A stretch of 64,000 nt of DNA, from NCBI GenBank assembly GCA_016935435.1, contig JAFGQZ010000043.1:16530-80529 (forward strand), given 5' to 3'. The notes under the pieces were generated by a model that searched no databases, had not been told where the DNA came from, and saw nothing but the letters and a program-made list of their open reading frames with translations. The translations under genes were made by a program, and so were the position numbers. Within the stretch, counting starts at the first letter, position 1. Each line of letters begins with the position of its first letter. The stretch comes from Bacteroidales bacterium. GTDB taxonomy: Bacteria > Bacteroidota > Bacteroidia > Bacteroidales > UBA10428. Of this stretch, positions 1 through 64,000 are shown in pieces.

Positions 1-28
1 TTTCAAATACCATACCAAAGTATTAAAA

Positions 29-1504
29 ATGGCTAAAGAAATAACAACGAGGGGAGAAAATTATTCGCAGTGGTATAACGATCTGGTTATAAAAGCCGAC
101 CTGGCCGAAAATTCTGCCGTTCGTGGCAGTATGGTGATAAAACCATACGGATATGCAATTTGGGAGAAAATGCAAGCCGCACTCGATAAAATGTTTAAAG
201 ATACCGGGCACGTTAATGCTTATTTCCCGCTTTTTATACCAAAATCGTTTTTTAGCAAAGAAGCAAAACACGTTGAAGGTTTTGCCAAAGAATGTGCCGT
301 TGTTACCCATTACAGGTTAAAAAATGCGGAAGATGGTAGTGGAATTGTGGTTGATGAAACTGCAAAACTTGAAGAAGAACTAATAGTCAGGCCTACATCG
401 GAAACTATTATTTGGAATACATATAAAAACTGGATCCATTCGTACCGCGATTTACCACTTTTAGTAAACCAATGGGCCAATGTTGTACGCTGGGAAATGC
501 GCACCCGTTTATTTTTGCGCACTGCCGAATTTCTCTGGCAGGAAGGCCACACAGCGCATGCCACAAAAGAAGAGGCACAGGAAGAGGCTTTGCGCATGCT
601 TGATGTGTATGTCGATTTTGCCGAAAACTTTTTGGCAATACCGGTTATTAAAGGCGATAAAACCGAAAACGAGCGCTTTGCAGGTGCTGAGAACACTTAT
701 ACTTTCGAAGCCTTAATGCAGGATGGCAAAGCCCTACAGACAGGAACATCGCATTTTCTGGGGCAAAACTTTGCAAAAGCTTTCGATGTAACCTATACAT
801 CCAAAGAAGGAAAAGAAGAATACGTTTGGGCAACTTCATGGGGAGTAACAACCCGTATGATTGGCGCCCTTATAATGTCGCATTCCGATGACAACGGACT
901 GGTTCTTCCCCCAAAAATTGCACCCACACACGTTGTAATTGTGCCTATTTATAAAAACCCAGAACAGCTTGAACAAATTTCGCTGAAGGCCAATGAAATA
1001 AAAAAACAACTCGAAGCCAAAGGTTTAACTGTTAAATACGACAACCGCGATACACATAAGCCCGGCTGGAAATTTGCCGAGTACGAGCTTAAAGGCATAC
1101 CGGTGCGCCTGGCCATTGGCCCGCGCGACCTGGAAAACGGTACTATAGAAGTTGCCCGCCGCGACACCCTTGAAAAGTCGGTTCAGGAAATTAATAGTAT
1201 TGCCGACCATGTTGTTGGTCTGCTCGATGCTATTCAGCAGAATATTTTTAATAAAGCCCTTAAATTCCGTGAGGCAAACACACACAAAACCGACTCGTGG
1301 GACGAATTTAAAGAAATTTTGGCCAACAAGGGCGGTTTTGTTCTGGCCCACTGGGACGGGACAACTGAAACAGAATTGAAAATAAAAGAAGAAACCAAAG
1401 CCACCATTCGTTGCATACCTTTCGGTTCTGTGCCTGAAGATGGAAAATGTATTTTCTCGGGTAAACCATCGAAACAACGCGTATTGTTTGCTGTGGCTTA
1501 TTAA
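29..1504 (+). CDS. proS: Proline--tRNA ligase, archaeal/eukaryote-like type without INS editing domain
   Basis: 491 aa; class II aaRS motifs ([43 protein letters not shown]), anticodon-binding domain, C-terminal ...FAVAY. Confidence 0.97.
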
Positions 1505-1529
1505 TAGAAAAGAATGCTATAAATCATAC

Positions 1530-1562
1530 CGCCGGAAACGCAGTTCTCCGGCGTTTTTTTTA
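1530..1562 (+). terminator. Rho-independent terminator after proS
   Basis: CGCCGGA...TCCGGCG stem (1530-1553) followed by a T-run. Confidence 0.85.
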
Positions 1563-1594
1563 TTTTTGAACCGTTTATTTTAACCCCTTCTGCA

Positions 1595-3217
1595 ATGAAA
1601 AAACTATTTATTATGTGTTTTGTATTGGCCGTGTTGGCTGGTTGCAATTCAAAACAAGCTGAAAAAGAAACCGATATGCAAAAAAAAGTATCCCAATTTG
1701 CCGGGTTTACACTTACTTCAAACATAAATGATTTATCGGAAAACGATAAACAAATGCTTTTGCTTTTCTTTGATGTGGCCCGTATAATGGATACCCTTTT
1801 CTGGGAACAGGCTTATGGTTCGAGGCTAGAGGCTATTAGATTGGCAAATGGCGATACCCTTAAAGAAAAGTTTATTGAAATAAACTACGGCCCGTGGGAA
1901 AGGTTGAACAATAATATTTCTTTTGTTGCCGGTATTGGGGAAAAACCCGCAGGTGCAAACTTTTATCCCTGCGATATTTCTAAAGAAGAATTCGACAATT
2001 TTGATACGCCCGATAAAACATCGCTCTATACCATTATCCGAAGGGATGAAAACCGGAACCTTGTTTCAATACCTTATCATGTTTATTATAAAAGCCAGCT
2101 CGATAGTGCTTCGCAGCTGCTTAAGAAGGCAGCATTGCTTGCTTCTGACGAAGGTTTAAAAAAATACCTCGAATTGCGGGCAGAGGCGCTCGTTACAAGC
2201 AACTACCTGCACAGCGATTTGGCCTGGATGGACATGAAGTCAAATCGTATCGATTTAGTTGTAGGGCCGATAGAAAATTACGAAGACCAGCTTTTTGGGT
2301 ACAAAGCATCTTTTGAGGCATATATTTTGCTCAAGGACATGGAGTGGTCGAAAAAACTCGAAAGGTATGCAACACTTTTACCCGATTTGCAAAAACGACT
2401 CCCTGTTGATGAAAAATACAAAACTGGTACACCGGGTGCCAGTTCCGACCTGGGAGCTTACGATGTTGTTTATTATGCTGGCGATTGCAATGCCGGGAGT
2501 AAAACAATTGCCATTAACCTGCCCAACGATCCCGAGGTGCACAAACAAAAAGGGAGCCGCCGGTTACAACTTAAAAATGCCATGCAGGCAAAATTCGATA
2601 AGATACTGGTGCCCATATCAAACCTTGTTATTTCTCCTGAACAACAACAGTTTGTTTCCTTTGAGGCTTTTTTCTCAAATACCATGTTCCACGAAGTTGC
2701 ACACGGGCTTGGCGTTTACCAGGTTGTTGACGATACCCTCTCGATAAGCGCTGCGCTTAAAGACAAATATACCACTATTGAAGAAGGCAAAGCCGATATA
2801 CTGGGCCTGTTTCTGGAAGACGAGCTTATTCGGTTAAACGAACTAGGAGCCGACATTCGCGAAAGTTATACTACTTTTGTAGCCGGCATTTTCCGGTCGA
2901 TTCGCTTTGGGGCTGCCAGTGCCCACGGTAAAGCAAATTTAATTAGCTATAATTATCTTTTGGAAAAAGGAGCCTTTAATCGTAACAGAAAAGGCATTTA
3001 TACAGTTGATTACGACAAAATGAAAGCGGCAGTTTCTATGCTGGCCAAAGAAATTATTGAGCTACAGGGGAACGGCAACTATGAAGCAGCCGTATCTTTT
3101 ATCGATTCATATAGCAAGTTCAAACCAGAGCTTAAGGCCGACATCGAAAAGATTAACAACATGGAAATACCTGTTGATATAGTTTTTAACCAGGGGCCGG
3201 CTTATATAGGCCTATAA
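1595..3217 (+). CDS. Peptidase family M49 (dipeptidyl-peptidase III-like) zinc metallopeptidase, predicted lipoprotein
   Basis: 540 aa; lipobox LAVLAGC; GPIENYEDQLFGYKA, KTIAINLPND, HEVAHGLG and EEGKAD motifs. Confidence 0.88.
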   Translation: MKKLFIMCFVLAVLAGCNSKQAEKETDMQKKVSQFAGFTLTSNINDLSENDKQMLLLFFDVARIMDTLFWEQAYGSRLEAIRLANGDTLKEKFIEINYGPWERLNNNISFVAGIGEKPAGANFYPCDISKEEFDNFDTPDKTSLYTIIRRDENRNLVSIPYHVYYKSQLDSASQLLKKAALLASDEGLKKYLELRAEALVTSNYLHSDLAWMDMKSNRIDLVVGPIENYEDQLFGYKASFEAYILLKDMEWSKKLERYATLLPDLQKRLPVDEKYKTGTPGASSDLGAYDVVYYAGDCNAGSKTIAINLPNDPEVHKQKGSRRLQLKNAMQAKFDKILVPISNLVISPEQQQFVSFEAFFSNTMFHEVAHGLGVYQVVDDTLSISAALKDKYTTIEEGKADILGLFLEDELIRLNELGADIRESYTTFVAGIFRSIRFGAASAHGKANLISYNYLLEKGAFNRNRKGIYTVDYDKMKAAVSMLAKEIIELQGNGNYEAAVSFIDSYSKFKPELKADIEKINNMEIPVDIVFNQGPAYIGL

Positions 3218-3254
3218 TACAGGTAATTTTTGTAGATAATTGATGTTTAGCCTG

Positions 3255-3320
3255 TAAAAGCCAAATGTTGGCGCAAAATAGCAGTTGTCTTACTGCCTTT
3301 GCACCAACATTTGGCTTTTA
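3255..3320. terminator. Long hairpin between convergent genes, probable bidirectional terminator
   Basis: 23-bp arms 3255-3277 and 3298-3320 with one mismatch, plus inner GCAGT/ACTGC stem. Confidence 0.7.
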
Positions 3321-3358
3321 TTACCTTGCTTGAATATATGTTAATTTTTTTTCTGTAG

Positions 3359-4117
3359 TTATTTCTGGTTTACAGAGGCAGATGCAATTTTTCTGCAAAA
3401 CTCGGCATCCAACCTGTCGATGTCCATAATTACTAACGACTCGCCTTCTATGTCGTAGATAGTAATGTAGTTGGGTATTTGGCGGGGCATTTCGCCAAGT
3501 ATAGCAGCAACAAAAACACAAGCCGATAAATAGGCGCCCAAAGCCGACTGGTGGCTGCCATCGGAAACATATAGCTGAATGTCGGGGCGAATTTGCTTTG
3601 CCTTTTCCCATGCCTTGCCAACAGGGACTAAAACGGCATTGTTTTCTTTTGCTGCACGGGTATATACATCTTCAATTACATGAAGGTATTGAGGCACTTT
3701 TTCCCTTGCCCAGGTCATATACAAATAAGGTTTTGCACCATGTTTTCGCGCAAGCCCGCAAAACAGCGCGATATATTTCAAAACACTGTCGGGCTGCTCA
3801 ATGGTTGACATACTCTGATCCTGTAAGACAACAATATCGAAATTACCAGTTTCTATGAGTTCTTTGGTATTTAACCCCCTGTTGCCATGCCAGTGTTCGC
3901 TCAACCTAGCCCCACCAACCACACTTTTTCGGGTAACCAGTTTAGTATCTGAACTATCGGATAGAATTGAGACTACCTGGGGTATGTTTTGAACATAGGT
4001 GTAACTGTTCCCAACAAACAAAACCTTTAGCGTATCTTTATCCGAAGGTGCAGAATAGCCTGGTTTTGGGCATAAAGCAATAAGAAAAAAAACGGTTGCT
4101 AATAGTTTTCTTTTCAT
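3359..4117 (-). CDS. SGNH/GDSL-family hydrolase, secreted
   Basis: 252 aa; signal peptide; LFVGNSYT block I, DIVVLQDQS, DGSH block V. Confidence 0.8.
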   Translation of the reverse strand: MKRKLLATVFFLIALCPKPGYSAPSDKDTLKVLFVGNSYTYVQNIPQVVSILSDSSDTKLVTRKSVVGGARLSEHWHGNRGLNTKELIETGNFDIVVLQDQSMSTIEQPDSVLKYIALFCGLARKHGAKPYLYMTWAREKVPQYLHVIEDVYTRAAKENNAVLVPVGKAWEKAKQIRPDIQLYVSDGSHQSALGAYLSACVFVAAILGEMPRQIPNYITIYDIEGESLVIMDIDRLDAEFCRKIASASVNQK

Positions 4118-4422
4118 AAATATTGTTTTGGTTAGTAATAAACAAATGAAGCTAAGCTAAATTACGGCTTTTATTCAGAATTTTTATTTTATAAGCTATA
4201 CGAAGTGCCCTGGATACTACATAAGATTGCTCACCCCCATAAAAAAGCTATTTTTTTTATAGCAACCTCTGCGTTTTTGATTAAAAATTATCCAACAAGC
4301 AAGGTAAAGATTACATGGGATTTATGGCCCTAAAGTTAAATTCTTTCATGCTTACATTTATCATTCCTTTGCAATGAGCAAAAATCTAACTTGGGTTCAG
4401 TATCAAACGATAAAATTGCGAT

Positions 4423-5997
4423 ATGAATGAAGGAGCTTTTCATTATGGCGAAGATTTTCTTACAGTTGGCACAGCACTAAAAATCGCTCATGGAACGATA
4501 AAAGGAATACTCTCGGAAAAAACAGGCAAAATTGTTCAAAACAGCCGCAAAGCAGTAGAAAACATTGTCCATAAGCAAAAAACTGTTTATGGCATAAACA
4601 CAGGCTTTGGTCCACTGTGTACTACACTTATCAATGAAGAAGACACAAAAAAGCTCCAGCATAACCTGCTTAAAAGCCACAGCGTTGGCGTAGGTAAAAA
4701 CATCGATCCGGAATTGGCCAGGTTAATGTTGGTTTTTAAGGTTCACTCATTGTCGAAAGGCTTCTCAGGTGTTTCAGTGGAAACATTAAGTCGAATAATC
4801 TGGTTTATCGAAGAAGATATTATCCCCTGTGTGCCTGAACAAGGCTCCGTAGGGGCATCGGGCGATCTTGCGCCCCTTGCGCACCTTTTTCTGCCCTTAA
4901 TAGGCTTGGGGCATGTTTTTCACCAGGGCGAAAAATTTCCGGCTTCTGAATTATACCGTATTCTTGGTGTCGAGCCTGTCGATCTGGGGCCTAAAGAGGG
5001 GCTTGCCCTTATTAACGGAACACAATTTATGTGTGCCCATGCTGCACTCGTTATTGAGAAATTGCAGAACTGCCTCGATAATGCCGATATAATTGCTGCC
5101 CTTAACCTCGAGGCAATGAAGGGCTCAGTAAAAAGTTTCGATGAAGGGTTGCACGCCCTGCGACCTTATCCGGCTGTTATGTATGTTGCCGAACGTATGC
5201 GCAATCTACTGCAAAATTCCGAAATAGTAGAGTCGCATAAAAACTGTACACGCGTTCAGGACCCATATTCGCTACGGTGCATACCACAGGTACACGGAGC
5301 ATCGCGAGCCGCATGGCTGCATCTTAAAGAAATACTCCATACCGAAATAAATTCTGTTACCGACAACCCGGTAATATTTGGCGAAGACAAAACTATAAGC
5401 GGCGGAAATTTTCATGGCCAGCCCCTTGCCCTTCCCCTCGATTATGTTGCTGTTGCAGCCTCTGAGCTCGGAAATATATCCGACAGGCGCATTTATTTGT
5501 CGCTTATGGATAAAACCGATGGTTTGCCTAAACTTTTAATGAAAAATACCGGGTTGAATTCGGGATTTATGTTGGTACAATATACTACGGCAGCACTTGT
5601 GAGCGAAAATAAAAGCTTGTGTTTTCCGGCCAGCGCCGACAGTATCCCCACTTCCCTCGGACAGGAAGACCATGTTAGCATGGGTTCAATAAGTGCCCGT
5701 AAAGCACTGCAAATCATAGAAAATCTCGAAAAAATTTTAGCCATTGAGCTTCTTACGGCAACACAGGGGTTTGAATTTCGGAGGCCTTTAAAATCCGGGT
5801 TGCTTATCGATAAATGCTTTGAATATGTTCGCTCTAAAGTTTGTTTTGCAGAAAACGACCGGGTTTTTGCCGATGATATAAATTCCTGTATAGGTATAAT
5901 CCGGAATAAAGAATTAACCTATCTGGTAGAAAAAGAAGCCCGCAACCATAACATACCAATAAAAAACCATACCCATGAAATATTCGGAATTTATTAA
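4423..5997 (+). CDS. hutH: Histidine ammonia-lyase
   Basis: [21 protein letters not shown] (MIO-forming ASG), [15 protein letters not shown]. Confidence 0.97.
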
Positions 5998-7645
5998 AAA
6001 ATTTGCACAGCACCCTAACTACAAATCTCCACGCGGAACTGAACTGCATGCCAGATCGTGGCAAACCGAGGCCCCTTTGCGAATGCTTTTAAACAATCTC
6101 GACCATGATGTGGCAGAAGACCCCGAAAACCTTATTGTTTATGGTGGTACCGGACAGGCAGCCCGAAACCCCGGGGCTGTGTTAAAAATTATTGAGGTTC
6201 TGCTCAAACTTGACGAAAACCACAGTCTGCTGGTTCAATCGGGGAAGCCTGTGGGCATTGTACGCTCTCACAAAGAAGCCCCACGGGTGTTTATTGCCAA
6301 CAGCAACCTGGTTCCTGCATGGGCAACCTGGGAGCACTTCGCTGAGCTTAAGAACCGTGGATTAATGATGTTTGGGCAAATGACTGCCGGAAGCTGGATT
6401 TATATTGGTACCCAGGGTATTTTGCAGGGTACTTACGAAACTTTTGCCGAATGCGGAAGGAAATATTTTAACGGTAAGCTACAGCACAAACTCATCGTAA
6501 GCGGCGGGCTTGGAGGCATGGGAGGGGCGCAGCCCCTGGCTGCAACCATGAATGGGGCTGTTTTTCTGGGGGCCGATGTGGATGCTTCACGAATAAAAAA
6601 ACGCATCGATACTGGTTATATCGACAAAATGACAAGCTCTTATTCCGAAGCTGTAAAATGGGTAACCGCCGCTAAGGATAAGGGAGAGGCTTTATCGGTT
6701 GGCCTGGTGGGAAATATTGGCAATTTGCTTGAACAACTCCTTAACGATAACCTGGTTCCCGATATTGTTACCGACCAAACATCGGCACACGATCCGGTAA
6801 ATGGCTATGTGCCATGCGGATTTAATATTGAAGAAGCAATGGATCTTCGAAAATCAAACCCGAAGCTATACAAAGATAATTCCTTGAAAAGCATGGCCCG
6901 CCATGTTGGTTTCATGCTCGAAATGAAAAATCGAGGCAGCATTGTGTTTGATTACGGCAACAATCTGCGCGAGTTTGCGCGTCAGGGCGGACAGAAAGAT
7001 GCCTTTAACTACAATGGGTTTGTTCCGGAGTTTATCAGGCCGTTGTTTTGCGAAGGAAAAGGCCCATTCCGTTGGGTAGCGCTTTCGGGCGATGCCGGCG
7101 ATATTGCAGCGACCGACAGGGCACTAATTGAAGCTTTTCCCCAAAACATGCATCTGATTAACTGGCTTAAAGAGGCCGAAAGAAAAGTGAAGTTCCAGGG
7201 ATTACCAAGTCGTATTTGCTGGTTAGGTATGGGAGAAAGGGAAAAAGCAGGCTTGTTGTTCAACCGGCTTGTGAAAAATGGTATTGTTAAAGCGCCTGTT
7301 GTAATCGGGCGCGATCATCTCGATTGCGGATCGGTGGCATCGCCAAACCGCGAAACCGAAGCCATGCCCGATGGTAGCGATGCCATATCGGACTGGCCTT
7401 TGCTAAACCTGATGGCCAACACCGGTGGCGGGGCTGCCTGGGTTTCGTTTCATCATGGTGGTGGGGTTGGCATGGGGTTTTCGCAACATGCCGGAATGGC
7501 AATTGTGGCCGACGGCAGCGAAACAGCCGAAAAATGCCTTAGCCGTGTTTTATACAACGACCCTGCACTTGGTATCTTCAGGCATAGCGATGCTGGTTGT
7601 GTGCCTGCAAGAGAAAATATGGGTATTTTTAATCTGAATTTCTGA
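5975..7645 (+). CDS. hutU: Urocanate hydratase
   Basis: [40 protein letters not shown]; overlaps hutH by 23 nt. Confidence 0.97.
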
Positions 7646-7649
7646 AGAA

Positions 7650-8891
7650 ATGATCGAAAGAAAACTTATTGGCCCCTTTAAGCAATTGCTTACCATGAAC
7701 AATTTGCCGGTAAATGGCCCATTAAACGATAATGAAATTGAAGTATTTGAAAAGGCCGGAATTTTAACCGAAGGCGGTTGCATTGCCGAAGTTGGCCTAT
7801 TTGACACCTTAGCGGAAGAAGCAAAAAAAAACAATTGTTCCATTGAAGAAATCAACAGTTGCACTGTGGCTATGCCGGGTTTTATCGATCCACACACACA
7901 TATTTGCTGGGCAGGAAACAGGGCAAACGACTATTCGATGCGCCTCGAAGGAAAAACCTATCCTGATATAGCAAAATCGGGCGGAGGCATTATCAGCACA
8001 GTAGAAAAAACGCGCAACGCAAATGCAGATGAACTTGCCTTCCTTACTGCCGATAGGGCCAAAAGGATGCTTAACGATGGTGTAACCACTATTGAAGTAA
8101 AAAGTGGTTATGGGCTTACTGGTAGCGAAGAAATAAAAATTCTTCAGGCAATAAAAAAAGCAGGTAATTTTGTTCAGGCCGATTTAATACCTACATGTCT
8201 GGCTGCCCATATTAAACCATACGATTTTGAAGGTTCAAATTCAGCCTATCTGAATTTTATTGTTAACGATTTGTTGCCTGAAATTTATGAAAAAGGCCTG
8301 GCAAACCGGGTTGATATTTATTGCGACGAAATGGCCTTTAAGCCCAAAGAAGCGCTCGATTTTCTCATGAAAGCAAAGGACATGGGGTTTGAACTTACCA
8401 TACATGCCGACCAGTTTACTATTGGTGGCAGCGAAGTAGCAGCAAAAGTGGGGGCTGTTAGCGCCGATCACCTTGAAGTTTCCGGCATACGGGAAATAAA
8501 ACTGCTGGCTGCCGGTAGTGTGGTTCCTGTGGCGCTGCCTGCATCGTCTGTCGGATTGGGCACTAAATTTGCCCCTGCCCGTAAACTGCTCAATGCCGGG
8601 GCAAGTCTTGCTATAGGTTCCGACTGGAACCCGGGTACGGCGCCGATGGGCGATTTATTAATTTGCGCTGCCATACTTGGTGTGTTTGAAAAACTAACCA
8701 ATGCCGAAACCCTGGCTGCTATAACTTTCAGGGCTGCTGCCGCACTCGATTTGAAAGACCGGGGAATAATTAAAAAAGGAAATATTGCTGATTTTATTGC
8801 TTTTGAGCTTAACGATTATAGAGAAATATTATATAACCAGGGCAAAATTAAACCAAACATTGTATGGAAAAACGGCATACCAGTGAAGTAA
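7650..8891 (+). CDS. hutI: Imidazolonepropionase
   Basis: PGFIDPHTH, GVTTIEVKSGYG, HADQF, SADHLE, SDWNPG amidohydrolase motifs; position in hut operon. Confidence 0.96.
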   Translation: MIERKLIGPFKQLLTMNNLPVNGPLNDNEIEVFEKAGILTEGGCIAEVGLFDTLAEEAKKNNCSIEEINSCTVAMPGFIDPHTHICWAGNRANDYSMRLEGKTYPDIAKSGGGIISTVEKTRNANADELAFLTADRAKRMLNDGVTTIEVKSGYGLTGSEEIKILQAIKKAGNFVQADLIPTCLAAHIKPYDFEGSNSAYLNFIVNDLLPEIYEKGLANRVDIYCDEMAFKPKEALDFLMKAKDMGFELTIHADQFTIGGSEVAAKVGAVSADHLEVSGIREIKLLAAGSVVPVALPASSVGLGTKFAPARKLLNAGASLAIGSDWNPGTAPMGDLLICAAILGVFEKLTNAETLAAITFRAAAALDLKDRGIIKKGNIADFIAFELNDYREILYNQGKIKPNIVWKNGIPVK

Positions 8892-8910
8892 TTATAAACA
8901 ATGGTATATC

Positions 8911-8919
8911 GGGGGGGGG
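8911..8919 (+). repeat. G9 homopolymer tract in the hutI-ftcD spacer
   Basis: Nine consecutive G in an otherwise AT-rich 74-bp spacer. Confidence 0.9.
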
Positions 8920-8965
8920 TACTAAAATATGTATTCGCTATTTGCAAACCTAATTTTTAAAAACT

Positions 8966-10666
8966 ATGCAGAAACAACTTATAGAATGTGTGCCAAATTT
9001 TAGTGAAGGGAACGATTTAAATATTATCAGGAAAATTACCGATGAAATTGAAACTGTGCAGGGCGTGCGGCTAATCGATGTCGATCCGGGAAAAGCTACC
9101 AACCGTACTGTGGTAACTTTTGTCGGCTCACCCGAAGCAGTTTGCGAAGCAGCTTTTAAAGCAGTAAAAAAAGCTTGTGAAGTAATAGACATGAGAAAAC
9201 ATAAAGGTGCCCATCCGCGCTTTGGCGCTACCGATGTTCTCCCTCTGGTGCCGGTTTCTGGTATTACAATGGACGAAGTGGTTATTTATGCGCGCGATTT
9301 AGGCAAAAGAATAGGCGATGAATTAAATATTCCGGTATATTGTTACGAGTTTGCAGCATTTGAAGAAAACCGAAAGAACCTGGCTAACTGTCGTGCTGGC
9401 GAATATGAAGGCCTCCCGCAAAAAATTGTGTCGCCTGAATGGAAGCCCGATTTTGGCCCGGCCCTTTTTACCCCGGAAACGGCTAAAAGTGGGGCAGTGG
9501 CTGTTGGCGCACGAAATTTTTTAATCGCCTACAATGTTAATTTAAACACTACATCGGTACGCAGGGCCAATGCCATTGCATTCGATATAAGGGAAAAAGG
9601 CCGCGCAAAGCGCGAAGGAAACACGCTTACAGGAAAGATACTTAAAGATTCTGATGGAAATACCCTTTACGAGCCCGGAATGCTTAAATGCGTTAAAGGT
9701 ATCGGCTGGTATATCGAGGAATATGGAATTGCCCAGCTTTCGTTTAACCTTACCGATATTACAGTAACATCGGTGCACCAGGTATTTGAGGCTGCCTGTG
9801 AACGTGCTGCAGCAAGAGGGATAAGGGTTACCGGCTCGGAATTGATTGGCTGTATTCCTTTAAAGGCCATGCTCGATGCCGGCAAATATTTTTTAAGAAA
9901 ACAACAACGCTCAACCGGAATATCCGACGATGAAATTCTAAAGATTGCCATTAAATCGCTTGGGCTCGACGACCTGGCCCCCTTCAACCCTAAAAAGAAA
10001 ATTATCGAATATTTATTAGATGAACCAACAGAAAAAAAACTTAACAGCTTAACAATAAAAGTTTTTACCGAATTAACTGCCTCGGAAACCCCGGCACCGG
10101 GCGGTGGTTCCATTTCAGCCTGTATGGGGGCATTTGGCGCTGCCCTGGCAACAATGGTTGCTAACCTGTCGGCCCACAAACGCGGGTGGGATAACCGTTG
10201 GGAAGAGTTTTCGGGGTGGGCAGAAAGAGGCAAAGAATGTTACAACCAGCTTATTAAACTTATAGATGACGATACCAATGCTTTTAACTCAATTCTAAAG
10301 GCCTATAATTTACCCAAAAACTCCGATGATGAAAAAACTATACGGCAGAAAGAAATTGAGCAGGCCACAATAACAGCTATTGAAGTGCCTTTGAAAACAA
10401 TGAAACTTGCTTTCGAATCGATGAAGATATTAAAAGTCATGGCTGAAACCGGAAACCCAAACTCTGTTTCCGATGCCGGTGTTGGTGCACTGGCTGCACG
10501 TTCTGCAGTTCTGGGCGCGCATTTAAATATCAGGATAAATGCATCGGGGTGTACCAATAAAGATTTTATAAATAAAGTTTTGTCGGAAGCAAAAGAAATT
10601 GAGGCCCAAACAATTGGCCTTGAAAAAGAAATCCTCGAAATTGTGGAACCGAAAATTCAAGCTTAA
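8966..10666 (+). CDS. ftcD: Bifunctional glutamate formimidoyltransferase / formiminotetrahydrofolate cyclodeaminase
   Basis: ECVPNFSEG N-terminus, HKGAHPRFGATDV, C-terminal cyclodeaminase domain (PAPGGGS, GNPNSVSDAGVG). Confidence 0.95.
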   Translation: MQKQLIECVPNFSEGNDLNIIRKITDEIETVQGVRLIDVDPGKATNRTVVTFVGSPEAVCEAAFKAVKKACEVIDMRKHKGAHPRFGATDVLPLVPVSGITMDEVVIYARDLGKRIGDELNIPVYCYEFAAFEENRKNLANCRAGEYEGLPQKIVSPEWKPDFGPALFTPETAKSGAVAVGARNFLIAYNVNLNTTSVRRANAIAFDIREKGRAKREGNTLTGKILKDSDGNTLYEPGMLKCVKGIGWYIEEYGIAQLSFNLTDITVTSVHQVFEAACERAAARGIRVTGSELIGCIPLKAMLDAGKYFLRKQQRSTGISDDEILKIAIKSLGLDDLAPFNPKKKIIEYLLDEPTEKKLNSLTIKVFTELTASETPAPGGGSISACMGAFGAALATMVANLSAHKRGWDNRWEEFSGWAERGKECYNQLIKLIDDDTNAFNSILKAYNLPKNSDDEKTIRQKEIEQATITAIEVPLKTMKLAFESMKILKVMAETGNPNSVSDAGVGALAARSAVLGAHLNIRINASGCTNKDFINKVLSEAKEIEAQTIGLEKEILEIVEPKIQA

Positions 10667-10810
10667 AGAAAAGTAACCGCTTATTGCCGGCAAGAAGTCT
10701 AACAGAACATAAAATTGTAAAGTTAGCATTCACGGTTATACCTATTTTTATTAAACCAAAAGAAAACATTAATTTCATGTTTTTGTTATTCGGTATAATT
10801 CATTTTGATA

Positions 10811-12349
10811 ATGACTAAAGCAGAGAACCATATCCTGGTTATTTTTGGGGCTTCAGGCGATTTAACCATGCGCAAACTTATTCCGGCCGTTTTTGAGCTA
10901 TCGGAGCAAAAACTTTTGCCTGAAAAATTTGCAGTTCTTGGTGTTGGGCGTACAGCATTGTCTGATAATAGTTTCAGGGCAAAAATGAAAGAATCGGTTA
11001 CCGCCTTTTCTTCACATGCAAAAGAAAATAAGGCCAACCTCGATAACTTTATTGGAAAATTGCACTACACCGGAATAAACACTTCCGATATTGCCGATTA
11101 TAAATTGCTTAAAGACAAAATTGAGGAGCTTGCAATAAGCCTGAACATTCCCTGCAATATAATTTACTATCTGGCAACACCTCCTTCGCTATACGAAATT
11201 ATACCACACCACCTTTACGAAAGCGGGTTAAATATGCCAGGATGCGAAAAAGGCTGGAAAAGACTAATAATTGAAAAGCCCTTTGGCACCGATTTAGAAA
11301 CAGCAAAAACACTGAACCGGAACCTGTTAAAATATTTTGACGAAAGCCAGATATACCGCATCGATCATTACCTGGGCAAAGAAACAGTTCAGAACGTTTT
11401 GGTTACAAGGTTTTCAAACGGAATTTTCGAACCTTTGTGGAACCGCAACTATATACACCGTGTTGAAATTACATCGGCCGAAAATATAGGAGTGGAAAAC
11501 CGTGGGGGCTATTACGATCATTCGGGGGCGCTGCGCGATATGCTGCAAAACCACCTGTTACAATTAACCGCCCTTATTGCTATGGAGCCGCCTACAGTTG
11601 TAAGTTCAACAGCAATACGCAACGAAACCATGAAAGTTTTTCAGGCCTTTAAGCCCCTATCGCCCGACGATGTTATTAATAATGTCATTCGCGGACAATA
11701 TATCGCTTCTGTTATCAGGGGCGAAAATGTAAACGGTTACCGCGAAGAAAAAGGGGTTGATCCGGATTCGCGCACCGAAACATTTGTTGCCATGAAATTC
11801 TTTATCGACAATTGGCGCTGGGGTGGGGTGCCCTTTTATATCCGAACGGGTAAGCGACTGCCCACAAGGGTTACAGAAGTGGTAATTCACTTTCGCCAAA
11901 CCCCGCACCACCTGTTTCAAAGCATGAAATTCTTAAGCAGCACACAAAATCAGCTTGTAATACGTATTCAGCCCGACGAAGGTATCTTGCTCAAGTTTGG
12001 GATGAAAGTGCCCGGCGCAGGTTTTGAGGTACAAAATGTAAATATGGATTTTCATTACGACAGCCTGAAAGACATACATCTTCCAAGTGCATACGAAAGG
12101 TTGCTGCTCGATTGTATGCAGGGCGATCAGACCCTGTATTCACGTGGCGATGCTGTGGAAGCTGCATGGGAATTTGTCCAGCCCGTGCTCGATACATGGA
12201 AGAATAACCCCAAAGCCCCGCTGTACGGTTACCCGGCAGGTACCTGGGGCCCCGACAAAGTGGTCGATGCCCTGCTTGGCGAAGCCGGAATATTGTGGCG
12301 ATACCCATGTAAAAACTTATCGAACGATGGTGAATTCTGCGAACTCTAA
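10811..12349 (+). CDS. zwf: Glucose-6-phosphate 1-dehydrogenase
   Basis: IFGASGDL, IIEKPFG, RIDHYLGKE, RWGGVPFYIRTGK; ATG at 10811 preferred over TTG at 10805. Confidence 0.97.
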   Translation: MTKAENHILVIFGASGDLTMRKLIPAVFELSEQKLLPEKFAVLGVGRTALSDNSFRAKMKESVTAFSSHAKENKANLDNFIGKLHYTGINTSDIADYKLLKDKIEELAISLNIPCNIIYYLATPPSLYEIIPHHLYESGLNMPGCEKGWKRLIIEKPFGTDLETAKTLNRNLLKYFDESQIYRIDHYLGKETVQNVLVTRFSNGIFEPLWNRNYIHRVEITSAENIGVENRGGYYDHSGALRDMLQNHLLQLTALIAMEPPTVVSSTAIRNETMKVFQAFKPLSPDDVINNVIRGQYIASVIRGENVNGYREEKGVDPDSRTETFVAMKFFIDNWRWGGVPFYIRTGKRLPTRVTEVVIHFRQTPHHLFQSMKFLSSTQNQLVIRIQPDEGILLKFGMKVPGAGFEVQNVNMDFHYDSLKDIHLPSAYERLLLDCMQGDQTLYSRGDAVEAAWEFVQPVLDTWKNNPKAPLYGYPAGTWGPDKVVDALLGEAGILWRYPCKNLSNDGEFCEL

Positions 12350-12362
12350 CATACCCAAAATT

Positions 12363-13094
12363 ATGTCAAACCCTGTTGTTAAAATTGCTGCATCGCCCGA
12401 AGAAACTGCCCATGAGATGGCAGTGTTTTTGGCTGCTGAAATCAACTCTTCGCCAGATAAATATTTTATTGCCCTTTCTGGCGGCTCTACTCCCAAAATA
12501 TTGTATAAAATACTAGCACAGGAATTCAAAAACTCTGTTGAATGGCACAAAGCCCATTTTTTTGTGGGCGACGACAGGTTGGTTCCTGTATCGAGCTCCG
12601 AAAGCAATTATGGCGAAGCTAAGCGGTTGTTGTTCGATAATATTTCTGTTCCACTGGAAAATATACATCCTGTCGATGGTTTAATACCACCCGAAATTGA
12701 AGCGGAACGTTATTCTGAAAAAATTAATGAACTGGTGCCCATGGAACACGGCCTGCCATGTTTCGATCTTATGCTTCTCGGATTGGGCGAAGATGGGCAT
12801 ACCGCCTCGATTTTTCCTAACCGCTTGGATCTTTTATCGTCCGATAAAAATTATGGCCCGGCCTGGCACCCCGAAACTAACCAACCACGGGTTACTGTTA
12901 CCGGAAAGGTAATAAACAACTCAAGAAAAATTATTTTTTTGGTTACCGGCAGGTCAAAATCGAAAATAGTCGATGAAATACTTAATAAGAAGGGCGACTT
13001 CTTAAAGTATCCGGCTGCACATATCGAACCTATGACTGGACAAGTATTCTGGTTTTTAGATAATAGCGCTGCAAAAAAAATAAGGAAAGATTAA
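12363..13094 (+). CDS. pgl: 6-phosphogluconolactonase
   Basis: ALSGGSTP, GDDRLVP, LLGLGEDGHTASIFP; real start ATG 12363, not the track start 12087 that overlaps zwf. Confidence 0.95.
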   Translation: MSNPVVKIAASPEETAHEMAVFLAAEINSSPDKYFIALSGGSTPKILYKILAQEFKNSVEWHKAHFFVGDDRLVPVSSSESNYGEAKRLLFDNISVPLENIHPVDGLIPPEIEAERYSEKINELVPMEHGLPCFDLMLLGLGEDGHTASIFPNRLDLLSSDKNYGPAWHPETNQPRVTVTGKVINNSRKIIFLVTGRSKSKIVDEILNKKGDFLKYPAAHIEPMTGQVFWFLDNSAAKKIRKD

Positions 13095-13142
13095 AACTTG
13101 CCGGATGTATAATTGTATTGGTCGGGGGCATTTCTTTTATTC

Positions 13143-13211
13143 ACCCTAATATGTTTTGCTTCGGAACAAAACTGGCCGATAATTAATGTATTGTGCATTT
13201 TTTATTAGGGT
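13143..13211. terminator. Structured spacer between convergent pgl and hdr-like operon
   Basis: GTTTTG-cTTCGg-aa-CAAAAC hairpin with a UUCG loop at 13153-13172, inside outer 9-bp arms ACCCTAATA / TATTAGGGT. Confidence 0.55.
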
Positions 13212-13212
13212 T

Positions 13213-15039
13213 TTATAGTGCCTGTTCCAAAACCTTTTTATCGGCACAGGCATTGCTTTTATTTTTCTGAACAATACTGGCAGCAACAACTTCGGAAATA
13301 TCTTTAACCATGATTTTGTTTCCCCTCGCAAAAGTTTTCTTACAAAGGGGGCACGATGTAATTAAACTATCGGGCGAATACTGCAAATATTCATCAAGTG
13401 CATTATTGGTAATTATATCGCGCTCACTCATTTGTATTTTGATGTTCGAAAGGCTTCCCCCGCAGCACAAACTTTTTTCTTTCTCGTTCATTATCGGTAT
13501 CAGGCTGGTATAGTTCGATAATAATTTACGGGGCTTATCGTATATGCCCGAACCCCTTCCTAGCTCACACGGGTCGTGATAAATTGATTTTTCGGAAGTT
13601 AAACGTTTTGGCAATGACCCCATTTGCATTAGCTCAAATAAATATTCGGAGTGATGTTGTACTTTAATGTCTGGTAGGTTATAGTCTTCAATAAAAACTT
13701 TATAACAAATCGGACAAGATACAACGAGCTTTTTGGCCCCCGAAGCCAATATTTTTTGCTGATTGTTTTCGATGAGCACTGCCGCAGCATCGTACTGTCC
13801 GGCCTGCATCAGGGGCCTTCCGCAACAGGGTGCCTTGTGCTCGTCCATAAACCAGTAATCGACTCCGGAATATGCAAAAATCTGTAGCATCGATTTTTTT
13901 ATTGAAGGGGTAAGATGGGTCATACAGCCGGCAAAATAAACCACATCGGCTTGTTTTACCTCTCCACCGGCCAAATAAGAATAAGAAGAATTGTATTGCA
14001 AAGTCGATTCTATGCGCTGGGTAATGCGCAGGTCGATTAGTTCTATGCCCACCGGGCAAACCTGCTGGCATTTGCCGCACAACAGGCAGTTAAACAATAC
14101 TTCGTCGGTAAGGTTTTTATTTCGAATATTCTTCAGTACATAAACCGATTGGGTGTGAATATTGGCCAGGTTTAGCTGGCAGGTATCAAGGCATATTCCG
14201 CAACGCGAGCAGGAAAACACCTGTACCAACGAATAAGTATTAACTCGTTTTTTAAGCCTTACACTATAGTTTCGCAAAAAAATAAAGAATACTTCTGCCG
14301 GTATATGCATATACCTCGAATTGGGCAGGCTGACAAAGAAAAAGCCCAGGGCAAACGAATAAGCTAACCATGTAACCGGTGTTGTTAGTTCAAGTGGCAC
14401 AAAAAGTGAAAACAAGTTTCCTAAGGGTTGCGTAATAATGCCACCATTTTTTAGTTGCCCCGCAGAAAAACTTTCGGCCAGCAACCGTAAAGGAAATATC
14501 AGCCACAACGCTGTCAGGGCTATACGGTCGCCCGATTTCAGCCGTGTAGCTTTTTTCATGCCAAAAAGTTTTTTGTTGAACCTTTTGTAATAGGCAAGCG
14601 AAACACCCGAGAGTACAAAGAGCAGTAATAAATCCATGAGCGATGCAAAAAAATGCATGAAGGGGTATGTTTCGATGCCATCGACAAAAAAACGGAAAAA
14701 AATAGGCAGATAAACCGGAAAAGAGAGGGAACCTTTATAAGCAACGGCTTCGAAATGGCCAAAAACAATAAGCAGGAACCAGCCAAAAGCCAGGCTCATG
14801 TGCATGTAGCCAAGCACCGGGTTTGTGCGGAAAATTTTCCTGTGGAGCAGCCCTTCGCGAAAGGCTTCAATGGCCGAATCGAGGGTTTTGCGCGAGCGAA
14901 GTCCTTTCCATATACGTATTTTGTCGATTTTCGACAGGCCCAGGGTCCATCGCACAAAGCGGTAGAGAACGATTATGGAAAAATATGCCAGCCCGATTAT
15001 AAAAGGCCAGATAAATATTTCGGGCAATAGTTTATTCAT
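13213..15039 (-). CDS. Membrane-bound Fe-S oxidoreductase: NarI/HdrE-like cytochrome b domain fused to HdrD-like 2x[4Fe-4S] and two CCG domains
   Basis: 608 aa; hydrophobic N-half with YMH motifs; CSRCGICLDTC and CLLCGKCQQVCP; GC..CCG..CPIC and PC..CCG..CPLC. Confidence 0.85.
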   Translation of the reverse strand: MNKLLPEIFIWPFIIGLAYFSIIVLYRFVRWTLGLSKIDKIRIWKGLRSRKTLDSAIEAFREGLLHRKIFRTNPVLGYMHMSLAFGWFLLIVFGHFEAVAYKGSLSFPVYLPIFFRFFVDGIETYPFMHFFASLMDLLLLFVLSGVSLAYYKRFNKKLFGMKKATRLKSGDRIALTALWLIFPLRLLAESFSAGQLKNGGIITQPLGNLFSLFVPLELTTPVTWLAYSFALGFFFVSLPNSRYMHIPAEVFFIFLRNYSVRLKKRVNTYSLVQVFSCSRCGICLDTCQLNLANIHTQSVYVLKNIRNKNLTDEVLFNCLLCGKCQQVCPVGIELIDLRITQRIESTLQYNSSYSYLAGGEVKQADVVYFAGCMTHLTPSIKKSMLQIFAYSGVDYWFMDEHKAPCCGRPLMQAGQYDAAAVLIENNQQKILASGAKKLVVSCPICYKVFIEDYNLPDIKVQHHSEYLFELMQMGSLPKRLTSEKSIYHDPCELGRGSGIYDKPRKLLSNYTSLIPIMNEKEKSLCCGGSLSNIKIQMSERDIITNNALDEYLQYSPDSLITSCPLCKKTFARGNKIMVKDISEVVAASIVQKNKSNACADKKVLEQAL

Positions 15040-15376
15040 TTCTAAATTTTACAATTCCTTTTTTTATGAGCATAACCACGTTACGAATATTAATATCGCG
15101 CGGGCAAACCAGCGTACACTTGCCACAGAGCATGCATTTATCGATTTCGCGGGCGAGGCTTTCAATATCGCACCGGCGCAGAAAAAGGTTTATTTTTCGC
15201 ACATTGAAGTCGATAAGGTTACCGGCGCTGCAAGTGGCTGTGCAGCCTCCGCAGGAAATACAGGTAAGGAACGAAGCCTCGTTTTCGAGAACATAACCTA
15301 ACAGGCGGTTGTCGAGCTCCCCAAAATTAACAGTGCGGGTTTCCATAACCGAAAAGCCAAATTTGCCCATTTGCAT
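15032..15376 (-). CDS. Small HdrC-like 4Fe-4S dicluster protein
   Basis: 114 aa; CISCGGCTATC and CMLCGKCTLVCP; TAATG coupling to the upstream gene. Confidence 0.85.
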   Translation of the reverse strand: MQMGKFGFSVMETRTVNFGELDNRLLGYVLENEASFLTCISCGGCTATCSAGNLIDFNVRKINLFLRRCDIESLAREIDKCMLCGKCTLVCPRDINIRNVVMLIKKGIVKFRNE

Positions 15377-16401
15377 TAGTTTTCAATTAAATAACGGTGA
15401 ACTTCAAAAGCTGCCGAGCGGGCATGTTCAATGGTATCTTTCACCGACATGGGGCAGCTGCACGAACCTGCAACAAATATTCCCTTGCGGCTGGTAAGGT
15501 TTCCGGCAAGGTGCACATCGGGTATTTTTAAATAGCCATACTGGTTAAACTCAATGTTGCATGCTTTTCCTATAGCCGTAGTACCAACGCCCGGTTCCAT
15601 TCCAACCAGCAATACCACTAAATCGACATTCATTTTCAACGGCCGCCCCGACAGGGTGTCTTCGGCTTTAATCAGGAGGGAATGGTCGATATTTTCCGAT
15701 ACTTCAGATAATCTTCCCCTGATAAACTGGATGTTGTGTTTTTCTTGTGCTGTTTTATATATTTCTTCATGTTCGAGGCCATGCATCCTTAAATCCATAT
15801 AAAAATTGAATATTTGTGTGGCGGGCAGAAGCTTATTGACTTCAATGGCCTGTTTAACACCTGTTACACAGCATACTTTTGAGCAATAAGTGTTGCCCAC
15901 TTTGGCATCGCGTGAGCCTACACAATGGATAAATGCAATACGCTGCGGGGTTTTACCGGCTAGGGTTGTAAGAGGTGTGCCCGATTTAAGCCGTTTTTCC
16001 AAATCGGCAGAGGTTATTACATTATCGTAAATTTTATAGCCATATTCTTCTTTGCGTTCGGCACTGAACACCTCAAAACCGGTTGCAACAATAACCGCGT
16101 GTGCGCTGTAGCTTACCCCGTGGTTCGATTTCAAAACAAAGCCCGATTTTATGTTCTCGAACGATGCAATGGTTGTATTGGGGAATAAGGTAATGCCTGG
16201 TGTTTTCCCTTTTCGCGAAAGGTAATCTTCGATTTCTTCGGCTTTACGCATATTCGGGAACAGGTGATCCCAGTTTTTAAGTTTGCCACCAAAGTCGGGT
16301 TCTTTTTCAATTACCGAAACTGCGTACCCCAGTTCGGCCAGAATTCCCGAAGCTTCGATTCCGGCAATGCCGCCTCCGATTGTTACTATACTTTTTCCCA
16401 A
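15376..16401 (-). CDS. hdrA: Short HdrA-like FAD/[4Fe-4S] protein lacking ferredoxin domains
   Basis: 341 aa; IGGGIAG Rossmann motif, VIVATG, EYGY, CVGSRD, YCSKVCC, YMDLR; TTG start. Confidence 0.85.
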   Translation of the reverse strand: MGKSIVTIGGGIAGIEASGILAELGYAVSVIEKEPDFGGKLKNWDHLFPNMRKAEEIEDYLSRKGKTPGITLFPNTTIASFENIKSGFVLKSNHGVSYSAHAVIVATGFEVFSAERKEEYGYKIYDNVITSADLEKRLKSGTPLTTLAGKTPQRIAFIHCVGSRDAKVGNTYCSKVCCVTGVKQAIEVNKLLPATQIFNFYMDLRMHGLEHEEIYKTAQEKHNIQFIRGRLSEVSENIDHSLLIKAEDTLSGRPLKMNVDLVVLLVGMEPGVGTTAIGKACNIEFNQYGYLKIPDVHLAGNLTSRKGIFVAGSCSCPMSVKDTIEHARSAAFEVHRYLIEN

Positions 16402-16442
16402 GGGTTATACTGTTTTAATTGTTTTGTTCTTCAAGAGTTTAT

Positions 16443-17507
16443 CTATGCTAAACATGCTGCAACTTCCGGCCGACCAATATATTTTTTGTTTGCGCCCAGG
16501 TATTTGTCTTCGGGGTTATAGGGCACTTTCATTTTATCGAGCAGTGGCTCGCAATCGATTTGGTGCATTTGCAGCCCTAAGTCCCACGGGTTATAACCCA
16601 AAACAAGTCCGGCAAGTTCTTCGTAGGTAAGAACCGGAATGCCTTTTCCATTCTGTCCGTAAGTTTTTCCCTGCATTTCAGCAAGGGTATATTGCCATTT
16701 ATCGAGGAACATATTACAGCCAGGGCAGTTGGCCACAATGGCATCGGGCATGTATGGCTCCATCGACTCAAACTTTTTCTTTGAATTCGATAAGGAATAT
16801 CCCCTGTTCGACTGAACCATATATTGCCGAAACCCAAAGCCACAACAATGCCTCCGTTCGGGATAATCGACCACTTCGCCGCCCCATTCCTCTATCATGC
16901 CGGAAAGCACATGAGGAAATTCTGCTCCGCCAACACCCTTCGAAGGGAACATTTTTGAGTAGTGGCAGCCAATATGTTCAACTATTTTTAAAGGTTTACC
17001 GGTTTGCTTGTTTATCAGCTCAAATTGTTGCTTTTCAGCAATCTCTCCTTTGAATTTATATATTATATCGCTGGCATGGGCAATGTTGGCTGGCACTTCA
17101 AACTCTTTGCCTATAGCTTTTTTAAGGGATTTTCTAACCTTTTCCAGTTCTTCGGGGAATTCTTTCCAGGTTTCGGTAATTTCGGAATAAATGCCAAACG
17201 ATGTAACACACGATATAGCCATGTTTTTATATCCGGCCTCTGTCATTAAGGCGAAATGCCTGGCCACCACAGCCTGTATAGTGTCGAAGGGAACAACATC
17301 GGTATGGTAACCTATACCGGTGCAGGTAGTATGGAGAGGATCGTCGTAAATGTCCTTTCCAAGCTCGTCCCTTAAAATCTTCAAAAAGGTTTTTTCCGAT
17401 GCGGGAAAGAAATTTTGCCTGATACAACTACGCTGGTAATAAAAATGGTCGCAGGCAATTTCTTTCTGGTATTCTCGCCATATATTTCGTTTTCCTTCGG
17501 CTTTCAT
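16443..17507 (-). CDS. hdrB: HdrB-like CCG-domain protein
   Basis: 354 aa; C-terminal HIGCH...HCCGFG...NCPGC domain; N-terminal domain partly degenerate. Confidence 0.85.
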   Translation of the reverse strand: MKAEGKRNIWREYQKEIACDHFYYQRSCIRQNFFPASEKTFLKILRDELGKDIYDDPLHTTCTGIGYHTDVVPFDTIQAVVARHFALMTEAGYKNMAISCVTSFGIYSEITETWKEFPEELEKVRKSLKKAIGKEFEVPANIAHASDIIYKFKGEIAEKQQFELINKQTGKPLKIVEHIGCHYSKMFPSKGVGGAEFPHVLSGMIEEWGGEVVDYPERRHCCGFGFRQYMVQSNRGYSLSNSKKKFESMEPYMPDAIVANCPGCNMFLDKWQYTLAEMQGKTYGQNGKGIPVLTYEELAGLVLGYNPWDLGLQMHQIDCEPLLDKMKVPYNPEDKYLGANKKYIGRPEVAACLA

Positions 17508-18199
17508 ATTTTATCTTCTGCATTAACTTTTTCTATGTATTTATCGATATTGCCATCGGTGCCTTCCAACCCGGCTTCCCGGGCCTTCATGGCACTGAAT
17601 TTCTCAATTTTATCAAATAATAAAGTGCCCCCGGTAACTTCAAAAATAGCCTTTAATTCCCCCAGTACTTCATTGTTTATTTTACGCAATGTTCCGGCCC
17701 CTTCTTTATCAAAGTTTCCACCCATACGTTCGTAAACATCGTTCGGGTTGTTGTAAACCCATTCCCACACAGGCCCCTGTTCGGGGTGCAATTCGGGTTT
17801 AACTATCGATGGATGTATGCAGTAACCTGTTTTAAGAATGGTATCGCCAATGTTGCGCTTAATTAGAATTTGCTGCCTCCCTTTTACACTTTCGGTAAAA
17901 TAACCCAGTTCCTGCGATATCTTTCTTAGCACGTTTATAACCAAACCCGGACAATTATTACGAGGACAGCGGGTTTTGCATGACATGCACTGCCCACAGT
18001 ACCAGATTGTGTCGCTCTTTAACAACTCAATAATAGCTTCTTCGTCGTTCGATTGTACTATTGACACCAGCATGCGCGGATCGTAATCGTAAAATTCGGC
18101 AGCCGGGCAAATAGCCGTGCAAACACCACAATTCATGCAGGCCTTCAGCCCTTCGTGAAAGCGTACATCCTGCTTTAATAAATCAAGGACAATTCCCAT
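17504..18199 (-). CDS. hdrC: HdrC-like 4Fe-4S dicluster protein
   Basis: 231 aa; CMNCGVCTAICP and IWYCGQCMSCKTRCP; 4-nt overlap with the hdrB-like gene. Confidence 0.85.
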   Translation of the reverse strand: MGIVLDLLKQDVRFHEGLKACMNCGVCTAICPAAEFYDYDPRMLVSIVQSNDEEAIIELLKSDTIWYCGQCMSCKTRCPRNNCPGLVINVLRKISQELGYFTESVKGRQQILIKRNIGDTILKTGYCIHPSIVKPELHPEQGPVWEWVYNNPNDVYERMGGNFDKEGAGTLRKINNEVLGELKAIFEVTGGTLLFDKIEKFSAMKAREAGLEGTDGNIDKYIEKVNAEDKI

Positions 18200-18234
18200 A
18201 AATACGACTTTAATTTTGTTTGGGCGAATATTTA

Positions 18235-18273
18235 CAAAGCTATTCTATACCAATTGAGGTGTAAACAGCTCAA
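18235..18273 (-). promoter_or_regulatory. Putative promoter of the hdr-like operon with an adjacent palindrome
   Basis: TAGCTTTG (TAnnTTTG) on the minus strand at 18235-18242; imperfect 20-bp palindrome at 18254-18273. Confidence 0.5.
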
Positions 18274-18319
18274 AATCGTATTTTGGGGTAAGTATTTATA
18301 CTTATAGAGGGTTTGTGGC

Positions 18320-18493
18320 GGTTGGAAGTTCAAGGTTTAAAGTTTAAAGTTTAAAGTTCAAAGTTCAAGGTTTAAAGTTTGAAGTGAGCTGTGAACGGTG
18401 AACAGGGAAAAAAATCATACTTATCATTCATTAATTCTCTTCATTTTCTTCATTTTCTTCATTCACCTCAGCACCAGCCTCAACCTCAGCCTC
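18320..18493 (+). repeat. Composite dispersed repeat, copy 1 (8 heptamers + 37-bp core + 9-mer block + hexamer block)
   Basis: GGTTGG, 8 AAGTTYA-type units at 18326-18381, core AAGTGAGCTGTGAACGGTGAACAGGGAAAAAAATCAT at 18382-18418, TTCATTTTC units, ACCTCA-like units. Confidence 0.9.
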
Positions 18494-18519
18494 TAATTTG
18501 TTGCCGGAGCATTTAGGGA

Positions 18520-19032
18520 CTAAAGTACTTTTAATAATTTTGTGCATTTGTTTTTTAAGCCTGCAGAAGCATCTATTGTAACCGACTCCAAAATAGCCTT
18601 AAGTTCTGGTTTTATTTCGGGGTATTTTTTCACCACTTTGAAAAGTATATCAATAGAAAAAGCCCTTATTGCAATTGCTTCGCCAGGTTCGCTTGCAAAA
18701 CGGAAACAGATATCGGCAAGTTCGCCCAATTGTTCCTCATCGATAAATACCTTTGTTTCCAGAAGGACTTTAAGTGTACAACGTTTCACCCCATCGATTT
18801 TCGACTTTAACAAAGTGTTTATAAGTGTTTGAATGTGTGGCCTTAACATTTCGGGATATTTTTCGGCAGAAAGCTGAACAACCCTGGCCGCCCGCATCGA
18901 AAGCGGATATTTGTCTGCCAGCATTAAAGCCAATGCCTGGTCGAACAATTCCTGGCTTTTGCCTATGTTCGTCACAACAATGTCGGCAATAACTCTCGAC
19001 GAATCAATCAGTTGTTCTTCAATGGCACCCAT
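18520..19032 (-). CDS. Conserved hypothetical all-helical (HEAT/ARM-like) protein
   Basis: 170 aa; LSMRAARV, EAIAIRAFSIDIL, SAGLKNK pattern typical of small Bacteroidota HEAT-like proteins. Confidence 0.6.
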   Translation of the reverse strand: MGAIEEQLIDSSRVIADIVVTNIGKSQELFDQALALMLADKYPLSMRAARVVQLSAEKYPEMLRPHIQTLINTLLKSKIDGVKRCTLKVLLETKVFIDEEQLGELADICFRFASEPGEAIAIRAFSIDILFKVVKKYPEIKPELKAILESVTIDASAGLKNKCTKLLKVL

Positions 19033-19079
19033 ATTAAAAATTTTGTAAATTAGTTGCTAAAATTACATGATTTACCATT

Positions 19080-19346
19080 ATGATGAAAGTATGGACACCT
19101 ACCGAACGCGAAATAGAAAACACAAAGGCCTGGGGCAACTGGAGCAAAGAGGTTTCGGAATTTCCCTGGTTTTACGATGACCAGGAAACCTGTTTTATAC
19201 TTGAAGGCGAAGCCGAAGTAAGCGATGAGAAAGGCAATATAATACGTTTCAAAGCTGGCGATATGGTTCAGTTCGAAGAAGGCCTGGAGTGTGTTTGGAA
19301 AATTACAAGGGCAGTAAAAAAGCGGTATATTTTTGGCGAGGGATAA
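19080..19346 (+). CDS. Cupin_3 / EutQ-like cupin
   Basis: 88 aa; WSKEVSEFPWFYDDQETCFILEG, FKAGDMVQFEEGLECVW. Confidence 0.88.
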   Translation: MMKVWTPTEREIENTKAWGNWSKEVSEFPWFYDDQETCFILEGEAEVSDEKGNIIRFKAGDMVQFEEGLECVWKITRAVKKRYIFGEG

Positions 19347-19350
19347 AATT

Positions 19351-20799
19351 CTATTCTTTAATAATGATGGCCTCATAAGTAAATATTTCAGCATCGCGCC
19401 AGCCGTCCCAGCCTATGCCGGCTTTGTCGCGTGCACAATGGCCAAGGAACTCCTCCTTCGTCCAGTTGGTTTTAGCAGCAACCTGTGGCAAAAATGTGCC
19501 GGATTTAAAGTCTTTTTTGATATAAATCCCATGCCTTCCCAATTCTATATCGCCGGGATCAGAAATTTTCTTTAGGGGGGTGAGCACCGAAACTTCAATT
19601 GACATTTCGTTTAGTTCGTCACGGGTAACCGGAGAAAACCGGCCATCGAAAAACGCCGAAGAAACAGCCATTTCGGCAACTGTTTCGTAAAGCGGAAGGT
19701 TAGCAGCCTGCAAGCGGCCAATGCAGCCCCTCAGTTCATCCTTAATATACAGGCTCACAAATGCCCCGCAGCTTTCATTTAAAGCTGACGAAAAAACTGT
19801 ACCGGAAAATGTGGTTTTTTCCCTTTTTTCGAGGTATTCTTTTATAGCTTTCCTTGCAATGTTCAGAAGTTCTTTTTTTTCGGAATTTTTTAATTGAAAT
19901 TCTCCCGATATAGATTTTTGCGATACCGCAACCGACTGGTAGCCGACAACGCGCCCGCGATCGGCATTGCTCAAGGCATCTCCACTGTTTTGGTATAACA
20001 CCGGGTGGTAAACAACATCGTTAATGTTTTCGAGCATGTACATAAGGGTGAGTACCGCTGTCCAGCCACACATAGAGGTTGCCAGGTTTGGGATGCCAGT
20101 GTCGCTGTTGCGGGCCATTTGTTCCAGCAGTATTTCGGGTTTGCCGGTAAGCAGGGCATCGACAGTAAGTTTATCGGCCCTGTTTGCATCGTTATAGGGC
20201 GGATAGTGCGACAAATCGGTACTTACGACAAAAAGGTTTTCGGGTACCAGGTATTCGCGAAGTTCAAGGGCCAGGTTAAGGCATGTTTCTTTCTGATGTG
20301 TAGCCAAAACCACAGGCACTATCTCAAATTGGTCTTTCCAGAAATATTGCAGAAACGGGAGCATTACCTCAATGCTGTGTTCGTGGGCGTGTACCGAGTG
20401 AACAAATTCTATATAGCCCGATTTACCGATAATTTCATTGGCAAGGTGTGTATCGACTTTAACTTTTCCTAAAGGGGTAACATAATCGCCCACATTATAA
20501 ACCGAAGCCCCATTAAAATCGGCATGATGGCTAGAGCCCAGGATAAAAACTTTTTTGCGCGGCGGAATATTTTTCAGCTGCATAAATGCCGATGCTGCCA
20601 CTACTCCCGAGAACACATAGCCGGCATGCGGGGCAATGAGGGCAAGAAGGTTTTCGTTTTCGGGCAATACAAACCCTGTTAGCGAGGCAGCTTCTTCTGC
20701 CATATTCCCGATTTCGGTTTCGAGTTTACCGGCATGTGCCGAGTAGAACCTTCCGGCTGCTACAGGCACCCTATCGACATGAGAAGTATAAATATCCAT
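19351..20799 (-). CDS. amrB: AmmeMemoRadiSam system protein B (Memo) fused to protein A (AMMECR1)
   Basis: PVAAGRFY, APHAGY, EHSIEV, STDLSHY, MCG, then GAFVSL, LRGCIG, GTFLPQVA, KAG; ATG 20799 preferred over the track start. Confidence 0.9.
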   Translation of the reverse strand: MDIYTSHVDRVPVAAGRFYSAHAGKLETEIGNMAEEAASLTGFVLPENENLLALIAPHAGYVFSGVVAASAFMQLKNIPPRKKVFILGSSHHADFNGASVYNVGDYVTPLGKVKVDTHLANEIIGKSGYIEFVHSVHAHEHSIEVMLPFLQYFWKDQFEIVPVVLATHQKETCLNLALELREYLVPENLFVVSTDLSHYPPYNDANRADKLTVDALLTGKPEILLEQMARNSDTGIPNLATSMCGWTAVLTLMYMLENINDVVYHPVLYQNSGDALSNADRGRVVGYQSVAVSQKSISGEFQLKNSEKKELLNIARKAIKEYLEKREKTTFSGTVFSSALNESCGAFVSLYIKDELRGCIGRLQAANLPLYETVAEMAVSSAFFDGRFSPVTRDELNEMSIEVSVLTPLKKISDPGDIELGRHGIYIKKDFKSGTFLPQVAAKTNWTKEEFLGHCARDKAGIGWDGWRDAEIFTYEAIIIKE

Positions 20800-20929
20800 A
20801 GTACCCACAACTTTAGTTTTTAACAACCCTCTAAGTTACAATTTTATAAGGGTTGTAGTCAAGGCTTTATTGAAAAGAAAATACCGAAATGGAGCAATTC
20901 CCTGTATCGCAGAAATATACAGCAGCAGC

Positions 20930-23206
20930 CTACCTGTTCTCTTTTCTTTTACCAAAAATGCGCCGGATAAAATCGCCAATGCCATCGTTGGTTTTAATAA
21001 TTTCGAAAAACGTTTCGACAGGTGTTTCGCTATAATCGGCACACGATAACTTACTGTTTATATCGGCCGAAATATTGAATGAAGAACTTTGCATGTACTT
21101 ATATAACGGATCGCTATATATTTTTTTATGGAAACGGGCAAAAATGGGCATCGCTGCAAACGAGCCCTGGCCATAATATCCACGAAACCTTACCACGGGG
21201 CTGCCCCCACCTACCCACACACCCATAACCAGGTGTGGGTTCATACCAATAAACCAGCCATCGGCCTGCTCCTGAGTGGTTCCTGTTTTCCCGGCGAGTT
21301 CGCAGTCGAATTTCCAGAAATTGCGGAGGTTGTGGGCGGTGCCCCGGTCAACTGTGCCACGAAGCATGGCAAGAATAGTTTCGGCGGTTTCGGAAGACAT
21401 AACCGTATCGCCGGGAAGGTGCGCCGGGTCGGAATATACAAGGCGGCCTTGCGAATCCTCGATACGCCTGATAAGCCTTGGATTTATTGCCCTGCCCTTG
21501 TTCATAAAAGAACAATAGGCCACCACCATTTCGTATAGCGAAACCCCGCCAGTACCCAATGCCAGGCTGGGCACTGACGGGAGCTGGCTGGTGATGCCCA
21601 TTTTGCGGGCAAGGTTAATAACACTGTCGATACCGGTTTCCATAAGAATTTTTACGCTTACAGTATTTACAGATTTGGCCAAAGCGCCTTTCATAGAATA
21701 GAAACCCCCATATTTACCATCGGAGTTTTCGGGTGCCCAATTGTTATATGCTGTATAAACTATGCTGTCGTTGGCGTAAAACCGGCACGGACTGGCTCCC
21801 GATTCAAGTGCAGCGGCATAAACTATGGGCTTAAAGGTTGAACCTGCCTGCCGTTTCGATTTAACATGGTCGTATTTGAAATATTTATACCCCGAGCCGC
21901 CAACCCATGCAAGTATATCGCCGTTAAAGGGGTTCATTGCCAACACGCCTGCCTGCAGGGTCTTAAAATGGTACAGCACCGAATCGAGTGGGGAAATAAG
22001 TGTATCTTTATCGCCCTGCCAGCTGAAAACACGGGTTTGGCGTTTCTCATGCATGGCAACAAGGGCATCGTTGTAAGAATAACCGGCAGCCGATAATTCT
22101 TTGTAAGCATCGCTCTGTTTAATCTGTTGTCGTGCCAGTCCCGGGTCTTTTATCCAGGCTTCGCGCCCTTTCCATTGTTTATCGAACAATTCCTGTAGCT
22201 GCGCCATGTGTTCTTTTACCGACTCCTCGGCAAAAACCTGCAAGGTATAATTTACGGTAGTATATATTTTAAGCCCGTCGGAATAAATATTGTAGGGTGT
22301 TCCATCGGCTTTCTTTTTATCTTTCAGTATTTCTGTAACCTCGTGCCTGAGCTGTTCGCGCAGGTAGGGGGCAGGCCCTTCGTTATGGGTCAGCCTGCGG
22401 TAATTCAATTTTACAGGCAAGCCTTTAAGAGAATCGGCCTCCCCGGCCGAAAGGTGTTTATACTTGACCATTTGGCTTAGCACCGTGTTTCGGCGCATTA
22501 ATGCCGCCTCGGGCTTTGTCCGGGGGTTGTAGTTGCCGTTTGCTTTCAGTATGCCAACCAACAGTGCCGATTCTTCCATTTTTAATTCAGCAGGCTTTTT
22601 GCCAAAAAAAATTATCGATGCTGTTTCGATGCCAAAAGTATTTTCTCCAAACGACACGGTGTTTAAGTAGAGTTCAAGTATTTCGTTTTTTGTATAGTAT
22701 TTCTCGATGCGTTTTGCAATTATTATTTCACGCATTTTTGCCACAGGCAGGGTTAAAAACCCTAACCGCTTACGAGGATAAATGTTTTTGGCCAATTGCT
22801 GGGTAATGGTACTGCCACCACCGGCGCTGCGGTTAAAAAGCAAAACCGACTTAAACAGTACACGCAGGCTGCTGCGCGCATCGACACCCTTATGCTTGTA
22901 AAACCGGACATCTTCGGTAGAAACAAGGGCATTGATAAATCCTGCAGGTATATCGCTCAGGCTTGCATTTGATCGGTTTTCGAAATAATAGCGGCCTAAA
23001 AGCTTGTTATCGACCGACATGATGTCGGTTGCCGTGTTGTTTTTTATCTGTTTGAGGTCGGCCTCTTTGGGCATTTTGCCGAAAATCCCAAGCTGTACTA
23101 ATAAAAACAATAAAAAGCAAAACGATGCGATAGAAATTGCTGTGTATAAAAAAAACTTCGCGGTTACCCGTCGGAGTTGGGCAGTAAATTCATTTTGGGT
23201 TGCCAT
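20930..23206 (-). CDS. Class A penicillin-binding protein (PBP1A-like transglycosylase/transpeptidase)
   Basis: EDVRF, GGGSTITQQLAKN, GSTFKP, SVN, KTG motifs; N-terminal TM anchor. Confidence 0.93.
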   Translation of the reverse strand: MATQNEFTAQLRRVTAKFFLYTAISIASFCFLLFLLVQLGIFGKMPKEADLKQIKNNTATDIMSVDNKLLGRYYFENRSNASLSDIPAGFINALVSTEDVRFYKHKGVDARSSLRVLFKSVLLFNRSAGGGSTITQQLAKNIYPRKRLGFLTLPVAKMREIIIAKRIEKYYTKNEILELYLNTVSFGENTFGIETASIIFFGKKPAELKMEESALLVGILKANGNYNPRTKPEAALMRRNTVLSQMVKYKHLSAGEADSLKGLPVKLNYRRLTHNEGPAPYLREQLRHEVTEILKDKKKADGTPYNIYSDGLKIYTTVNYTLQVFAEESVKEHMAQLQELFDKQWKGREAWIKDPGLARQQIKQSDAYKELSAAGYSYNDALVAMHEKRQTRVFSWQGDKDTLISPLDSVLYHFKTLQAGVLAMNPFNGDILAWVGGSGYKYFKYDHVKSKRQAGSTFKPIVYAAALESGASPCRFYANDSIVYTAYNNWAPENSDGKYGGFYSMKGALAKSVNTVSVKILMETGIDSVINLARKMGITSQLPSVPSLALGTGGVSLYEMVVAYCSFMNKGRAINPRLIRRIEDSQGRLVYSDPAHLPGDTVMSSETAETILAMLRGTVDRGTAHNLRNFWKFDCELAGKTGTTQEQADGWFIGMNPHLVMGVWVGGGSPVVRFRGYYGQGSFAAMPIFARFHKKIYSDPLYKYMQSSSFNISADINSKLSCADYSETPVETFFEIIKTNDGIGDFIRRIFGKRKENR

Positions 23207-23427
23207 TTTGCAAGTTAGCCTGTTTAATTAACCCCGTGAAACCCATCGATAGCCCACGGTTTATGAATTTCATTTATTGGCCCTGTTATTATTGGCGGCC
23301 AACTTCCAAAGATACCGAAATGCCCAAAGTGAAATTAACAATTGGGTAAAAACAAATCAACAAAAGTTGGCATTCAAAAAAGTTTTCGGTTAATTTGAAC
23401 CAACCTCAACTTAGGCACAAAAAGTAA

Positions 23428-24054
23428 ATGACCAGACAAGAACAATTAAAATACTGTAAAACATGCCAAAACCGTGGGTTTAATACCCGGAAAGGCATAA
23501 TTTGCGGCCTCACAGGAGATATTGCCGGTTTTGATGTTCATTGCCCCCATTATCAGATCGACGAACGAGCCCAATCGCTTGAGAGGTATATAAAAGAAAA
23601 TGCCCCCTTGCCAAAGCCGGTAAAAATGAAAAAACAAAAAACAAAACAATCGGCAAAATTATCGAGAAACGAAACAGTTGTTCTTATAGGGTTGGCACTT
23701 TTGGCAGCTTTTGTTTTCAGGCTTTCTATATATATTAAGTATAGTTATGAGAGCAAAAATATCACCTCTTTTTTATGTGTTGTACTATTTGTGTTTACTG
23801 CTTTGGCATTTTTATTAAGGAAAAAGGCTTTCAAAACATTCTCAATAACAAGCAGCCTGATGTATAACCTGTTATTTGCTGCTTTTTTTTCGCTAATTAA
23901 CCTGATATACATGTTGCTAGTATATCCCTTTTTTTACAAAATGTTATTGCTTCCTTTCCTAATTGTCATATTATCGTTTGCACTGGGAGTTTTAAGCTAT
24001 ATAATTGTAATACCCCCGGGTATTTTACTCTCAAAATGGTTTTCAAAAAAATGA
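23428..24054 (+). CDS. Hypothetical membrane protein with an N-terminal Cys-rich putative zinc-binding segment
   Basis: 208 aa; CKTC...C...CPHY, a basic linker and 4-5 hydrophobic helices. Confidence 0.7.
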   Translation: MTRQEQLKYCKTCQNRGFNTRKGIICGLTGDIAGFDVHCPHYQIDERAQSLERYIKENAPLPKPVKMKKQKTKQSAKLSRNETVVLIGLALLAAFVFRLSIYIKYSYESKNITSFLCVVLFVFTALAFLLRKKAFKTFSITSSLMYNLLFAAFFSLINLIYMLLVYPFFYKMLLLPFLIVILSFALGVLSYIIVIPPGILLSKWFSKK

Positions 24055-27017
24055 GCAGGTTTAATAAAATATTCATTGGCACCGCATTTTTTTTATTAGT
24101 TCTTTTAGGATTGATAGAGAAAGACGTTTTTATTAAACGCGGCATAATAACCTGGAACAGCACGATACCTGTTACATGGGCCGATTTCAGGGGCTATCCG
24201 AACCTGCTTTCGCAATATTCGGCCGCCATTACCAGCTATTTTACTGTTGAAACCTTTGGAAATACTATCGATTCGGTAAAAGTTGAAACCATCATGCTCC
24301 CACATCATTCTTGGGTAAGAAATTCCAGTTTAGAATGGGATTATGGCTTAAGACACGAGCAATATCATTTTAATATAAGCGAAGTACTTGCCCGGCAATT
24401 TAGAAAAGTTATAAAAGATTTACCTGAGGCAAACAGGAATGAAAAGGAAGTTCAGGCATTGTTCAAACAATTCAGCAAAGAACTTGGCAGGGTACAGGAT
24501 AAATACGACGATGATACCGACCACAGCATCTTAATTGAAAGGCAAAAAGACTGGGAATACCTTATCGACAGCATGTTAAATGAATATTCGTATTATGCTT
24601 GCCCTCTTATCAGTTTTAAAAGTGAGGAAGAAATACAAAGCAACAGGTTCCGGCAGATAACTCTCAATGCTCGCCATGAAATCGAAGGCATCTTTCCACT
24701 TGATTCACATACAGCCGCTTGTTCAAAGCATTATTTGTTTACATACGAAGGCGCTAAAATTAAAAAGATTGAGTTTTTTGACAGGGGCAAACCATCTATT
24801 GACGATAACCTGGATGTTTCAGCGGTTAATTTCAGTTACAACGGTAACACAGAGGTACGCAGTTATTTATCGCCCAATGGCGAAAATATGGCCACCCCTG
24901 CTGGTGTGTTTTACTCCCAAATTGAAAAGGCCAATAAACAAATTATTGTTACAAACCTCGACCACAACGGCCTGCCTGTTGAAAATACCGATGGAATTGC
25001 AAAAGTTGTTTGGGAACTCGACTATAAGGATCGGAAAACAACAGGAAGGCTATATAATAAAAACAACATGCAGATAACCGATAATGAAGGTTTTACTGTA
25101 GTGAAATATAAATATGGAACAAATGATAAAATTATCGAATATGCAAATTTCGACTACAATAACAAATTGTGCAATTTGAAAAACGGTGTTGCCTATTATA
25201 CCTATCAGTATGATGAAAAGAATAATGTCGCACGCATAAATGCATACAGCAGCAGTGACAAGCCACAAGCCTATTCAGGTAAAGTATCATCTGCATGTTA
25301 CCACTACGATATAGATGGAAATATTGTTCGTCAGCATTTTATTAAACCCGATGGCAACATATTTATCGACGATAAAGGAATTGCAATATCGTATTTTGAA
25401 TATGATAAATACGCCAATATTACCGATGAAAGGCATTATGGCACTAACAAAAACCTGATAATTTCGGAAAGCAAAACCGGGCGTTTAAAAAGAAAATACG
25501 ACCTGCGGGGAAACATTACCAAAGTGGAAAACTTCGATGCATACGATCAATTCCTGAACGATGCCAGCTTTGTGTGCAAAAAACAATTTTCATATAACCT
25601 AAACCAACAGCTTATCGAAGAGCAGCAATTTACTTGCGACAGTGCTAAATCAATATTACATTTAAAAACAATAAAATATTTTTACGATGACAAAGGCAAT
25701 ATTATTGCTGAGAAATATTTTAACCAGTTAAACAAACCTCTGGCCGATTCTGCGGGTGTGTATATGAAAAAGTTCACATACGACCATAAGAACAGGCTCA
25801 TACAAACAGAATTCCTGAACGAGAAAGAAGCCCTTACCCCCGGAGAATCGGGAATTGCCGTTTATAAATATAAATACGGATCAAATGATAATATTGTTGA
25901 AGTGCGGTTTTTTAATGAGAACCTTTTGCCAACAGGGAACGAGGAGAATATAGCAATGGAAAAATACGTTTATGGCCAAAACAGCCTTATGGCCGAACGC
26001 AGTTTCTATGACATTGACTATAAACCTACAGCATGTTCAAACGGTTTTCAATCGGTTAGTTGGCAATATAACGCAAAAAAAAATATAATTAAGGAATCGT
26101 ATTATGATAAACACCTAAAACCGGCAGCCGACAATTCCGGGATATCGGTATATGAATATGAATACGATTCTAACAACAACAAAACAATTACCAGGTGTTA
26201 CAACCGGCAATTGCTACCAGCTAAAGATGAAAATTATGGCATAGCAGTCATTCTCAACGAATATTCCGATGAAAACCAATTGATTTCGACATCATATTAT
26301 AACTATTGCGGTATTCTAAAAAATACTTCGGCGGGTTATGCAATCGAAACTTTCGGGTACAATAACCGCGGACTGGTTACCCGCAAAGATTATTATTCCG
26401 AGTTTAAACAACCAATAGTTTCGACCTTCGGATATGCTGCAATTGAGTGGCGCTACGATAACAACAATAATACTATTGGCGAATTGTATTTCGATGAAAA
26501 TAACCAGCTCATTGCTGATAAAGATGGGTATGCTGCTTACAACTGGATTTATGACAGGAATGGAAACTCAACATCGGGCTTTGGTTTTGAACCAGTTGAT
26601 ATTGAAGAACTAGGTTTGAACGAAGGGCCTTTTATGGAAACGGTAACCGGTATCTATCCAGATTATAATTACAACCCTTCGACCGGCGCAAGCACAAGGC
26701 TCCAGACAACCTACCACAATAACGGTCAAAAAAGTACCGAGGTGTTGTATATCCATGGTAAGCCGGAAGGGACTTATACCTCATGGTATAAGAACGGACA
26801 GGTTGAGTCTTTGGTTGAATATAAAAACGGGCAGCGAAATGGTTTAATGGTTGAATATAATAAAAGTGGCCAGAAAATAAGGGAATTGCTCTATCGCAAT
26901 GGTGTTTTGGTAAGCCAATCTGAAATTACCTGGCACGATAACGGGCAACTTCGCTCTAAGTATATGAACGGCGAACGCGTGGAATGGACAGAAAACGGTG
27001 AGATTATAACCGACTGA
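24051..27017 (+). CDS. Membrane-anchored or secreted protein: DUF922-like HExxH peptidase domain + about 17 32-aa YD-like repeats + MORN-type repeats
   Basis: N-terminal hydrophobic helix, LTWADF-like (VTWADFRG), LRHEQYHF; regular Y(D/G/N)xxxN repeats; C-terminal YHNNGQ/WYKNGQ/WHDNGQ repeats; ATGA overlap supports start 24051 (alternative 24036). Confidence 0.75.
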   Translation: MSRFNKIFIGTAFFLLVLLGLIEKDVFIKRGIITWNSTIPVTWADFRGYPNLLSQYSAAITSYFTVETFGNTIDSVKVETIMLPHHSWVRNSSLEWDYGLRHEQYHFNISEVLARQFRKVIKDLPEANRNEKEVQALFKQFSKELGRVQDKYDDDTDHSILIERQKDWEYLIDSMLNEYSYYACPLISFKSEEEIQSNRFRQITLNARHEIEGIFPLDSHTAACSKHYLFTYEGAKIKKIEFFDRGKPSIDDNLDVSAVNFSYNGNTEVRSYLSPNGENMATPAGVFYSQIEKANKQIIVTNLDHNGLPVENTDGIAKVVWELDYKDRKTTGRLYNKNNMQITDNEGFTVVKYKYGTNDKIIEYANFDYNNKLCNLKNGVAYYTYQYDEKNNVARINAYSSSDKPQAYSGKVSSACYHYDIDGNIVRQHFIKPDGNIFIDDKGIAISYFEYDKYANITDERHYGTNKNLIISESKTGRLKRKYDLRGNITKVENFDAYDQFLNDASFVCKKQFSYNLNQQLIEEQQFTCDSAKSILHLKTIKYFYDDKGNIIAEKYFNQLNKPLADSAGVYMKKFTYDHKNRLIQTEFLNEKEALTPGESGIAVYKYKYGSNDNIVEVRFFNENLLPTGNEENIAMEKYVYGQNSLMAERSFYDIDYKPTACSNGFQSVSWQYNAKKNIIKESYYDKHLKPAADNSGISVYEYEYDSNNNKTITRCYNRQLLPAKDENYGIAVILNEYSDENQLISTSYYNYCGILKNTSAGYAIETFGYNNRGLVTRKDYYSEFKQPIVSTFGYAAIEWRYDNNNNTIGELYFDENNQLIADKDGYAAYNWIYDRNGNSTSGFGFEPVDIEELGLNEGPFMETVTGIYPDYNYNPSTGASTRLQTTYHNNGQKSTEVLYIHGKPEGTYTSWYKNGQVESLVEYKNGQRNGLMVEYNKSGQKIRELLYRNGVLVSQSEITWHDNGQLRSKYMNGERVEWTENGEIITD

Positions 27018-27187
27018 CAGCACAATTATTTACCCGGTTTCAATCTTCCTTCTAAATTTAGGGTTCAACCCCGGCAAAAAATGTCCCGGTTTTTTTTCGG
27101 TAGCCTGTATGATAAATACAATGTACAATACCCGGAGAAGGAAATTATGGAAGGGCAAAAAATTGTGGAGCAGTTTCTTGTGAAGGG

Positions 27188-28090
27188 TTAGAATAATTGG
27201 TTTGAGTGGTTTGTAATCAATAATTCGGTGAGTTTTCCGCGTCTTTCTGCATTTGCATTTACAATTCTTGCCGCCATAACACGTTTGATGTTAAATTGTC
27301 CATACAAATCGTCAAAAAAATCGTTGTCAGGATTATTGCCTCTTACATCAGAATTACTTAAAATAAAACTATGGCCCAGGCTATTGATCTTTTTACAGAA
27401 ATTACCTAAACGAACCTGTTCATGGTCGTTAAAGTTTTCTTTTGCATAAGAGTTGAAATTCGACGTTTCGTTTAGTGGTTTGTATGGAGGGTCAAAATAA
27501 AAAAAGCTGTTATTTGAGGCATATTTTAAAGTTTCTTCGAAATCACCTGTTAATATCTCAACATTTTGCAATAAAGCACTATCGGCAAATAAGGTTTCTT
27601 CATCGCAAATTTTAGGATTTGCATGTCTTCCAAACGGAACATTGAACAGGCCTTTACTATTTACCCGGTATAGTCCGTTAAAGCATGTACGGTTCAAAAA
27701 AATAAACAAAGCAGAATTTTCAACTGAATCGAGCGACTTTGTGTTAAACCTGTCACGCCTGTTTAAATAATAATCTTTTCGTTTAGCCTCGCTTAAAGGC
27801 AAATACTCTTTTTGAATGAAATGCAATAATTTAACCAGTTCAAAAGGTTTTTCTTTAATAGTTTTATATGCCGTTGTTAGATCGGGGTTTATGTCATTTA
27901 TAACAGCTTTTGTAACATTTTTATATTGTTGCAGTATCCAGAATAAAACGGCCCCGCCCCCCACAAATGGCTCAATAAACGTTAACTTATCTATATGGGG
28001 AAAATTTCCGGGTAAAGCCTCTTCTATGTTTTTAATTAATTGGGTTTTTCCACCGGCCCATTTTATAAAAGGTTTTGCTTTAAATGCCAT
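27188..28090 (-). CDS. dam: Dam/DpnM-family DNA adenine methyltransferase (alpha class), orphan
   Basis: PFIKWAGGK, EPFVGGGAV, LNRTCFNGLYRVN, YFDPPY. Confidence 0.92.
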   Translation of the reverse strand: MAFKAKPFIKWAGGKTQLIKNIEEALPGNFPHIDKLTFIEPFVGGGAVLFWILQQYKNVTKAVINDINPDLTTAYKTIKEKPFELVKLLHFIQKEYLPLSEAKRKDYYLNRRDRFNTKSLDSVENSALFIFLNRTCFNGLYRVNSKGLFNVPFGRHANPKICDEETLFADSALLQNVEILTGDFEETLKYASNNSFFYFDPPYKPLNETSNFNSYAKENFNDHEQVRLGNFCKKINSLGHSFILSNSDVRGNNPDNDFFDDLYGQFNIKRVMAARIVNANAERRGKLTELLITNHSNQLF

Positions 28091-28272
28091 TAAATTATTT
28101 TTCTTTTATCGGCAAAATTACATTTTATTCCCGGTTTTTTGCCTGCGTAGGTTTTAACATGCCTGGCCTCTGACAAATGATTTTCAGCAGCTATTTGACT
28201 GCAAATAAAACTTCATTATTTTTAACAAATGTTTTTGTCTGGTATTCTTAACCCTATTTAATATCCCTAGAA

Positions 28273-29262
28273 ATGAAAAACCTTCTCCGGTTGCTTTTTA
28301 TCCTGCTTTTCCTGGTTATCGTTCTTATTATTTTTGGTTTGTTCCTGCCCGGGAAACACAAAATTGTTGTACGCAAGGCCATTGATGTGCCGGCAGAAAT
28401 TGTATTTCCGCTGGTAAACGATTTTCGTAACTGGAACAGCTGGTCGCCCTGGCTGCAAAACGATACATCGATGATAGTAAAAACCGAAAAACATACTTCG
28501 GGGAAAGGTGCCCGGTTAAGCTGGGAAAGCGAGAAATATGGCAATTGTATTGTAATCATTACCCATTGTATTGAACCCGAAAGCATTGCAATAAACTTCG
28601 ATTATGGTACAAAGAGCCAGACAAATTCATTATGGAATTTTTTACAAACTGACGAAGGCACACAGCTTGAATGGACTATAAGCCTGGAGAGGTTAAGTAT
28701 CTGGGAACGTTATTTTGTGCTGTTCAATAAAAACAGAATGAGGCAGCTTATAGTTTCCGGTGCCGATGAACTTGAAGAACTGGCAATCACATTTTCGAGG
28801 AGCAGAATTGGCGAAATTCAGATGGCAAGGTGCGAAGCCCGGCCGGTAATAGTTATGTCCGATTCGGTTTTGGCTGCAAATGTGCCTGCCCGTATGCAGG
28901 AAATGTTTGCCTATTTAAATACATTCTTTCAACGGCGCAAGCTGGAAGCAAGTGGTAACCCCATTGCTGTATTTTATGGCGTAGTAAGCGACAGCTTGTT
29001 TAAATTCGATTGTGCAATACCGGTTACAGAACGTACATGGGTATGGCAAACGCTCAGGTTTTACCAAATGCCGGCAACCAATGTGGTAAGCGTTTCGCAC
29101 TTCGGGTACCCCACCGATAAGGCTCACCGGGCAATTCTGAAATATATCGAAGCCAATAAGCTCGAAGCCAACGGGTTTCCGTTCGAAGAATATTTATACG
29201 ATGCCCAATCAGATATCGATACTGTTAGTTGGGAGACTAAAGTCTATTATCCGGTGAAATAA
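28273..29262 (+). CDS. SRPBCC domain protein fused to a GyrI-like small-molecule binding domain
   Basis: VNDFRNWNSWSPW, GKGARLSW, then a GyrI-like domain ending PFEEYLYD...WETKVYYPVK. Confidence 0.82.
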   Translation: MKNLLRLLFILLFLVIVLIIFGLFLPGKHKIVVRKAIDVPAEIVFPLVNDFRNWNSWSPWLQNDTSMIVKTEKHTSGKGARLSWESEKYGNCIVIITHCIEPESIAINFDYGTKSQTNSLWNFLQTDEGTQLEWTISLERLSIWERYFVLFNKNRMRQLIVSGADELEELAITFSRSRIGEIQMARCEARPVIVMSDSVLAANVPARMQEMFAYLNTFFQRRKLEASGNPIAVFYGVVSDSLFKFDCAIPVTERTWVWQTLRFYQMPATNVVSVSHFGYPTDKAHRAILKYIEANKLEANGFPFEEYLYDAQSDIDTVSWETKVYYPVK

Positions 29263-29328
29263 TACTTTTTACGGGTTCCAGGTGCATACATTTCATTATT
29301 TGTGCCTAATGTGCATTCTATGAATGTT

Positions 29329-29568
29329 TTAGTTGGAACTTTTGTTTGTGTCCCTCAGTTCTTGTTTTATTTCTTTCAGTTCTTCCAGAATAGATTTTAC
29401 CGAAACCATATTTTTATAGTTCATCAGTATTATTTTTACCGAAACCAGAAAAACCCCTGCTTCTAAAAGAATATCGTGGGTAAGGCCTTTGAAAAACAAG
29501 GCCGCAACAAAAAGTATTAAAGTTGTAAGAATTACTGCCAGTTCTGTAATTGATAAGTGTTTTCCCAT
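29329..29568 (-). CDS. Small membrane protein, last gene of the crt operon
   Basis: 79 aa, two hydrophobic helices plus a coiled tail; starts 2 nt after the crtI stop. Confidence 0.65.
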   Translation of the reverse strand: MGKHLSITELAVILTTLILFVAALFFKGLTHDILLEAGVFLVSVKIILMNYKNMVSVKSILEELKEIKQELRDTNKSSN

Positions 29569-29570
29569 TG

Positions 29571-31046
29571 TTATATGTTTAAGTTTTCAATTCTTTTACA
29601 GGCAAGTTTCGAGCTTATTAAGGCCATTGGCAGCCCGGCACCGGGGTGGGTAGAAGCCCCCGCATAAAAAACGTTTTTAAATTTTTCGTCGAAATTTGCC
29701 GGCCGCAGGGCGCCAATCTGCCACAGGCTGTGCGCGAGCCCCAGTCCGCTGCCACGAAACAGGTTAAAGTGGTTTTGCCATTCTACAGGCGTATAAATGG
29801 TTTTCGACACTATTTCGGGGGCTATGTCCTTTCCAATTCTCAAGGAGAAATCGTCGATAATGCTGTTTACAATGGCATCTTTGTCGTCCCAGTCGGGTTT
29901 GTACTTTAAATCGGGCACCGGGCACACAAAGAAAAGGCTTTCGCAGCCTTCGGGGGCACAACTGCTGTTATGTTTCGATGGCACATTAACGTAATAGTAA
30001 GGTTTTTGCAAGGTGCCGGGGTTTTTCATTACTTTGTTCGCGTATTCTTCGTAATTCGACCCGAGGTAATAATTATGGTGGTGAATTTCGGGGAGTTTGC
30101 ATTTTATGCCCAGGTAAAAAGTTAGGTACCCCATGGTCCAGTTCATTTTGTCGAGCTTTTTTACCGAATATTTTTTACGTCCGAAAACTTTGCCACGGAA
30201 CCATGCCGCATCGCTGTTAATCAGGAAAATGTCGGCATTATGTTTTTTTCCGGCAGAGTCGGTCAAGCTTTCAAGTTTGTCGTGGTTTCCGGTAAAGCCG
30301 GTAATTTCTGTGTTGTATTGTATGTTTACATGGTTTTTCTCCAATTCCGAAACCAATCCTTCAACAATTTTATACATACCCCCATCTACATTGTAATACC
30401 CATCGTGCTTAAACTCGGTGTACGATAGAAGGGTATAAATAGCCATAGTATCGAAAGGGGTGCGCCCCAGGAAGAAAGCTACCAAGGATATTATCTGGCG
30501 GGCTTCTTTAGAAGAGAAATGTCTTTTTACCTCCTTCCAGAAACTTCTAAAAAGAACAGGCAGGTGCACAGGGTTCACTTTCATTAAGGTAATGAAGTAT
30601 GAAAACAGTGAATCGAAATTGTTTTTAATTACCAAATCGACTGTATCATGGAAAAGCTTTCCCGAATCGGCAAGGTACCTGTCCATTTTTGAAGCAAAAC
30701 CAGGTTCGAAGCTTGCAAACTGGGCTGCCAGTTTATCAATATCGCTGTACAGGAAAAATGTTTGCGGGTTATCGCTGAAATTTACTGTATAAAGCGGGTC
30801 GAGCCGGTGATATGAAAAGGGAAGCTCAATGCCGCATTCTTTTGCAAATTCTTCGAATTCGTACGACATAGAAAAAAAGCTGGGGCCAGTGTCGAAGGTA
30901 AACCCATCTTTCTTTATCTGGTTCAACCTGCCGCCTGCCTTATCGTTTTTTTCGACTATTTTAACCTTATACCCTTTTTTAGCAAGCCTCAGGGCGGCTG
31001 TAAGCCCGCCCAGCCCGGCACCTGTTATGAGCACATTTTTTGACAT
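29571..31046 (-). CDS. crtI: Phytoene desaturase family (CrtI/CrtD-like) FAD oxidoreductase
   Basis: GAGLGGL, GFTFDTGPS, THPGAGLP; lies in the carotenoid operon; exact step (CrtI vs CrtD) not resolvable by eye. Confidence 0.85.
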   Translation of the reverse strand: MSKNVLITGAGLGGLTAALRLAKKGYKVKIVEKNDKAGGRLNQIKKDGFTFDTGPSFFSMSYEFEEFAKECGIELPFSYHRLDPLYTVNFSDNPQTFFLYSDIDKLAAQFASFEPGFASKMDRYLADSGKLFHDTVDLVIKNNFDSLFSYFITLMKVNPVHLPVLFRSFWKEVKRHFSSKEARQIISLVAFFLGRTPFDTMAIYTLLSYTEFKHDGYYNVDGGMYKIVEGLVSELEKNHVNIQYNTEITGFTGNHDKLESLTDSAGKKHNADIFLINSDAAWFRGKVFGRKKYSVKKLDKMNWTMGYLTFYLGIKCKLPEIHHHNYYLGSNYEEYANKVMKNPGTLQKPYYYVNVPSKHNSSCAPEGCESLFFVCPVPDLKYKPDWDDKDAIVNSIIDDFSLRIGKDIAPEIVSKTIYTPVEWQNHFNLFRGSGLGLAHSLWQIGALRPANFDEKFKNVFYAGASTHPGAGLPMALISSKLACKRIENLNI

Positions 31047-31047
31047 A

Positions 31048-31782
31048 TCAACTTAATTTCTTTAAAAATGCAGGATAAAGTTCTTCTTTAACCCACAAAT
31101 ATTTTGGTTCAATTTTAATAATTTTCAGGTAATATTTTTTTGCCTCGGGGTACATTTTCAATTCTTCGTAGGCCATAGCTATTTGTGTGAGCAGCCCGAG
31201 GTAATTCCAGTTGTTTGTCGATTGGTAAGCATTATTTTCCATAAGAGTGGCCGCTTTAATGTAGTATTCGAGGGCCCGGGTTTTGGAACCGCCGAAAGCT
31301 GCAGGCATATAATAATCGCTGTTGCCAAGCTGAATGTAACCATAAGGGTTATTGGCGTCGAGTTTAATAGCTGCTTTGGCATGTTCGATGCTTTTAGGCC
31401 CTAAAAATGGCGCCTGCAATTTGTTAAGCCCTATACGAAAGCCATAAAAAGCAGCCTTGTACGCATTAACAGCAGAGAGCTGATAGCCGGCTTTCTCGAG
31501 CGTGGCAATATTTTTTTCGCCAAGTGCGATATAATGTCCCGCCTCTTTATAATTTTTGTTTCCCATACACCAGCCAATATATCCATATTGGTAATTTAAA
31601 AGTTCGGCAGTAAGTACGGTTGTTTTATTTTTTTTGGCTTCCAATGCATCGATAACTATTTTCCAATCTTTCATATTATTGCCAATGTAAGCATTGTAAA
31701 TACGGGTTTTATAATCTGGTGCAGTGGCAAAGACAAACACTGGCAGCATCCATAAAATCAGGAAATAAGCCTTCCTTTCCAT
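31048..31782 (-). CDS. Secreted TPR-repeat protein within the crt operon
   Basis: 244 aa; signal peptide; helical TPR-like repeats (AKAAIKLDANNP, AKKYYLKIIKIEP). Confidence 0.7.
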   Translation of the reverse strand: MERKAYFLILWMLPVFVFATAPDYKTRIYNAYIGNNMKDWKIVIDALEAKKNKTTVLTAELLNYQYGYIGWCMGNKNYKEAGHYIALGEKNIATLEKAGYQLSAVNAYKAAFYGFRIGLNKLQAPFLGPKSIEHAKAAIKLDANNPYGYIQLGNSDYYMPAAFGGSKTRALEYYIKAATLMENNAYQSTNNWNYLGLLTQIAMAYEELKMYPEAKKYYLKIIKIEPKYLWVKEELYPAFLKKLS

Positions 31783-32849
31783 ATATATTGTTTTTTAAAT
31801 TTATTAATAATGGCTTTACCAATAAACAATCCGGTAACAATTTGGTGCGGTAAGGCCAATGCTAAATTTTTTAGTATATGTTGTTTGCTTACTATAGAAA
31901 CAATGGTTCGTGCCACAAAAACCAAAGCAAGATAAAGCCATGTGAAATTTACCGGCAGCAGCAAGAAAACCGGAACTATGCCAAAGGTTGTAACCAGCCA
32001 GAAGGAGATAGCAAGCAACGGGGAATTTCCGAAATAACCAATGATATTCTTCGAAAACCCCTGCACGGCAGCGTTAAACGATTTGTACATGCGGCATTCG
32101 ATAAAACCTGTCGATGCCAAGCAGGCTATTTTTTCGCTGTTCCTTTTAAAAAGCCTGGCTGTTTCAATGTCTTCCACTTTGTGGGACCGTAGCACCTGAT
32201 GGGGCTGGTAATTCTTATACGCGCCGGCATTGAAAAACATGTATTGCCCGTTTGCTGCCGCAAGCGAGCTGAAACCCGATTTGCGCACCAGCACCAGCGG
32301 CAGTAGTGTAAGAAGAATTGAATTCATAACGGGCACTGTAAGCCACTCGCCAGCCGAATGCATTTGCTGGCGTGGAAAAACCGAAAGAAGTGCAGTTTTG
32401 TGTTTGCGTGCAAAAGCCACGCTTTTGCCAATACTTTGATGGCCAATGCGCACATCGGCATCGATAAAAAGCAGGTAAGAGCCCCGGGCTTCAGAAGCAA
32501 GGCGGTAACATGCGTAATTTTTCCCCAGCCATCCGGGAGGCAACCCGTCGGAACCGATGAGCTTAATCCTGCAATCTGCCTGCTGCATTTGTTTAACAAT
32601 AGCGGCGGTTTGATCTGTAGATTGATCGTTAAAAACCAGTATTTCAATATTTGTATATTGTTGCCGGAGCAAACAGGCTAGCAGCACACCAATATTTTCT
32701 TCTTCGTTGCGTGCAGGAATGAGCACCGAAACCAGGCTGTCATTAGCAACAATGCCTTTGGGCAGCCTCTGAAAAAACAGCAGGTTCGACAGCGCAACCA
32801 ATAAACGCAGTAACTCAAAAGCCAGTATGGAATATGCAAGATAAATCAT
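31758..32849 (-). CDS. GT2 glycosyltransferase (CruC/CrtQ-like carotenoid glycosyltransferase)
   Basis: VSVLIPARNEE, DQSTD, GWLGK, FIDADV, ANGQ, VED. Confidence 0.88.
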   Translation of the reverse strand: MIYLAYSILAFELLRLLVALSNLLFFQRLPKGIVANDSLVSVLIPARNEEENIGVLLACLLRQQYTNIEILVFNDQSTDQTAAIVKQMQQADCRIKLIGSDGLPPGWLGKNYACYRLASEARGSYLLFIDADVRIGHQSIGKSVAFARKHKTALLSVFPRQQMHSAGEWLTVPVMNSILLTLLPLVLVRKSGFSSLAAANGQYMFFNAGAYKNYQPHQVLRSHKVEDIETARLFKRNSEKIACLASTGFIECRMYKSFNAAVQGFSKNIIGYFGNSPLLAISFWLVTTFGIVPVFLLLPVNFTWLYLALVFVARTIVSIVSKQHILKNLALALPHQIVTGLFIGKAIINKFKKQYIWKGRLIS

Positions 32850-33469
32850 TCCTCAATAGCTGCCTGTTTTTCAATACATTTAACATAAAAAGAATTATAG
32901 TGTGCCTCGAGGTTGTGCAAGCCAGAGGTGCCCATATCAAAATCTGTGAAATACAAGTATAAACGGGGTTTTTTGTCGGAAAAGTATTCGGTTAAACAAA
33001 CCAGGAAAACAATATTTACAGGTTTTTGGGCCATTTCCAGAACTTTTTCAGTACCTCTCCCGAACCTGATTTCTTGTTGGTGCACCGATACAAGTTTGCC
33101 CTGTGGGAACAATAACACCAGGTTGTTTTTGTTACGGAGCAATTGGGCCGTATAACCCATTGTTTCCATGACACTTCGCGATTGTTTCTTTACCGAAAAA
33201 CCACCGGCATAATTAAAATACCAATGTTTACGGAGCTGGTTTTCGAGCATCATGAAATGGAATTTCCGTTTAAATACTTTCTGGTTCAGCCATAGTGACC
33301 AAAACCCGTCCCACCAGGTCGAATGGTTTGATAGTAGCAATACCGGCAGGTTCTTTTCGATATAATGCCCGTTAACAATTACCGAACTAAAATTTTTGCG
33401 GACAATATATAGCGTGTACCATTTAAAGAATGGGTATATTACCTTATGGTGCCTGGCTTTTATTATCAT
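32846..33469 (-). CDS. Lysophospholipid acyltransferase family protein (CruD-like)
   Basis: NHSTWWDG (HxxxxD), LFPQG; 4-nt overlaps with both neighbours. Confidence 0.85.
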   Translation of the reverse strand: MIIKARHHKVIYPFFKWYTLYIVRKNFSSVIVNGHYIEKNLPVLLLSNHSTWWDGFWSLWLNQKVFKRKFHFMMLENQLRKHWYFNYAGGFSVKKQSRSVMETMGYTAQLLRNKNNLVLLFPQGKLVSVHQQEIRFGRGTEKVLEMAQKPVNIVFLVCLTEYFSDKKPRLYLYFTDFDMGTSGLHNLEAHYNSFYVKCIEKQAAIEE

Positions 33470-34152
33470 TTTGTAAGAATAAAACGGATGAATATGCCCA
33501 GGAAAAACACAAGTTGGCTGAAGAATATAACCGGGGCTATTTTATTTTCGGCCTTTATGCCCGACCAGCGAAAAATTGTGTGCAGTATCAGGGCAACAAA
33601 GAACCATGCCATATAATTCATTATTGGCACCGTATTGTCTTTCCAGTACCACATGCCGGTAACCGGTGCTACTTGTTCCATGAGCAAATCGTACGCCAGC
33701 ATTACCAGCGAAGCAGCAATAATTGTAAGAACCGCATTCAGTTTTAACTTTTCTATCAGGTTTGCCGAAAGGTAAACCAATAATAGCCAGTTGATGCCAA
33801 TAATTAGCGGGGTATCGAAAACCTTAAGCCCCAGTGTGCTCCCGTAATTATAAACCCCAAAGATTAACCCTGTTTTTACACCTGCTACTTCAATAAAAAA
33901 TCCAATAAAGTAAATAGCAAAAAATACAACGATAGTTTTCTTTACAGGCTTAAAACGATGAAATGCCAATATAGCAAAAACACTAATGATAAGTGCCAGC
34001 GGGGTAAGCTTTAGAAATAAAGCATTTGTATATGGCAGCACAACTCCGGCAAGCCCTATGGCATAAAACCAAACAAAAAACGATTTGTATTTTTTTGTAC
34101 GCACCGGATTATCGGTGAATTGGCTTATAAGTATGTTCTTCAATGTATTCAT
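33466..34152 (-). CDS. cruF: Carotenoid biosynthesis membrane protein, CruF-like 1,2-hydratase (DUF422)
   Basis: EVAGVKTGLIFGVYNYG, PLIIGINW, DLLMEQVA, W.W, PIMNYMAWF. Confidence 0.85.
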   Translation of the reverse strand: MNTLKNILISQFTDNPVRTKKYKSFFVWFYAIGLAGVVLPYTNALFLKLTPLALIISVFAILAFHRFKPVKKTIVVFFAIYFIGFFIEVAGVKTGLIFGVYNYGSTLGLKVFDTPLIIGINWLLLVYLSANLIEKLKLNAVLTIIAASLVMLAYDLLMEQVAPVTGMWYWKDNTVPIMNYMAWFFVALILHTIFRWSGIKAENKIAPVIFFSQLVFFLGIFIRFILTK

Positions 34153-34195
34153 GAAGCTGATAGTTTTGTATAAGGGGAAATAGCGGCCACAGATG

Positions 34196-35032
34196 CTAAA
34201 CCAACCTTAATTTATATACAAAGGTTGCTTTGAGCAACAGGGCAAGCTTACGTATATTCGACACCCTGACACGTGTTTCGAGAATTGTACCTGCCGGGGT
34301 AAGTTTAATTTTTTCGAGCAGCCTTTTATAATAATAGTAAGCAATTAGTACGGCAAATTTCGATCGTCCGGGAAGCTTAGTGATGCCCTGCCTGGCAATT
34401 GAAAAGTCGCTTTCAATTTCAGTAATTATTTTCTGTTTAATGTTCTCGTTAAGCATATTGTCCCCAATCTCCGGAAAGTAATTTCTTCCCAGGCTTTCGA
34501 TATCGTTTTTTAAGTCGCGCAGAAAATTTACTTTTTGAAATGCCGAGCCCAGTTTCATCGCAGGGATTTCCAGTTCTTTGAAGAGCTTTTCATTGCCATT
34601 GCAGAAAACCCTTAGGCACATTAGTCCCACTACATCGGCCGAACCATAAATGTATTCGTTCATTTCGCTTTTCGACCCGTAACTGCTTTTCTCCAGGTCG
34701 AATTTCATGCTCTGAAGAAATGCCTGCACATACAAATCGGAGATACCGTATTTTTTAACCGTAAGCTGAAAGGCATACAGAACTGGGTTGGTGCTAATGT
34801 TTTCGCGGCAGGCCTCGTAATAATCGCTTTCGAATTTTTGCAGAAGGTTCTTTTTATCAAACCCGTGAAAAGAATCGACAATTTCGTCGGCAAGCCTTAC
34901 AAAACCGTATATGCTGTATATGGCCTCGCGCACTTCCCTGCCAAACATACGTGTGGCCATCGAAAACGAAGTGCTGTAGTTTTGGGTTATCAATCGGCTT
35001 ATTTCAAACGATGTTGTTGCAAAAAGCTCCAT
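34196..35032 (-). CDS. crtB: Phytoene synthase
   Basis: YSTSFS, IYGFVRLADEIVD, YGSADVVGLMCL, FQKVNFLRD; ATG 35032 preferred over TTG 35071. Confidence 0.93.
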   Translation of the reverse strand: MELFATTSFEISRLITQNYSTSFSMATRMFGREVREAIYSIYGFVRLADEIVDSFHGFDKKNLLQKFESDYYEACRENISTNPVLYAFQLTVKKYGISDLYVQAFLQSMKFDLEKSSYGSKSEMNEYIYGSADVVGLMCLRVFCNGNEKLFKELEIPAMKLGSAFQKVNFLRDLKNDIESLGRNYFPEIGDNMLNENIKQKIITEIESDFSIARQGITKLPGRSKFAVLIAYYYYKRLLEKIKLTPAGTILETRVRVSNIRKLALLLKATFVYKLRLV

Positions 35033-35086
35033 ACAATTGTTTTGGGTTAAGTTGAACGGTATATATAACAATGCTTCTGAAAGAAA

Positions 35087-35106
35087 TGTTTAACCAAAAT
35101 TAAACA
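35087..35106 (-). promoter_or_regulatory. Palindrome overlapping the putative crtB promoter
   Basis: TGTTTAA-N6-TTAAACA; minus-strand TAATTTTG at 35095-35102 lies inside it. Confidence 0.5.
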
Positions 35107-35180
35107 ATCATAAAAATTCTTCACTAAAGCTTCTGTAAAAATAAAACATAAACTAATTCCTACAATACATGAAAAAATAA

Positions 35181-35247
35181 ATATCGCTTGCGACATAAAA
35201 ATTTATTTTTAACTTTGTATCGAAAACGAATAAATCTTGCACGATAT
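35181..35247 (+). promoter_or_regulatory. gpx promoter with two candidate MarR operators
   Basis: TTG at 35188-35190, 19-nt gap, TAACTTTG at 35210-35217; ATATCG-N4-CGATAT-like sites at 35181-35196 and 35232-35247. Confidence 0.6.
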
Positions 35248-35270
35248 TAATTATTAAAATAAATTACATT

Positions 35271-35753
35271 ATGAGCACAAATTTTTATGAATTTAAGGCC
35301 CGCAGCCTTCAGGGAAAAGACATTCCGATGGAAGAATTCAAAGGGAAGGCAATTCTTGTTGTAAACACAGCCAGCAAGTGCGGTCTGACCCCGCAGTTCG
35401 AAGGACTTGAGAAGTTATACCAGCAATACAGGCAAAAAGGGTTGGTAATACTAGGTTTTCCGTGTAACCAGTTTGCCAACCAGGAGCCCGGCGACGATAA
35501 ATCGATATCTGAAGGGTGTTTATTGAATTATGGTGTAACATTTCCCATGTTTGCAAAAATTGATGTGAACGGCCCTGATGCCCATCCTATATATAAATAC
35601 CTGAAAAAGGAGTTAAGTGGTTTTTTGGGCAGCAAAATAAAATGGAACTTCACAAAATTCCTTATTGACCCGAAGGGTAAGCCGGTTAAAAGGTTTTCGC
35701 CAACCACCAGTCCGGGAAAGATTGGGCAATTTTTACAAAAAATGTTGAATTAG
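35271..35753 (+). CDS. gpx: Glutathione peroxidase family protein (Cys-type)
   Basis: [29 protein letters not shown]. Confidence 0.95.
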
Positions 35754-35972
35754 GGTTGGAAGTTTAAAGTTCAAAGTTTAAAGTTCAAAGTTTAAAGTTC
35801 AAAGTTCAAAGTTCAAAGTTCAAAGTTTAAAGTTCAAAGTTTAGAGTTTAGAGTTTGAAGTGAGCAGTGAACGGTGAACAGTTGAAAAAATCATTATTAA
35901 TACATTAATTAATTTCCTTCATTTTTTAATTATTTTCATTTTTTTTATTCACCTCAACCTCAACCTCAACCT
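35754..35972 (+). repeat. Composite dispersed repeat, copy 2 (14 heptamers)
   Basis: GGTTGG, 14 AAGTTYA-type units at 35760-35857, core at 35858-35894, degenerate TTCATTTT block, (ACCTCA)3. Confidence 0.92.
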
Positions 35973-36020
35973 TTTCAATACTAAAACTATTTTCTATTTT
36001 TATCGACAAACATACTGAAA

Positions 36021-36464
36021 ATGGAGTTTGAACAATTAAAACTGGACAATCAATTGTGTTTTCCGGTTTATGCAGCGTCAAGATTAATAACGCGCGAATA
36101 TCAGCCATACCTCGACCGTCTGGGCATTACCTATCCGCAATACCTGGTTATGCTGGTGCTTTGGGAGCATGGAGGCATAACAGTGAACGAAATAGCACGA
36201 AAGCTGATATTACAGACCAACACAGTTACCCCGCTATTGAAGCGCATGGAGTCGATGGGACTGGTTACTCGGGTACGTTCGGGCAACGATGAACGAAAGG
36301 TTTTAATTTCATTAACCGAAAATGGGCGGAATATGCAGGCCGAAGCAGCAAAGATTCCCGAAGAACTTGCCAAAGGTTTAATTTCGGGGCCGATGGAACT
36401 CCAGGAGATTATTTCCCTGAAAACCAGCCTGGAAAGGTTAATCGGCTATTTATCGGCAAAATAA
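36021..36464 (+). CDS. MarR-family transcriptional regulator (OhrR-like)
   Basis: LDNQLCFPVYAASR with the redox-active Cys, LGITYPQYLVMLVLWE, DERKV. Confidence 0.92.
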   Translation: MEFEQLKLDNQLCFPVYAASRLITREYQPYLDRLGITYPQYLVMLVLWEHGGITVNEIARKLILQTNTVTPLLKRMESMGLVTRVRSGNDERKVLISLTENGRNMQAEAAKIPEELAKGLISGPMELQEIISLKTSLERLIGYLSAK

Positions 36465-36491
36465 CTTTTTCAAAGCTGGAACTTCAAGGCC

Positions 36492-36749
36492 TTACATGCC
36501 TGTAGGGTATTTAAAAAAGTCGAAAGCAGAGTTTTTAAGCTCGGCTTCAACAGGCAACCAAATAGTTTTCCATTCATTATCGGGCAGCTTTGCCCCTTCG
36601 TCCCAAAACGGAATATTAGTTTCTGCCAGATTGAGAAAAAAGCACTCGTTGAATAGTACCAGATTTAAATTGAGATTTTGAATAAACCTCCCAACTTTTT
36701 CCGATTGAGAGCTTCTTCTATGGCTTCCTGTAACAATGGTAACTTTCAT
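36492..36749 (-). pseudogene. Truncated NADPH-dependent FMN reductase
   Basis: GSHRRSSQSEKV N-terminus and LAETNIPFWDE; ends at 85 aa where the PEY/W-G motif should begin, with only 27 bp left before the marR stop. Confidence 0.7.
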
Positions 36750-36752
36750 AAA

Positions 36753-37667
36753 TTAGTAGCTTTTTGGAAAAATATCGGCCAAAGCTTTTTTTAGCGAGGG
36801 AAACAAAAAATGGTACCCCGACTGCATAATTTTATCGGGCGATACACGGCTGCCATTCAATAATATGCTGGCCATTTCGCCGAATATGGCCTTCAATATG
36901 AATGCCGGTATGGCAGGCAGCCAGAATGGCTTCCTTAGCGAAATGGCAAGGGTTTTCATAAACAGCTTGTTGGAAACGTACTCGGGGGCAACTGCGTTAA
37001 TTGCCCCAAAAAGCATTTCGTCGTTAACGGCCTTCAGATAAATTCTGCATAAATCGTCAATATGTATCCAGGGAATATATTGTTTTCCGGTTCCTAATGC
37101 AGCACCAAGCCCCAGCTTAACAGGGGCTGCCATTTTCGACAAGGCGCCCCCTTGCGGGCTTAAAACAATTCCGGTGCGTATTTTTACAGTGCGCACGCCC
37201 AATTTTTCGAAGTTAGCAGCAGCAGATTCCCACTTATGGCATACATTCCCTGTAAAGTCGTTCGCTGACAAATTGGTTTCGTCGAAAACTTTGTTTGTGC
37301 TTATTGAGCCATAATAGCCAGTGGCCGATGCCGTAATAAATGCTTTAAGTTGGTGTTTGTTTTCTTTTATGGTTTTATAGATCAGATGGACCGATTTTAC
37401 CCTACTGTCGGTTATCTCCTGTTTTCTGGCTTTTGTCCATCGCTTCGCGCTTATGCCGGCACCGGCAAGATGAATGATGTAATCGGCATGCAGTACCATT
37501 TCGGTATTGATAATTCCTTTGTTTATATCCCAAAAATAAGAATCGGCCGTCACATTCCTTTTGTCGCGCGAACTAAAAACCACCACCCTGTAACCGTTGT
37601 CGCGTAGTATCTTTCTTAAATGGGTGCCCACCAGGCCGGTACCACCGGTAATTAAAATGGTTTCCAT
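36753..37667 (-). CDS. TIGR01777-family NAD-dependent epimerase/oxidoreductase
   Basis: ITGGTGLVG, IIHLAGAGI, ASATGYYG, RTGIVL, PWIHIDD. Confidence 0.92.
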   Translation of the reverse strand: METILITGGTGLVGTHLRKILRDNGYRVVVFSSRDKRNVTADSYFWDINKGIINTEMVLHADYIIHLAGAGISAKRWTKARKQEITDSRVKSVHLIYKTIKENKHQLKAFITASATGYYGSISTNKVFDETNLSANDFTGNVCHKWESAAANFEKLGVRTVKIRTGIVLSPQGGALSKMAAPVKLGLGAALGTGKQYIPWIHIDDLCRIYLKAVNDEMLFGAINAVAPEYVSNKLFMKTLAISLRKPFWLPAIPAFILKAIFGEMASILLNGSRVSPDKIMQSGYHFLFPSLKKALADIFPKSY

Positions 37668-37862
37668 GGTTTTGCAAATTAACTTCTATGTTCGATGTGT
37701 GTTTATAATTGTTTAATATTCAGCAACTAAGAACGAACTTAAAGGTACAATATTAACGTCGGTTCATCAAATTTGTTCGGTGCAAATTTATTGAAACTAT
37801 AGCTACGTATTTTTTTTATAGATTTGTAGTAATTCTTAATACCCACATTAATCCTATCTGTC

Positions 37863-38750
37863 ATGGAAAGCCATAAAAACACCTGTTTAATACTTAGCCT
37901 TATTGTTTTATCGGTCTTGTTTTTTTCAACAAAAGTTTACAGCCAGGCCTGGGACAATCCTAAAGTTGAAAAAGTTGCCGAAGGGTTTATATTTATCGAA
38001 GGCCCTGTATGGTCCGATAGTTTAGGATTGTTGTTCAGCGATATTCCCGGCGATAAAATCTACCAGTTCGGAATCGATTCAACAGTTTCTGTATATCAGT
38101 CGCCTTCAGGAAATTCGAACGGACTGGCCTTCGATGAAGCGGGCAACCTGGTTCTTTGCCAGCATGGGCTGCGCCAGGTAAGCCGCATGGAAAAAAACGG
38201 CGAATTTGCCCCGCTGGCTACACACTATAAGGGAAAACGGCTGAACAGCCCGAATGATTTGGACATTGCTGCCGATGGCTCGGTTTTTTTTACCGATCCG
38301 CCTTACGGTTTGGACGACAAGGCAAAAAGTGAACTTGGTTTTTGCGGCATTTACCGGCTAATGCCGTCGGGGAAACTGTATTTACTCGACAGTACAGTAA
38401 AAACCCCCAACGGAATTGCTTTAAGTGCCGATGAAAAGAAACTCTATGCCGGCGATTCGGAAGAAAGGCTCCTATTCTGCTGGGACATAGTTAACGACTC
38501 TGTTCTTGCCCATAAAACCCAATTTGCCTACATGGATGCCAAAGGTTATACCGACGGGATGAAAACCGACAAAAATGGATTTTTATATTCTACCGGCCCC
38601 GGCGGAATTTGGATATATTCGCCACAAGGGGAATTTCTGCAATTAGTTGAGGTGCCTGGCCAAAACACAAATTGTGCCTGGGGCGGTGCCGACAGAAAAA
38701 CCCTTTATGTAACCTCGGGGAACACACTTTACAGGATTATTGAAAAATAA
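37863..38750 (+). CDS. SMP-30/gluconolactonase/LRE-family protein, secreted
   Basis: Signal peptide; FIEGPVW, FSDIP, LNSPND, FTDPPYG, PNGIA, DGMK. Confidence 0.9.
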   Translation: MESHKNTCLILSLIVLSVLFFSTKVYSQAWDNPKVEKVAEGFIFIEGPVWSDSLGLLFSDIPGDKIYQFGIDSTVSVYQSPSGNSNGLAFDEAGNLVLCQHGLRQVSRMEKNGEFAPLATHYKGKRLNSPNDLDIAADGSVFFTDPPYGLDDKAKSELGFCGIYRLMPSGKLYLLDSTVKTPNGIALSADEKKLYAGDSEERLLFCWDIVNDSVLAHKTQFAYMDAKGYTDGMKTDKNGFLYSTGPGGIWIYSPQGEFLQLVEVPGQNTNCAWGGADRKTLYVTSGNTLYRIIEK

Positions 38751-38771
38751 ACCTCGCCCGGAAAAGGAATT

Positions 38772-41156
38772 CTACCTGCCAATGCCACCGCCTTTGGTGT
38801 CGCTTTCTATTTCCGACTTGCGTTCGGTTTTCTTAATGGCCCTTCCTTTGTTAAATTTATACGAATACATAAGCTGTATAAACCACGAAGCATCGAACGA
38901 CACCTTGTTCTCGGAATATATCTGAGGCGTTTCGGTAATGGTTTTGCTAAACACTACTTCATTCGACAGTGGCAACAAATAAAAAATACCGTATGAATGG
39001 TTTTTTATGTTTTGCTGGGCACCAAACCCATAAATCAGGGCCGAATAAAATTTGCTTTGTCCGCTAATGTTTACCCCGTTATAGTTTATAAAGGCAAAGG
39101 CATTAATTTTTGTCTTGAACACCGGGGCATACACAAAACTATTTAACCTGAAAGAGAAGTAGTCGTTTTCATCAATATGAGTCAATGAGTCGGTATAAGC
39201 ATTGTAGTGCCCCTGGTAAACACTTCCGTTAATATTAAACGACCATAGGGTGGTATTTAGCCCGAGGCCACGCTCGTAACCTGTAAGCACGTTCCCGGGC
39301 ATGTTGTATTTCACGTAATTATCGGACAAGGGCGAACTTTTTAGTACCGAAATATTTGCAATTTTATCGGAATAATATTCCTGGTAGATATATGGCGAAA
39401 AGTTTATCTTTTTGATATTCAGTGTGTAAGTCAACTGTAGCCGATCTTTTATTTCGGGTTCCAGGTTTTGGTTTCCCGAGCTCACCGAAAGGTCGTTTTC
39501 AAGTTTCTCAAACGGGTTAAGGTTGTATATATCCGGACGGTTAATCCGGCGGTTATAGGTAAACTTTAAGTTTTGTTTTGTTGAGAATTTATACATCAGG
39601 TTTGCCGAAGGAAGAAATGCTGAATACTGCGAAGGTATTTCCTTATTAATGTCAATCTGGCTGTTTTCAACGCGCAGGGTGGTTTGGGCCGAAAAATCCT
39701 TCAGGTTCCAGAAAAAGCTGGCATAGGCAGCATTTCTTATTTCAGAATAGATATAATTGTCCCTTGGAATGCTGTTGTATTCCGAATTGTAGTCCATGCC
39801 CTGCCAGTAAAACTGGTACCCGCCTTCGAGCCGCATTGAAACACCAATCGGTTGTACATAGTCGGCCTTTGTGCTGAAGTATTTTCTGTGGTTTACAGCT
39901 AGCTCATCACGTTCGTTCGAAAACATAAGGGTATCGGGGTTGCGGTGGTACAGGCCGAAAAAAAAGCTGTTGTTGTCGGTTGAGTTGAAGAAATAGTAGT
40001 TCGATTCCACTGTAAACTCCTGAATGGGCTTTTTATATTTTTTTCGGTAAAACAGAGAAATGTTCGATTCACCGCTATTTGACGATAAACTGTTTTCGCT
40101 GGCATTAGAAAAATTATGCAGGTTGTTTACCATGATATTGCCGGTATTAGCCAGTTCGTTTGACATTTGAAAAGGCTTATAGCTGTAATTAATGCTGATA
40201 TTGTTTTTTTCGTTATAATAGTAATCGAAACCAGTATTTATTGCAGATGCAGATATGCTAAAATCGCCATTTCCCCGGATGCTCACCGAAGAATCGACAA
40301 ATTCGGAGTTTCTCGGTATAGTTATTTGCTGATAATCGGTATTATTGCTGTTCAGGTTTTGTACAAAAGTATAACCCGACACGTAAAATGTTATTTTTTC
40401 GCGACCATAATCGAGGCTGGCCATGCTGCCCAGAGTAGCCTTGCCAACAGGCTTGGCCTGAACCCCGAAGTTGCCGTTGATACCTACACGGGCTTCCTTT
40501 TTCAGCACCACATTAATTACCCCTTCTATAGAGCCATCGTATTTGCCCGAAGGGTTATGGATAATTTCGACCGACTCTATATCGCCGGGCAATATGCGGG
40601 CAAGAAATTCTTTGTCGCGCTGCTTGCCATCGACCTGTATAATAAAATTGCTTTTGCCGTTTAGGGTAACATTATTGTTAAAATCGACCTGCACCGAAGG
40701 TATTTTTTTGAGCACATCGTACCCGTTTGTCGAAGTTTTTTCGATTTCGGGCAGTATTTCATAAACAGTGCGATCGACCAGCTCCTTGGCCCTTATCAGG
40801 TCGCCCTTGACCACAACATCATCAATTTGGTTTGTTCTTTCTGTTAAAAAAATGGTGTCGGCAATAACCACTGTCTGCCCTTCGTTAACCTCAATTGCTA
40901 TGCCTCCGCTATTATACCCCACAAACGACGATTTAATATAGTATTTACCGGGCTTGATATTATCGGCCGAATACTGTCCGTCGGGATACGATACTACCCC
41001 TTTGGCCATTACCGAATCGGGCAGGTTAAGAATTAGCACATTGGCAAACTCCACCGGCTTGTTGTCGGGCAAAGAAAACACGTATCCCTTTACAGACTGG
41101 GCATTGGCCAAACAGGAAAAGGAAAATGCAAGAATCAGAAATTGTATTTTTTTCAT
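38772..41156 (-). CDS. Outer-membrane beta-barrel / TonB-dependent receptor-like protein with an N-terminal carboxypeptidase-regulatory-like domain
   Basis: 794 aa; signal peptide, PVEFANV, IDDVVV, IESVEIIHNPSGKYD plug-like segment, RRINRP barrel motif. Confidence 0.8.
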   Translation of the reverse strand: MKKIQFLILAFSFSCLANAQSVKGYVFSLPDNKPVEFANVLILNLPDSVMAKGVVSYPDGQYSADNIKPGKYYIKSSFVGYNSGGIAIEVNEGQTVVIADTIFLTERTNQIDDVVVKGDLIRAKELVDRTVYEILPEIEKTSTNGYDVLKKIPSVQVDFNNNVTLNGKSNFIIQVDGKQRDKEFLARILPGDIESVEIIHNPSGKYDGSIEGVINVVLKKEARVGINGNFGVQAKPVGKATLGSMASLDYGREKITFYVSGYTFVQNLNSNNTDYQQITIPRNSEFVDSSVSIRGNGDFSISASAINTGFDYYYNEKNNISINYSYKPFQMSNELANTGNIMVNNLHNFSNASENSLSSNSGESNISLFYRKKYKKPIQEFTVESNYYFFNSTDNNSFFFGLYHRNPDTLMFSNERDELAVNHRKYFSTKADYVQPIGVSMRLEGGYQFYWQGMDYNSEYNSIPRDNYIYSEIRNAAYASFFWNLKDFSAQTTLRVENSQIDINKEIPSQYSAFLPSANLMYKFSTKQNLKFTYNRRINRPDIYNLNPFEKLENDLSVSSGNQNLEPEIKDRLQLTYTLNIKKINFSPYIYQEYYSDKIANISVLKSSPLSDNYVKYNMPGNVLTGYERGLGLNTTLWSFNINGSVYQGHYNAYTDSLTHIDENDYFSFRLNSFVYAPVFKTKINAFAFINYNGVNISGQSKFYSALIYGFGAQQNIKNHSYGIFYLLPLSNEVVFSKTITETPQIYSENKVSFDASWFIQLMYSYKFNKGRAIKKTERKSEIESDTKGGGIGR

Positions 41157-41192
41157 CGAAGGGAATAAAAATGATTTTCAAGAATAGAGATT

Positions 41193-41335
41193 CAATCGTT
41201 TAGTTAACAATATTTCCTCACGCGCACCCCTTAATCCCCTAAAGGGAACAGCGCGTTTGAGGTTCCCCTTCAGGGGATTAAGGGGTGAGTGTAAGGGTTT
41301 CATCTATTACTTTTTTTCTTAACTAAACCACATTG
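41193..41335. mobile_element. MITE copy 1 (143 bp) with IS4-like terminal inverted repeats
   Basis: Ends CAAT--CGTTTAGTTAA / TTAACTAAACCACATTG; exact 10-bp flanking duplication AATAGAGATT at 41183-41192 and 41336-41345; internal perfect 16-bp stem. Confidence 0.9.
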
Positions 41336-41396
41336 AATAGAGATTGCAAAAGCTATGTTCCGCACTTTTTGGACAGCCCAAACAACAGTAAACAGT

Positions 41397-42323
41397 TTAA
41401 GGCAATGCAACAATTTCGCTGTCGCTGTTTATTTCAATAGGTATTTGCATCGACATGCCCTGGGCGTTTACACTCATTTCGCCTTTCATTTGTTGCTTGC
41501 TTGTGCCTTTAATAACCCATCCCGTAGAGGTGTCAACAGTGATTTCCGATTTGCCTACACCGCGGATATCGGGAATAATTTCAGCCCCGTGCATGTTCAT
41601 AGGTTTGCGGCCCGATTCAATAACTAAGTCACCGGCAATTTTTGCCTGGTTCCCATCTATAGCAGAAAGCAGAAAAGCCGAGGAAACATTCATGTCCATA
41701 CCGCCTGATGAAATAAGCAGGTTGGTTTCCCACTTTTCGTCCTTTTTTATTTCTTTACCGGGCAGGTAAGCTGTAACCGACTCAATCATGCTCTTAATTG
41801 CTCCGGGCTGTACCATGTTTTTTGCCTGGGTTTTAATAATTTCGGCCATAGGTCCCTGTACCGAATCGATTCCCTGCAAAATACCAGCAGAAGCTGTCTC
41901 TAAGTTCATAATTTCAATAACATGTCCGGTACCAGCAAATTTGACCAGAAAAGTGCTGTTGCTCAGTCGGTTCATAATACATTCCATAACTTTCGATATA
42001 TCAGACGAATTCAAATCGCCGGGGCGCGAAGAGTTTATTTCCATCGGGGGCATGCTAACAAGGGTAATAATGGTATCGAACCGCACTTCGGCAATAAAAG
42101 CACCCTCAATATTTTTTAAGGGTTTTAAAGATAACACCACCGAATTATTGGTCTGGACCGACTGTTGCATGCCCTGCACAGTTTGGGTTGTGTTTTGTAC
42201 ACTGGTGTTTTTTACACGGTAGGATTTTTGAATCTCGAGATTGTACTTTAAATCGGCCTGGTTTTGGGCCGTAAGGCTAAAAACAGAGAATAGCGCAAGG
42301 GATAATACGATAAGGTTTTTCAT
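41397..42323 (-). CDS. Secreted beta-rich hypothetical protein (DUF6263-like)
   Basis: 308 aa; signal peptide; LKYNLE...Q.V.G.Q pattern, W..G beta motifs. Confidence 0.6.
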   Translation of the reverse strand: MKNLIVLSLALFSVFSLTAQNQADLKYNLEIQKSYRVKNTSVQNTTQTVQGMQQSVQTNNSVVLSLKPLKNIEGAFIAEVRFDTIITLVSMPPMEINSSRPGDLNSSDISKVMECIMNRLSNSTFLVKFAGTGHVIEIMNLETASAGILQGIDSVQGPMAEIIKTQAKNMVQPGAIKSMIESVTAYLPGKEIKKDEKWETNLLISSGGMDMNVSSAFLLSAIDGNQAKIAGDLVIESGRKPMNMHGAEIIPDIRGVGKSEITVDTSTGWVIKGTSKQQMKGEMSVNAQGMSMQIPIEINSDSEIVALP

Positions 42324-42557
42324 AATATATGTTGTTTTAGGATTAAACAGTTAAACCAAAAAAAAATAATAATTGAGCCTTTCAACGACTGTTTTCGACA
42401 GCCTTTTAAAGCCATATTTTCAGCAAGTGTCATACCTTGCAATACATCTATTGCCAGAAAAGGAGTTTATAAAACTTTCCATTAAACAGGCTATCGGGCA
42501 TTTATTGTACAAATATACTCAATAGCTTGAAAAACAAGCACGTTGCAGAAAAAAAAT

Positions 42558-43043
42558 CTACATCCGGTTTTGTCCTGGTTTTTTTTCGTGAATATAGCCA
42601 ATAATTCTTTGGACACACCCATCAAAGTCTTCTTTAAGCCCCTTTTCCCAAAAACGCATTACATGCCAGCCATTATCAATGAGTAATTGGTTGTTCTGCT
42701 TGTCGCGCTGCATGTTCCTTTCGATTTTTGGTACCCAGAAAGCACGGTTGGTTTGGATTTTTTCTTTCTTCTCCTGCCAGTTAAATCCATGCCAGAACTC
42801 ACCATCTACAAATATTGCCAGTTTGTATTTTGGATATACAATATCTGGCTTTCCGGGCAAAGAAGTTAAATTTTTTCTATACCGGTAACCAAGTGCCCAA
42901 AGCGCCCTTCTTAGCTTTAACTCTTGCTTTGTATTTTTAGACTTAATTTTTCGCATAAGCCCCGATCGCTGCTTTGTAGTGTAAAAGCCATTTTTTTCAT
43001 TAAACCTGGGCACAACTATATGATTGTCTGAATATTGCTTCAA
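42558..43043 (-). CDS. vsr: Very short patch repair endonuclease
   Basis: RSGLMRKIKSKNT, LPGKPDI, FVDGEFWHG, FWVPKIERNMQRD, GWHVMRFWE; adjacent to a C5 methyltransferase. Confidence 0.95.
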   Translation of the reverse strand: MKQYSDNHIVVPRFNEKNGFYTTKQRSGLMRKIKSKNTKQELKLRRALWALGYRYRKNLTSLPGKPDIVYPKYKLAIFVDGEFWHGFNWQEKKEKIQTNRAFWVPKIERNMQRDKQNNQLLIDNGWHVMRFWEKGLKEDFDGCVQRIIGYIHEKKPGQNRM

Positions 43044-43103
43044 AATTAATAATTGTTAATAATTAAAAGGCCAAATTAGGCTATTATGATTAATAAATAA
43101 AAC

Positions 43104-43144
43104 TAATTTTGTAACCATGTGTAATGTTGTTTAATGTGGTTACA
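43104..43144 (+). promoter_or_regulatory. MTase promoter with an overlapping inverted repeat (candidate autoregulatory operator)
   Basis: TAATTTTG at 43104-43111; TGTAACCA-N19-TGGTTACA at 43110-43144. Confidence 0.55.
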
Positions 43145-43146
43145 TA

Positions 43147-44379
43147 ATGGAAAAACTATATTCAATCTCGGAAGTTGCAGATTTACTTTCTGTTAGCAAA
43201 GAAACCCTGAGGCGCTGGGACAAAAGCGGGAAACTGACAGCAGTACGTGAGCCCATGAGTAATTATCGTGCTTATCGAAAGGATCAGCTTAAGATTTTTG
43301 AAAGCCTTGATTTTCTCTTTGCCCCAACAGAGGAAAATAATGAAACAATTGCAAACAGGGATTTTAACGCTATTGAATTATTTGCCGGGGCAGGCGGGCT
43401 GGCTATTGGGTTAGAAGAAGCAGGAATAAAGTGTTTGGCCCTGAATGAATTTGATCATTGGGCTTGCGAAACCCTTAGAAAAAACAAACCCAATTGGAAC
43501 GTTATTGAGGATGATGTTAAAAACATTTCATTTTCACAGCTAAACGGAAAAGTGGATATTGTAACCGGAGGCTTTCCTTGCCAGGCTTTTAGCTATGCCG
43601 GCAAAAAATTAGGGCTTAACGATGCACGGGGCACTTTGTTTTATGAATTTGCAAGGGTAGTGCAGGAGACAAACCCTGCAATTTTTATTGGGGAAAATGT
43701 GCGCGGTTTGCTCACACATGAAAATGGCAGGACGATAGAAGGCATGATTTCTATATTGGATGAAATTGGGTACAACGTAATAACCCCACGAATTTTTAAA
43801 ACAATCTTTTATAAAGTCCCGCAAAAAAGGGAAAGGGTTTTAATTGTTGGTGTAAGAAAAGATTTAAACCATCATTTGTTTGAATTCCCAAAACCCTATA
43901 AGAAAGTTTACACACTAAAAGATGCCTTAAAAAAAGGCGAATTGTATAATTGTGATGTTCCTGAATCGGCAGGCTCAAAATATCCCAAAAGCAAGAAAGA
44001 AGTGTTAGACCTGGTTCCTGAAGGAGGATATTGGAGAGATTTGCCCATTGAGATACAAAAGCGTTACATGGGAGGCAGTTACCATTTAGGAGGGGGCAAA
44101 ACTGGAATGGCAAGACGGATGAGCTGGGCAGAACCAAGCTTGACCCTCACTTGCAGCCCTGCCCAGAAACAAACAGAGCGTTGCCACCCGGAAGAAACAA
44201 GGCCCTTTACAGTAAGGGAATATGCAAGGATACAAACATTTCCCGACAGTTGGGTTTTTGCTGGCTCCGTATCGCAACAATACAAACAAATAGGCAATGC
44301 GGTGCCTGTTAATTTTGCTAAAGAAGTCGGATATTCAATTATTCGGTTCTTAAATAAGGTTTATCCTAAACAGAACTGA
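43147..44379 (+). CDS. dcm: Type II DNA (cytosine-5)-methyltransferase with an N-terminal MerR/excisionase-like HTH (Eco47II/Sau96I-like)
   Basis: SISEVADLLSVSKETLRRWD HTH; LFAGAGG, GGFPCQ, ENV, QKRER, QIGNAVP. Confidence 0.93.
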   Translation: MEKLYSISEVADLLSVSKETLRRWDKSGKLTAVREPMSNYRAYRKDQLKIFESLDFLFAPTEENNETIANRDFNAIELFAGAGGLAIGLEEAGIKCLALNEFDHWACETLRKNKPNWNVIEDDVKNISFSQLNGKVDIVTGGFPCQAFSYAGKKLGLNDARGTLFYEFARVVQETNPAIFIGENVRGLLTHENGRTIEGMISILDEIGYNVITPRIFKTIFYKVPQKRERVLIVGVRKDLNHHLFEFPKPYKKVYTLKDALKKGELYNCDVPESAGSKYPKSKKEVLDLVPEGGYWRDLPIEIQKRYMGGSYHLGGGKTGMARRMSWAEPSLTLTCSPAQKQTERCHPEETRPFTVREYARIQTFPDSWVFAGSVSQQYKQIGNAVPVNFAKEVGYSIIRFLNKVYPKQN

Positions 44380-44477
44380 TTTTTTCAGTTCAATAAATGA
44401 AATTCATATATAGAACAGGTTAAGGCTTAAAATATTTTTTATTTTTATGGTTTGTTTTCACATAAACCTTTAAGCCA

Positions 44478-45188
44478 ATGCCCTATTTAAATTGGATCCC
44501 AGATACAGGCCTGATTCATGAAGTAACACAATTGCTTTATATCGCTAAAAGCGCCCAAATATCGGCTATAAAGGAATTTGGCAAAAATGTAATTGACCCG
44601 TTTGCTGCCCTTTTTGAGATGTCGGGCTTTGAAATTGACTATACTACCTGGTTAAACAGCGAAACAACAAGACAGGCACAGAAAACACTACAAAACCATA
44701 TCGGCGACTTCCATCAAAACATACTTGGATATTCAAAAGACTGGACAAATAAGGGTGTAGGCAATATAATTGACTTGTTGTCGGATAAAAACAAGGTAAT
44801 AGCAGAAATTAAAAATAAATATAACACCATTTCGGGCGGAAAACTTTCCGATTTGTACTATTCCTTAGAAAAACAGGTAAGCCCAAAATCGAGCATTTAT
44901 AAGGGTTACACAGCATTTTATGTTGCAATTATACCTAAAAAGGGCGACCGGTACAATAAACCATTTACCCCTTCGGACAAGGACAAAGGCGAAAAATGCC
45001 CGGTAAATGAGCTCATCAGGGAAATTGACGGAGCAAGCTTTTACAGCCTGGTAACAGGTTCCGATACAGCTTTGGAAGATTTGTTCAACGTTTTGCCCGA
45101 TGTGGTAAAAGCATGTTCTGAGGATAAATATGTTATTAAAGACAAGAAAAAACTCAAAGAATTCTTTAACCTCGCCTATAAGCTTTAA
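44478..45188 (+). CDS. Type II restriction endonuclease, Eco47II family (predicted GGNCC)
   Basis: KNVIDPF, RQAQK...IGDFHQNI, IAEIKNKYNT; directly downstream of the C5 MTase. Confidence 0.8.
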   Translation: MPYLNWIPDTGLIHEVTQLLYIAKSAQISAIKEFGKNVIDPFAALFEMSGFEIDYTTWLNSETTRQAQKTLQNHIGDFHQNILGYSKDWTNKGVGNIIDLLSDKNKVIAEIKNKYNTISGGKLSDLYYSLEKQVSPKSSIYKGYTAFYVAIIPKKGDRYNKPFTPSDKDKGEKCPVNELIREIDGASFYSLVTGSDTALEDLFNVLPDVVKACSEDKYVIKDKKKLKEFFNLAYKL

Positions 45189-45189
45189 T

Positions 45190-48100
45190 TTAATCCCATA
45201 CCTCAACCACCTTCATGTTGGTATTAGCATTCACTACCGGTACATACATTAACGAAACCTGTGCCGGGTTCAGGTGATATTTGCCTGTAAAACGGGGCAA
45301 TAGGTTAACCTGGAAAATGTATTTGCCGGTTTTCATATTTTCGCAGAACAGTACTGTGCGGTCGCTGAAATATTCGCGATGGGTTTCTACACTGTTTTGT
45401 GCCTGTCGCTTGTCGGCATAGCTGCATGCCCCGGGTATGGGCACTTCTATCATAACATGCTCGGCGCCTGCATCTTTAATAACTTCCACCTCAATATTAA
45501 GCACAACGGGTTCTCCGGCTTTTAGCTTGTTGCTTCCCGAAAGAAAGGAAGTATGTATTTTAAACCCTTCAACCCCGGTTTTTGCCTGTGTAACCCTTTC
45601 GTTGGTGTACTGAACGAAATAGAGCGGAACGCCACTGCTTTTATACACACTTAGTTTCTCCTTTTCTTTCAGAACCATGCGAAAAGGGAATTCCGATACT
45701 GTTTTGTTTTCTTTTCCAGCAAGGGCTACAGTCGCTACCTGTCTTTTTGACGATCGCCCGGCAATTATGTCGGGCAAGATACATTGAATTATATTGGCCG
45801 ACTGGTATGTGTTCCATGTACCATTTTTTCGCTGGCCCAGGAAATACAGCTGCATGGAAGCGCGCAAACCATGCAGGAGAGTGTCGTTCTTTATTAACCG
45901 GTAGGCAGCTGCATTGGCCAAAAGTGTATTGTTGTGCCAATATGCCGATGGCTTGTTGTCGGAGAAAAAGATTTCGCCTAATATCCCTTCTTTTCTGTAT
46001 TTCAGAAGGCTGTCGCGTTCATAACCGTTCGCGGTTATCTGCCGTATTTCCTGCAGCATTAATTTCTCGGTAAGCAAAGAATACCTGTATTCATATTTTT
46101 GGCCATACGCATCGGAGAAAAATTCCTTTTCCAAAAGAAGCGAGTCCATCACCTGCAGATACTCGCCATAGTCTATTGCAGCGCCCCAGGTGGCCAATGA
46201 ATGAAGCAAATCGATATCGTAAATCGAGAACGATTTCAGGAAATCGAACTGGTAAGTCGCTTTCCGGGCAATGTTTTCGATGTTCAGAGGGACATCGTAA
46301 CCGGCATCTTTGGCACATTTTAATGCCCGGAGAATATGGGCTGACATCCAATGCGAAGTATTGCCCGTAACATTCCACCACGACCATAAAAACTCCCGGT
46401 TCTGGTTTTTCAGCAAGCGTTTAACAATATCGTTCACGTTTTTGTCGTATTTAAACGCCTTGCCTTCGTATTGCATCAAAAGCTTATAATTAATTAAGCC
46501 TACGAGTTTTGAGGCAAGCTGTTCGTTACAATCGTAACGGTAATGAAGCAGGTTATATGCCTCCCCTGCATAAATATCGAGCTGGCTGCTCAATATTTCA
46601 ACAGTAAGTGTTGTGTTTTCAGGTGCTTCGATATGCAGGCTGTCGCCATTTTGCAATACAGAAAGCGAACCTTCGGCCCTTTCGGTGCCCTGCTCAATTA
46701 CCCTGACGGTGCGTTCTTCGCCATCGGTATAGCCATCGTTGCGGGTAAATACATAACGTGTGGTAATTGAGTCGGCAGTTGCTGCATAAACCGGCAGTTT
46801 ATCGGTGCGATACTGCCCGAAAGCAACATTTCGAACAAAAGCATTGCCTGTACCGCTCCAGTTTACCGTTCCGGAAATTGTGCTGTCGGTAGTATAGTTT
46901 AACAATTTCCCCAGGAAAAAGGCCGAATCGCCCCTTGCAAGGAAGTTAGGAACATGGAGTTCTGCCATAAGTGGCTTGTACGATTTTATGGTCTTGCGTG
47001 CCGTGCCGGTATGAAGGTTGCGGTTCATGGCGTAAACTAAAGCGTCCCAGCGGGTAATATCATCGGGAAAGGTTACTGTAAATTTCGATTCGCCTTTTCT
47101 GTCGGTATATAAGCGTGGCTCCCAAAAGCCTACATCGGAAAACGACGATCGGATACTTTTTAGGTTCAGCAGTTCCTGGTAAAGCCTGTTTTCGGCATCG
47201 GTATCGGTTATATCTGTTGTTTTAGTTTCTTCATCCATTATGTCGGGAGCAATGCTGCTTTCGCCACTAACCCTCGAAACGGCTCCTGTTAGCATACTTT
47301 TATGTTGTACGCCATAACCGATTACAACAACCTCTTCGAGGGCAGAAATGTCGGGGGTCATCGACAACATTACTTCAGAACCTGCCGAAACTTCAATTTC
47401 TTCCATTAAATAACCGATAAAAGAAACCACCAGGGTTGCCGTAAAATCATCAATTTGCAGCGAGAAGCGGCCATCGATGTCGGTAATTGTTCCTTTCTGT
47501 GTCCCTTTTATTACAATACATGCTCCCGGCAGGGGATCATTGTTCTCATCGAAAATAATGCCGCGTATATTTCCCGGGCTGCTTGCCTGGATATATTCGT
47601 ACCTTGGCGAGGGTTTATTATCTGTGGCGTTACTGTAACAATTGTAATTTCGCCCCGGAAGGTTGAGCACCAATCGCGATGAAAACGTATCGGGCCGACA
47701 AATGGGCAAATAACCAAAGTCGGCAACCAGGGTTGAATGCCTGCTTATATCTACACTGTCCATTTGCAAATATGTGCCATTGTTGTATAAAACAATAATT
47801 CTGTAAAAACCCCGGGGCAAGGCGAAAAATTCGAGTTTGCTTTGATACTGGTTGTCGAAACAGGGCGACAGTATTGCTTTGCTCTCACAATTTTGAAAAT
47901 ACAGGTTGAATACCCCTTTGCCGGTAACCTCTTGGGGCAGTATAATTTTTATTCTCGATTCCGGGGCCACAATATCGATGGTTTGTGGCTGCCATATAAT
48001 GCCACCTGAAGCTTGCCGTTCAAGAAAGCGTTTTTTGTTCATAACCCGGTCGTTCACATTCAGCATGGGGTTGAATGGTTTGCCATCCAAATACCCAGGC

Positions 48101-50718
48101 AAAAGGTTCGAAGCCGTGAGCTTATACACAATATTGTCTTCAAAAGCATAAGAAAACCCTCCTGTATGGGTGTAAACTATCTGGTATGAGCCATTCAGGG
48201 AATATGTTTTCTTCCCCTGTAGTGAGGGGCCAATACTTAAGGTACCATAACTAGTGTACTTATTGTTATAAACATTATACAGTGGCAGAAACTCTTTTTC
48301 CGATTCCAGCCAGGCATAGCTGCCGTTGGAATAATTTACCGATGACATTAGAGGTTTGTAGCGGTTTCGCTCAACAGGGGTCAGTTGGTTCGAAAGCTTA
48401 ATTTCCTGAGAATATTTTTTCAGGCTGTTCATATCAAAACTAATAACGGTTTTCTTTCCTGCTTCGAACATCAAAGAGTCGAGCACAACAACCCTGTCGT
48501 TTAGCCGCAGGCTTATAGAATGTTTCTGGTTGGGGGAAATATAAAACGAATATTCTTTTGGCCTGTTGGCCCATGAAAAATATACGGGGTTGCGATCGAC
48601 TTCAATTACATAAATTGGAACGGCCATACCATTTTGCATAATGTAGGGGGCAAACTGGGTACTGTCGTTACTATCGAAAAGATAAACAAACGGCTCCCTG
48701 CCCGGATAGGTAAACTGGTAATAAATCATGGTGTCGAGCTGAAAGAGGTTATGCCATTTTTGGTAGTTTAGCTTAATAACTGCGGATCGGGAGTTTATGT
48801 CGTTTTTGGTAAAATGTGCACTTTTTGGCCGCGGTATCGAACTGCTTCCATAGTAGGGCAGGTCGGGCAAGTGGTAGTTAAGCTTACCGGTAACCGCCAA
48901 AGCAGTAAGATCGACCCCACTAACCGGATTTCCCAGCTGGTTGGTAACACGTATTTCCGCATCGATGGTTTGGCCGGGGTAAACCTTATCGGGAACGTTG
49001 AGGGTAACATCCAGGAACTCTTCCCTGAAAACAAAAGGGAAACGCTTTATTTGATCCTGTCCCCCGAAAGTGTAAATAAGTTCAACGTAATAAGTTTTCA
49101 GCCTGTTTTCTATGAGCGAACGAAATTCAAACTCTTTGCCAAAACCCTTCTTTAAAAGTTCCGCTCCCTGGTAAACATACCACGAAACATCGAGTTGATG
49201 AGGGTTAATGAGCGATATGTTAAAACTGTCTTTTTGTATTCCACCCGATAATTCAATTTTGGGGCTTATATGGGCCAGGTTAAAAATGCCTGATTTATAA
49301 TAACAGCTAAGCTTTATTGATGAAACCAGTGGGTTTATTTTTTCTTTATAAGGGAAAACTATGGCAAAACTGTCGGGATTGTTGTTGTAAGCAATACAGC
49401 CCGGCACATTTGTTAATGGTTCGCCGTTTTTTATGATGTCGAAACATATACTGTCGTTTGAAAGTTTGTTTATTAGTTCGTACTGCGAATAGAAAAAATC
49501 TGCCGAAACAGTTTGCTCCATGCGTTGGTACTGAGTGTTGAGCACAACCACCTGCACTTCGTACCCGGTATTCGACATCTGGAATAAACCAGGAAGAATT
49601 TCAACCGTGGTAGGTTTTGCCGGATCGAGATCGATTTGAAAATAACTCAATGTGTCGGGCAGTATGATAAGGGGCTGAAAAGTTTTTGAAATGTTCCTGG
49701 TGCGCACCAGAATAAAAGCTTTCGCATCTTTGAGCAACAATCCGTTTATGTCGGTTGCTGTAATGGTAATTTCGTTTTTTGCCGGAAAATAGTGTTTTGT
49801 GTTGGTTATCTGAACATTGAGTTTATTGCCGGTAAGTTCATAATCTTCGTACATAAAACTGCAATTTGAAACCATCTTACCGTTTTTTTCGCGCAATTGA
49901 AGGTTGTATGTCTTGTCCAGCACAAGATTAAGCGAATCGTGCAATTGTAATTCCCCGGCATAGCTGCCCGGCCTGTGGGGCTTTATCTTGTTGAGTTTAA
50001 TGTTTTTTTTATACCCCGACACCCATACTTCAAGCTCACGGCGCAGGGGAAATTTATTGCCCGACAATGCATACGATTTGAACCGCAACATATCGTTTGG
50101 CCTGTATTTGTTCTTGTCGGTAATTAAGTAACTATAGAACGAAGGGCTTTGGTAGTGGCTGTATGCGCTATGCCATTCCGGCACATCGTGCTTTACAATC
50201 TGGAACACCGACCGGAAACCGTCAAGTTCAACAGTTGCAAATTGATTTTTTGCATTGATCCACTCGTTTTCGAGCCTGTAAGTTTTGCTTTCGGGGTCAG
50301 GGCGCAGGCGTTTATATTTAAGTTTTACTTTTGCATCGGTGCGCACATTCCCACTGAAATCGGTTACCTGCAACGAAAGTGCCCCATATTCCCTGAACAG
50401 GAAAACCTGGTATGGAAAAACTCCCGTATAGGAGCAATGCAGCTTGTTCCCTTCAACCTTTACCAAAACAAAATGCCCTTTCGGGCAATGGTTTATCCAT
50501 CCTTTTTCAACTTCGAACGAATCGACCAGGTTATACAATAAACCATCGAAAACAGTATCGGGTTTTGCCCTTGTTAGTAACTTTTGTGCTTCTTTGTTTG
50601 TGATTTGAAAAACCAGTCCTTTTTGAGGTGCATTGCCCCAGTTAACCGGCTGGGAAAAAGAACTTAGGTGAATAAGAATAATATACCCTGCTGCAAATAT
50701 TCTGGAAATAGTTTTCAT
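45190..50718 (-). CDS. Bacterial alpha-2-macroglobulin family protein with an inserted carboxypeptidase-regulatory-like (SusC N-terminal) domain
   Basis: 1842 aa; TDKNKYRP (MG2), FWEPRLYTD..FPDDITRW (A2M), CNEQ thioester motif at 46519-46530, C-terminal EVPIPG/REYFSDR. Confidence 0.88.
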   Translation of the reverse strand: MKTISRIFAAGYIILIHLSSFSQPVNWGNAPQKGLVFQITNKEAQKLLTRAKPDTVFDGLLYNLVDSFEVEKGWINHCPKGHFVLVKVEGNKLHCSYTGVFPYQVFLFREYGALSLQVTDFSGNVRTDAKVKLKYKRLRPDPESKTYRLENEWINAKNQFATVELDGFRSVFQIVKHDVPEWHSAYSHYQSPSFYSYLITDKNKYRPNDMLRFKSYALSGNKFPLRRELEVWVSGYKKNIKLNKIKPHRPGSYAGELQLHDSLNLVLDKTYNLQLREKNGKMVSNCSFMYEDYELTGNKLNVQITNTKHYFPAKNEITITATDINGLLLKDAKAFILVRTRNISKTFQPLIILPDTLSYFQIDLDPAKPTTVEILPGLFQMSNTGYEVQVVVLNTQYQRMEQTVSADFFYSQYELINKLSNDSICFDIIKNGEPLTNVPGCIAYNNNPDSFAIVFPYKEKINPLVSSIKLSCYYKSGIFNLAHISPKIELSGGIQKDSFNISLINPHQLDVSWYVYQGAELLKKGFGKEFEFRSLIENRLKTYYVELIYTFGGQDQIKRFPFVFREEFLDVTLNVPDKVYPGQTIDAEIRVTNQLGNPVSGVDLTALAVTGKLNYHLPDLPYYGSSSIPRPKSAHFTKNDINSRSAVIKLNYQKWHNLFQLDTMIYYQFTYPGREPFVYLFDSNDSTQFAPYIMQNGMAVPIYVIEVDRNPVYFSWANRPKEYSFYISPNQKHSISLRLNDRVVVLDSLMFEAGKKTVISFDMNSLKKYSQEIKLSNQLTPVERNRYKPLMSSVNYSNGSYAWLESEKEFLPLYNVYNNKYTSYGTLSIGPSLQGKKTYSLNGSYQIVYTHTGGFSYAFEDNIVYKLTASNLLPGYLDGKPFNPMLNVNDRVMNKKRFLERQASGGIIWQPQTIDIVAPESRIKIILPQEVTGKGVFNLYFQNCESKAILSPCFDNQYQSKLEFFALPRGFYRIIVLYNNGTYLQMDSVDISRHSTLVADFGYLPICRPDTFSSRLVLNLPGRNYNCYSNATDNKPSPRYEYIQASSPGNIRGIIFDENNDPLPGACIVIKGTQKGTITDIDGRFSLQIDDFTATLVVSFIGYLMEEIEVSAGSEVMLSMTPDISALEEVVVIGYGVQHKSMLTGAVSRVSGESSIAPDIMDEETKTTDITDTDAENRLYQELLNLKSIRSSFSDVGFWEPRLYTDRKGESKFTVTFPDDITRWDALVYAMNRNLHTGTARKTIKSYKPLMAELHVPNFLARGDSAFFLGKLLNYTTDSTISGTVNWSGTGNAFVRNVAFGQYRTDKLPVYAATADSITTRYVFTRNDGYTDGEERTVRVIEQGTERAEGSLSVLQNGDSLHIEAPENTTLTVEILSSQLDIYAGEAYNLLHYRYDCNEQLASKLVGLINYKLLMQYEGKAFKYDKNVNDIVKRLLKNQNREFLWSWWNVTGNTSHWMSAHILRALKCAKDAGYDVPLNIENIARKATYQFDFLKSFSIYDIDLLHSLATWGAAIDYGEYLQVMDSLLLEKEFFSDAYGQKYEYRYSLLTEKLMLQEIRQITANGYERDSLLKYRKEGILGEIFFSDNKPSAYWHNNTLLANAAAYRLIKNDTLLHGLRASMQLYFLGQRKNGTWNTYQSANIIQCILPDIIAGRSSKRQVATVALAGKENKTVSEFPFRMVLKEKEKLSVYKSSGVPLYFVQYTNERVTQAKTGVEGFKIHTSFLSGSNKLKAGEPVVLNIEVEVIKDAGAEHVMIEVPIPGACSYADKRQAQNSVETHREYFSDRTVLFCENMKTGKYIFQVNLLPRFTGKYHLNPAQVSLMYVPVVNANTNMKVVEVWD

Positions 50719-50861
50719 GATTGCCGTTTTGTATCTGACAATTTTAAAAAAACAGCCCCCTAAAAACCGATGTTTTTTTTTAGTTTGTGCCTGACCCCTG
50801 AGTTATTAAGGCGTTTTTGCATCTTTGCGAAAAGCAGCCTTACAGATATATGTCGGGTTTT

Positions 50862-51509
50862 TTAAAAAGCGTAACCTAACGACAGCATTAGGGTAAAAGT
50901 ATCATCGGTAATTTCGCCGGCTGTCCTAAGCAGGCTTTCGTTCCATTCAGCTATTTTACTGAAATTCAGGTAGTAGTCGCCTTTCAGCCCTATCTGAATT
51001 TTGGAAATGTTTAACTTAATACCAGCTCCGAACAAGAGCCCATAGGCAATTTTTTTCAGTTCATCGTTTTTTTCCAAATAAGAAAAATCATCGCTGTGCC
51101 CAATCAAAAAATCTATCCTTGGGCCTCCGCAAATAAAGGGCAACACCTGTTCGGAAAGCGGATAATTAAAATCGATGGCAGTGTTAAAAGACAGGTAATT
51201 GAGAGTTGGTTTGTCAACAATTGTCTGGCCTGTGAATATGCCCCAGGGATCGGATAACTCTGATTCGGACTTTCCACCTTTCTGAAGGTAACCAATATTG
51301 GTTGTAAGGTTGTAGTTGCCATTCTTTAAATAATCAATCCCCAGAAAAAACGAGTTGCCTGTGAAGGCCATATCGTATAACTGATCATTGGTTGTAGGAA
51401 TTTTCCAATCGAGTTTTGAAATGCTTGTACCCACCTGTAACTTTATAACCTGGGCATTTAATGAACAAAAAACTGATACAAAAATAATTGAGGCAAGTAT
51501 TTTTTTCAT
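50862..51509 (-). CDS. Outer-membrane beta-barrel protein (PorT-like)
   Basis: Signal peptide from MKKILAS, amphipathic strands, terminal LGYAF; track start 51533. Confidence 0.75.
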   Translation of the reverse strand: MKKILASIIFVSVFCSLNAQVIKLQVGTSISKLDWKIPTTNDQLYDMAFTGNSFFLGIDYLKNGNYNLTTNIGYLQKGGKSESELSDPWGIFTGQTIVDKPTLNYLSFNTAIDFNYPLSEQVLPFICGGPRIDFLIGHSDDFSYLEKNDELKKIAYGLLFGAGIKLNISKIQIGLKGDYYLNFSKIAEWNESLLRTAGEITDDTFTLMLSLGYAF

Positions 51510-51625
51510 TGTTATTGCAAATAAGTCAGACATGATTGTTTATTGGCCAAATATAAGAAATATTCTGCCCTTTGAATTCTGCCTGCCAGCGTTTTTTTAA
51601 CGCCGAATATATTATTTATTATAAG

Positions 51626-51742
51626 TGCAAACGAATGCCTTAAAAACTAACAATAATTACGTTGAAAGTCTTAATTAACAACTAAAAACATATTTTAGAT
51701 ACAAGCAAACGATTGCATAATTTGTAAAAATATTTATATTTG
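51626..51742 (+). promoter_or_regulatory. Promoter of the T9SS cargo gene with two LacI/GalR-like operator candidates
   Basis: TTG 51713-51715, 19-nt gap, TATATTTG 51735-51742; TGCAAACGAATGC at 51626-51638 and AGCAAACGATTGCA at 51704-51717. Confidence 0.55.
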
Positions 51743-51840
51743 CATAACTGTTTTTCTCGCATTTTATAGAACAATACGGTTAAAAAAAGTCAGCCTTGCA
51801 AAATAGGCAGGCAAACAACAATTGATAAAACAATTTTACC

Positions 51841-52893
51841 ATGAAAAAAATCTACCCATTGATTCTGGCAACAATGTTTTGTACACAGCTTTTTGCCCAG
51901 AAAAGTATTTTATTTGTTAGCGCAAATGCGCCCGATGCCGATGCCACTATCCAAAAATTTATCGAACAAATTGAATCGATAGAAGGCTTTAGTGTAACCC
52001 ATAAACTTTTAGCCGACTACAAGCTTATGACTGCTGCCGAATTTGGGGCATTTGATGCGGCAGTTTTATCTGAGAACGGGGGCTCGGCCGATTATGTTAC
52101 GATAGGCAACGAAGGTTGGCCCATTGCGGTATTAAACCTGAAATCGTACATGAACCACAGGCCAACCAGTCCGCTTTATGCTGCCCAGGCCGATGTTGAC
52201 TGGTTTTTACACCGGACTTATGATATTGCTGCCGGTGCTTTGACTATGTATGTTGAAAACAACAACGATATTCTTTGTAATTATACCGAGGGCTCCGAAC
52301 TTGTGTGGTCAACCGGTACCGACGGCACCCCTTCCATAACCGATGCCCACTGCCAGACTTTCAACCTCGAAAAATCAACAGTAACCGATGTTGCCGGAAA
52401 TGCTATTTTGTTGGGGTCGATAAAAGAATTGAAAGACGGGGGCGAAAATACTTCGGCATTTCTCTGGAAAATAAACGAAAACAATACAACCAAACGAACT
52501 GTTTTATGGGGCATTCACCATGGCTTTATCGGAGAAGGGAATGCTACCGCCGATTTCTGGAAGGTGATCAAAAACTCAATTGTTTGGTTAACCGGCGGAT
52601 CGCCCTGCTCATCGACCGCACTAAAACCAGTTTTGGAAGAAACCAATGATATTACGGTATTTTGTTCATCGATTTCTAAATATGCCTCTGTTAACTTTAA
52701 ACTGAATGTACCGCAAACCTCTAACATTCAGGTAATGGATATTTCCGGAAAAATTGTTTATAGTCAGCTTTTAAATGGCAATGCCGGCTCGAACGAAATA
52801 TCCTTTAGCACCAATAGCTTTGCATGCGGCTTATATATTGTTAAACTAAGTGCAGGACACCAGATACTGACAGAAAAATTCATAGTACGATAG
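51841..52893 (+). CDS. T9SS type A sorting domain-containing protein, N-terminal domain unknown
   Basis: Signal peptide; C-terminal VMDISGK...GLYIVKL...TEKFIVR. Confidence 0.85.
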   Translation: MKKIYPLILATMFCTQLFAQKSILFVSANAPDADATIQKFIEQIESIEGFSVTHKLLADYKLMTAAEFGAFDAAVLSENGGSADYVTIGNEGWPIAVLNLKSYMNHRPTSPLYAAQADVDWFLHRTYDIAAGALTMYVENNNDILCNYTEGSELVWSTGTDGTPSITDAHCQTFNLEKSTVTDVAGNAILLGSIKELKDGGENTSAFLWKINENNTTKRTVLWGIHHGFIGEGNATADFWKVIKNSIVWLTGGSPCSSTALKPVLEETNDITVFCSSISKYASVNFKLNVPQTSNIQVMDISGKIVYSQLLNGNAGSNEISFSTNSFACGLYIVKLSAGHQILTEKFIVR

Positions 52894-52963
52894 AGTAAGA
52901 TTAGGATTAGTTGTGATTAGTTGTGGTTACTATTGGAAAAAATAGTACAGGATACAATTAGTT

Positions 52964-53005
52964 AAAAACGCTGTCTGATATACATTTAGGCAGCGTTTTC
53001 TTTTT
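52964..53005. terminator. Rho-independent terminator, probably bidirectional
   Basis: AAAACGCTGTCT...AGGCAGCGTTTT 12-bp stem with flanking A and T runs, between convergent genes. Confidence 0.8.
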
Positions 53006-53023
53006 ATTGCCAAACACGGGTAA

Positions 53024-53288
53024 TTAGGTTGTGGTTGAGAAGGGGTAAATGAAGGAAATGAAGGGAATTAATGAATGAAGGGAATGAAAGAAATGAAGTG
53101 AATTCATGAATGATAAAAATGATTTTTTCAACTGTTCACCGTTCATTGCTCACTTTAAACTTTAAACTTAAAACTTTGAACTTTAAACTTTGAACTTTGA
53201 ACTTTGAACTTTGAACTTTGAACTTTGAACTTTGAACTTTGAACTTTGAACTTTGAACTTTGAACTTTAAACTTTGAACTTAAAACCT
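53024..53288 (-). repeat. Composite dispersed repeat, copy 3 (18 heptamers), inverted orientation
   Basis: 18 TRAACTT-type units at 53156-53281, reverse-complement core at 53119-53155, GAAATGAAG-type 9-mers, GGTTGTGGTTGAG end. Confidence 0.92.
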
Positions 53289-53708
53289 TTCCCATTCCTC
53301 AATATTGCCCTCAGTAGCAGTAAACATGGGGTGGGGGAGAAGCTCTTTTAACGAAATTAGTTTGGAGTATTTTTCAGTATCCCTTGTTTGGAGTTTTTTC
53401 AACAGGTGTTCACGCTCAAAACGAAGCTGACCGGTCGTTACATTCATTTTTACAGGAGAAAACTTATAGTTAATTTTTTCTTTATCGAAACTATAACCAC
53501 GCTTCAGCGCTTCGTAATATACATCGGTTAAATACTGGTTTATTGCTTCAACAGGCTTTTGCACCGATTTAAACCTTTCGAGCTGCGGATGGTTTTTATA
53601 CCCCTTAGTGTTGCCTTCCAGGACATTTTTTGCCAACAGGGTTTCGCGCCACAATGCTACCAAGCCTTTTGTGTCGAGATAACACGGATGAACTGACCAT
53701 ATTCTCAT
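53280..53708 (-). CDS. Pyrimidine dimer DNA glycosylase / endonuclease V family
   Basis: MRIWSVHPCYLDTKGLVALWRE, GYKNHPQLERF. Confidence 0.9.
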   Translation of the reverse strand: MRIWSVHPCYLDTKGLVALWRETLLAKNVLEGNTKGYKNHPQLERFKSVQKPVEAINQYLTDVYYEALKRGYSFDKEKINYKFSPVKMNVTTGQLRFEREHLLKKLQTRDTEKYSKLISLKELLPHPMFTATEGNIEEWERF

Positions 53709-53860
53709 TTCAGGGCGAATAAAATTTAACAGTTATAACCCTGATTCCCAAAAAATGTTTAAATTGATTCGAAATGCATTAACGGTTTTATTGCCGGAAA
53801 TATAAACAGCAAAGTATGTGCAGTTTTTATGGTGCTTAAATAAATTAATAAAACAGAATT

Positions 53861-54005
53861 TAATGTCGTTTAGTTAACAGTATTTCCGCACGCTCACCCT
53901 TAAATTCCCTAAAGGGAACAGCGCGTTTGGTTTTCCCCTTCAGGGGATTATGGGGTGTGTGAAAGGGTTTCATGTATTACATTTTTTCTTAACTAAACGA
54001 CATTG
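53861..54005. mobile_element. MITE copy 2 (145 bp)
   Basis: TAATGTCGTTTAGTTAA / TTAACTAAACGACATTG (16 of 17 bp inverted match); exact 10-bp duplication AAACAGAATT at 53851-53860 and 54006-54015; about 88% identical to copy 1 by hand alignment. Confidence 0.92.
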
Positions 54006-54037
54006 AAACAGAATTCTTAAATTTTAAAAATAAAATT

Positions 54038-54565
54038 ATGGCTATCAGAAAAATTGTGTTGCCAATTATCGGCATAATTGCCTTAGGTTCATGTGCATCG
54101 ATACCCAAAGGGGTAGAAGCAGTAGGTTCTTTCGATGCCAAAAAATATACCGGCACCTGGTATGAAATTGCCCGTTTCGATTTTCGTTTTGAGAAAAACC
54201 TAAATAATGTTACTGCCACTTATTCTTTAAACCCTAACGGGACAATAAAAGTTGAAAACCGAGGCTATAATTACGTTACCCAGGAATGGAAACAAGCCAT
54301 TGGCAAAGCAAAATTTATCGATAAGCCACAGGTGGCAATGCTTAAAGTTTCGTTTTTCGGCCCGTTCTATTCGGGATATAATGTTATTGCACTTGATGAT
54401 GAATATAAGTACGCTCTTGTTGCTGGCAAAAACTTTAGTTACCTGTGGATTCTTTCAAGGGAAACCACTATGCCTGAGGAAATAAAAGGCCGGTACCTTC
54501 AATTGGCCATGAACCTGGGGTTTGATACCTCGAAACTGATATGGACAATGCACGATAAAAAGTAG
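54038..54565 (+). CDS. blc: Bacterial lipocalin, lipoprotein
   Basis: Lipobox LGSC; YTGTWYEIARF, VTATY, YLWILSR. Confidence 0.93.
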   Translation: MAIRKIVLPIIGIIALGSCASIPKGVEAVGSFDAKKYTGTWYEIARFDFRFEKNLNNVTATYSLNPNGTIKVENRGYNYVTQEWKQAIGKAKFIDKPQVAMLKVSFFGPFYSGYNVIALDDEYKYALVAGKNFSYLWILSRETTMPEEIKGRYLQLAMNLGFDTSKLIWTMHDKK

Positions 54566-54586
54566 CGGAACCCTACATAAAAATTT

Positions 54587-54610
54587 ATCCGGGAGCGGAT
54601 TTGTTTTTTT
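54587..54610 (+). terminator. Terminator after blc
   Basis: ATCCG-GGAG-CGGAT followed by TTGTTTTTTT. Confidence 0.55.
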
Positions 54611-54672
54611 ATGGCTAATAATTATGGTAATAGGTATTTAAACAGTATTTTTGTCGGGTTTTTTAAAAAAAT

Positions 54673-56472
54673 ATGTACACAAACCGGCCATTTTTTGGGT
54701 CAAGATCAAACGCTAAGTTTGTTGTTAAAATTCTTCGTCCGGTAATAAACAACTTTTTGCTGGGGCTTTTGTTTGCCCTTACTTTGGCGGCTATAAGCAA
54801 AATTGGTTTCCACGAACAAGACAGCTCGGTATTAAGCTATATTGGCAACCAGTATTATTCATTCTTATCGCTTGCAGCCATACTTTACCTTGCAAGGGTA
54901 ATTGTTTGTGTAGGCTTCAGGAGTTATACCATCGATTTTATTATTTTTCTAGGGATTTCCTTGCTTATTTTTTCAACCATTACTTTTAATATCGATAAGA
55001 ACATTAGCTGGCTAAACAACCATTACTTTTATTCGTTGCTGGTATTTGGCTTGTTTGTGTTTGAGTTTTCGCGTTTCGATGTAAAACGCGCAAGCCTGGT
55101 GCTAAACCCGGCCCAACTGCTTATGGCAAGTTTCGGGCTTATTATCTTTGTAGGTTCGCTTCTGCTTATGTTGCCAACAGCTACTACACAGCCTATAAAA
55201 TATATCGATGCACTTTTTACATCGACCAGCGCTGTGTGCGTTACTGGGCTTACTGTTTTAGATACCTCAAAAGATTTTACCATTTTTGGGAAAAGCATTA
55301 TTTTGCTTCTGTTTCAGGCGGGAGGAATTGGTATTATGACATTTACCAGTTTTTTTGGGTATTTTTTCAAGGGTAATTCTTCATCGTTTTCGGAAAAATT
55401 GGTGCTTAGCGATTTTTTTAGCGAAGACAATATTTCGGAAATCGGAAAAACCCTTATTAAGGTTATATTGTTTACACTTGTTATTGAGGCTATTGGTTCA
55501 ATATTTATCTTTTTTAGTCTCGACACAGACTATTTTGCATCTATCGAACAGCGAATTTACTTTTCGGTGTTCCATTCGGTTTCTGCTTTTTGCAACGCAG
55601 GCTTTTCAACACTAAGCAGTGGAATATACGACATTAGTACCAGAAGCTCCGTGCCACTGCTGTATTCTCTATCCTTTCTTATAATATTGGGGGGCATAGG
55701 ATTTCCAATTTTATTGAACTTATACGCATTTCTGAAAATTAAATTAAACGCATTGTTTAGCATGTTGTTCAGGAAACAGAAAAAAGCTATTATTCCTCAA
55801 ATTATTAATATTAATACCCGCCTGGTTGTATTAACAACAATATTCCTTTTGGGCACAGGCACATTCTTTTTCTATTTATTTGAGAACAATGGAGTTCTCA
55901 GCGAAATGGGCTTTTCCGATAAAATTGCACATGCCTTCTTTGGCAGTGTAACTCCACGTACAGCCGGGTTTAATTCGGTAAATTATGCCAGCCTTTCGGT
56001 GGCAACCATTGCGCTTACTATATTCCTGATGTGGGTAGGGGCATCGCCGGTTTCCGCCGGGGGGGGTATTAAAACCAGCACTTTTGCTATTGCTGTGCTA
56101 AATACCATGCGTATTGCCCGAATGAAAAACCATATTGAATTCCATAAAAGGGAAATACACGAACGTTCGGTTGACAGGGCTTTTGCTATTATTATCCTTT
56201 CAATACTTATTCTCGGTAGTTCATCGCTGCTTCTGTACTTAATAGAACCTCAGCATGGAGCTTTAAATATTTTGTTTGAGTGTGTCTCGGCATTCAGCAC
56301 TGTGGGGCTTTCTCTGGGCATTACACCTGCATTGGGCAGTGCTTCGAAGGTATTGCTTATTTGCCTGATGTTTGTGGGCAGAATGGGCGTACTAACCCTG
56401 TTGTTTGCTGTTTTTCGCAGAACAAGGGCTATGGTATATCGTTTTCCGAAGGAAAATATTGTAATTAACTAA
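54673..56472 (+). CDS. trkH: TrkH/KtrB potassium uptake membrane subunit
   Basis: SAVCVTGL, SAFCNAGF, TPRTAGF, SAFSTVGLS pore loops; extra N-terminal TM segments. Confidence 0.92.
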   Translation: MYTNRPFFGSRSNAKFVVKILRPVINNFLLGLLFALTLAAISKIGFHEQDSSVLSYIGNQYYSFLSLAAILYLARVIVCVGFRSYTIDFIIFLGISLLIFSTITFNIDKNISWLNNHYFYSLLVFGLFVFEFSRFDVKRASLVLNPAQLLMASFGLIIFVGSLLLMLPTATTQPIKYIDALFTSTSAVCVTGLTVLDTSKDFTIFGKSIILLLFQAGGIGIMTFTSFFGYFFKGNSSSFSEKLVLSDFFSEDNISEIGKTLIKVILFTLVIEAIGSIFIFFSLDTDYFASIEQRIYFSVFHSVSAFCNAGFSTLSSGIYDISTRSSVPLLYSLSFLIILGGIGFPILLNLYAFLKIKLNALFSMLFRKQKKAIIPQIININTRLVVLTTIFLLGTGTFFFYLFENNGVLSEMGFSDKIAHAFFGSVTPRTAGFNSVNYASLSVATIALTIFLMWVGASPVSAGGGIKTSTFAIAVLNTMRIARMKNHIEFHKREIHERSVDRAFAIIILSILILGSSSLLLYLIEPQHGALNILFECVSAFSTVGLSLGITPALGSASKVLLICLMFVGRMGVLTLLFAVFRRTRAMVYRFPKENIVIN

Positions 56473-56485
56473 AACTGGTTTTAAA

Positions 56486-57172
56486 ATGAACTTTGTAATT
56501 ATCGGGTTGGGCAATTTTGGCGCATCGCTGGGCAAAAAGCTTACAGCCCTTGGGCACGATGTAATAGGTGTCGATAAGGAATTGTCGAAGGTTGAGTTCT
56601 TTAAAGATACTATCAAAAATACGGTAAGCATGGACATTACGGATATACATGCTTTAAAAACGCTTCCCCTGAAAGATGCCGATATGGTTGTTGTATGTAT
56701 TGGCGACGATTTTGGCTCATCGGTAATGACTACTGCACTGCTCAAAAAGCTGGGCGTAACAAACCTTTATAGCCGCGAAAGTTCGCTTGTGCATAAAACA
56801 GTTTTGAACTCTATCGGGGTTATGAATACCATTAACCCCGAATACGAAACTGCCGGTCTTTTTGCTGAAAAGTTAATTATGAAAGGGGTATGGAGCATTT
56901 ATAATATTTCTGACGAGATTAAAATTGCCGAAGTAAGCATTCCCGATGAATATATTGGCAAAACTATTAAAGATATTGACTTTAAAACAGAACACAATAT
57001 TAAGCTCCTGGCCTTAAAACAACTCGATAAAAAGTTTTCTACCCCGGTGCTGGAAAAGTGGAATGCTGTTGAAAAGAAAGACCTTGAGGCTGCCGAGGTT
57101 GTTCTTGAAAAAGATATGCGCTTTATTGTGAAAGGCCGTAAGAAAGATATAATTGAGTTTATTAGCTTGTAA
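56486..57172 (+). CDS. trkA: TrkA/KtrA RCK regulatory subunit
   Basis: IIGLGNFG, DMVVVCIGDD, INPE, C-terminal TrkA_C. Confidence 0.92.
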   Translation: MNFVIIGLGNFGASLGKKLTALGHDVIGVDKELSKVEFFKDTIKNTVSMDITDIHALKTLPLKDADMVVVCIGDDFGSSVMTTALLKKLGVTNLYSRESSLVHKTVLNSIGVMNTINPEYETAGLFAEKLIMKGVWSIYNISDEIKIAEVSIPDEYIGKTIKDIDFKTEHNIKLLALKQLDKKFSTPVLEKWNAVEKKDLEAAEVVLEKDMRFIVKGRKKDIIEFISL

Positions 57173-57212
57173 TTACATTAACAGTATCTGTCCGATACAT
57201 AAACAAATTTCG

Positions 57213-58112
57213 ATGCTAAATTATACTGGTGAATTGGCAGCCCTTGCTGTAGCTATTTTCTGGACAATAACTGCCCTGGCTTTTGAAAGGGCAAGTTTTA
57301 AAATTGGCTCCCTGGCAGTTAATATTATCCGCTTGTTTATAGGTTTTGTTTTTCTTAGTGCTTTTACATTTTTCTACAGGGGCAGCCTGCTCCCGGCCGA
57401 TGCAACCACCCATAACTGGCTATGGTTGGCCCTTTCGGGGTTTGTAGGTTTTGTTTTTGGCGATTTGCTGCTTTTTAAGTCATACACCATTATTGGTTCG
57501 AGGTTTGCCATGTTAATTATGACACTTGTGCCCCCAATAACTGCAATTACAGGTTGGGCTGTGCTGGGCGAGAAGCTGTCGCTAATAAATTTAACCGGTA
57601 TGGTTTTAACCGTTGGCGGAATTGCCCTGGCAATATTCAGCCGGAACACTGCCGATGGGAAATTCAGGCTAAAACTATCGCCCAAGGGAATTTTTTTTGC
57701 GCTTGGTGGTGCATTAGGGCAAGCCGTAGGCCTTGTGCTGAGTAAGTTAGGCATGCAGGGCTACGATGCTTTTGCAGCAACCCAAATCAGGCTTCTTGCC
57801 GGCATGTTTGGTTTTGCTGTTTTGGTTTCGGTATTAGGCAGGTGGGGGAGCATTTTTAAGTCGCTGACGAACCGTAAAGGCATGGTTTCAACTACTATAG
57901 GTTCGTTCTTCGGCCCTTTCCTGGGCGTTTCACTGTCATTGCTCGCCGTACAATATACAAAAACAGGAATTGCTTCTACCATTATGTCAATAGTGCCCAT
58001 TCTTATTATTCCACCAGCCATTCTGCTCTATAAGCAAAAAGTAACCCCGATTGAAGTTTTGGGCGCCCTGGTAAGCATTGGGGGCATAAGCTTGTTTTTT
58101 GTAAACCTGTAA
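57213..58112 (+). CDS. EamA/DMT family transporter
   Basis: Ten TM helices; GELAALAVAIFW, LSGFVGFVFGD; ATG 57213 preferred. Confidence 0.88.
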   Translation: MLNYTGELAALAVAIFWTITALAFERASFKIGSLAVNIIRLFIGFVFLSAFTFFYRGSLLPADATTHNWLWLALSGFVGFVFGDLLLFKSYTIIGSRFAMLIMTLVPPITAITGWAVLGEKLSLINLTGMVLTVGGIALAIFSRNTADGKFRLKLSPKGIFFALGGALGQAVGLVLSKLGMQGYDAFAATQIRLLAGMFGFAVLVSVLGRWGSIFKSLTNRKGMVSTTIGSFFGPFLGVSLSLLAVQYTKTGIASTIMSIVPILIIPPAILLYKQKVTPIEVLGALVSIGGISLFFVNL

Positions 58113-58125
58113 AATATACTGCTGC

Positions 58126-59043
58126 GTGGAACATCGGCTTGTAATCAGTCATTTAAAGCTGCATATTATTGTTTTTATTTATGGGTTTACTGCCATTTTC
58201 GGGAAACTCATCAGCCTTGATGCTGTTCATCTGGTATGGCACCGGGTTTTAATTGCAACTGTTGCACTGGGTGTTTTTATCGGTTTTAAAAAATTGAAGT
58301 TTGCCTTATCGCAAAAAGACAGGTTAAAAATTGCAAGTGTCGGACTGGTAGTGGCTTTACACTGGATAAGCTTTTTCGGGGCAATTAAACTCGCCAATGT
58401 ATCGGTTGCATTAGGATGCCTGGCATCGGGCACGCTTTTTACGGGTATCCTGGAGCCATTTTTCTTCAATAAAAAACATAGCAAAGCAGAACTATTTATC
58501 GGGCTGATTATAATAGCCGGAATTTATCTTATTTTTAGGTTTGAAACCCACTATTGGCAGGGTATTGCTGTTGCATTAATTTCGGCCTTTCTGGCTGGTT
58601 TGTTTGCGGTGCTAAACAAAAAACTGGTAGTATTATATCCTGCCCGCATAATTGGCTTTTATGAAATGCTGGGGGCTTTTACAGGCATAAGCATTTATCT
58701 TTTTATATCGGGCACCTTTAAAATAAAATACTTGCTGCCGGGTTTTTCCGACAGTGTTTATTTGCTTTTGCTCGGCACTGTTTGTACAGCTTTTGCCTTT
58801 GTTGTGCAGGTCGATGTTATGAAGAAACTTACTGCCTACGTTGTGTCGCTGGCTATAAACCTTGAGCCCGTATATGGAATAGTTCTTGCATACCTGCTAT
58901 TTGGCGAGGGCGAGCTTATGTCGGGGGGCTTTTATTTAGGCACTATTATTATTCTGCTTTCTGTTTTCGGATACCCGGTTTTTAACCATGTAAAAAACAG
59001 AAAAGCTGAAAATATTGATAATTCAAACGCAACCAATAAATGA
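58126..59043 (+). CDS. EamA/DMT family transporter
   Basis: LHIIVFIYGFTAIFGK, VALHWISFF, INLEPVYG; GTG start. Confidence 0.88.
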   Translation: MEHRLVISHLKLHIIVFIYGFTAIFGKLISLDAVHLVWHRVLIATVALGVFIGFKKLKFALSQKDRLKIASVGLVVALHWISFFGAIKLANVSVALGCLASGTLFTGILEPFFFNKKHSKAELFIGLIIIAGIYLIFRFETHYWQGIAVALISAFLAGLFAVLNKKLVVLYPARIIGFYEMLGAFTGISIYLFISGTFKIKYLLPGFSDSVYLLLLGTVCTAFAFVVQVDVMKKLTAYVVSLAINLEPVYGIVLAYLLFGEGELMSGGFYLGTIIILLSVFGYPVFNHVKNRKAENIDNSNATNK

Positions 59044-59085
59044 ATTTTAACATCTCACTGTTATAAAATACAAAACCAGAATGTT

Positions 59086-59586
59086 ATGAAAAAAGTAGTT
59101 TACCCATTGTTGTTTTTAACGGTTTTATTGTTTAATTCTTCCCGCGACAATTTTTCCAGCGGATCGGCCTATATGCCTATTCTTATGGAACGTACCGAGC
59201 TTGAAAAAAGCGTAAAATTCCGCGAAGCCCAAACCATCGAAAACCCTGGAAAAATTTATTATAAAGACAAAACCATTTTTTTGAACGAAAAGTACAAAGG
59301 AATTCATATTATTGATAATTCCGATCCCCGGAAACCTTTGGCAATTGGGTTTATTAACATTCCCGGATGTATTGATATGGCCGTAAAGAACAATAGCCTC
59401 ATGGCCGATAATGCTACCGATTTAGTTTCGGTTGATATTAGCGATTTGGCCAACTTAAGGGTTACAGGGCGTTTGCAGAATGTTTTTCCGGAAACAACAC
59501 CGCCCGATCTCGAATATATACCCTACATGTTTACTGCTACGAACCGTCCGCGAAATACTATTATTGTTGGCTGGGAGAAAGAATAG
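59086..59586 (+). CDS. LVIVD-associated secreted protein (N-terminal half of an LVIVD propeller)
   Basis: PGKIYYKD, YKGIHIIDNSDP, FINIPGCIDMAV, DLVSVDIS. Confidence 0.75.
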   Translation: MKKVVYPLLFLTVLLFNSSRDNFSSGSAYMPILMERTELEKSVKFREAQTIENPGKIYYKDKTIFLNEKYKGIHIIDNSDPRKPLAIGFINIPGCIDMAVKNNSLMADNATDLVSVDISDLANLRVTGRLQNVFPETTPPDLEYIPYMFTATNRPRNTIIVGWEKE

Positions 59587-59609
59587 AAATTAACTAAAAG
59601 AACAATGTT

Positions 59610-60344
59610 ATGAAAAACCCGATAAAAATTTTATTGTTTGTGTTTATGCTTGTAATTGCCTGTGAAGAAGGAAGTTTAGACTATTCTTCCGATAAAGGCG
59701 AATCTACAGGCACAGGCGGATCCTTAGCCCGCTTTACCATTACAAAAGATTGCCTTTACACGGTCGATAATTATACACTGAAGGTTTTCAGCCTTTCAAA
59801 TGAGAAAATTCCGGAAAAAGTAAACGAACTATATGCAGGTTTTGAAATTGAAACCATTTTTGCAAAAAGTAATTTATTATTCCTGGGTTCCCGTTGGGGT
59901 GTTTATATCTATGATATTTCAGAGCCTCATAACCCTATGCACCTTTCTACCTACAGTCATACATACAGCTGCGATCCGGTAGTGGTGTCTGGCAGTTATG
60001 CCTATTCTACGCTTAGCAGCTCCGGTCCGTGTGCCAGGGGCCAGAACGAACTCGATATTATTGACATTTCAAACCCGGCAACACCAAACCTTGTTAAAGT
60101 TATAAATATGGATAGCCCCAGGGGCCTGGGTATTAGCGGGAACCTTCTGTTTGTTTGCGATAAGGGGTTAAAAGTGTTCAATATTGCCGATAAAGAAAAC
60201 CCTGTTTTTCTTAAGAAAATTTCTGTTACTGCGGTAGATGTTATCCCCATTGATACCTTGCTGCTTGTTGCCACCGAAAGCGGGTTGAGCCAGTATTTAA
60301 TTACCCCCGAAAACGATCTGGAATTCCTGAGCACCTTATATTAA
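59610..60344 (+). CDS. LVIVD repeat lipoprotein
   Basis: Lipobox VIAC; GGSLARF, VYIYDISEP, SCDPVVV, LDIIDISNP. Confidence 0.82.
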   Translation: MKNPIKILLFVFMLVIACEEGSLDYSSDKGESTGTGGSLARFTITKDCLYTVDNYTLKVFSLSNEKIPEKVNELYAGFEIETIFAKSNLLFLGSRWGVYIYDISEPHNPMHLSTYSHTYSCDPVVVSGSYAYSTLSSSGPCARGQNELDIIDISNPATPNLVKVINMDSPRGLGISGNLLFVCDKGLKVFNIADKENPVFLKKISVTAVDVIPIDTLLLVATESGLSQYLITPENDLEFLSTLY

Positions 60345-60364
60345 CACAGAAAACCTATATCAGT

Positions 60365-60973
60365 ATGAAAAAAATATTTGCTGTCATTTTCCTGCTTTAT
60401 GCTTCAGTTAACCTAGCCTTTTCGCAGAACCAGGAATTTAATAAGTCTATTTATTCGTTTGTTCCTCAATATCTTATCAACAGGGGGATACGCGTCGATA
60501 TCGATAAAAAAATATCCGGAAGGCATTACCTGCAAATATGTCCGCAGTTTTACCTGAGCGAAAAGGAAGGAAAGGAATTTGTAAATGATAAAAACCAGTT
60601 CAATTTTCTTGTTGGTGGCGGTGTAAATGCTTACCATAAAATTTTCACTGTCGATAATTTAAAATATAACGGGCTTTACCTTGCTTATGGGCCATCGTAT
60701 AATTATTTTAAAATTGAATATATCGACGATTCCGGCGATTATGATGTTACTGCAAATGCCACAATAAATAAGTTTGGGGCCGATGTTTTGCTGGGATACC
60801 AGATTCTGGTGCACGAAATTGTTTCATTCGATATTTATACCGGTTTGGGCACAAGGTTCAGTTTTATGGAAGCCGGGGGCAACGATACAAACAGGTTTAA
60901 CGATGGCTATTTTGGCTACAACTATACCGGCAATATATTATTGTTGGGCTTTCGCATTGGTGTTGCCTTATAA
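60365..60973 (+). CDS. Outer-membrane beta-barrel protein (DUF3575-like)
   Basis: Signal peptide; VPQY...GIRVD; terminal GFRIGVAL. Confidence 0.7.
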   Translation: MKKIFAVIFLLYASVNLAFSQNQEFNKSIYSFVPQYLINRGIRVDIDKKISGRHYLQICPQFYLSEKEGKEFVNDKNQFNFLVGGGVNAYHKIFTVDNLKYNGLYLAYGPSYNYFKIEYIDDSGDYDVTANATINKFGADVLLGYQILVHEIVSFDIYTGLGTRFSFMEAGGNDTNRFNDGYFGYNYTGNILLLGFRIGVAL

Positions 60974-61068
60974 TATTTATAATTTGGCCTTTCAAGGGCT
61001 GCTAAAACGTTTATTGCCTCAATAGTGGCAAAATATTAATAACGAATTCAATTAAAACAACACAGGAC

Positions 61069-61749
61069 ATGAAAAATAAATATATACTGGTTTTGGTTTT
61101 TATTTTTATTTCATTTACCGGTTATGCCCAGGAGGAAGCTGTTGAAAAATCGCCGGGGCTTATGGTTTTTGGGGTGCCACAATATATTCTTACAAATGGT
61201 TTGAGAATTGATTTTGATTTGCACAAAAAGGGCACCCAAAACTGGATTGTGCTATCGCCATATTATTATTCCGATAATTCATCGGCAGACCTGCTTAACC
61301 TTGGTGGCAGCGATGAATATTTCGATGTTTACAATTACGATAAACTTACCGGTGCCGGTTTGGGCATTTTAAAGAAAACCTTTCTTTCGAAAAAATCGCT
61401 AACAGAGGGTTTTTACCTTGCTTATGGCGGAAGTTACAAATATTTCGATATTGATGGTAACAGCTATACCTGGATTGAATTTACCGGTACCGATGGCCTT
61501 GTTTATCAGAAAATGGCCGATTTAAAATACGATCTTTACATACATTCCATAAACGCAAACGCCATTATTGGGTACCAGCTCGAAGCAAACCCTTCGTTGT
61601 TTTTCGACTTCTTTTGTGGGTTTGGGCTGCGCTATTCTATTCATAGCTCGCCACAAAATGTTACCACAAAATATAACCGGGGCTATTACGACTATGGATA
61701 TACTGGCACCCAGTTTATTGCAGGCTTAAGGGTTGGGATTCTGTTATAA
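61069..61749 (+). CDS. Outer-membrane beta-barrel protein, paralog of the upstream gene
   Basis: Signal peptide; VPQY...GLRID; terminal GLRVGILL. Confidence 0.7.
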   Translation: MKNKYILVLVFIFISFTGYAQEEAVEKSPGLMVFGVPQYILTNGLRIDFDLHKKGTQNWIVLSPYYYSDNSSADLLNLGGSDEYFDVYNYDKLTGAGLGILKKTFLSKKSLTEGFYLAYGGSYKYFDIDGNSYTWIEFTGTDGLVYQKMADLKYDLYIHSINANAIIGYQLEANPSLFFDFFCGFGLRYSIHSSPQNVTTKYNRGYYDYGYTGTQFIAGLRVGILL

Positions 61750-61876
61750 TATTGCCGGGGCAAAACTCCGGGGACCCGAAATCACTTTGTTTAAAAGAGA
61801 TTTTTAGCTATTTCGACCTTTCCTTCTTCAAATTTAGTATCAGGTAAAGCTTTTATCTCGCGATAATATAAAAAAA

Positions 61877-61926
61877 ATGCCTAAGTACCTTTATCTGTAT
61901 TGATTACAGTTTAAGTACTTAGGCAT
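61877..61926. terminator. Hairpin between convergent genes
   Basis: Perfect 12-bp arms ATGCCTAAGTAC / GTACTTAGGCAT with an inner CTGTA/TACAG stem. Confidence 0.7.
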
Positions 61927-61953
61927 AGGCTTATGTGTCCCCGTACAGAGCAG

Positions 61954-63999
61954 TTATTTGCTCAGTATTTTAAATTCCACCCTTCTGTTTCGGGCTTTTC
62001 CTTCATCGGTTGTGTTAGGGGCAATTGGCATCGACTCGCCATAGCCTTTATAGCTTAGCCTTTCATACGAAATGCCCTGGCTTATCAGGTAATTAACCAC
62101 CGATTTGGCCCTTTCTTCAGAGAGTTTCAGGTTTGCTTTGTCTGAGCCAACATTATCGGTATGGCCATCAATCTCTATGCGAAGGGTTTCGTTGTTTACA
62201 AGTAGTTTTACAACTTTATCGAGACTGTAAAACGATTCTTCTTTTAATGTTGCTTTGCCTGTTTCGAAATATATGTTTTGCAGAACAACTTTTGCTCCAA
62301 CCTCAACTTTCTCAAGGGTAAAATTCCTTACAATTATTTCATCGGAGCTTTCCTGCGACAAGTCTAACACATCTATGTGCATAAGGTACCCTTTGGCCGC
62401 AATATCGATACCATAAGGTTTAGGTTCGGGCAAATATATTTTATAGTTTCCGGTAGAATCCGAAATAGCAATGCCCTCAACCGTGTTTTTTTGCTGATCG
62501 ATTAGTTCAAGCTTAGCACGAACGGGTTCGTTTGTTTCACTGTCGGTTATTAAACCACGCAGGAGCAGCCTTGAATCGACTGTAAGCAGGTTAGGTTTTT
62601 CGAAATAGAATTTATCTTCCGGAGGCCTTATGCCCATAAGTGGTTCCGACAAGAACCCCATTAACATATCTTTTTGGGCGCCGAGATAGATAATTTTGTA
62701 AATATCCAACCCGCCAATGCCCGATTCGCGGTTTGAAGCATAATAGGCGGTTTTTCCATCAGGCATTTCAGTGTAAAAAACATCGTCGTCGGGGGTGTTT
62801 ACCGGGTAGCCTAGGTTTTCGGGCTTCGACCAAAGGTTTACCTTTTCGAGTGTACTTTTAAAAACATCGTAGCCACCCATTGAATTGTGCCCTTGGGAGC
62901 TGAAATACAGTGTACTGTCGTTCGCAGAAAGGCTTACGCCAACCTCATCCCAAAAAGTGTTAATCGTATTGCCTATATTTTGTGGTTTTCCCCACTTTCC
63001 GTTGGCCTTCTTTTTACTGAAGTATATATCGGTACCCCCGTATGTGTCTTTTTTGTTTGAAGAAATGAAGTACAACGTGCTTTCGTCCGACGATATGCAC
63101 ATCGAAGTTTCTTTGTTCTTCTTGGTGTTCAGCTTTTTGAGTTTTTTTGGCTTTCCCCATTTATCTTTTTTAAGCTGCGAATAAAAAATATTGCCATTGT
63201 CTTCTTTGCCTTTATACAGGTACAATTTATCTTTTTGGGGCGATAGGCCTACAACTGCAATATTTGTTGTGTTTTTCTTTTCAAGAATTTTTTTGCTCAT
63301 GCGCTCCGATAATGCCCATTCGCCATTCTCGGATTTCGAGTGGTAAATGTCTTCAAAGAATTTATCATCGATAATGCTCCTTTTGCTTTTTAAATTTTGC
63401 ATTCGTCTCGATGTAAAATATATTTGGCTGGCATCGTCGGGCAAAACCGGAGAATATTCATCGAAAACCGAATTCACTTTTTCGCCTAAATTGTTTATTA
63501 CAACACGCTTCGGATCGAGCACCAGGTCGCGGCCGAACTTGCATTGCCGGATAAACATGTTCACTCTTTCCTGGTATATGGCATTTTGCTTTTTCGAGAG
63601 GTTCCTGAGAAAAAGATTATACTCTTCTATGGCATTGTCGAACTCGTTCACCTGATGGTATGCCATGCCCAGCAGCAGGTGTATGTCGAAATGCACATTG
63701 GGGTTTATCTCGTATGCCTTCTGCATATATTTTATCGACTCGTATTTGTTGTCGGTATATAAGTAGCATTTGCCAATCATATAATTTAATTTGGCATTTT
63801 CTGGGTTATAGGTATAAGCAGCCATGTAACTGTCGCGTGCATCCCTGAAAGAGCCCGGGCCGTATGAGTAAAAGGCTTCGGCATCGCGCACCGAGCGTAT
63901 GGCCTCTTTAAAGCCAAATTCTTCTTTTTTAAATTCTTTGCGCTTAATTTTCAATGGGCCTTGTTGTCCAAAGCAGTTAAAAGTAACCGTTAATAACAA
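61954..63999 (-). CDS. OmpA-family protein with TPR, PD40 and carboxypeptidase-regulatory-like domains (PorE-like); 5' end beyond the window
   Basis: TPR N-half, FDEYSP / GGTDIY / GGYDVF PD40 repeats, IYFETGK, GHTDNVG, LSEERA, NRRVEF. Confidence 0.9.
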   Translation of the reverse strand: MLLTVTFNCFGQQGPLKIKRKEFKKEEFGFKEAIRSVRDAEAFYSYGPGSFRDARDSYMAAYTYNPENAKLNYMIGKCYLYTDNKYESIKYMQKAYEINPNVHFDIHLLLGMAYHQVNEFDNAIEEYNLFLRNLSKKQNAIYQERVNMFIRQCKFGRDLVLDPKRVVINNLGEKVNSVFDEYSPVLPDDASQIYFTSRRMQNLKSKRSIIDDKFFEDIYHSKSENGEWALSERMSKKILEKKNTTNIAVVGLSPQKDKLYLYKGKEDNGNIFYSQLKKDKWGKPKKLKKLNTKKNKETSMCISSDESTLYFISSNKKDTYGGTDIYFSKKKANGKWGKPQNIGNTINTFWDEVGVSLSANDSTLYFSSQGHNSMGGYDVFKSTLEKVNLWSKPENLGYPVNTPDDDVFYTEMPDGKTAYYASNRESGIGGLDIYKIIYLGAQKDMLMGFLSEPLMGIRPPEDKFYFEKPNLLTVDSRLLLRGLITDSETNEPVRAKLELIDQQKNTVEGIAISDSTGNYKIYLPEPKPYGIDIAAKGYLMHIDVLDLSQESSDEIIVRNFTLEKVEVGAKVVLQNIYFETGKATLKEESFYSLDKVVKLLVNNETLRIEIDGHTDNVGSDKANLKLSEERAKSVVNYLISQGISYERLSYKGYGESMPIAPNTTDEGKARNRRVEFKILSK

Positions 64000-64000
64000 T

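Follow-up and report, generated by a model that had tools for sequence, protein, structure and literature searches.

The window, a stretch of 64,000 nucleotides of Bacteroidales DNA, encodes on its reverse strand a protein that we tentatively interpret as a soluble, probably periplasmic, thioester-containing alpha-2-macroglobulin (A2M), in which the bait loop derives from the front end of a SusC-type transporter and serves as a ligand for TonB. What is known of bacterial A2Ms comes from two lipoproteins of enterobacteria, whose bait is plain and disordered. The protein described here belongs to a large, unstudied Bacteroidota clade that carries, within the bait loop, a front end of the kind through which SusC proteins interact with TonB; the features of the gene are collected in Table 1.

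An exported A2M-fold protein with a conserved thioester

The window protein is an A2M-fold protein with an intact and conserved thioester. When its AF2 model was compared with known structures using Foldseek, the top matches were SaA2M of Salmonella and ECAM of E. coli, with E values of 2e-33 to 1e-29 (4u48 at 2.4e-33 and 5a42 at 3.5e-31, with a probability of 1.0). The TM-scores of 0.2-0.3 are low, which is to be expected when a multidomain model is flexible (pTM 0.49). At the level of sequence, phmmer matched ECAM through the TED only (E = 0.004). Together with the Pfam matches to A2M and bMG10, these structural matches bear out a preliminary description of this DNA, which had recognized an A2M with an intact CNEQ thioester motif. 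In the alignment of homologues, the L, M and Y of the LMY motif in bMG10 are also all invariant, and the equivalent ExMY motif is the thioester shield in SaA2M and ECAM (PMC4498604). The N-terminal MG-like region contains AF2 strands with pLDDT values of 80-94 in fragment residues 30-380. A thioester-less A2M of the MagD or E. coli YfaS type was considered and rejected because the CNEQ motif is present and invariant, as was a pseudogene or assembly chimera, the frame being intact and the architecture common to more than 100 homologues.

The best structural matches, ECAM (YfhM) and SaA2M (PDB 5a42, 4ziq, 4rtd and 4u48), are type I proteins with which the window protein has in common a multi-MG scaffold, an A2M domain, a CxEQ motif in a helical TED and the M-Y motif of MG10; by alignment, its bait loop too is placed ahead of the A2M domain and after a BRD-type MG domain. 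Unlike these proteins, to which its sequence similarity is very weak, it has neither a lipobox nor a pbpC partner. In particular, the first 60 residues contain no Cys and hence no lipobox, and in 83 of 102 full-length homologues the signal ends in [ASG]Q, the family consensus being AQ. The proposals that the signal peptide is without a lipobox Cys, and that the protein is a soluble trap exported without a lipid anchor, thus both agree with what we found. Judged from the signal peptide alone, the protein is probably located in the periplasm.

Also upheld was the claim that no pbpC lies adjacent. The neighbouring genes are unrelated, one encoding an OMP_b-brl_2 protein and the other Eco47II, a restriction enzyme, and the only PBP1C in the genome to exceed the family cut-off, with a score of 696 bits, is encoded on another contig, C71, where it directly follows a canonical, lipobox-bearing A2M paralogue of the ECAM type. 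No conserved operon partner was found across the window, loci L011 and L012 and six further loci. TonB, ExbB and ExbD were not found as conserved neighbours at the loci inspected, and a TonB_C domain was found in 0 of 389 retrieved proteins using an HMM built from the TonB_C domains of the genome itself, in which seven ORFs bear this domain. At one of six inspected loci, in one relative, a plug-type A2M lies downstream of genes for an ECF sigma factor, FecR and an STN+NTE protein; such a sigma/anti-sigma context is absent at the window gene.

Table 1 Features of the A2M gene in the window (AF2 ranges given as fragment residues are numbered within the modelled fragment).
Feature	Residues	Position	Strand	Basis and remarks
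Whole gene P0001, exported thioester alpha-2-macroglobulin-family protein	1842 in all	45190..50718	(-)	ORF and translation
Signal peptide, signal-peptidase-I type (MKTISRIFAAGYIILIHLSSFS, then Q)	1-22	50653..50718	(-)	Sequence; predicted cleavage site
N-terminal beta-sandwich (MG-like) region	23-1023	47650..50652	(-)	AF2 strands; model covers residues 643-1023
Low-confidence linker preceding the insert	1024-1050	47569..47649	(-)	AF2 pLDDT <50, fragment residues 382-406
SusC-type N-terminal extension (NTE), CarbopepD_reg_2, Ig-like	1051-1122	47353..47568	(-)	PF13715; AF2 strands, pLDDT 70-80
TonB-box-like strand LEEVVVIGYG	1127-1136	47311..47340	(-)	Aligns to LDEVVVVGYG of 8aa4_A
Plug stub VQHKSMLTGAVSRVS, 15 residues	1137-1151	47266..47310	(-)	TIGR04056 match extends to residue 1154
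Acidic hypervariable stretch	1152-1174	47197..47265	(-)	AF2 pLDDT 28-35; putative bait
Conserved post-bait helix/motif AENRLYQELLNLKSIRSSFSDVG	1175-1197	47128..47196	(-)	Top-residue frequency 0.83
A2M domain (PF00207)	1198-1285	46864..47127	(-)	Pfam, 58 bits (cut-off 21)
Thioester domain, all-helical	~1380-1652	45763..46581	(-)	AF2 helices, fragment residues 738-1010; contains CNEQ
CNEQ thioester motif	1397-1400	46519-46530	(-)	C, N, E and Q invariant (98 homologues)
C-terminal bMG10 (PF17973)	1731-1827	45238..45528	(-)	43.6 bits (cut-off 26.2); LMY motif

A SusC-type module in the bait loop

The segment at 47270-47576 (-), which corresponds to residues 1048-1150 of the ORF, had been described as the start of a SusC/RagA transporter placed immediately before the A2M domain. 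The peptide quoted in that description occurs in the ORF exactly, and the resemblance to SusC/RagA was confirmed in domain searches. Pfam CarbopepD_reg_2 (PF13715) matched residues 1051-1132 (E = 3.9e-19, residue 1132 being the end of the envelope), and the NCBIfam SusC/RagA model TIGR04056 matched residues 1051-1154 (E = 1.2e-33), a match whose score of 116.6 bits lies below the family cut-off (368.25) and which covered only positions 3-105 of the 981 in the model. Among PDB sequences, the whole protein likewise matches best to residues 33-133 of 8aa4_A, a SusC homologue (E = 2e-16), the alignment extending through LDEVVVVGYGTMKKSDLTGAVSSV, and the insert shares 40-50% identity with the N-termini found in some 17 SusC-sized ORFs of the same genome. 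As in SusC/RagA proteins (TIGR04056; Bt1763, PDB 8aa4 and 5t3r; NTE structures 6ytc and 9hfj), the NTE is followed by a TonB box, and the two share the NTE, the [DE]EVVVxGYG strand and, at the beginning of the plug, LTGAVS. Unlike them, the window protein has neither a Plug (no Pfam match to PF07715 at E values up to 0.1) nor a 22-strand barrel (no Pfam match to PF00593), and its module is internal, beginning at about residue 1050. The first plug motifs, with the family consensus LTGxV..SGRVAGVxI, survive as a remnant in the plug stub.

The counterpart of LEEVVVIGYG in Bt1763 is 82-DEVVVTG-88, where the TonB box was defined experimentally as VDEVVV/DEVVVTG and where the NMR structure of the NTE places the box, which is flexible, outside the fold (PMC7782687). 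Residues E1129 and V1132 of the putative box are invariant in the homologue alignment, and the AF2 model gives the box a pLDDT below 50 and no confident packing. Measured as top-residue frequency, conservation is 0.86 for the TonB box, 0.62 for the NTE, 0.31 for the acidic stretch and 0.65 for the whole protein. The conservation of the presumptive TonB box is equal to that of the catalytic core.

Between the MG scaffold and the A2M domain, the window protein contains a disordered acidic stretch in addition to the folded NTE and conserved TonB box, the order in the bait loop being NTE, TonB box, plug remnant, acidic disordered stretch and post-bait helix. Pfam returned no match to PF07703 in the protein. 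In hhalign comparisons, residues from 1179 onward pair with the last part of the canonical paralogue's bait, which itself aligns to that of ECAM (bait residues taken from PMC4498604). This transitive alignment puts the SusC-like module inside the bait region, as had been suggested, and not outside it. The acidic stretch is 11-46 residues long in 102 homologues and is 33% D+E; the linker ahead of the insert is 20-32 residues long in the same 102 homologues, with a top-residue frequency of 0.36. Known A2M baits are disordered and variable (PMC4498604). Composition and model suggest that the acidic variable stretch is likely to be the protease-sensitive bait proper, and by its sequence it is a better candidate for the bait than is the SusC-like module. 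The window protein departs from ECAM and SaA2M in that a folded NTE, a TonB box and a plug remnant occupy part of its bait loop.

Distribution of the architecture and of its parts

The fusion of an A2M with a SusC front end, at first taken for a singular oddity, instead defines a large, conserved family in the Bacteroidota. All of the best 120 homologues (120/120) have the architecture, and the NTE, mostly followed by [DE]EVVVxGYG, is present in 129 of 149 representative relatives (33-65% identity). When the C-terminal 688 residues were used as the query, relatives of either type appeared in at least 5 of 401 genomes of the phylum and at least 12 of 61 relatives, a patchy distribution; two candidates per genome were scored in one search, so that the count is a lower bound. 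Within the same genus this survey found only two orthologues (64-67% identity). (With the insert plus A2M domain as the query, SusC N-termini overwhelmed the results, and no prevalence figure could be drawn from them.)

A larger sister clade carries a full PF07715 Plug at the same site, after the TonB box and ahead of the post-bait motif. Its members (for example P0151 and P0157; about 1960-2150 residues) share the scaffold, the thioester, bMG10 and the site of the NTE and TonB box with the window protein, to which they are 33-40% identical over the C-terminal 688 residues; they show MG2 matches near residues 260-330, and some have a degenerate TonB box. The spacing from TonB box to post-bait motif is about 124-175 residues in the sister clade, where it is occupied by the Plug, and about 64-90 residues in the window subfamily, where it is occupied by the acidic stretch. 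The fused plug motifs suggest that the plug was lost in the window subfamily, and on these sequence comparisons the window insert is a reduced version of the fuller SusC front end (NTE, TonB box and Plug) of the sister clade. In a tree of the C-terminal region the window subfamily came out as a single contiguous group apart from one exception. The root was placed between this subfamily and the plug clade, and the topology carries no ancestral-state information. A tree of A2M NTE segments and the genome's own SusCs gave no resolution and was uninformative on single versus repeated capture.

The same module is found in proteins other than these A2Ms. A widespread, barrel-less VWA/YfbK family begins with the same NTE, TonB box and LTGAV stub, PF13715 being present in 117 of 120 members and the TonB-box motif in 87 of 120. 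Like the window A2M, these proteins (for example L031:13282-15213) are exported and have no barrel; unlike in the A2M, the module is N-terminal and the remainder consists of vWF_A/VWA/YfbK_C. In a second class of A2M paralogues, the core TonB-box motif recurs in the absence of any NTE, lying in the hypervariable bait of 30 of 113 members against an expectation of 0.002 per 75 residues elsewhere in the same proteins; the strict regular expression for the TonB box matched 5 of 120, and the baits hold many partial motifs. PF13715 is also present on TonB7 and TonB11 of B. thetaiotaomicron, for which a role in forming the TBDT-TonB-ExbBD complex has been proposed (PMC10350073). Taken together with the TonB-box strings in the second class of A2M, the VWA/YfbK family suggests a general phenomenon.

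Possible roles of the module

Our preferred reading of the window protein, which may hold but which we advance with reserve, is that it is a trap that doubles as a TonB ligand. Proteases would cut the acidic variable stretch, whereupon the trap, as in ECAM, would spring and expose its thioester. The NTE and TonB box would engage the C-terminal domain of TonB by beta-strand pairing, as in transporters, and TonB would keep the anchor-less trap at its own site of action, beneath the outer-membrane transporters, a form of holding that would substitute for the lipid anchor of the E. coli-type A2Ms. Binding could be constitutive or could occur only after the bait is cleaved. Because the same module heads the VWA/YfbK family, which has no bait, the comparative evidence leans towards the module itself having a role related to TonB; the constraint on the TonB box (0.86), the retention of the NTE across deep divergence and the portability of the module speak for the same reading. 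Group B colicins and pyocins are soluble, non-barrel proteins with TonB boxes, and TonB can engage such ligands. These are imported toxins that use the box for entry and have no sequence relationship to the window A2M, which, unlike them, is endogenous and exported and has its TonB box in an internal loop. It counts against this reading that a periplasmic protein present in abundance, with its TonB box freely exposed, should compete with the transporters for TonB; exposure of the A2M box would therefore have to be controlled. Against TonB as the partner stand the lack of TonB, ExbB or ExbD among conserved neighbours and of TonB_C in the 389 retrieved proteins, the uninformative AF2 prediction for the TonB-box segment (pLDDT <50), and the degenerate box of some sister-clade members. 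Also counted against it is that the NTE, essential in Bt1763, is of unknown function even in SusC (PMC7782687); the A2M family would offer a soluble setting, free of a barrel, for its study. If the module does bind TonB, these proteins would be non-transporter clients of TonB, and their architecture would represent a new means by which a defence protein of the periplasm is positioned or triggered. A literature search found no publication that joins alpha-2-macroglobulin and the TonB box.

TonB may, on the other hand, be uninvolved, and an ancestral recombination with a SusC gene, involving its 5' part, may simply have put a spacer, or an extra Ig-like domain of the cage, into the bait loop, with EVVVIGYG conserved for intramolecular packing. 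CarbopepD_reg is a promiscuous Ig-like fold that resembles MG domains, DSSP assigns a strand to residues 1129-1135 of the AF2 model, TonB-system genes are not conserved neighbours and the plug appears to have been lost in the window subfamily, all of which such an origin would accommodate. We nevertheless consider it unlikely, given that the TonB box retains the exact SusC consensus despite deep divergence, that AF2 does not pack it with confidence, that the box is flexible and not within the fold in the structure determined by NMR for the Bt1763 NTE (PMC7782687), and that the motif recurs without an NTE in another class of A2M.

Engagement of TonB may instead be coupled to activation, the box being hidden in the native trap and bared when the bait is cleaved, with TonB then signalling, relocating or disposing of the trap; conversely, a pull by TonB on the loop may trigger the conformational change without proteolysis. 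A cut within residues 1152-1174 would be predicted to free the NTE and TonB box as a flexible tail, the sister clade contains a Plug, the element that TonB unfolds in transporters, and one relative has the ECF sigma and FecR locus noted above. In human A2M, a cryptic receptor-binding site is bared upon activation. We count all of these in favour of such coupling. We regard it as improbable, however, the argument being inferential throughout and the sigma/anti-sigma context being confined to that one locus of six and missing at the window gene. In a broader form, which we likewise consider improbable, the trap would be coupled to the TonB motor, with cleavage unmasking the NTE and TonB box or with TonB firing the thioester in the absence of proteolysis. 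Were the unmasking variant true, TonB-ExbBD would seize the trap, once loaded, to signal or to dispose of it, and bacteria would have a counterpart of the cryptic site of human A2M; in the pulling variant, the force of TonB would act on the bait loop or, in the sister clade, on the plug. In more general terms, the front end of SusC would serve as a portable tag by which barrel-less periplasmic proteins (A2M and VWA/YfbK) are plugged into the TonB system.

A further reading, less favoured than that of a TonB ligand and one to which we attach little credence, is that the module is itself a decoy bait, the NTE and TonB box imitating the cell's own SusC N-termini so that a protease attacking these cuts the decoy and is trapped. 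The module does sit in the bait loop and does have the 40-50% identity to SusC N-termini of the genome noted above, and in the second A2M class TonB-box strings recur within a bait that is otherwise hypervariable. A folded Ig-like domain with a highly conserved strand is, however, unlike the disordered and variable baits that have been described (PMC4498604), our literature search yielded no protease specific for SusC N-termini, the adjoining acidic stretch fits a bait better, and the same module heads VWA/YfbK proteins, in which there is no bait.

An exported thioester A2M with a SusC-derived segment in its bait loop

The window gene encodes an alpha-2-macroglobulin (A2M) that is exported, anchor-less and of the thioester type. 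AlphaFold2 modeling of residues 643–1842 (40-sequence alignment; mean pLDDT 76, pTM 0.49) predicted beta-sandwich domains, one of them C-terminal, and a thioester domain made up entirely of helices, and a Foldseek search against the PDB ranked Salmonella A2M (SaA2M; 4u48, E 2.4e-33) and E. coli A2M (ECAM; 5a42, 4ziq, 4rtd) first, followed by human A2ML1, CD109, TEP1 and complement C3/C5. The preliminary description had reported an intact CNEQ thioester, no lipobox cysteine and no adjacent pbpC, and all three observations held. In particular, CNEQ (residues 1397–1400) is invariant in 98 homologues, as is the L-M-Y motif of the final domain; in SaA2M and ECAM the counterpart of this motif, ExMY, serves to shield the thioester (PMC4498604). 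Inspection of residues 1–60 revealed no cysteine, and in 83 of 102 full-length homologues the signal ends in [ASG]Q, with a conserved I-x-W-N after it, a signal-peptidase-I pattern from which we infer that the exported protein is soluble. The gene is flanked by those for an OMP_b-brl_2 protein and an Eco47II restriction enzyme, PBP1C being encoded on contig C71; gene neighbors were not conserved across the homologous loci inspected.

The SusC-like peptide described at 47270–47576 was recovered exactly, and corresponds to residues 1048–1150. Residues 1051–1154 match positions 3–105 of the NCBIfam SusC/RagA model (E 1.2e-33) with 116.6 bits, far under the full-length cut-off of 368, and the top PDB sequence match to the entire protein is a SusC homologue (8aa4_A residues 33–133, E 2e-16), in an alignment that passes through LDEVVVVGYGTMKKSDLTGAVSSV. 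Using hhalign with the family profile, residues 1179–1205 (LYQELLNLKSIRSSFSDVGFWEPRLYTD) align with residues 1138–1165 of the C71 A2M paralogue, which close the segment linking the A2M_BRD and A2M domains of that paralogue. This C71 segment (GGDMDFRQQQLNPEKGRRR) in turn aligns to ECAM chain residues about 905–925, the segment that is the bait in the ECAM papers (PMC4498604). Because of these two alignments, residues 1024–1178 can be placed in the bait, where the insert had been proposed to lie.

The bait loop holds a SusC-type N-terminal extension (NTE), a TonB box and a plug remnant, all SusC-derived and under strong constraint, which we gauged by top-residue frequency and length among 102 full-length homologues. 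The TonB box, in which E1129 and V1132 are invariant, is constrained as strongly as the core. The plug stub, with the consensus LTGxV..SGRVAGVxI, looks like a fusion of two SusC plug motifs, and the acidic stretch that follows behaves like a classical bait. In the AlphaFold2 model the NTE is folded (pLDDT 70–80), and both its flanks, including the TonB-box strand, fall under pLDDT 50. In Bt1763, a SusC/RagA transporter, mutation defined the TonB box as 81-VDEVVV-86 / 82-DEVVVTG-88, an NMR structure of the NTE shows a flexible box, and deletion of the NTE abolished growth on levan (PMC7782687).

Features of the window gene, its neighbors and related genes of the same genome (top-residue frequency and length among 102 full-length homologues)
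Feature	Location	Strand	Top-residue frequency	Length	Evidence or content
Intact ORF, whole protein	window 45190-50718; aa 1-1842	-	0.65		translation, 1842 aa
Pre-NTE linker	aa 1024-1050		0.36	20-32 aa	
NTE	aa 1051-1122		0.62	71-73 aa	
CarbopepD_reg_2	aa 1051-1132				Pfam, E 3.9e-19
TonB box	aa 1127-1136		0.86	10-11 aa	
Plug stub	aa 1137-1151		0.51	11-29 aa	
Acidic stretch	aa 1152-1174		0.31	11-46 aa	33% D+E
Post-bait helix and motif	aa 1175-1205		0.83	31 aa	
A2M domain	aa 1198-1285		0.80	88 aa	Pfam, 58 bits
bMG10	aa 1731-1827				Pfam
A2M paralogue, 1821-aa lipoprotein	C71:1181-6646	+			lipobox LGVSC, thioester CIEQ, full bacterial MG/BRD Pfam set
PBP1C, directly 3' of C71 A2M	C71:6648-8993	+			TIGR02073, 696 bits
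A2M paralogue, 2073 aa, no lipobox	C34:3950-10171	-			CTEQ thioester; MG2, A2M_BRD, A2M, bMG10
M56 open frame, 608 aa	C38, about 22350-24170	-			M56/BlaR1-like HExxH N-terminal region, two TonB_C, C-terminal CarbopepD_reg-like
Non-SusC TonB-dependent receptor	window 38772-41156	-			CarboxypepD_reg N-terminal domain, Plug, OMP_b-brl_3 barrel
DUF6263 protein, upstream of that receptor	window 41397-42323	-			
Vsr-like endonuclease	window 42558-43043	-			
C5 cytosine methyltransferase-like	window 43147-44379				by eye
Eco47II-family endonuclease	window 44478-45188				Pfam, E 6e-52
350-aa protein	window 51841-52893	+			type IX secretion C-terminal sorting domain (Por_Secre_tail)

Relatives with and without a plug domain

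In a set of 5.8 billion proteins, 908 matched at E 1e-3 or better, and all 120 best matches (53–64% identity) combine PF13715 with PF00207. With the NTE left out (phmmer query, residues 1155–1842; 1.84 billion representatives), 7439 matches were obtained, 813 at E 1e-30 or better; among the best 149 of these, our own HMM detected the NTE in 129, most of which carry [DE]EVVVxGYG immediately C-terminal to it, and the members lacking it are mostly fragments. Spacing between NTE and post-bait motif is bimodal, at about 64–90 residues in the window type (~30 representatives) and about 124–175 in a larger group (~95). A Pfam Plug domain fills the longer spacing, so the window protein is the plug-less form of a wider design in which a SusC front end occupies the bait. 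Plug-containing A2Ms of this sister clade (P0151, P0157, P0172, P0147; L031:7298-13228 (-)) are about 1960–2150 residues long, with an NTE, a TonB box and a Plug all placed at the bait; in some members the NTE is duplicated or triplicated, or the TonB box is degenerate. A TonB_C domain was looked for in the 389 proteins retrieved and found in none. Genome surveys indicated a patchy species distribution for relatives of the window gene. Public annotation names the family 'carboxypeptidase-like regulatory domain-containing protein' or 'alpha-2-macroglobulin', and our literature search found no publication that links either a TonB box or a SusC module to a bacterial A2M.

The genome encodes three A2M paralogues, including the window gene. 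The C71 A2M and its PBP1C form a canonical ECAM-type pair. The bait of the C34 paralogue reads IDEVIVTGYGTQKK, a SusC-type TonB box without an NTE. In its large family, annotated by sources as YfaS, the bait is hypervariable; the full TonB-box motif occurs in 15 of 113 baits and the core L-x-[DE]-V-V-V in 30 of 113 (background, 0.002 per 75 residues elsewhere in the same proteins), counts that are inflated by inheritance since the sequences are related.

The SusC front end on barrel-less proteins and its possible roles

In one of six loci inspected (L031 of relative G431; C4:3492000-3511999), a six-gene same-strand cluster (7298-19294 (-)) encodes, in order, an ECF sigma factor, a FecR anti-sigma factor, a barrel-less 399-residue STN + CarbopepD_reg_2 protein, a GldM-like protein, an NTE-headed VWA protein and a plug-type A2M. 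The VWA protein (13282-15213; 643 residues) consists of NTE, LDEVVVVGYG, vWF_A, VWA and YfbK_C. Its homologues (P0390–P0509) belong to a very large, barrel-less VWA/YfbK (DUF3520) family, very widespread in Bacteroidota and named 'Ca-activated chloride channel homolog' by JGI; 117 of the 120 best matches have the SusC-type NTE (PF13715), and in 87 of the 120 a TonB-box motif precedes an LTGAV-type stub. Since it heads this family, the SusC front end is a portable module of barrel-less exported proteins, some of which have no bait. PF13715 is also found on B. thetaiotaomicron TonB7 and TonB11, where it has been suggested to help form the TBDT-TonB-ExbBD complex (PMC10350073). The 608-residue C38 protein looks like a B. 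thetaiotaomicron TonB10 to which an NTE-like domain has been added.

The favored reading of these observations is that the acidic stretch would be the cleavable bait, and that the window protein is a candidate ligand of TonB by virtue of its NTE and TonB box; TonB would then hold the trap in place or engage it after activation. Possibly the NTE/TonB-box segment is itself the bait, as a decoy, although this is hard to square with the VWA/YfbK family. A purely structural role for the module fits poorly both with the exact SusC consensus of the TonB box and with a modeled TonB-box strand that has no confident packing.

A restriction-modification island (window 42558-45188) lies immediately 3' of the A2M gene, in convergent orientation, and may mark a variable region. 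The Por_Secre_tail protein encoded in the window indicates that the organism has a type IX secretion system; the window A2M itself carries no such sorting tail.
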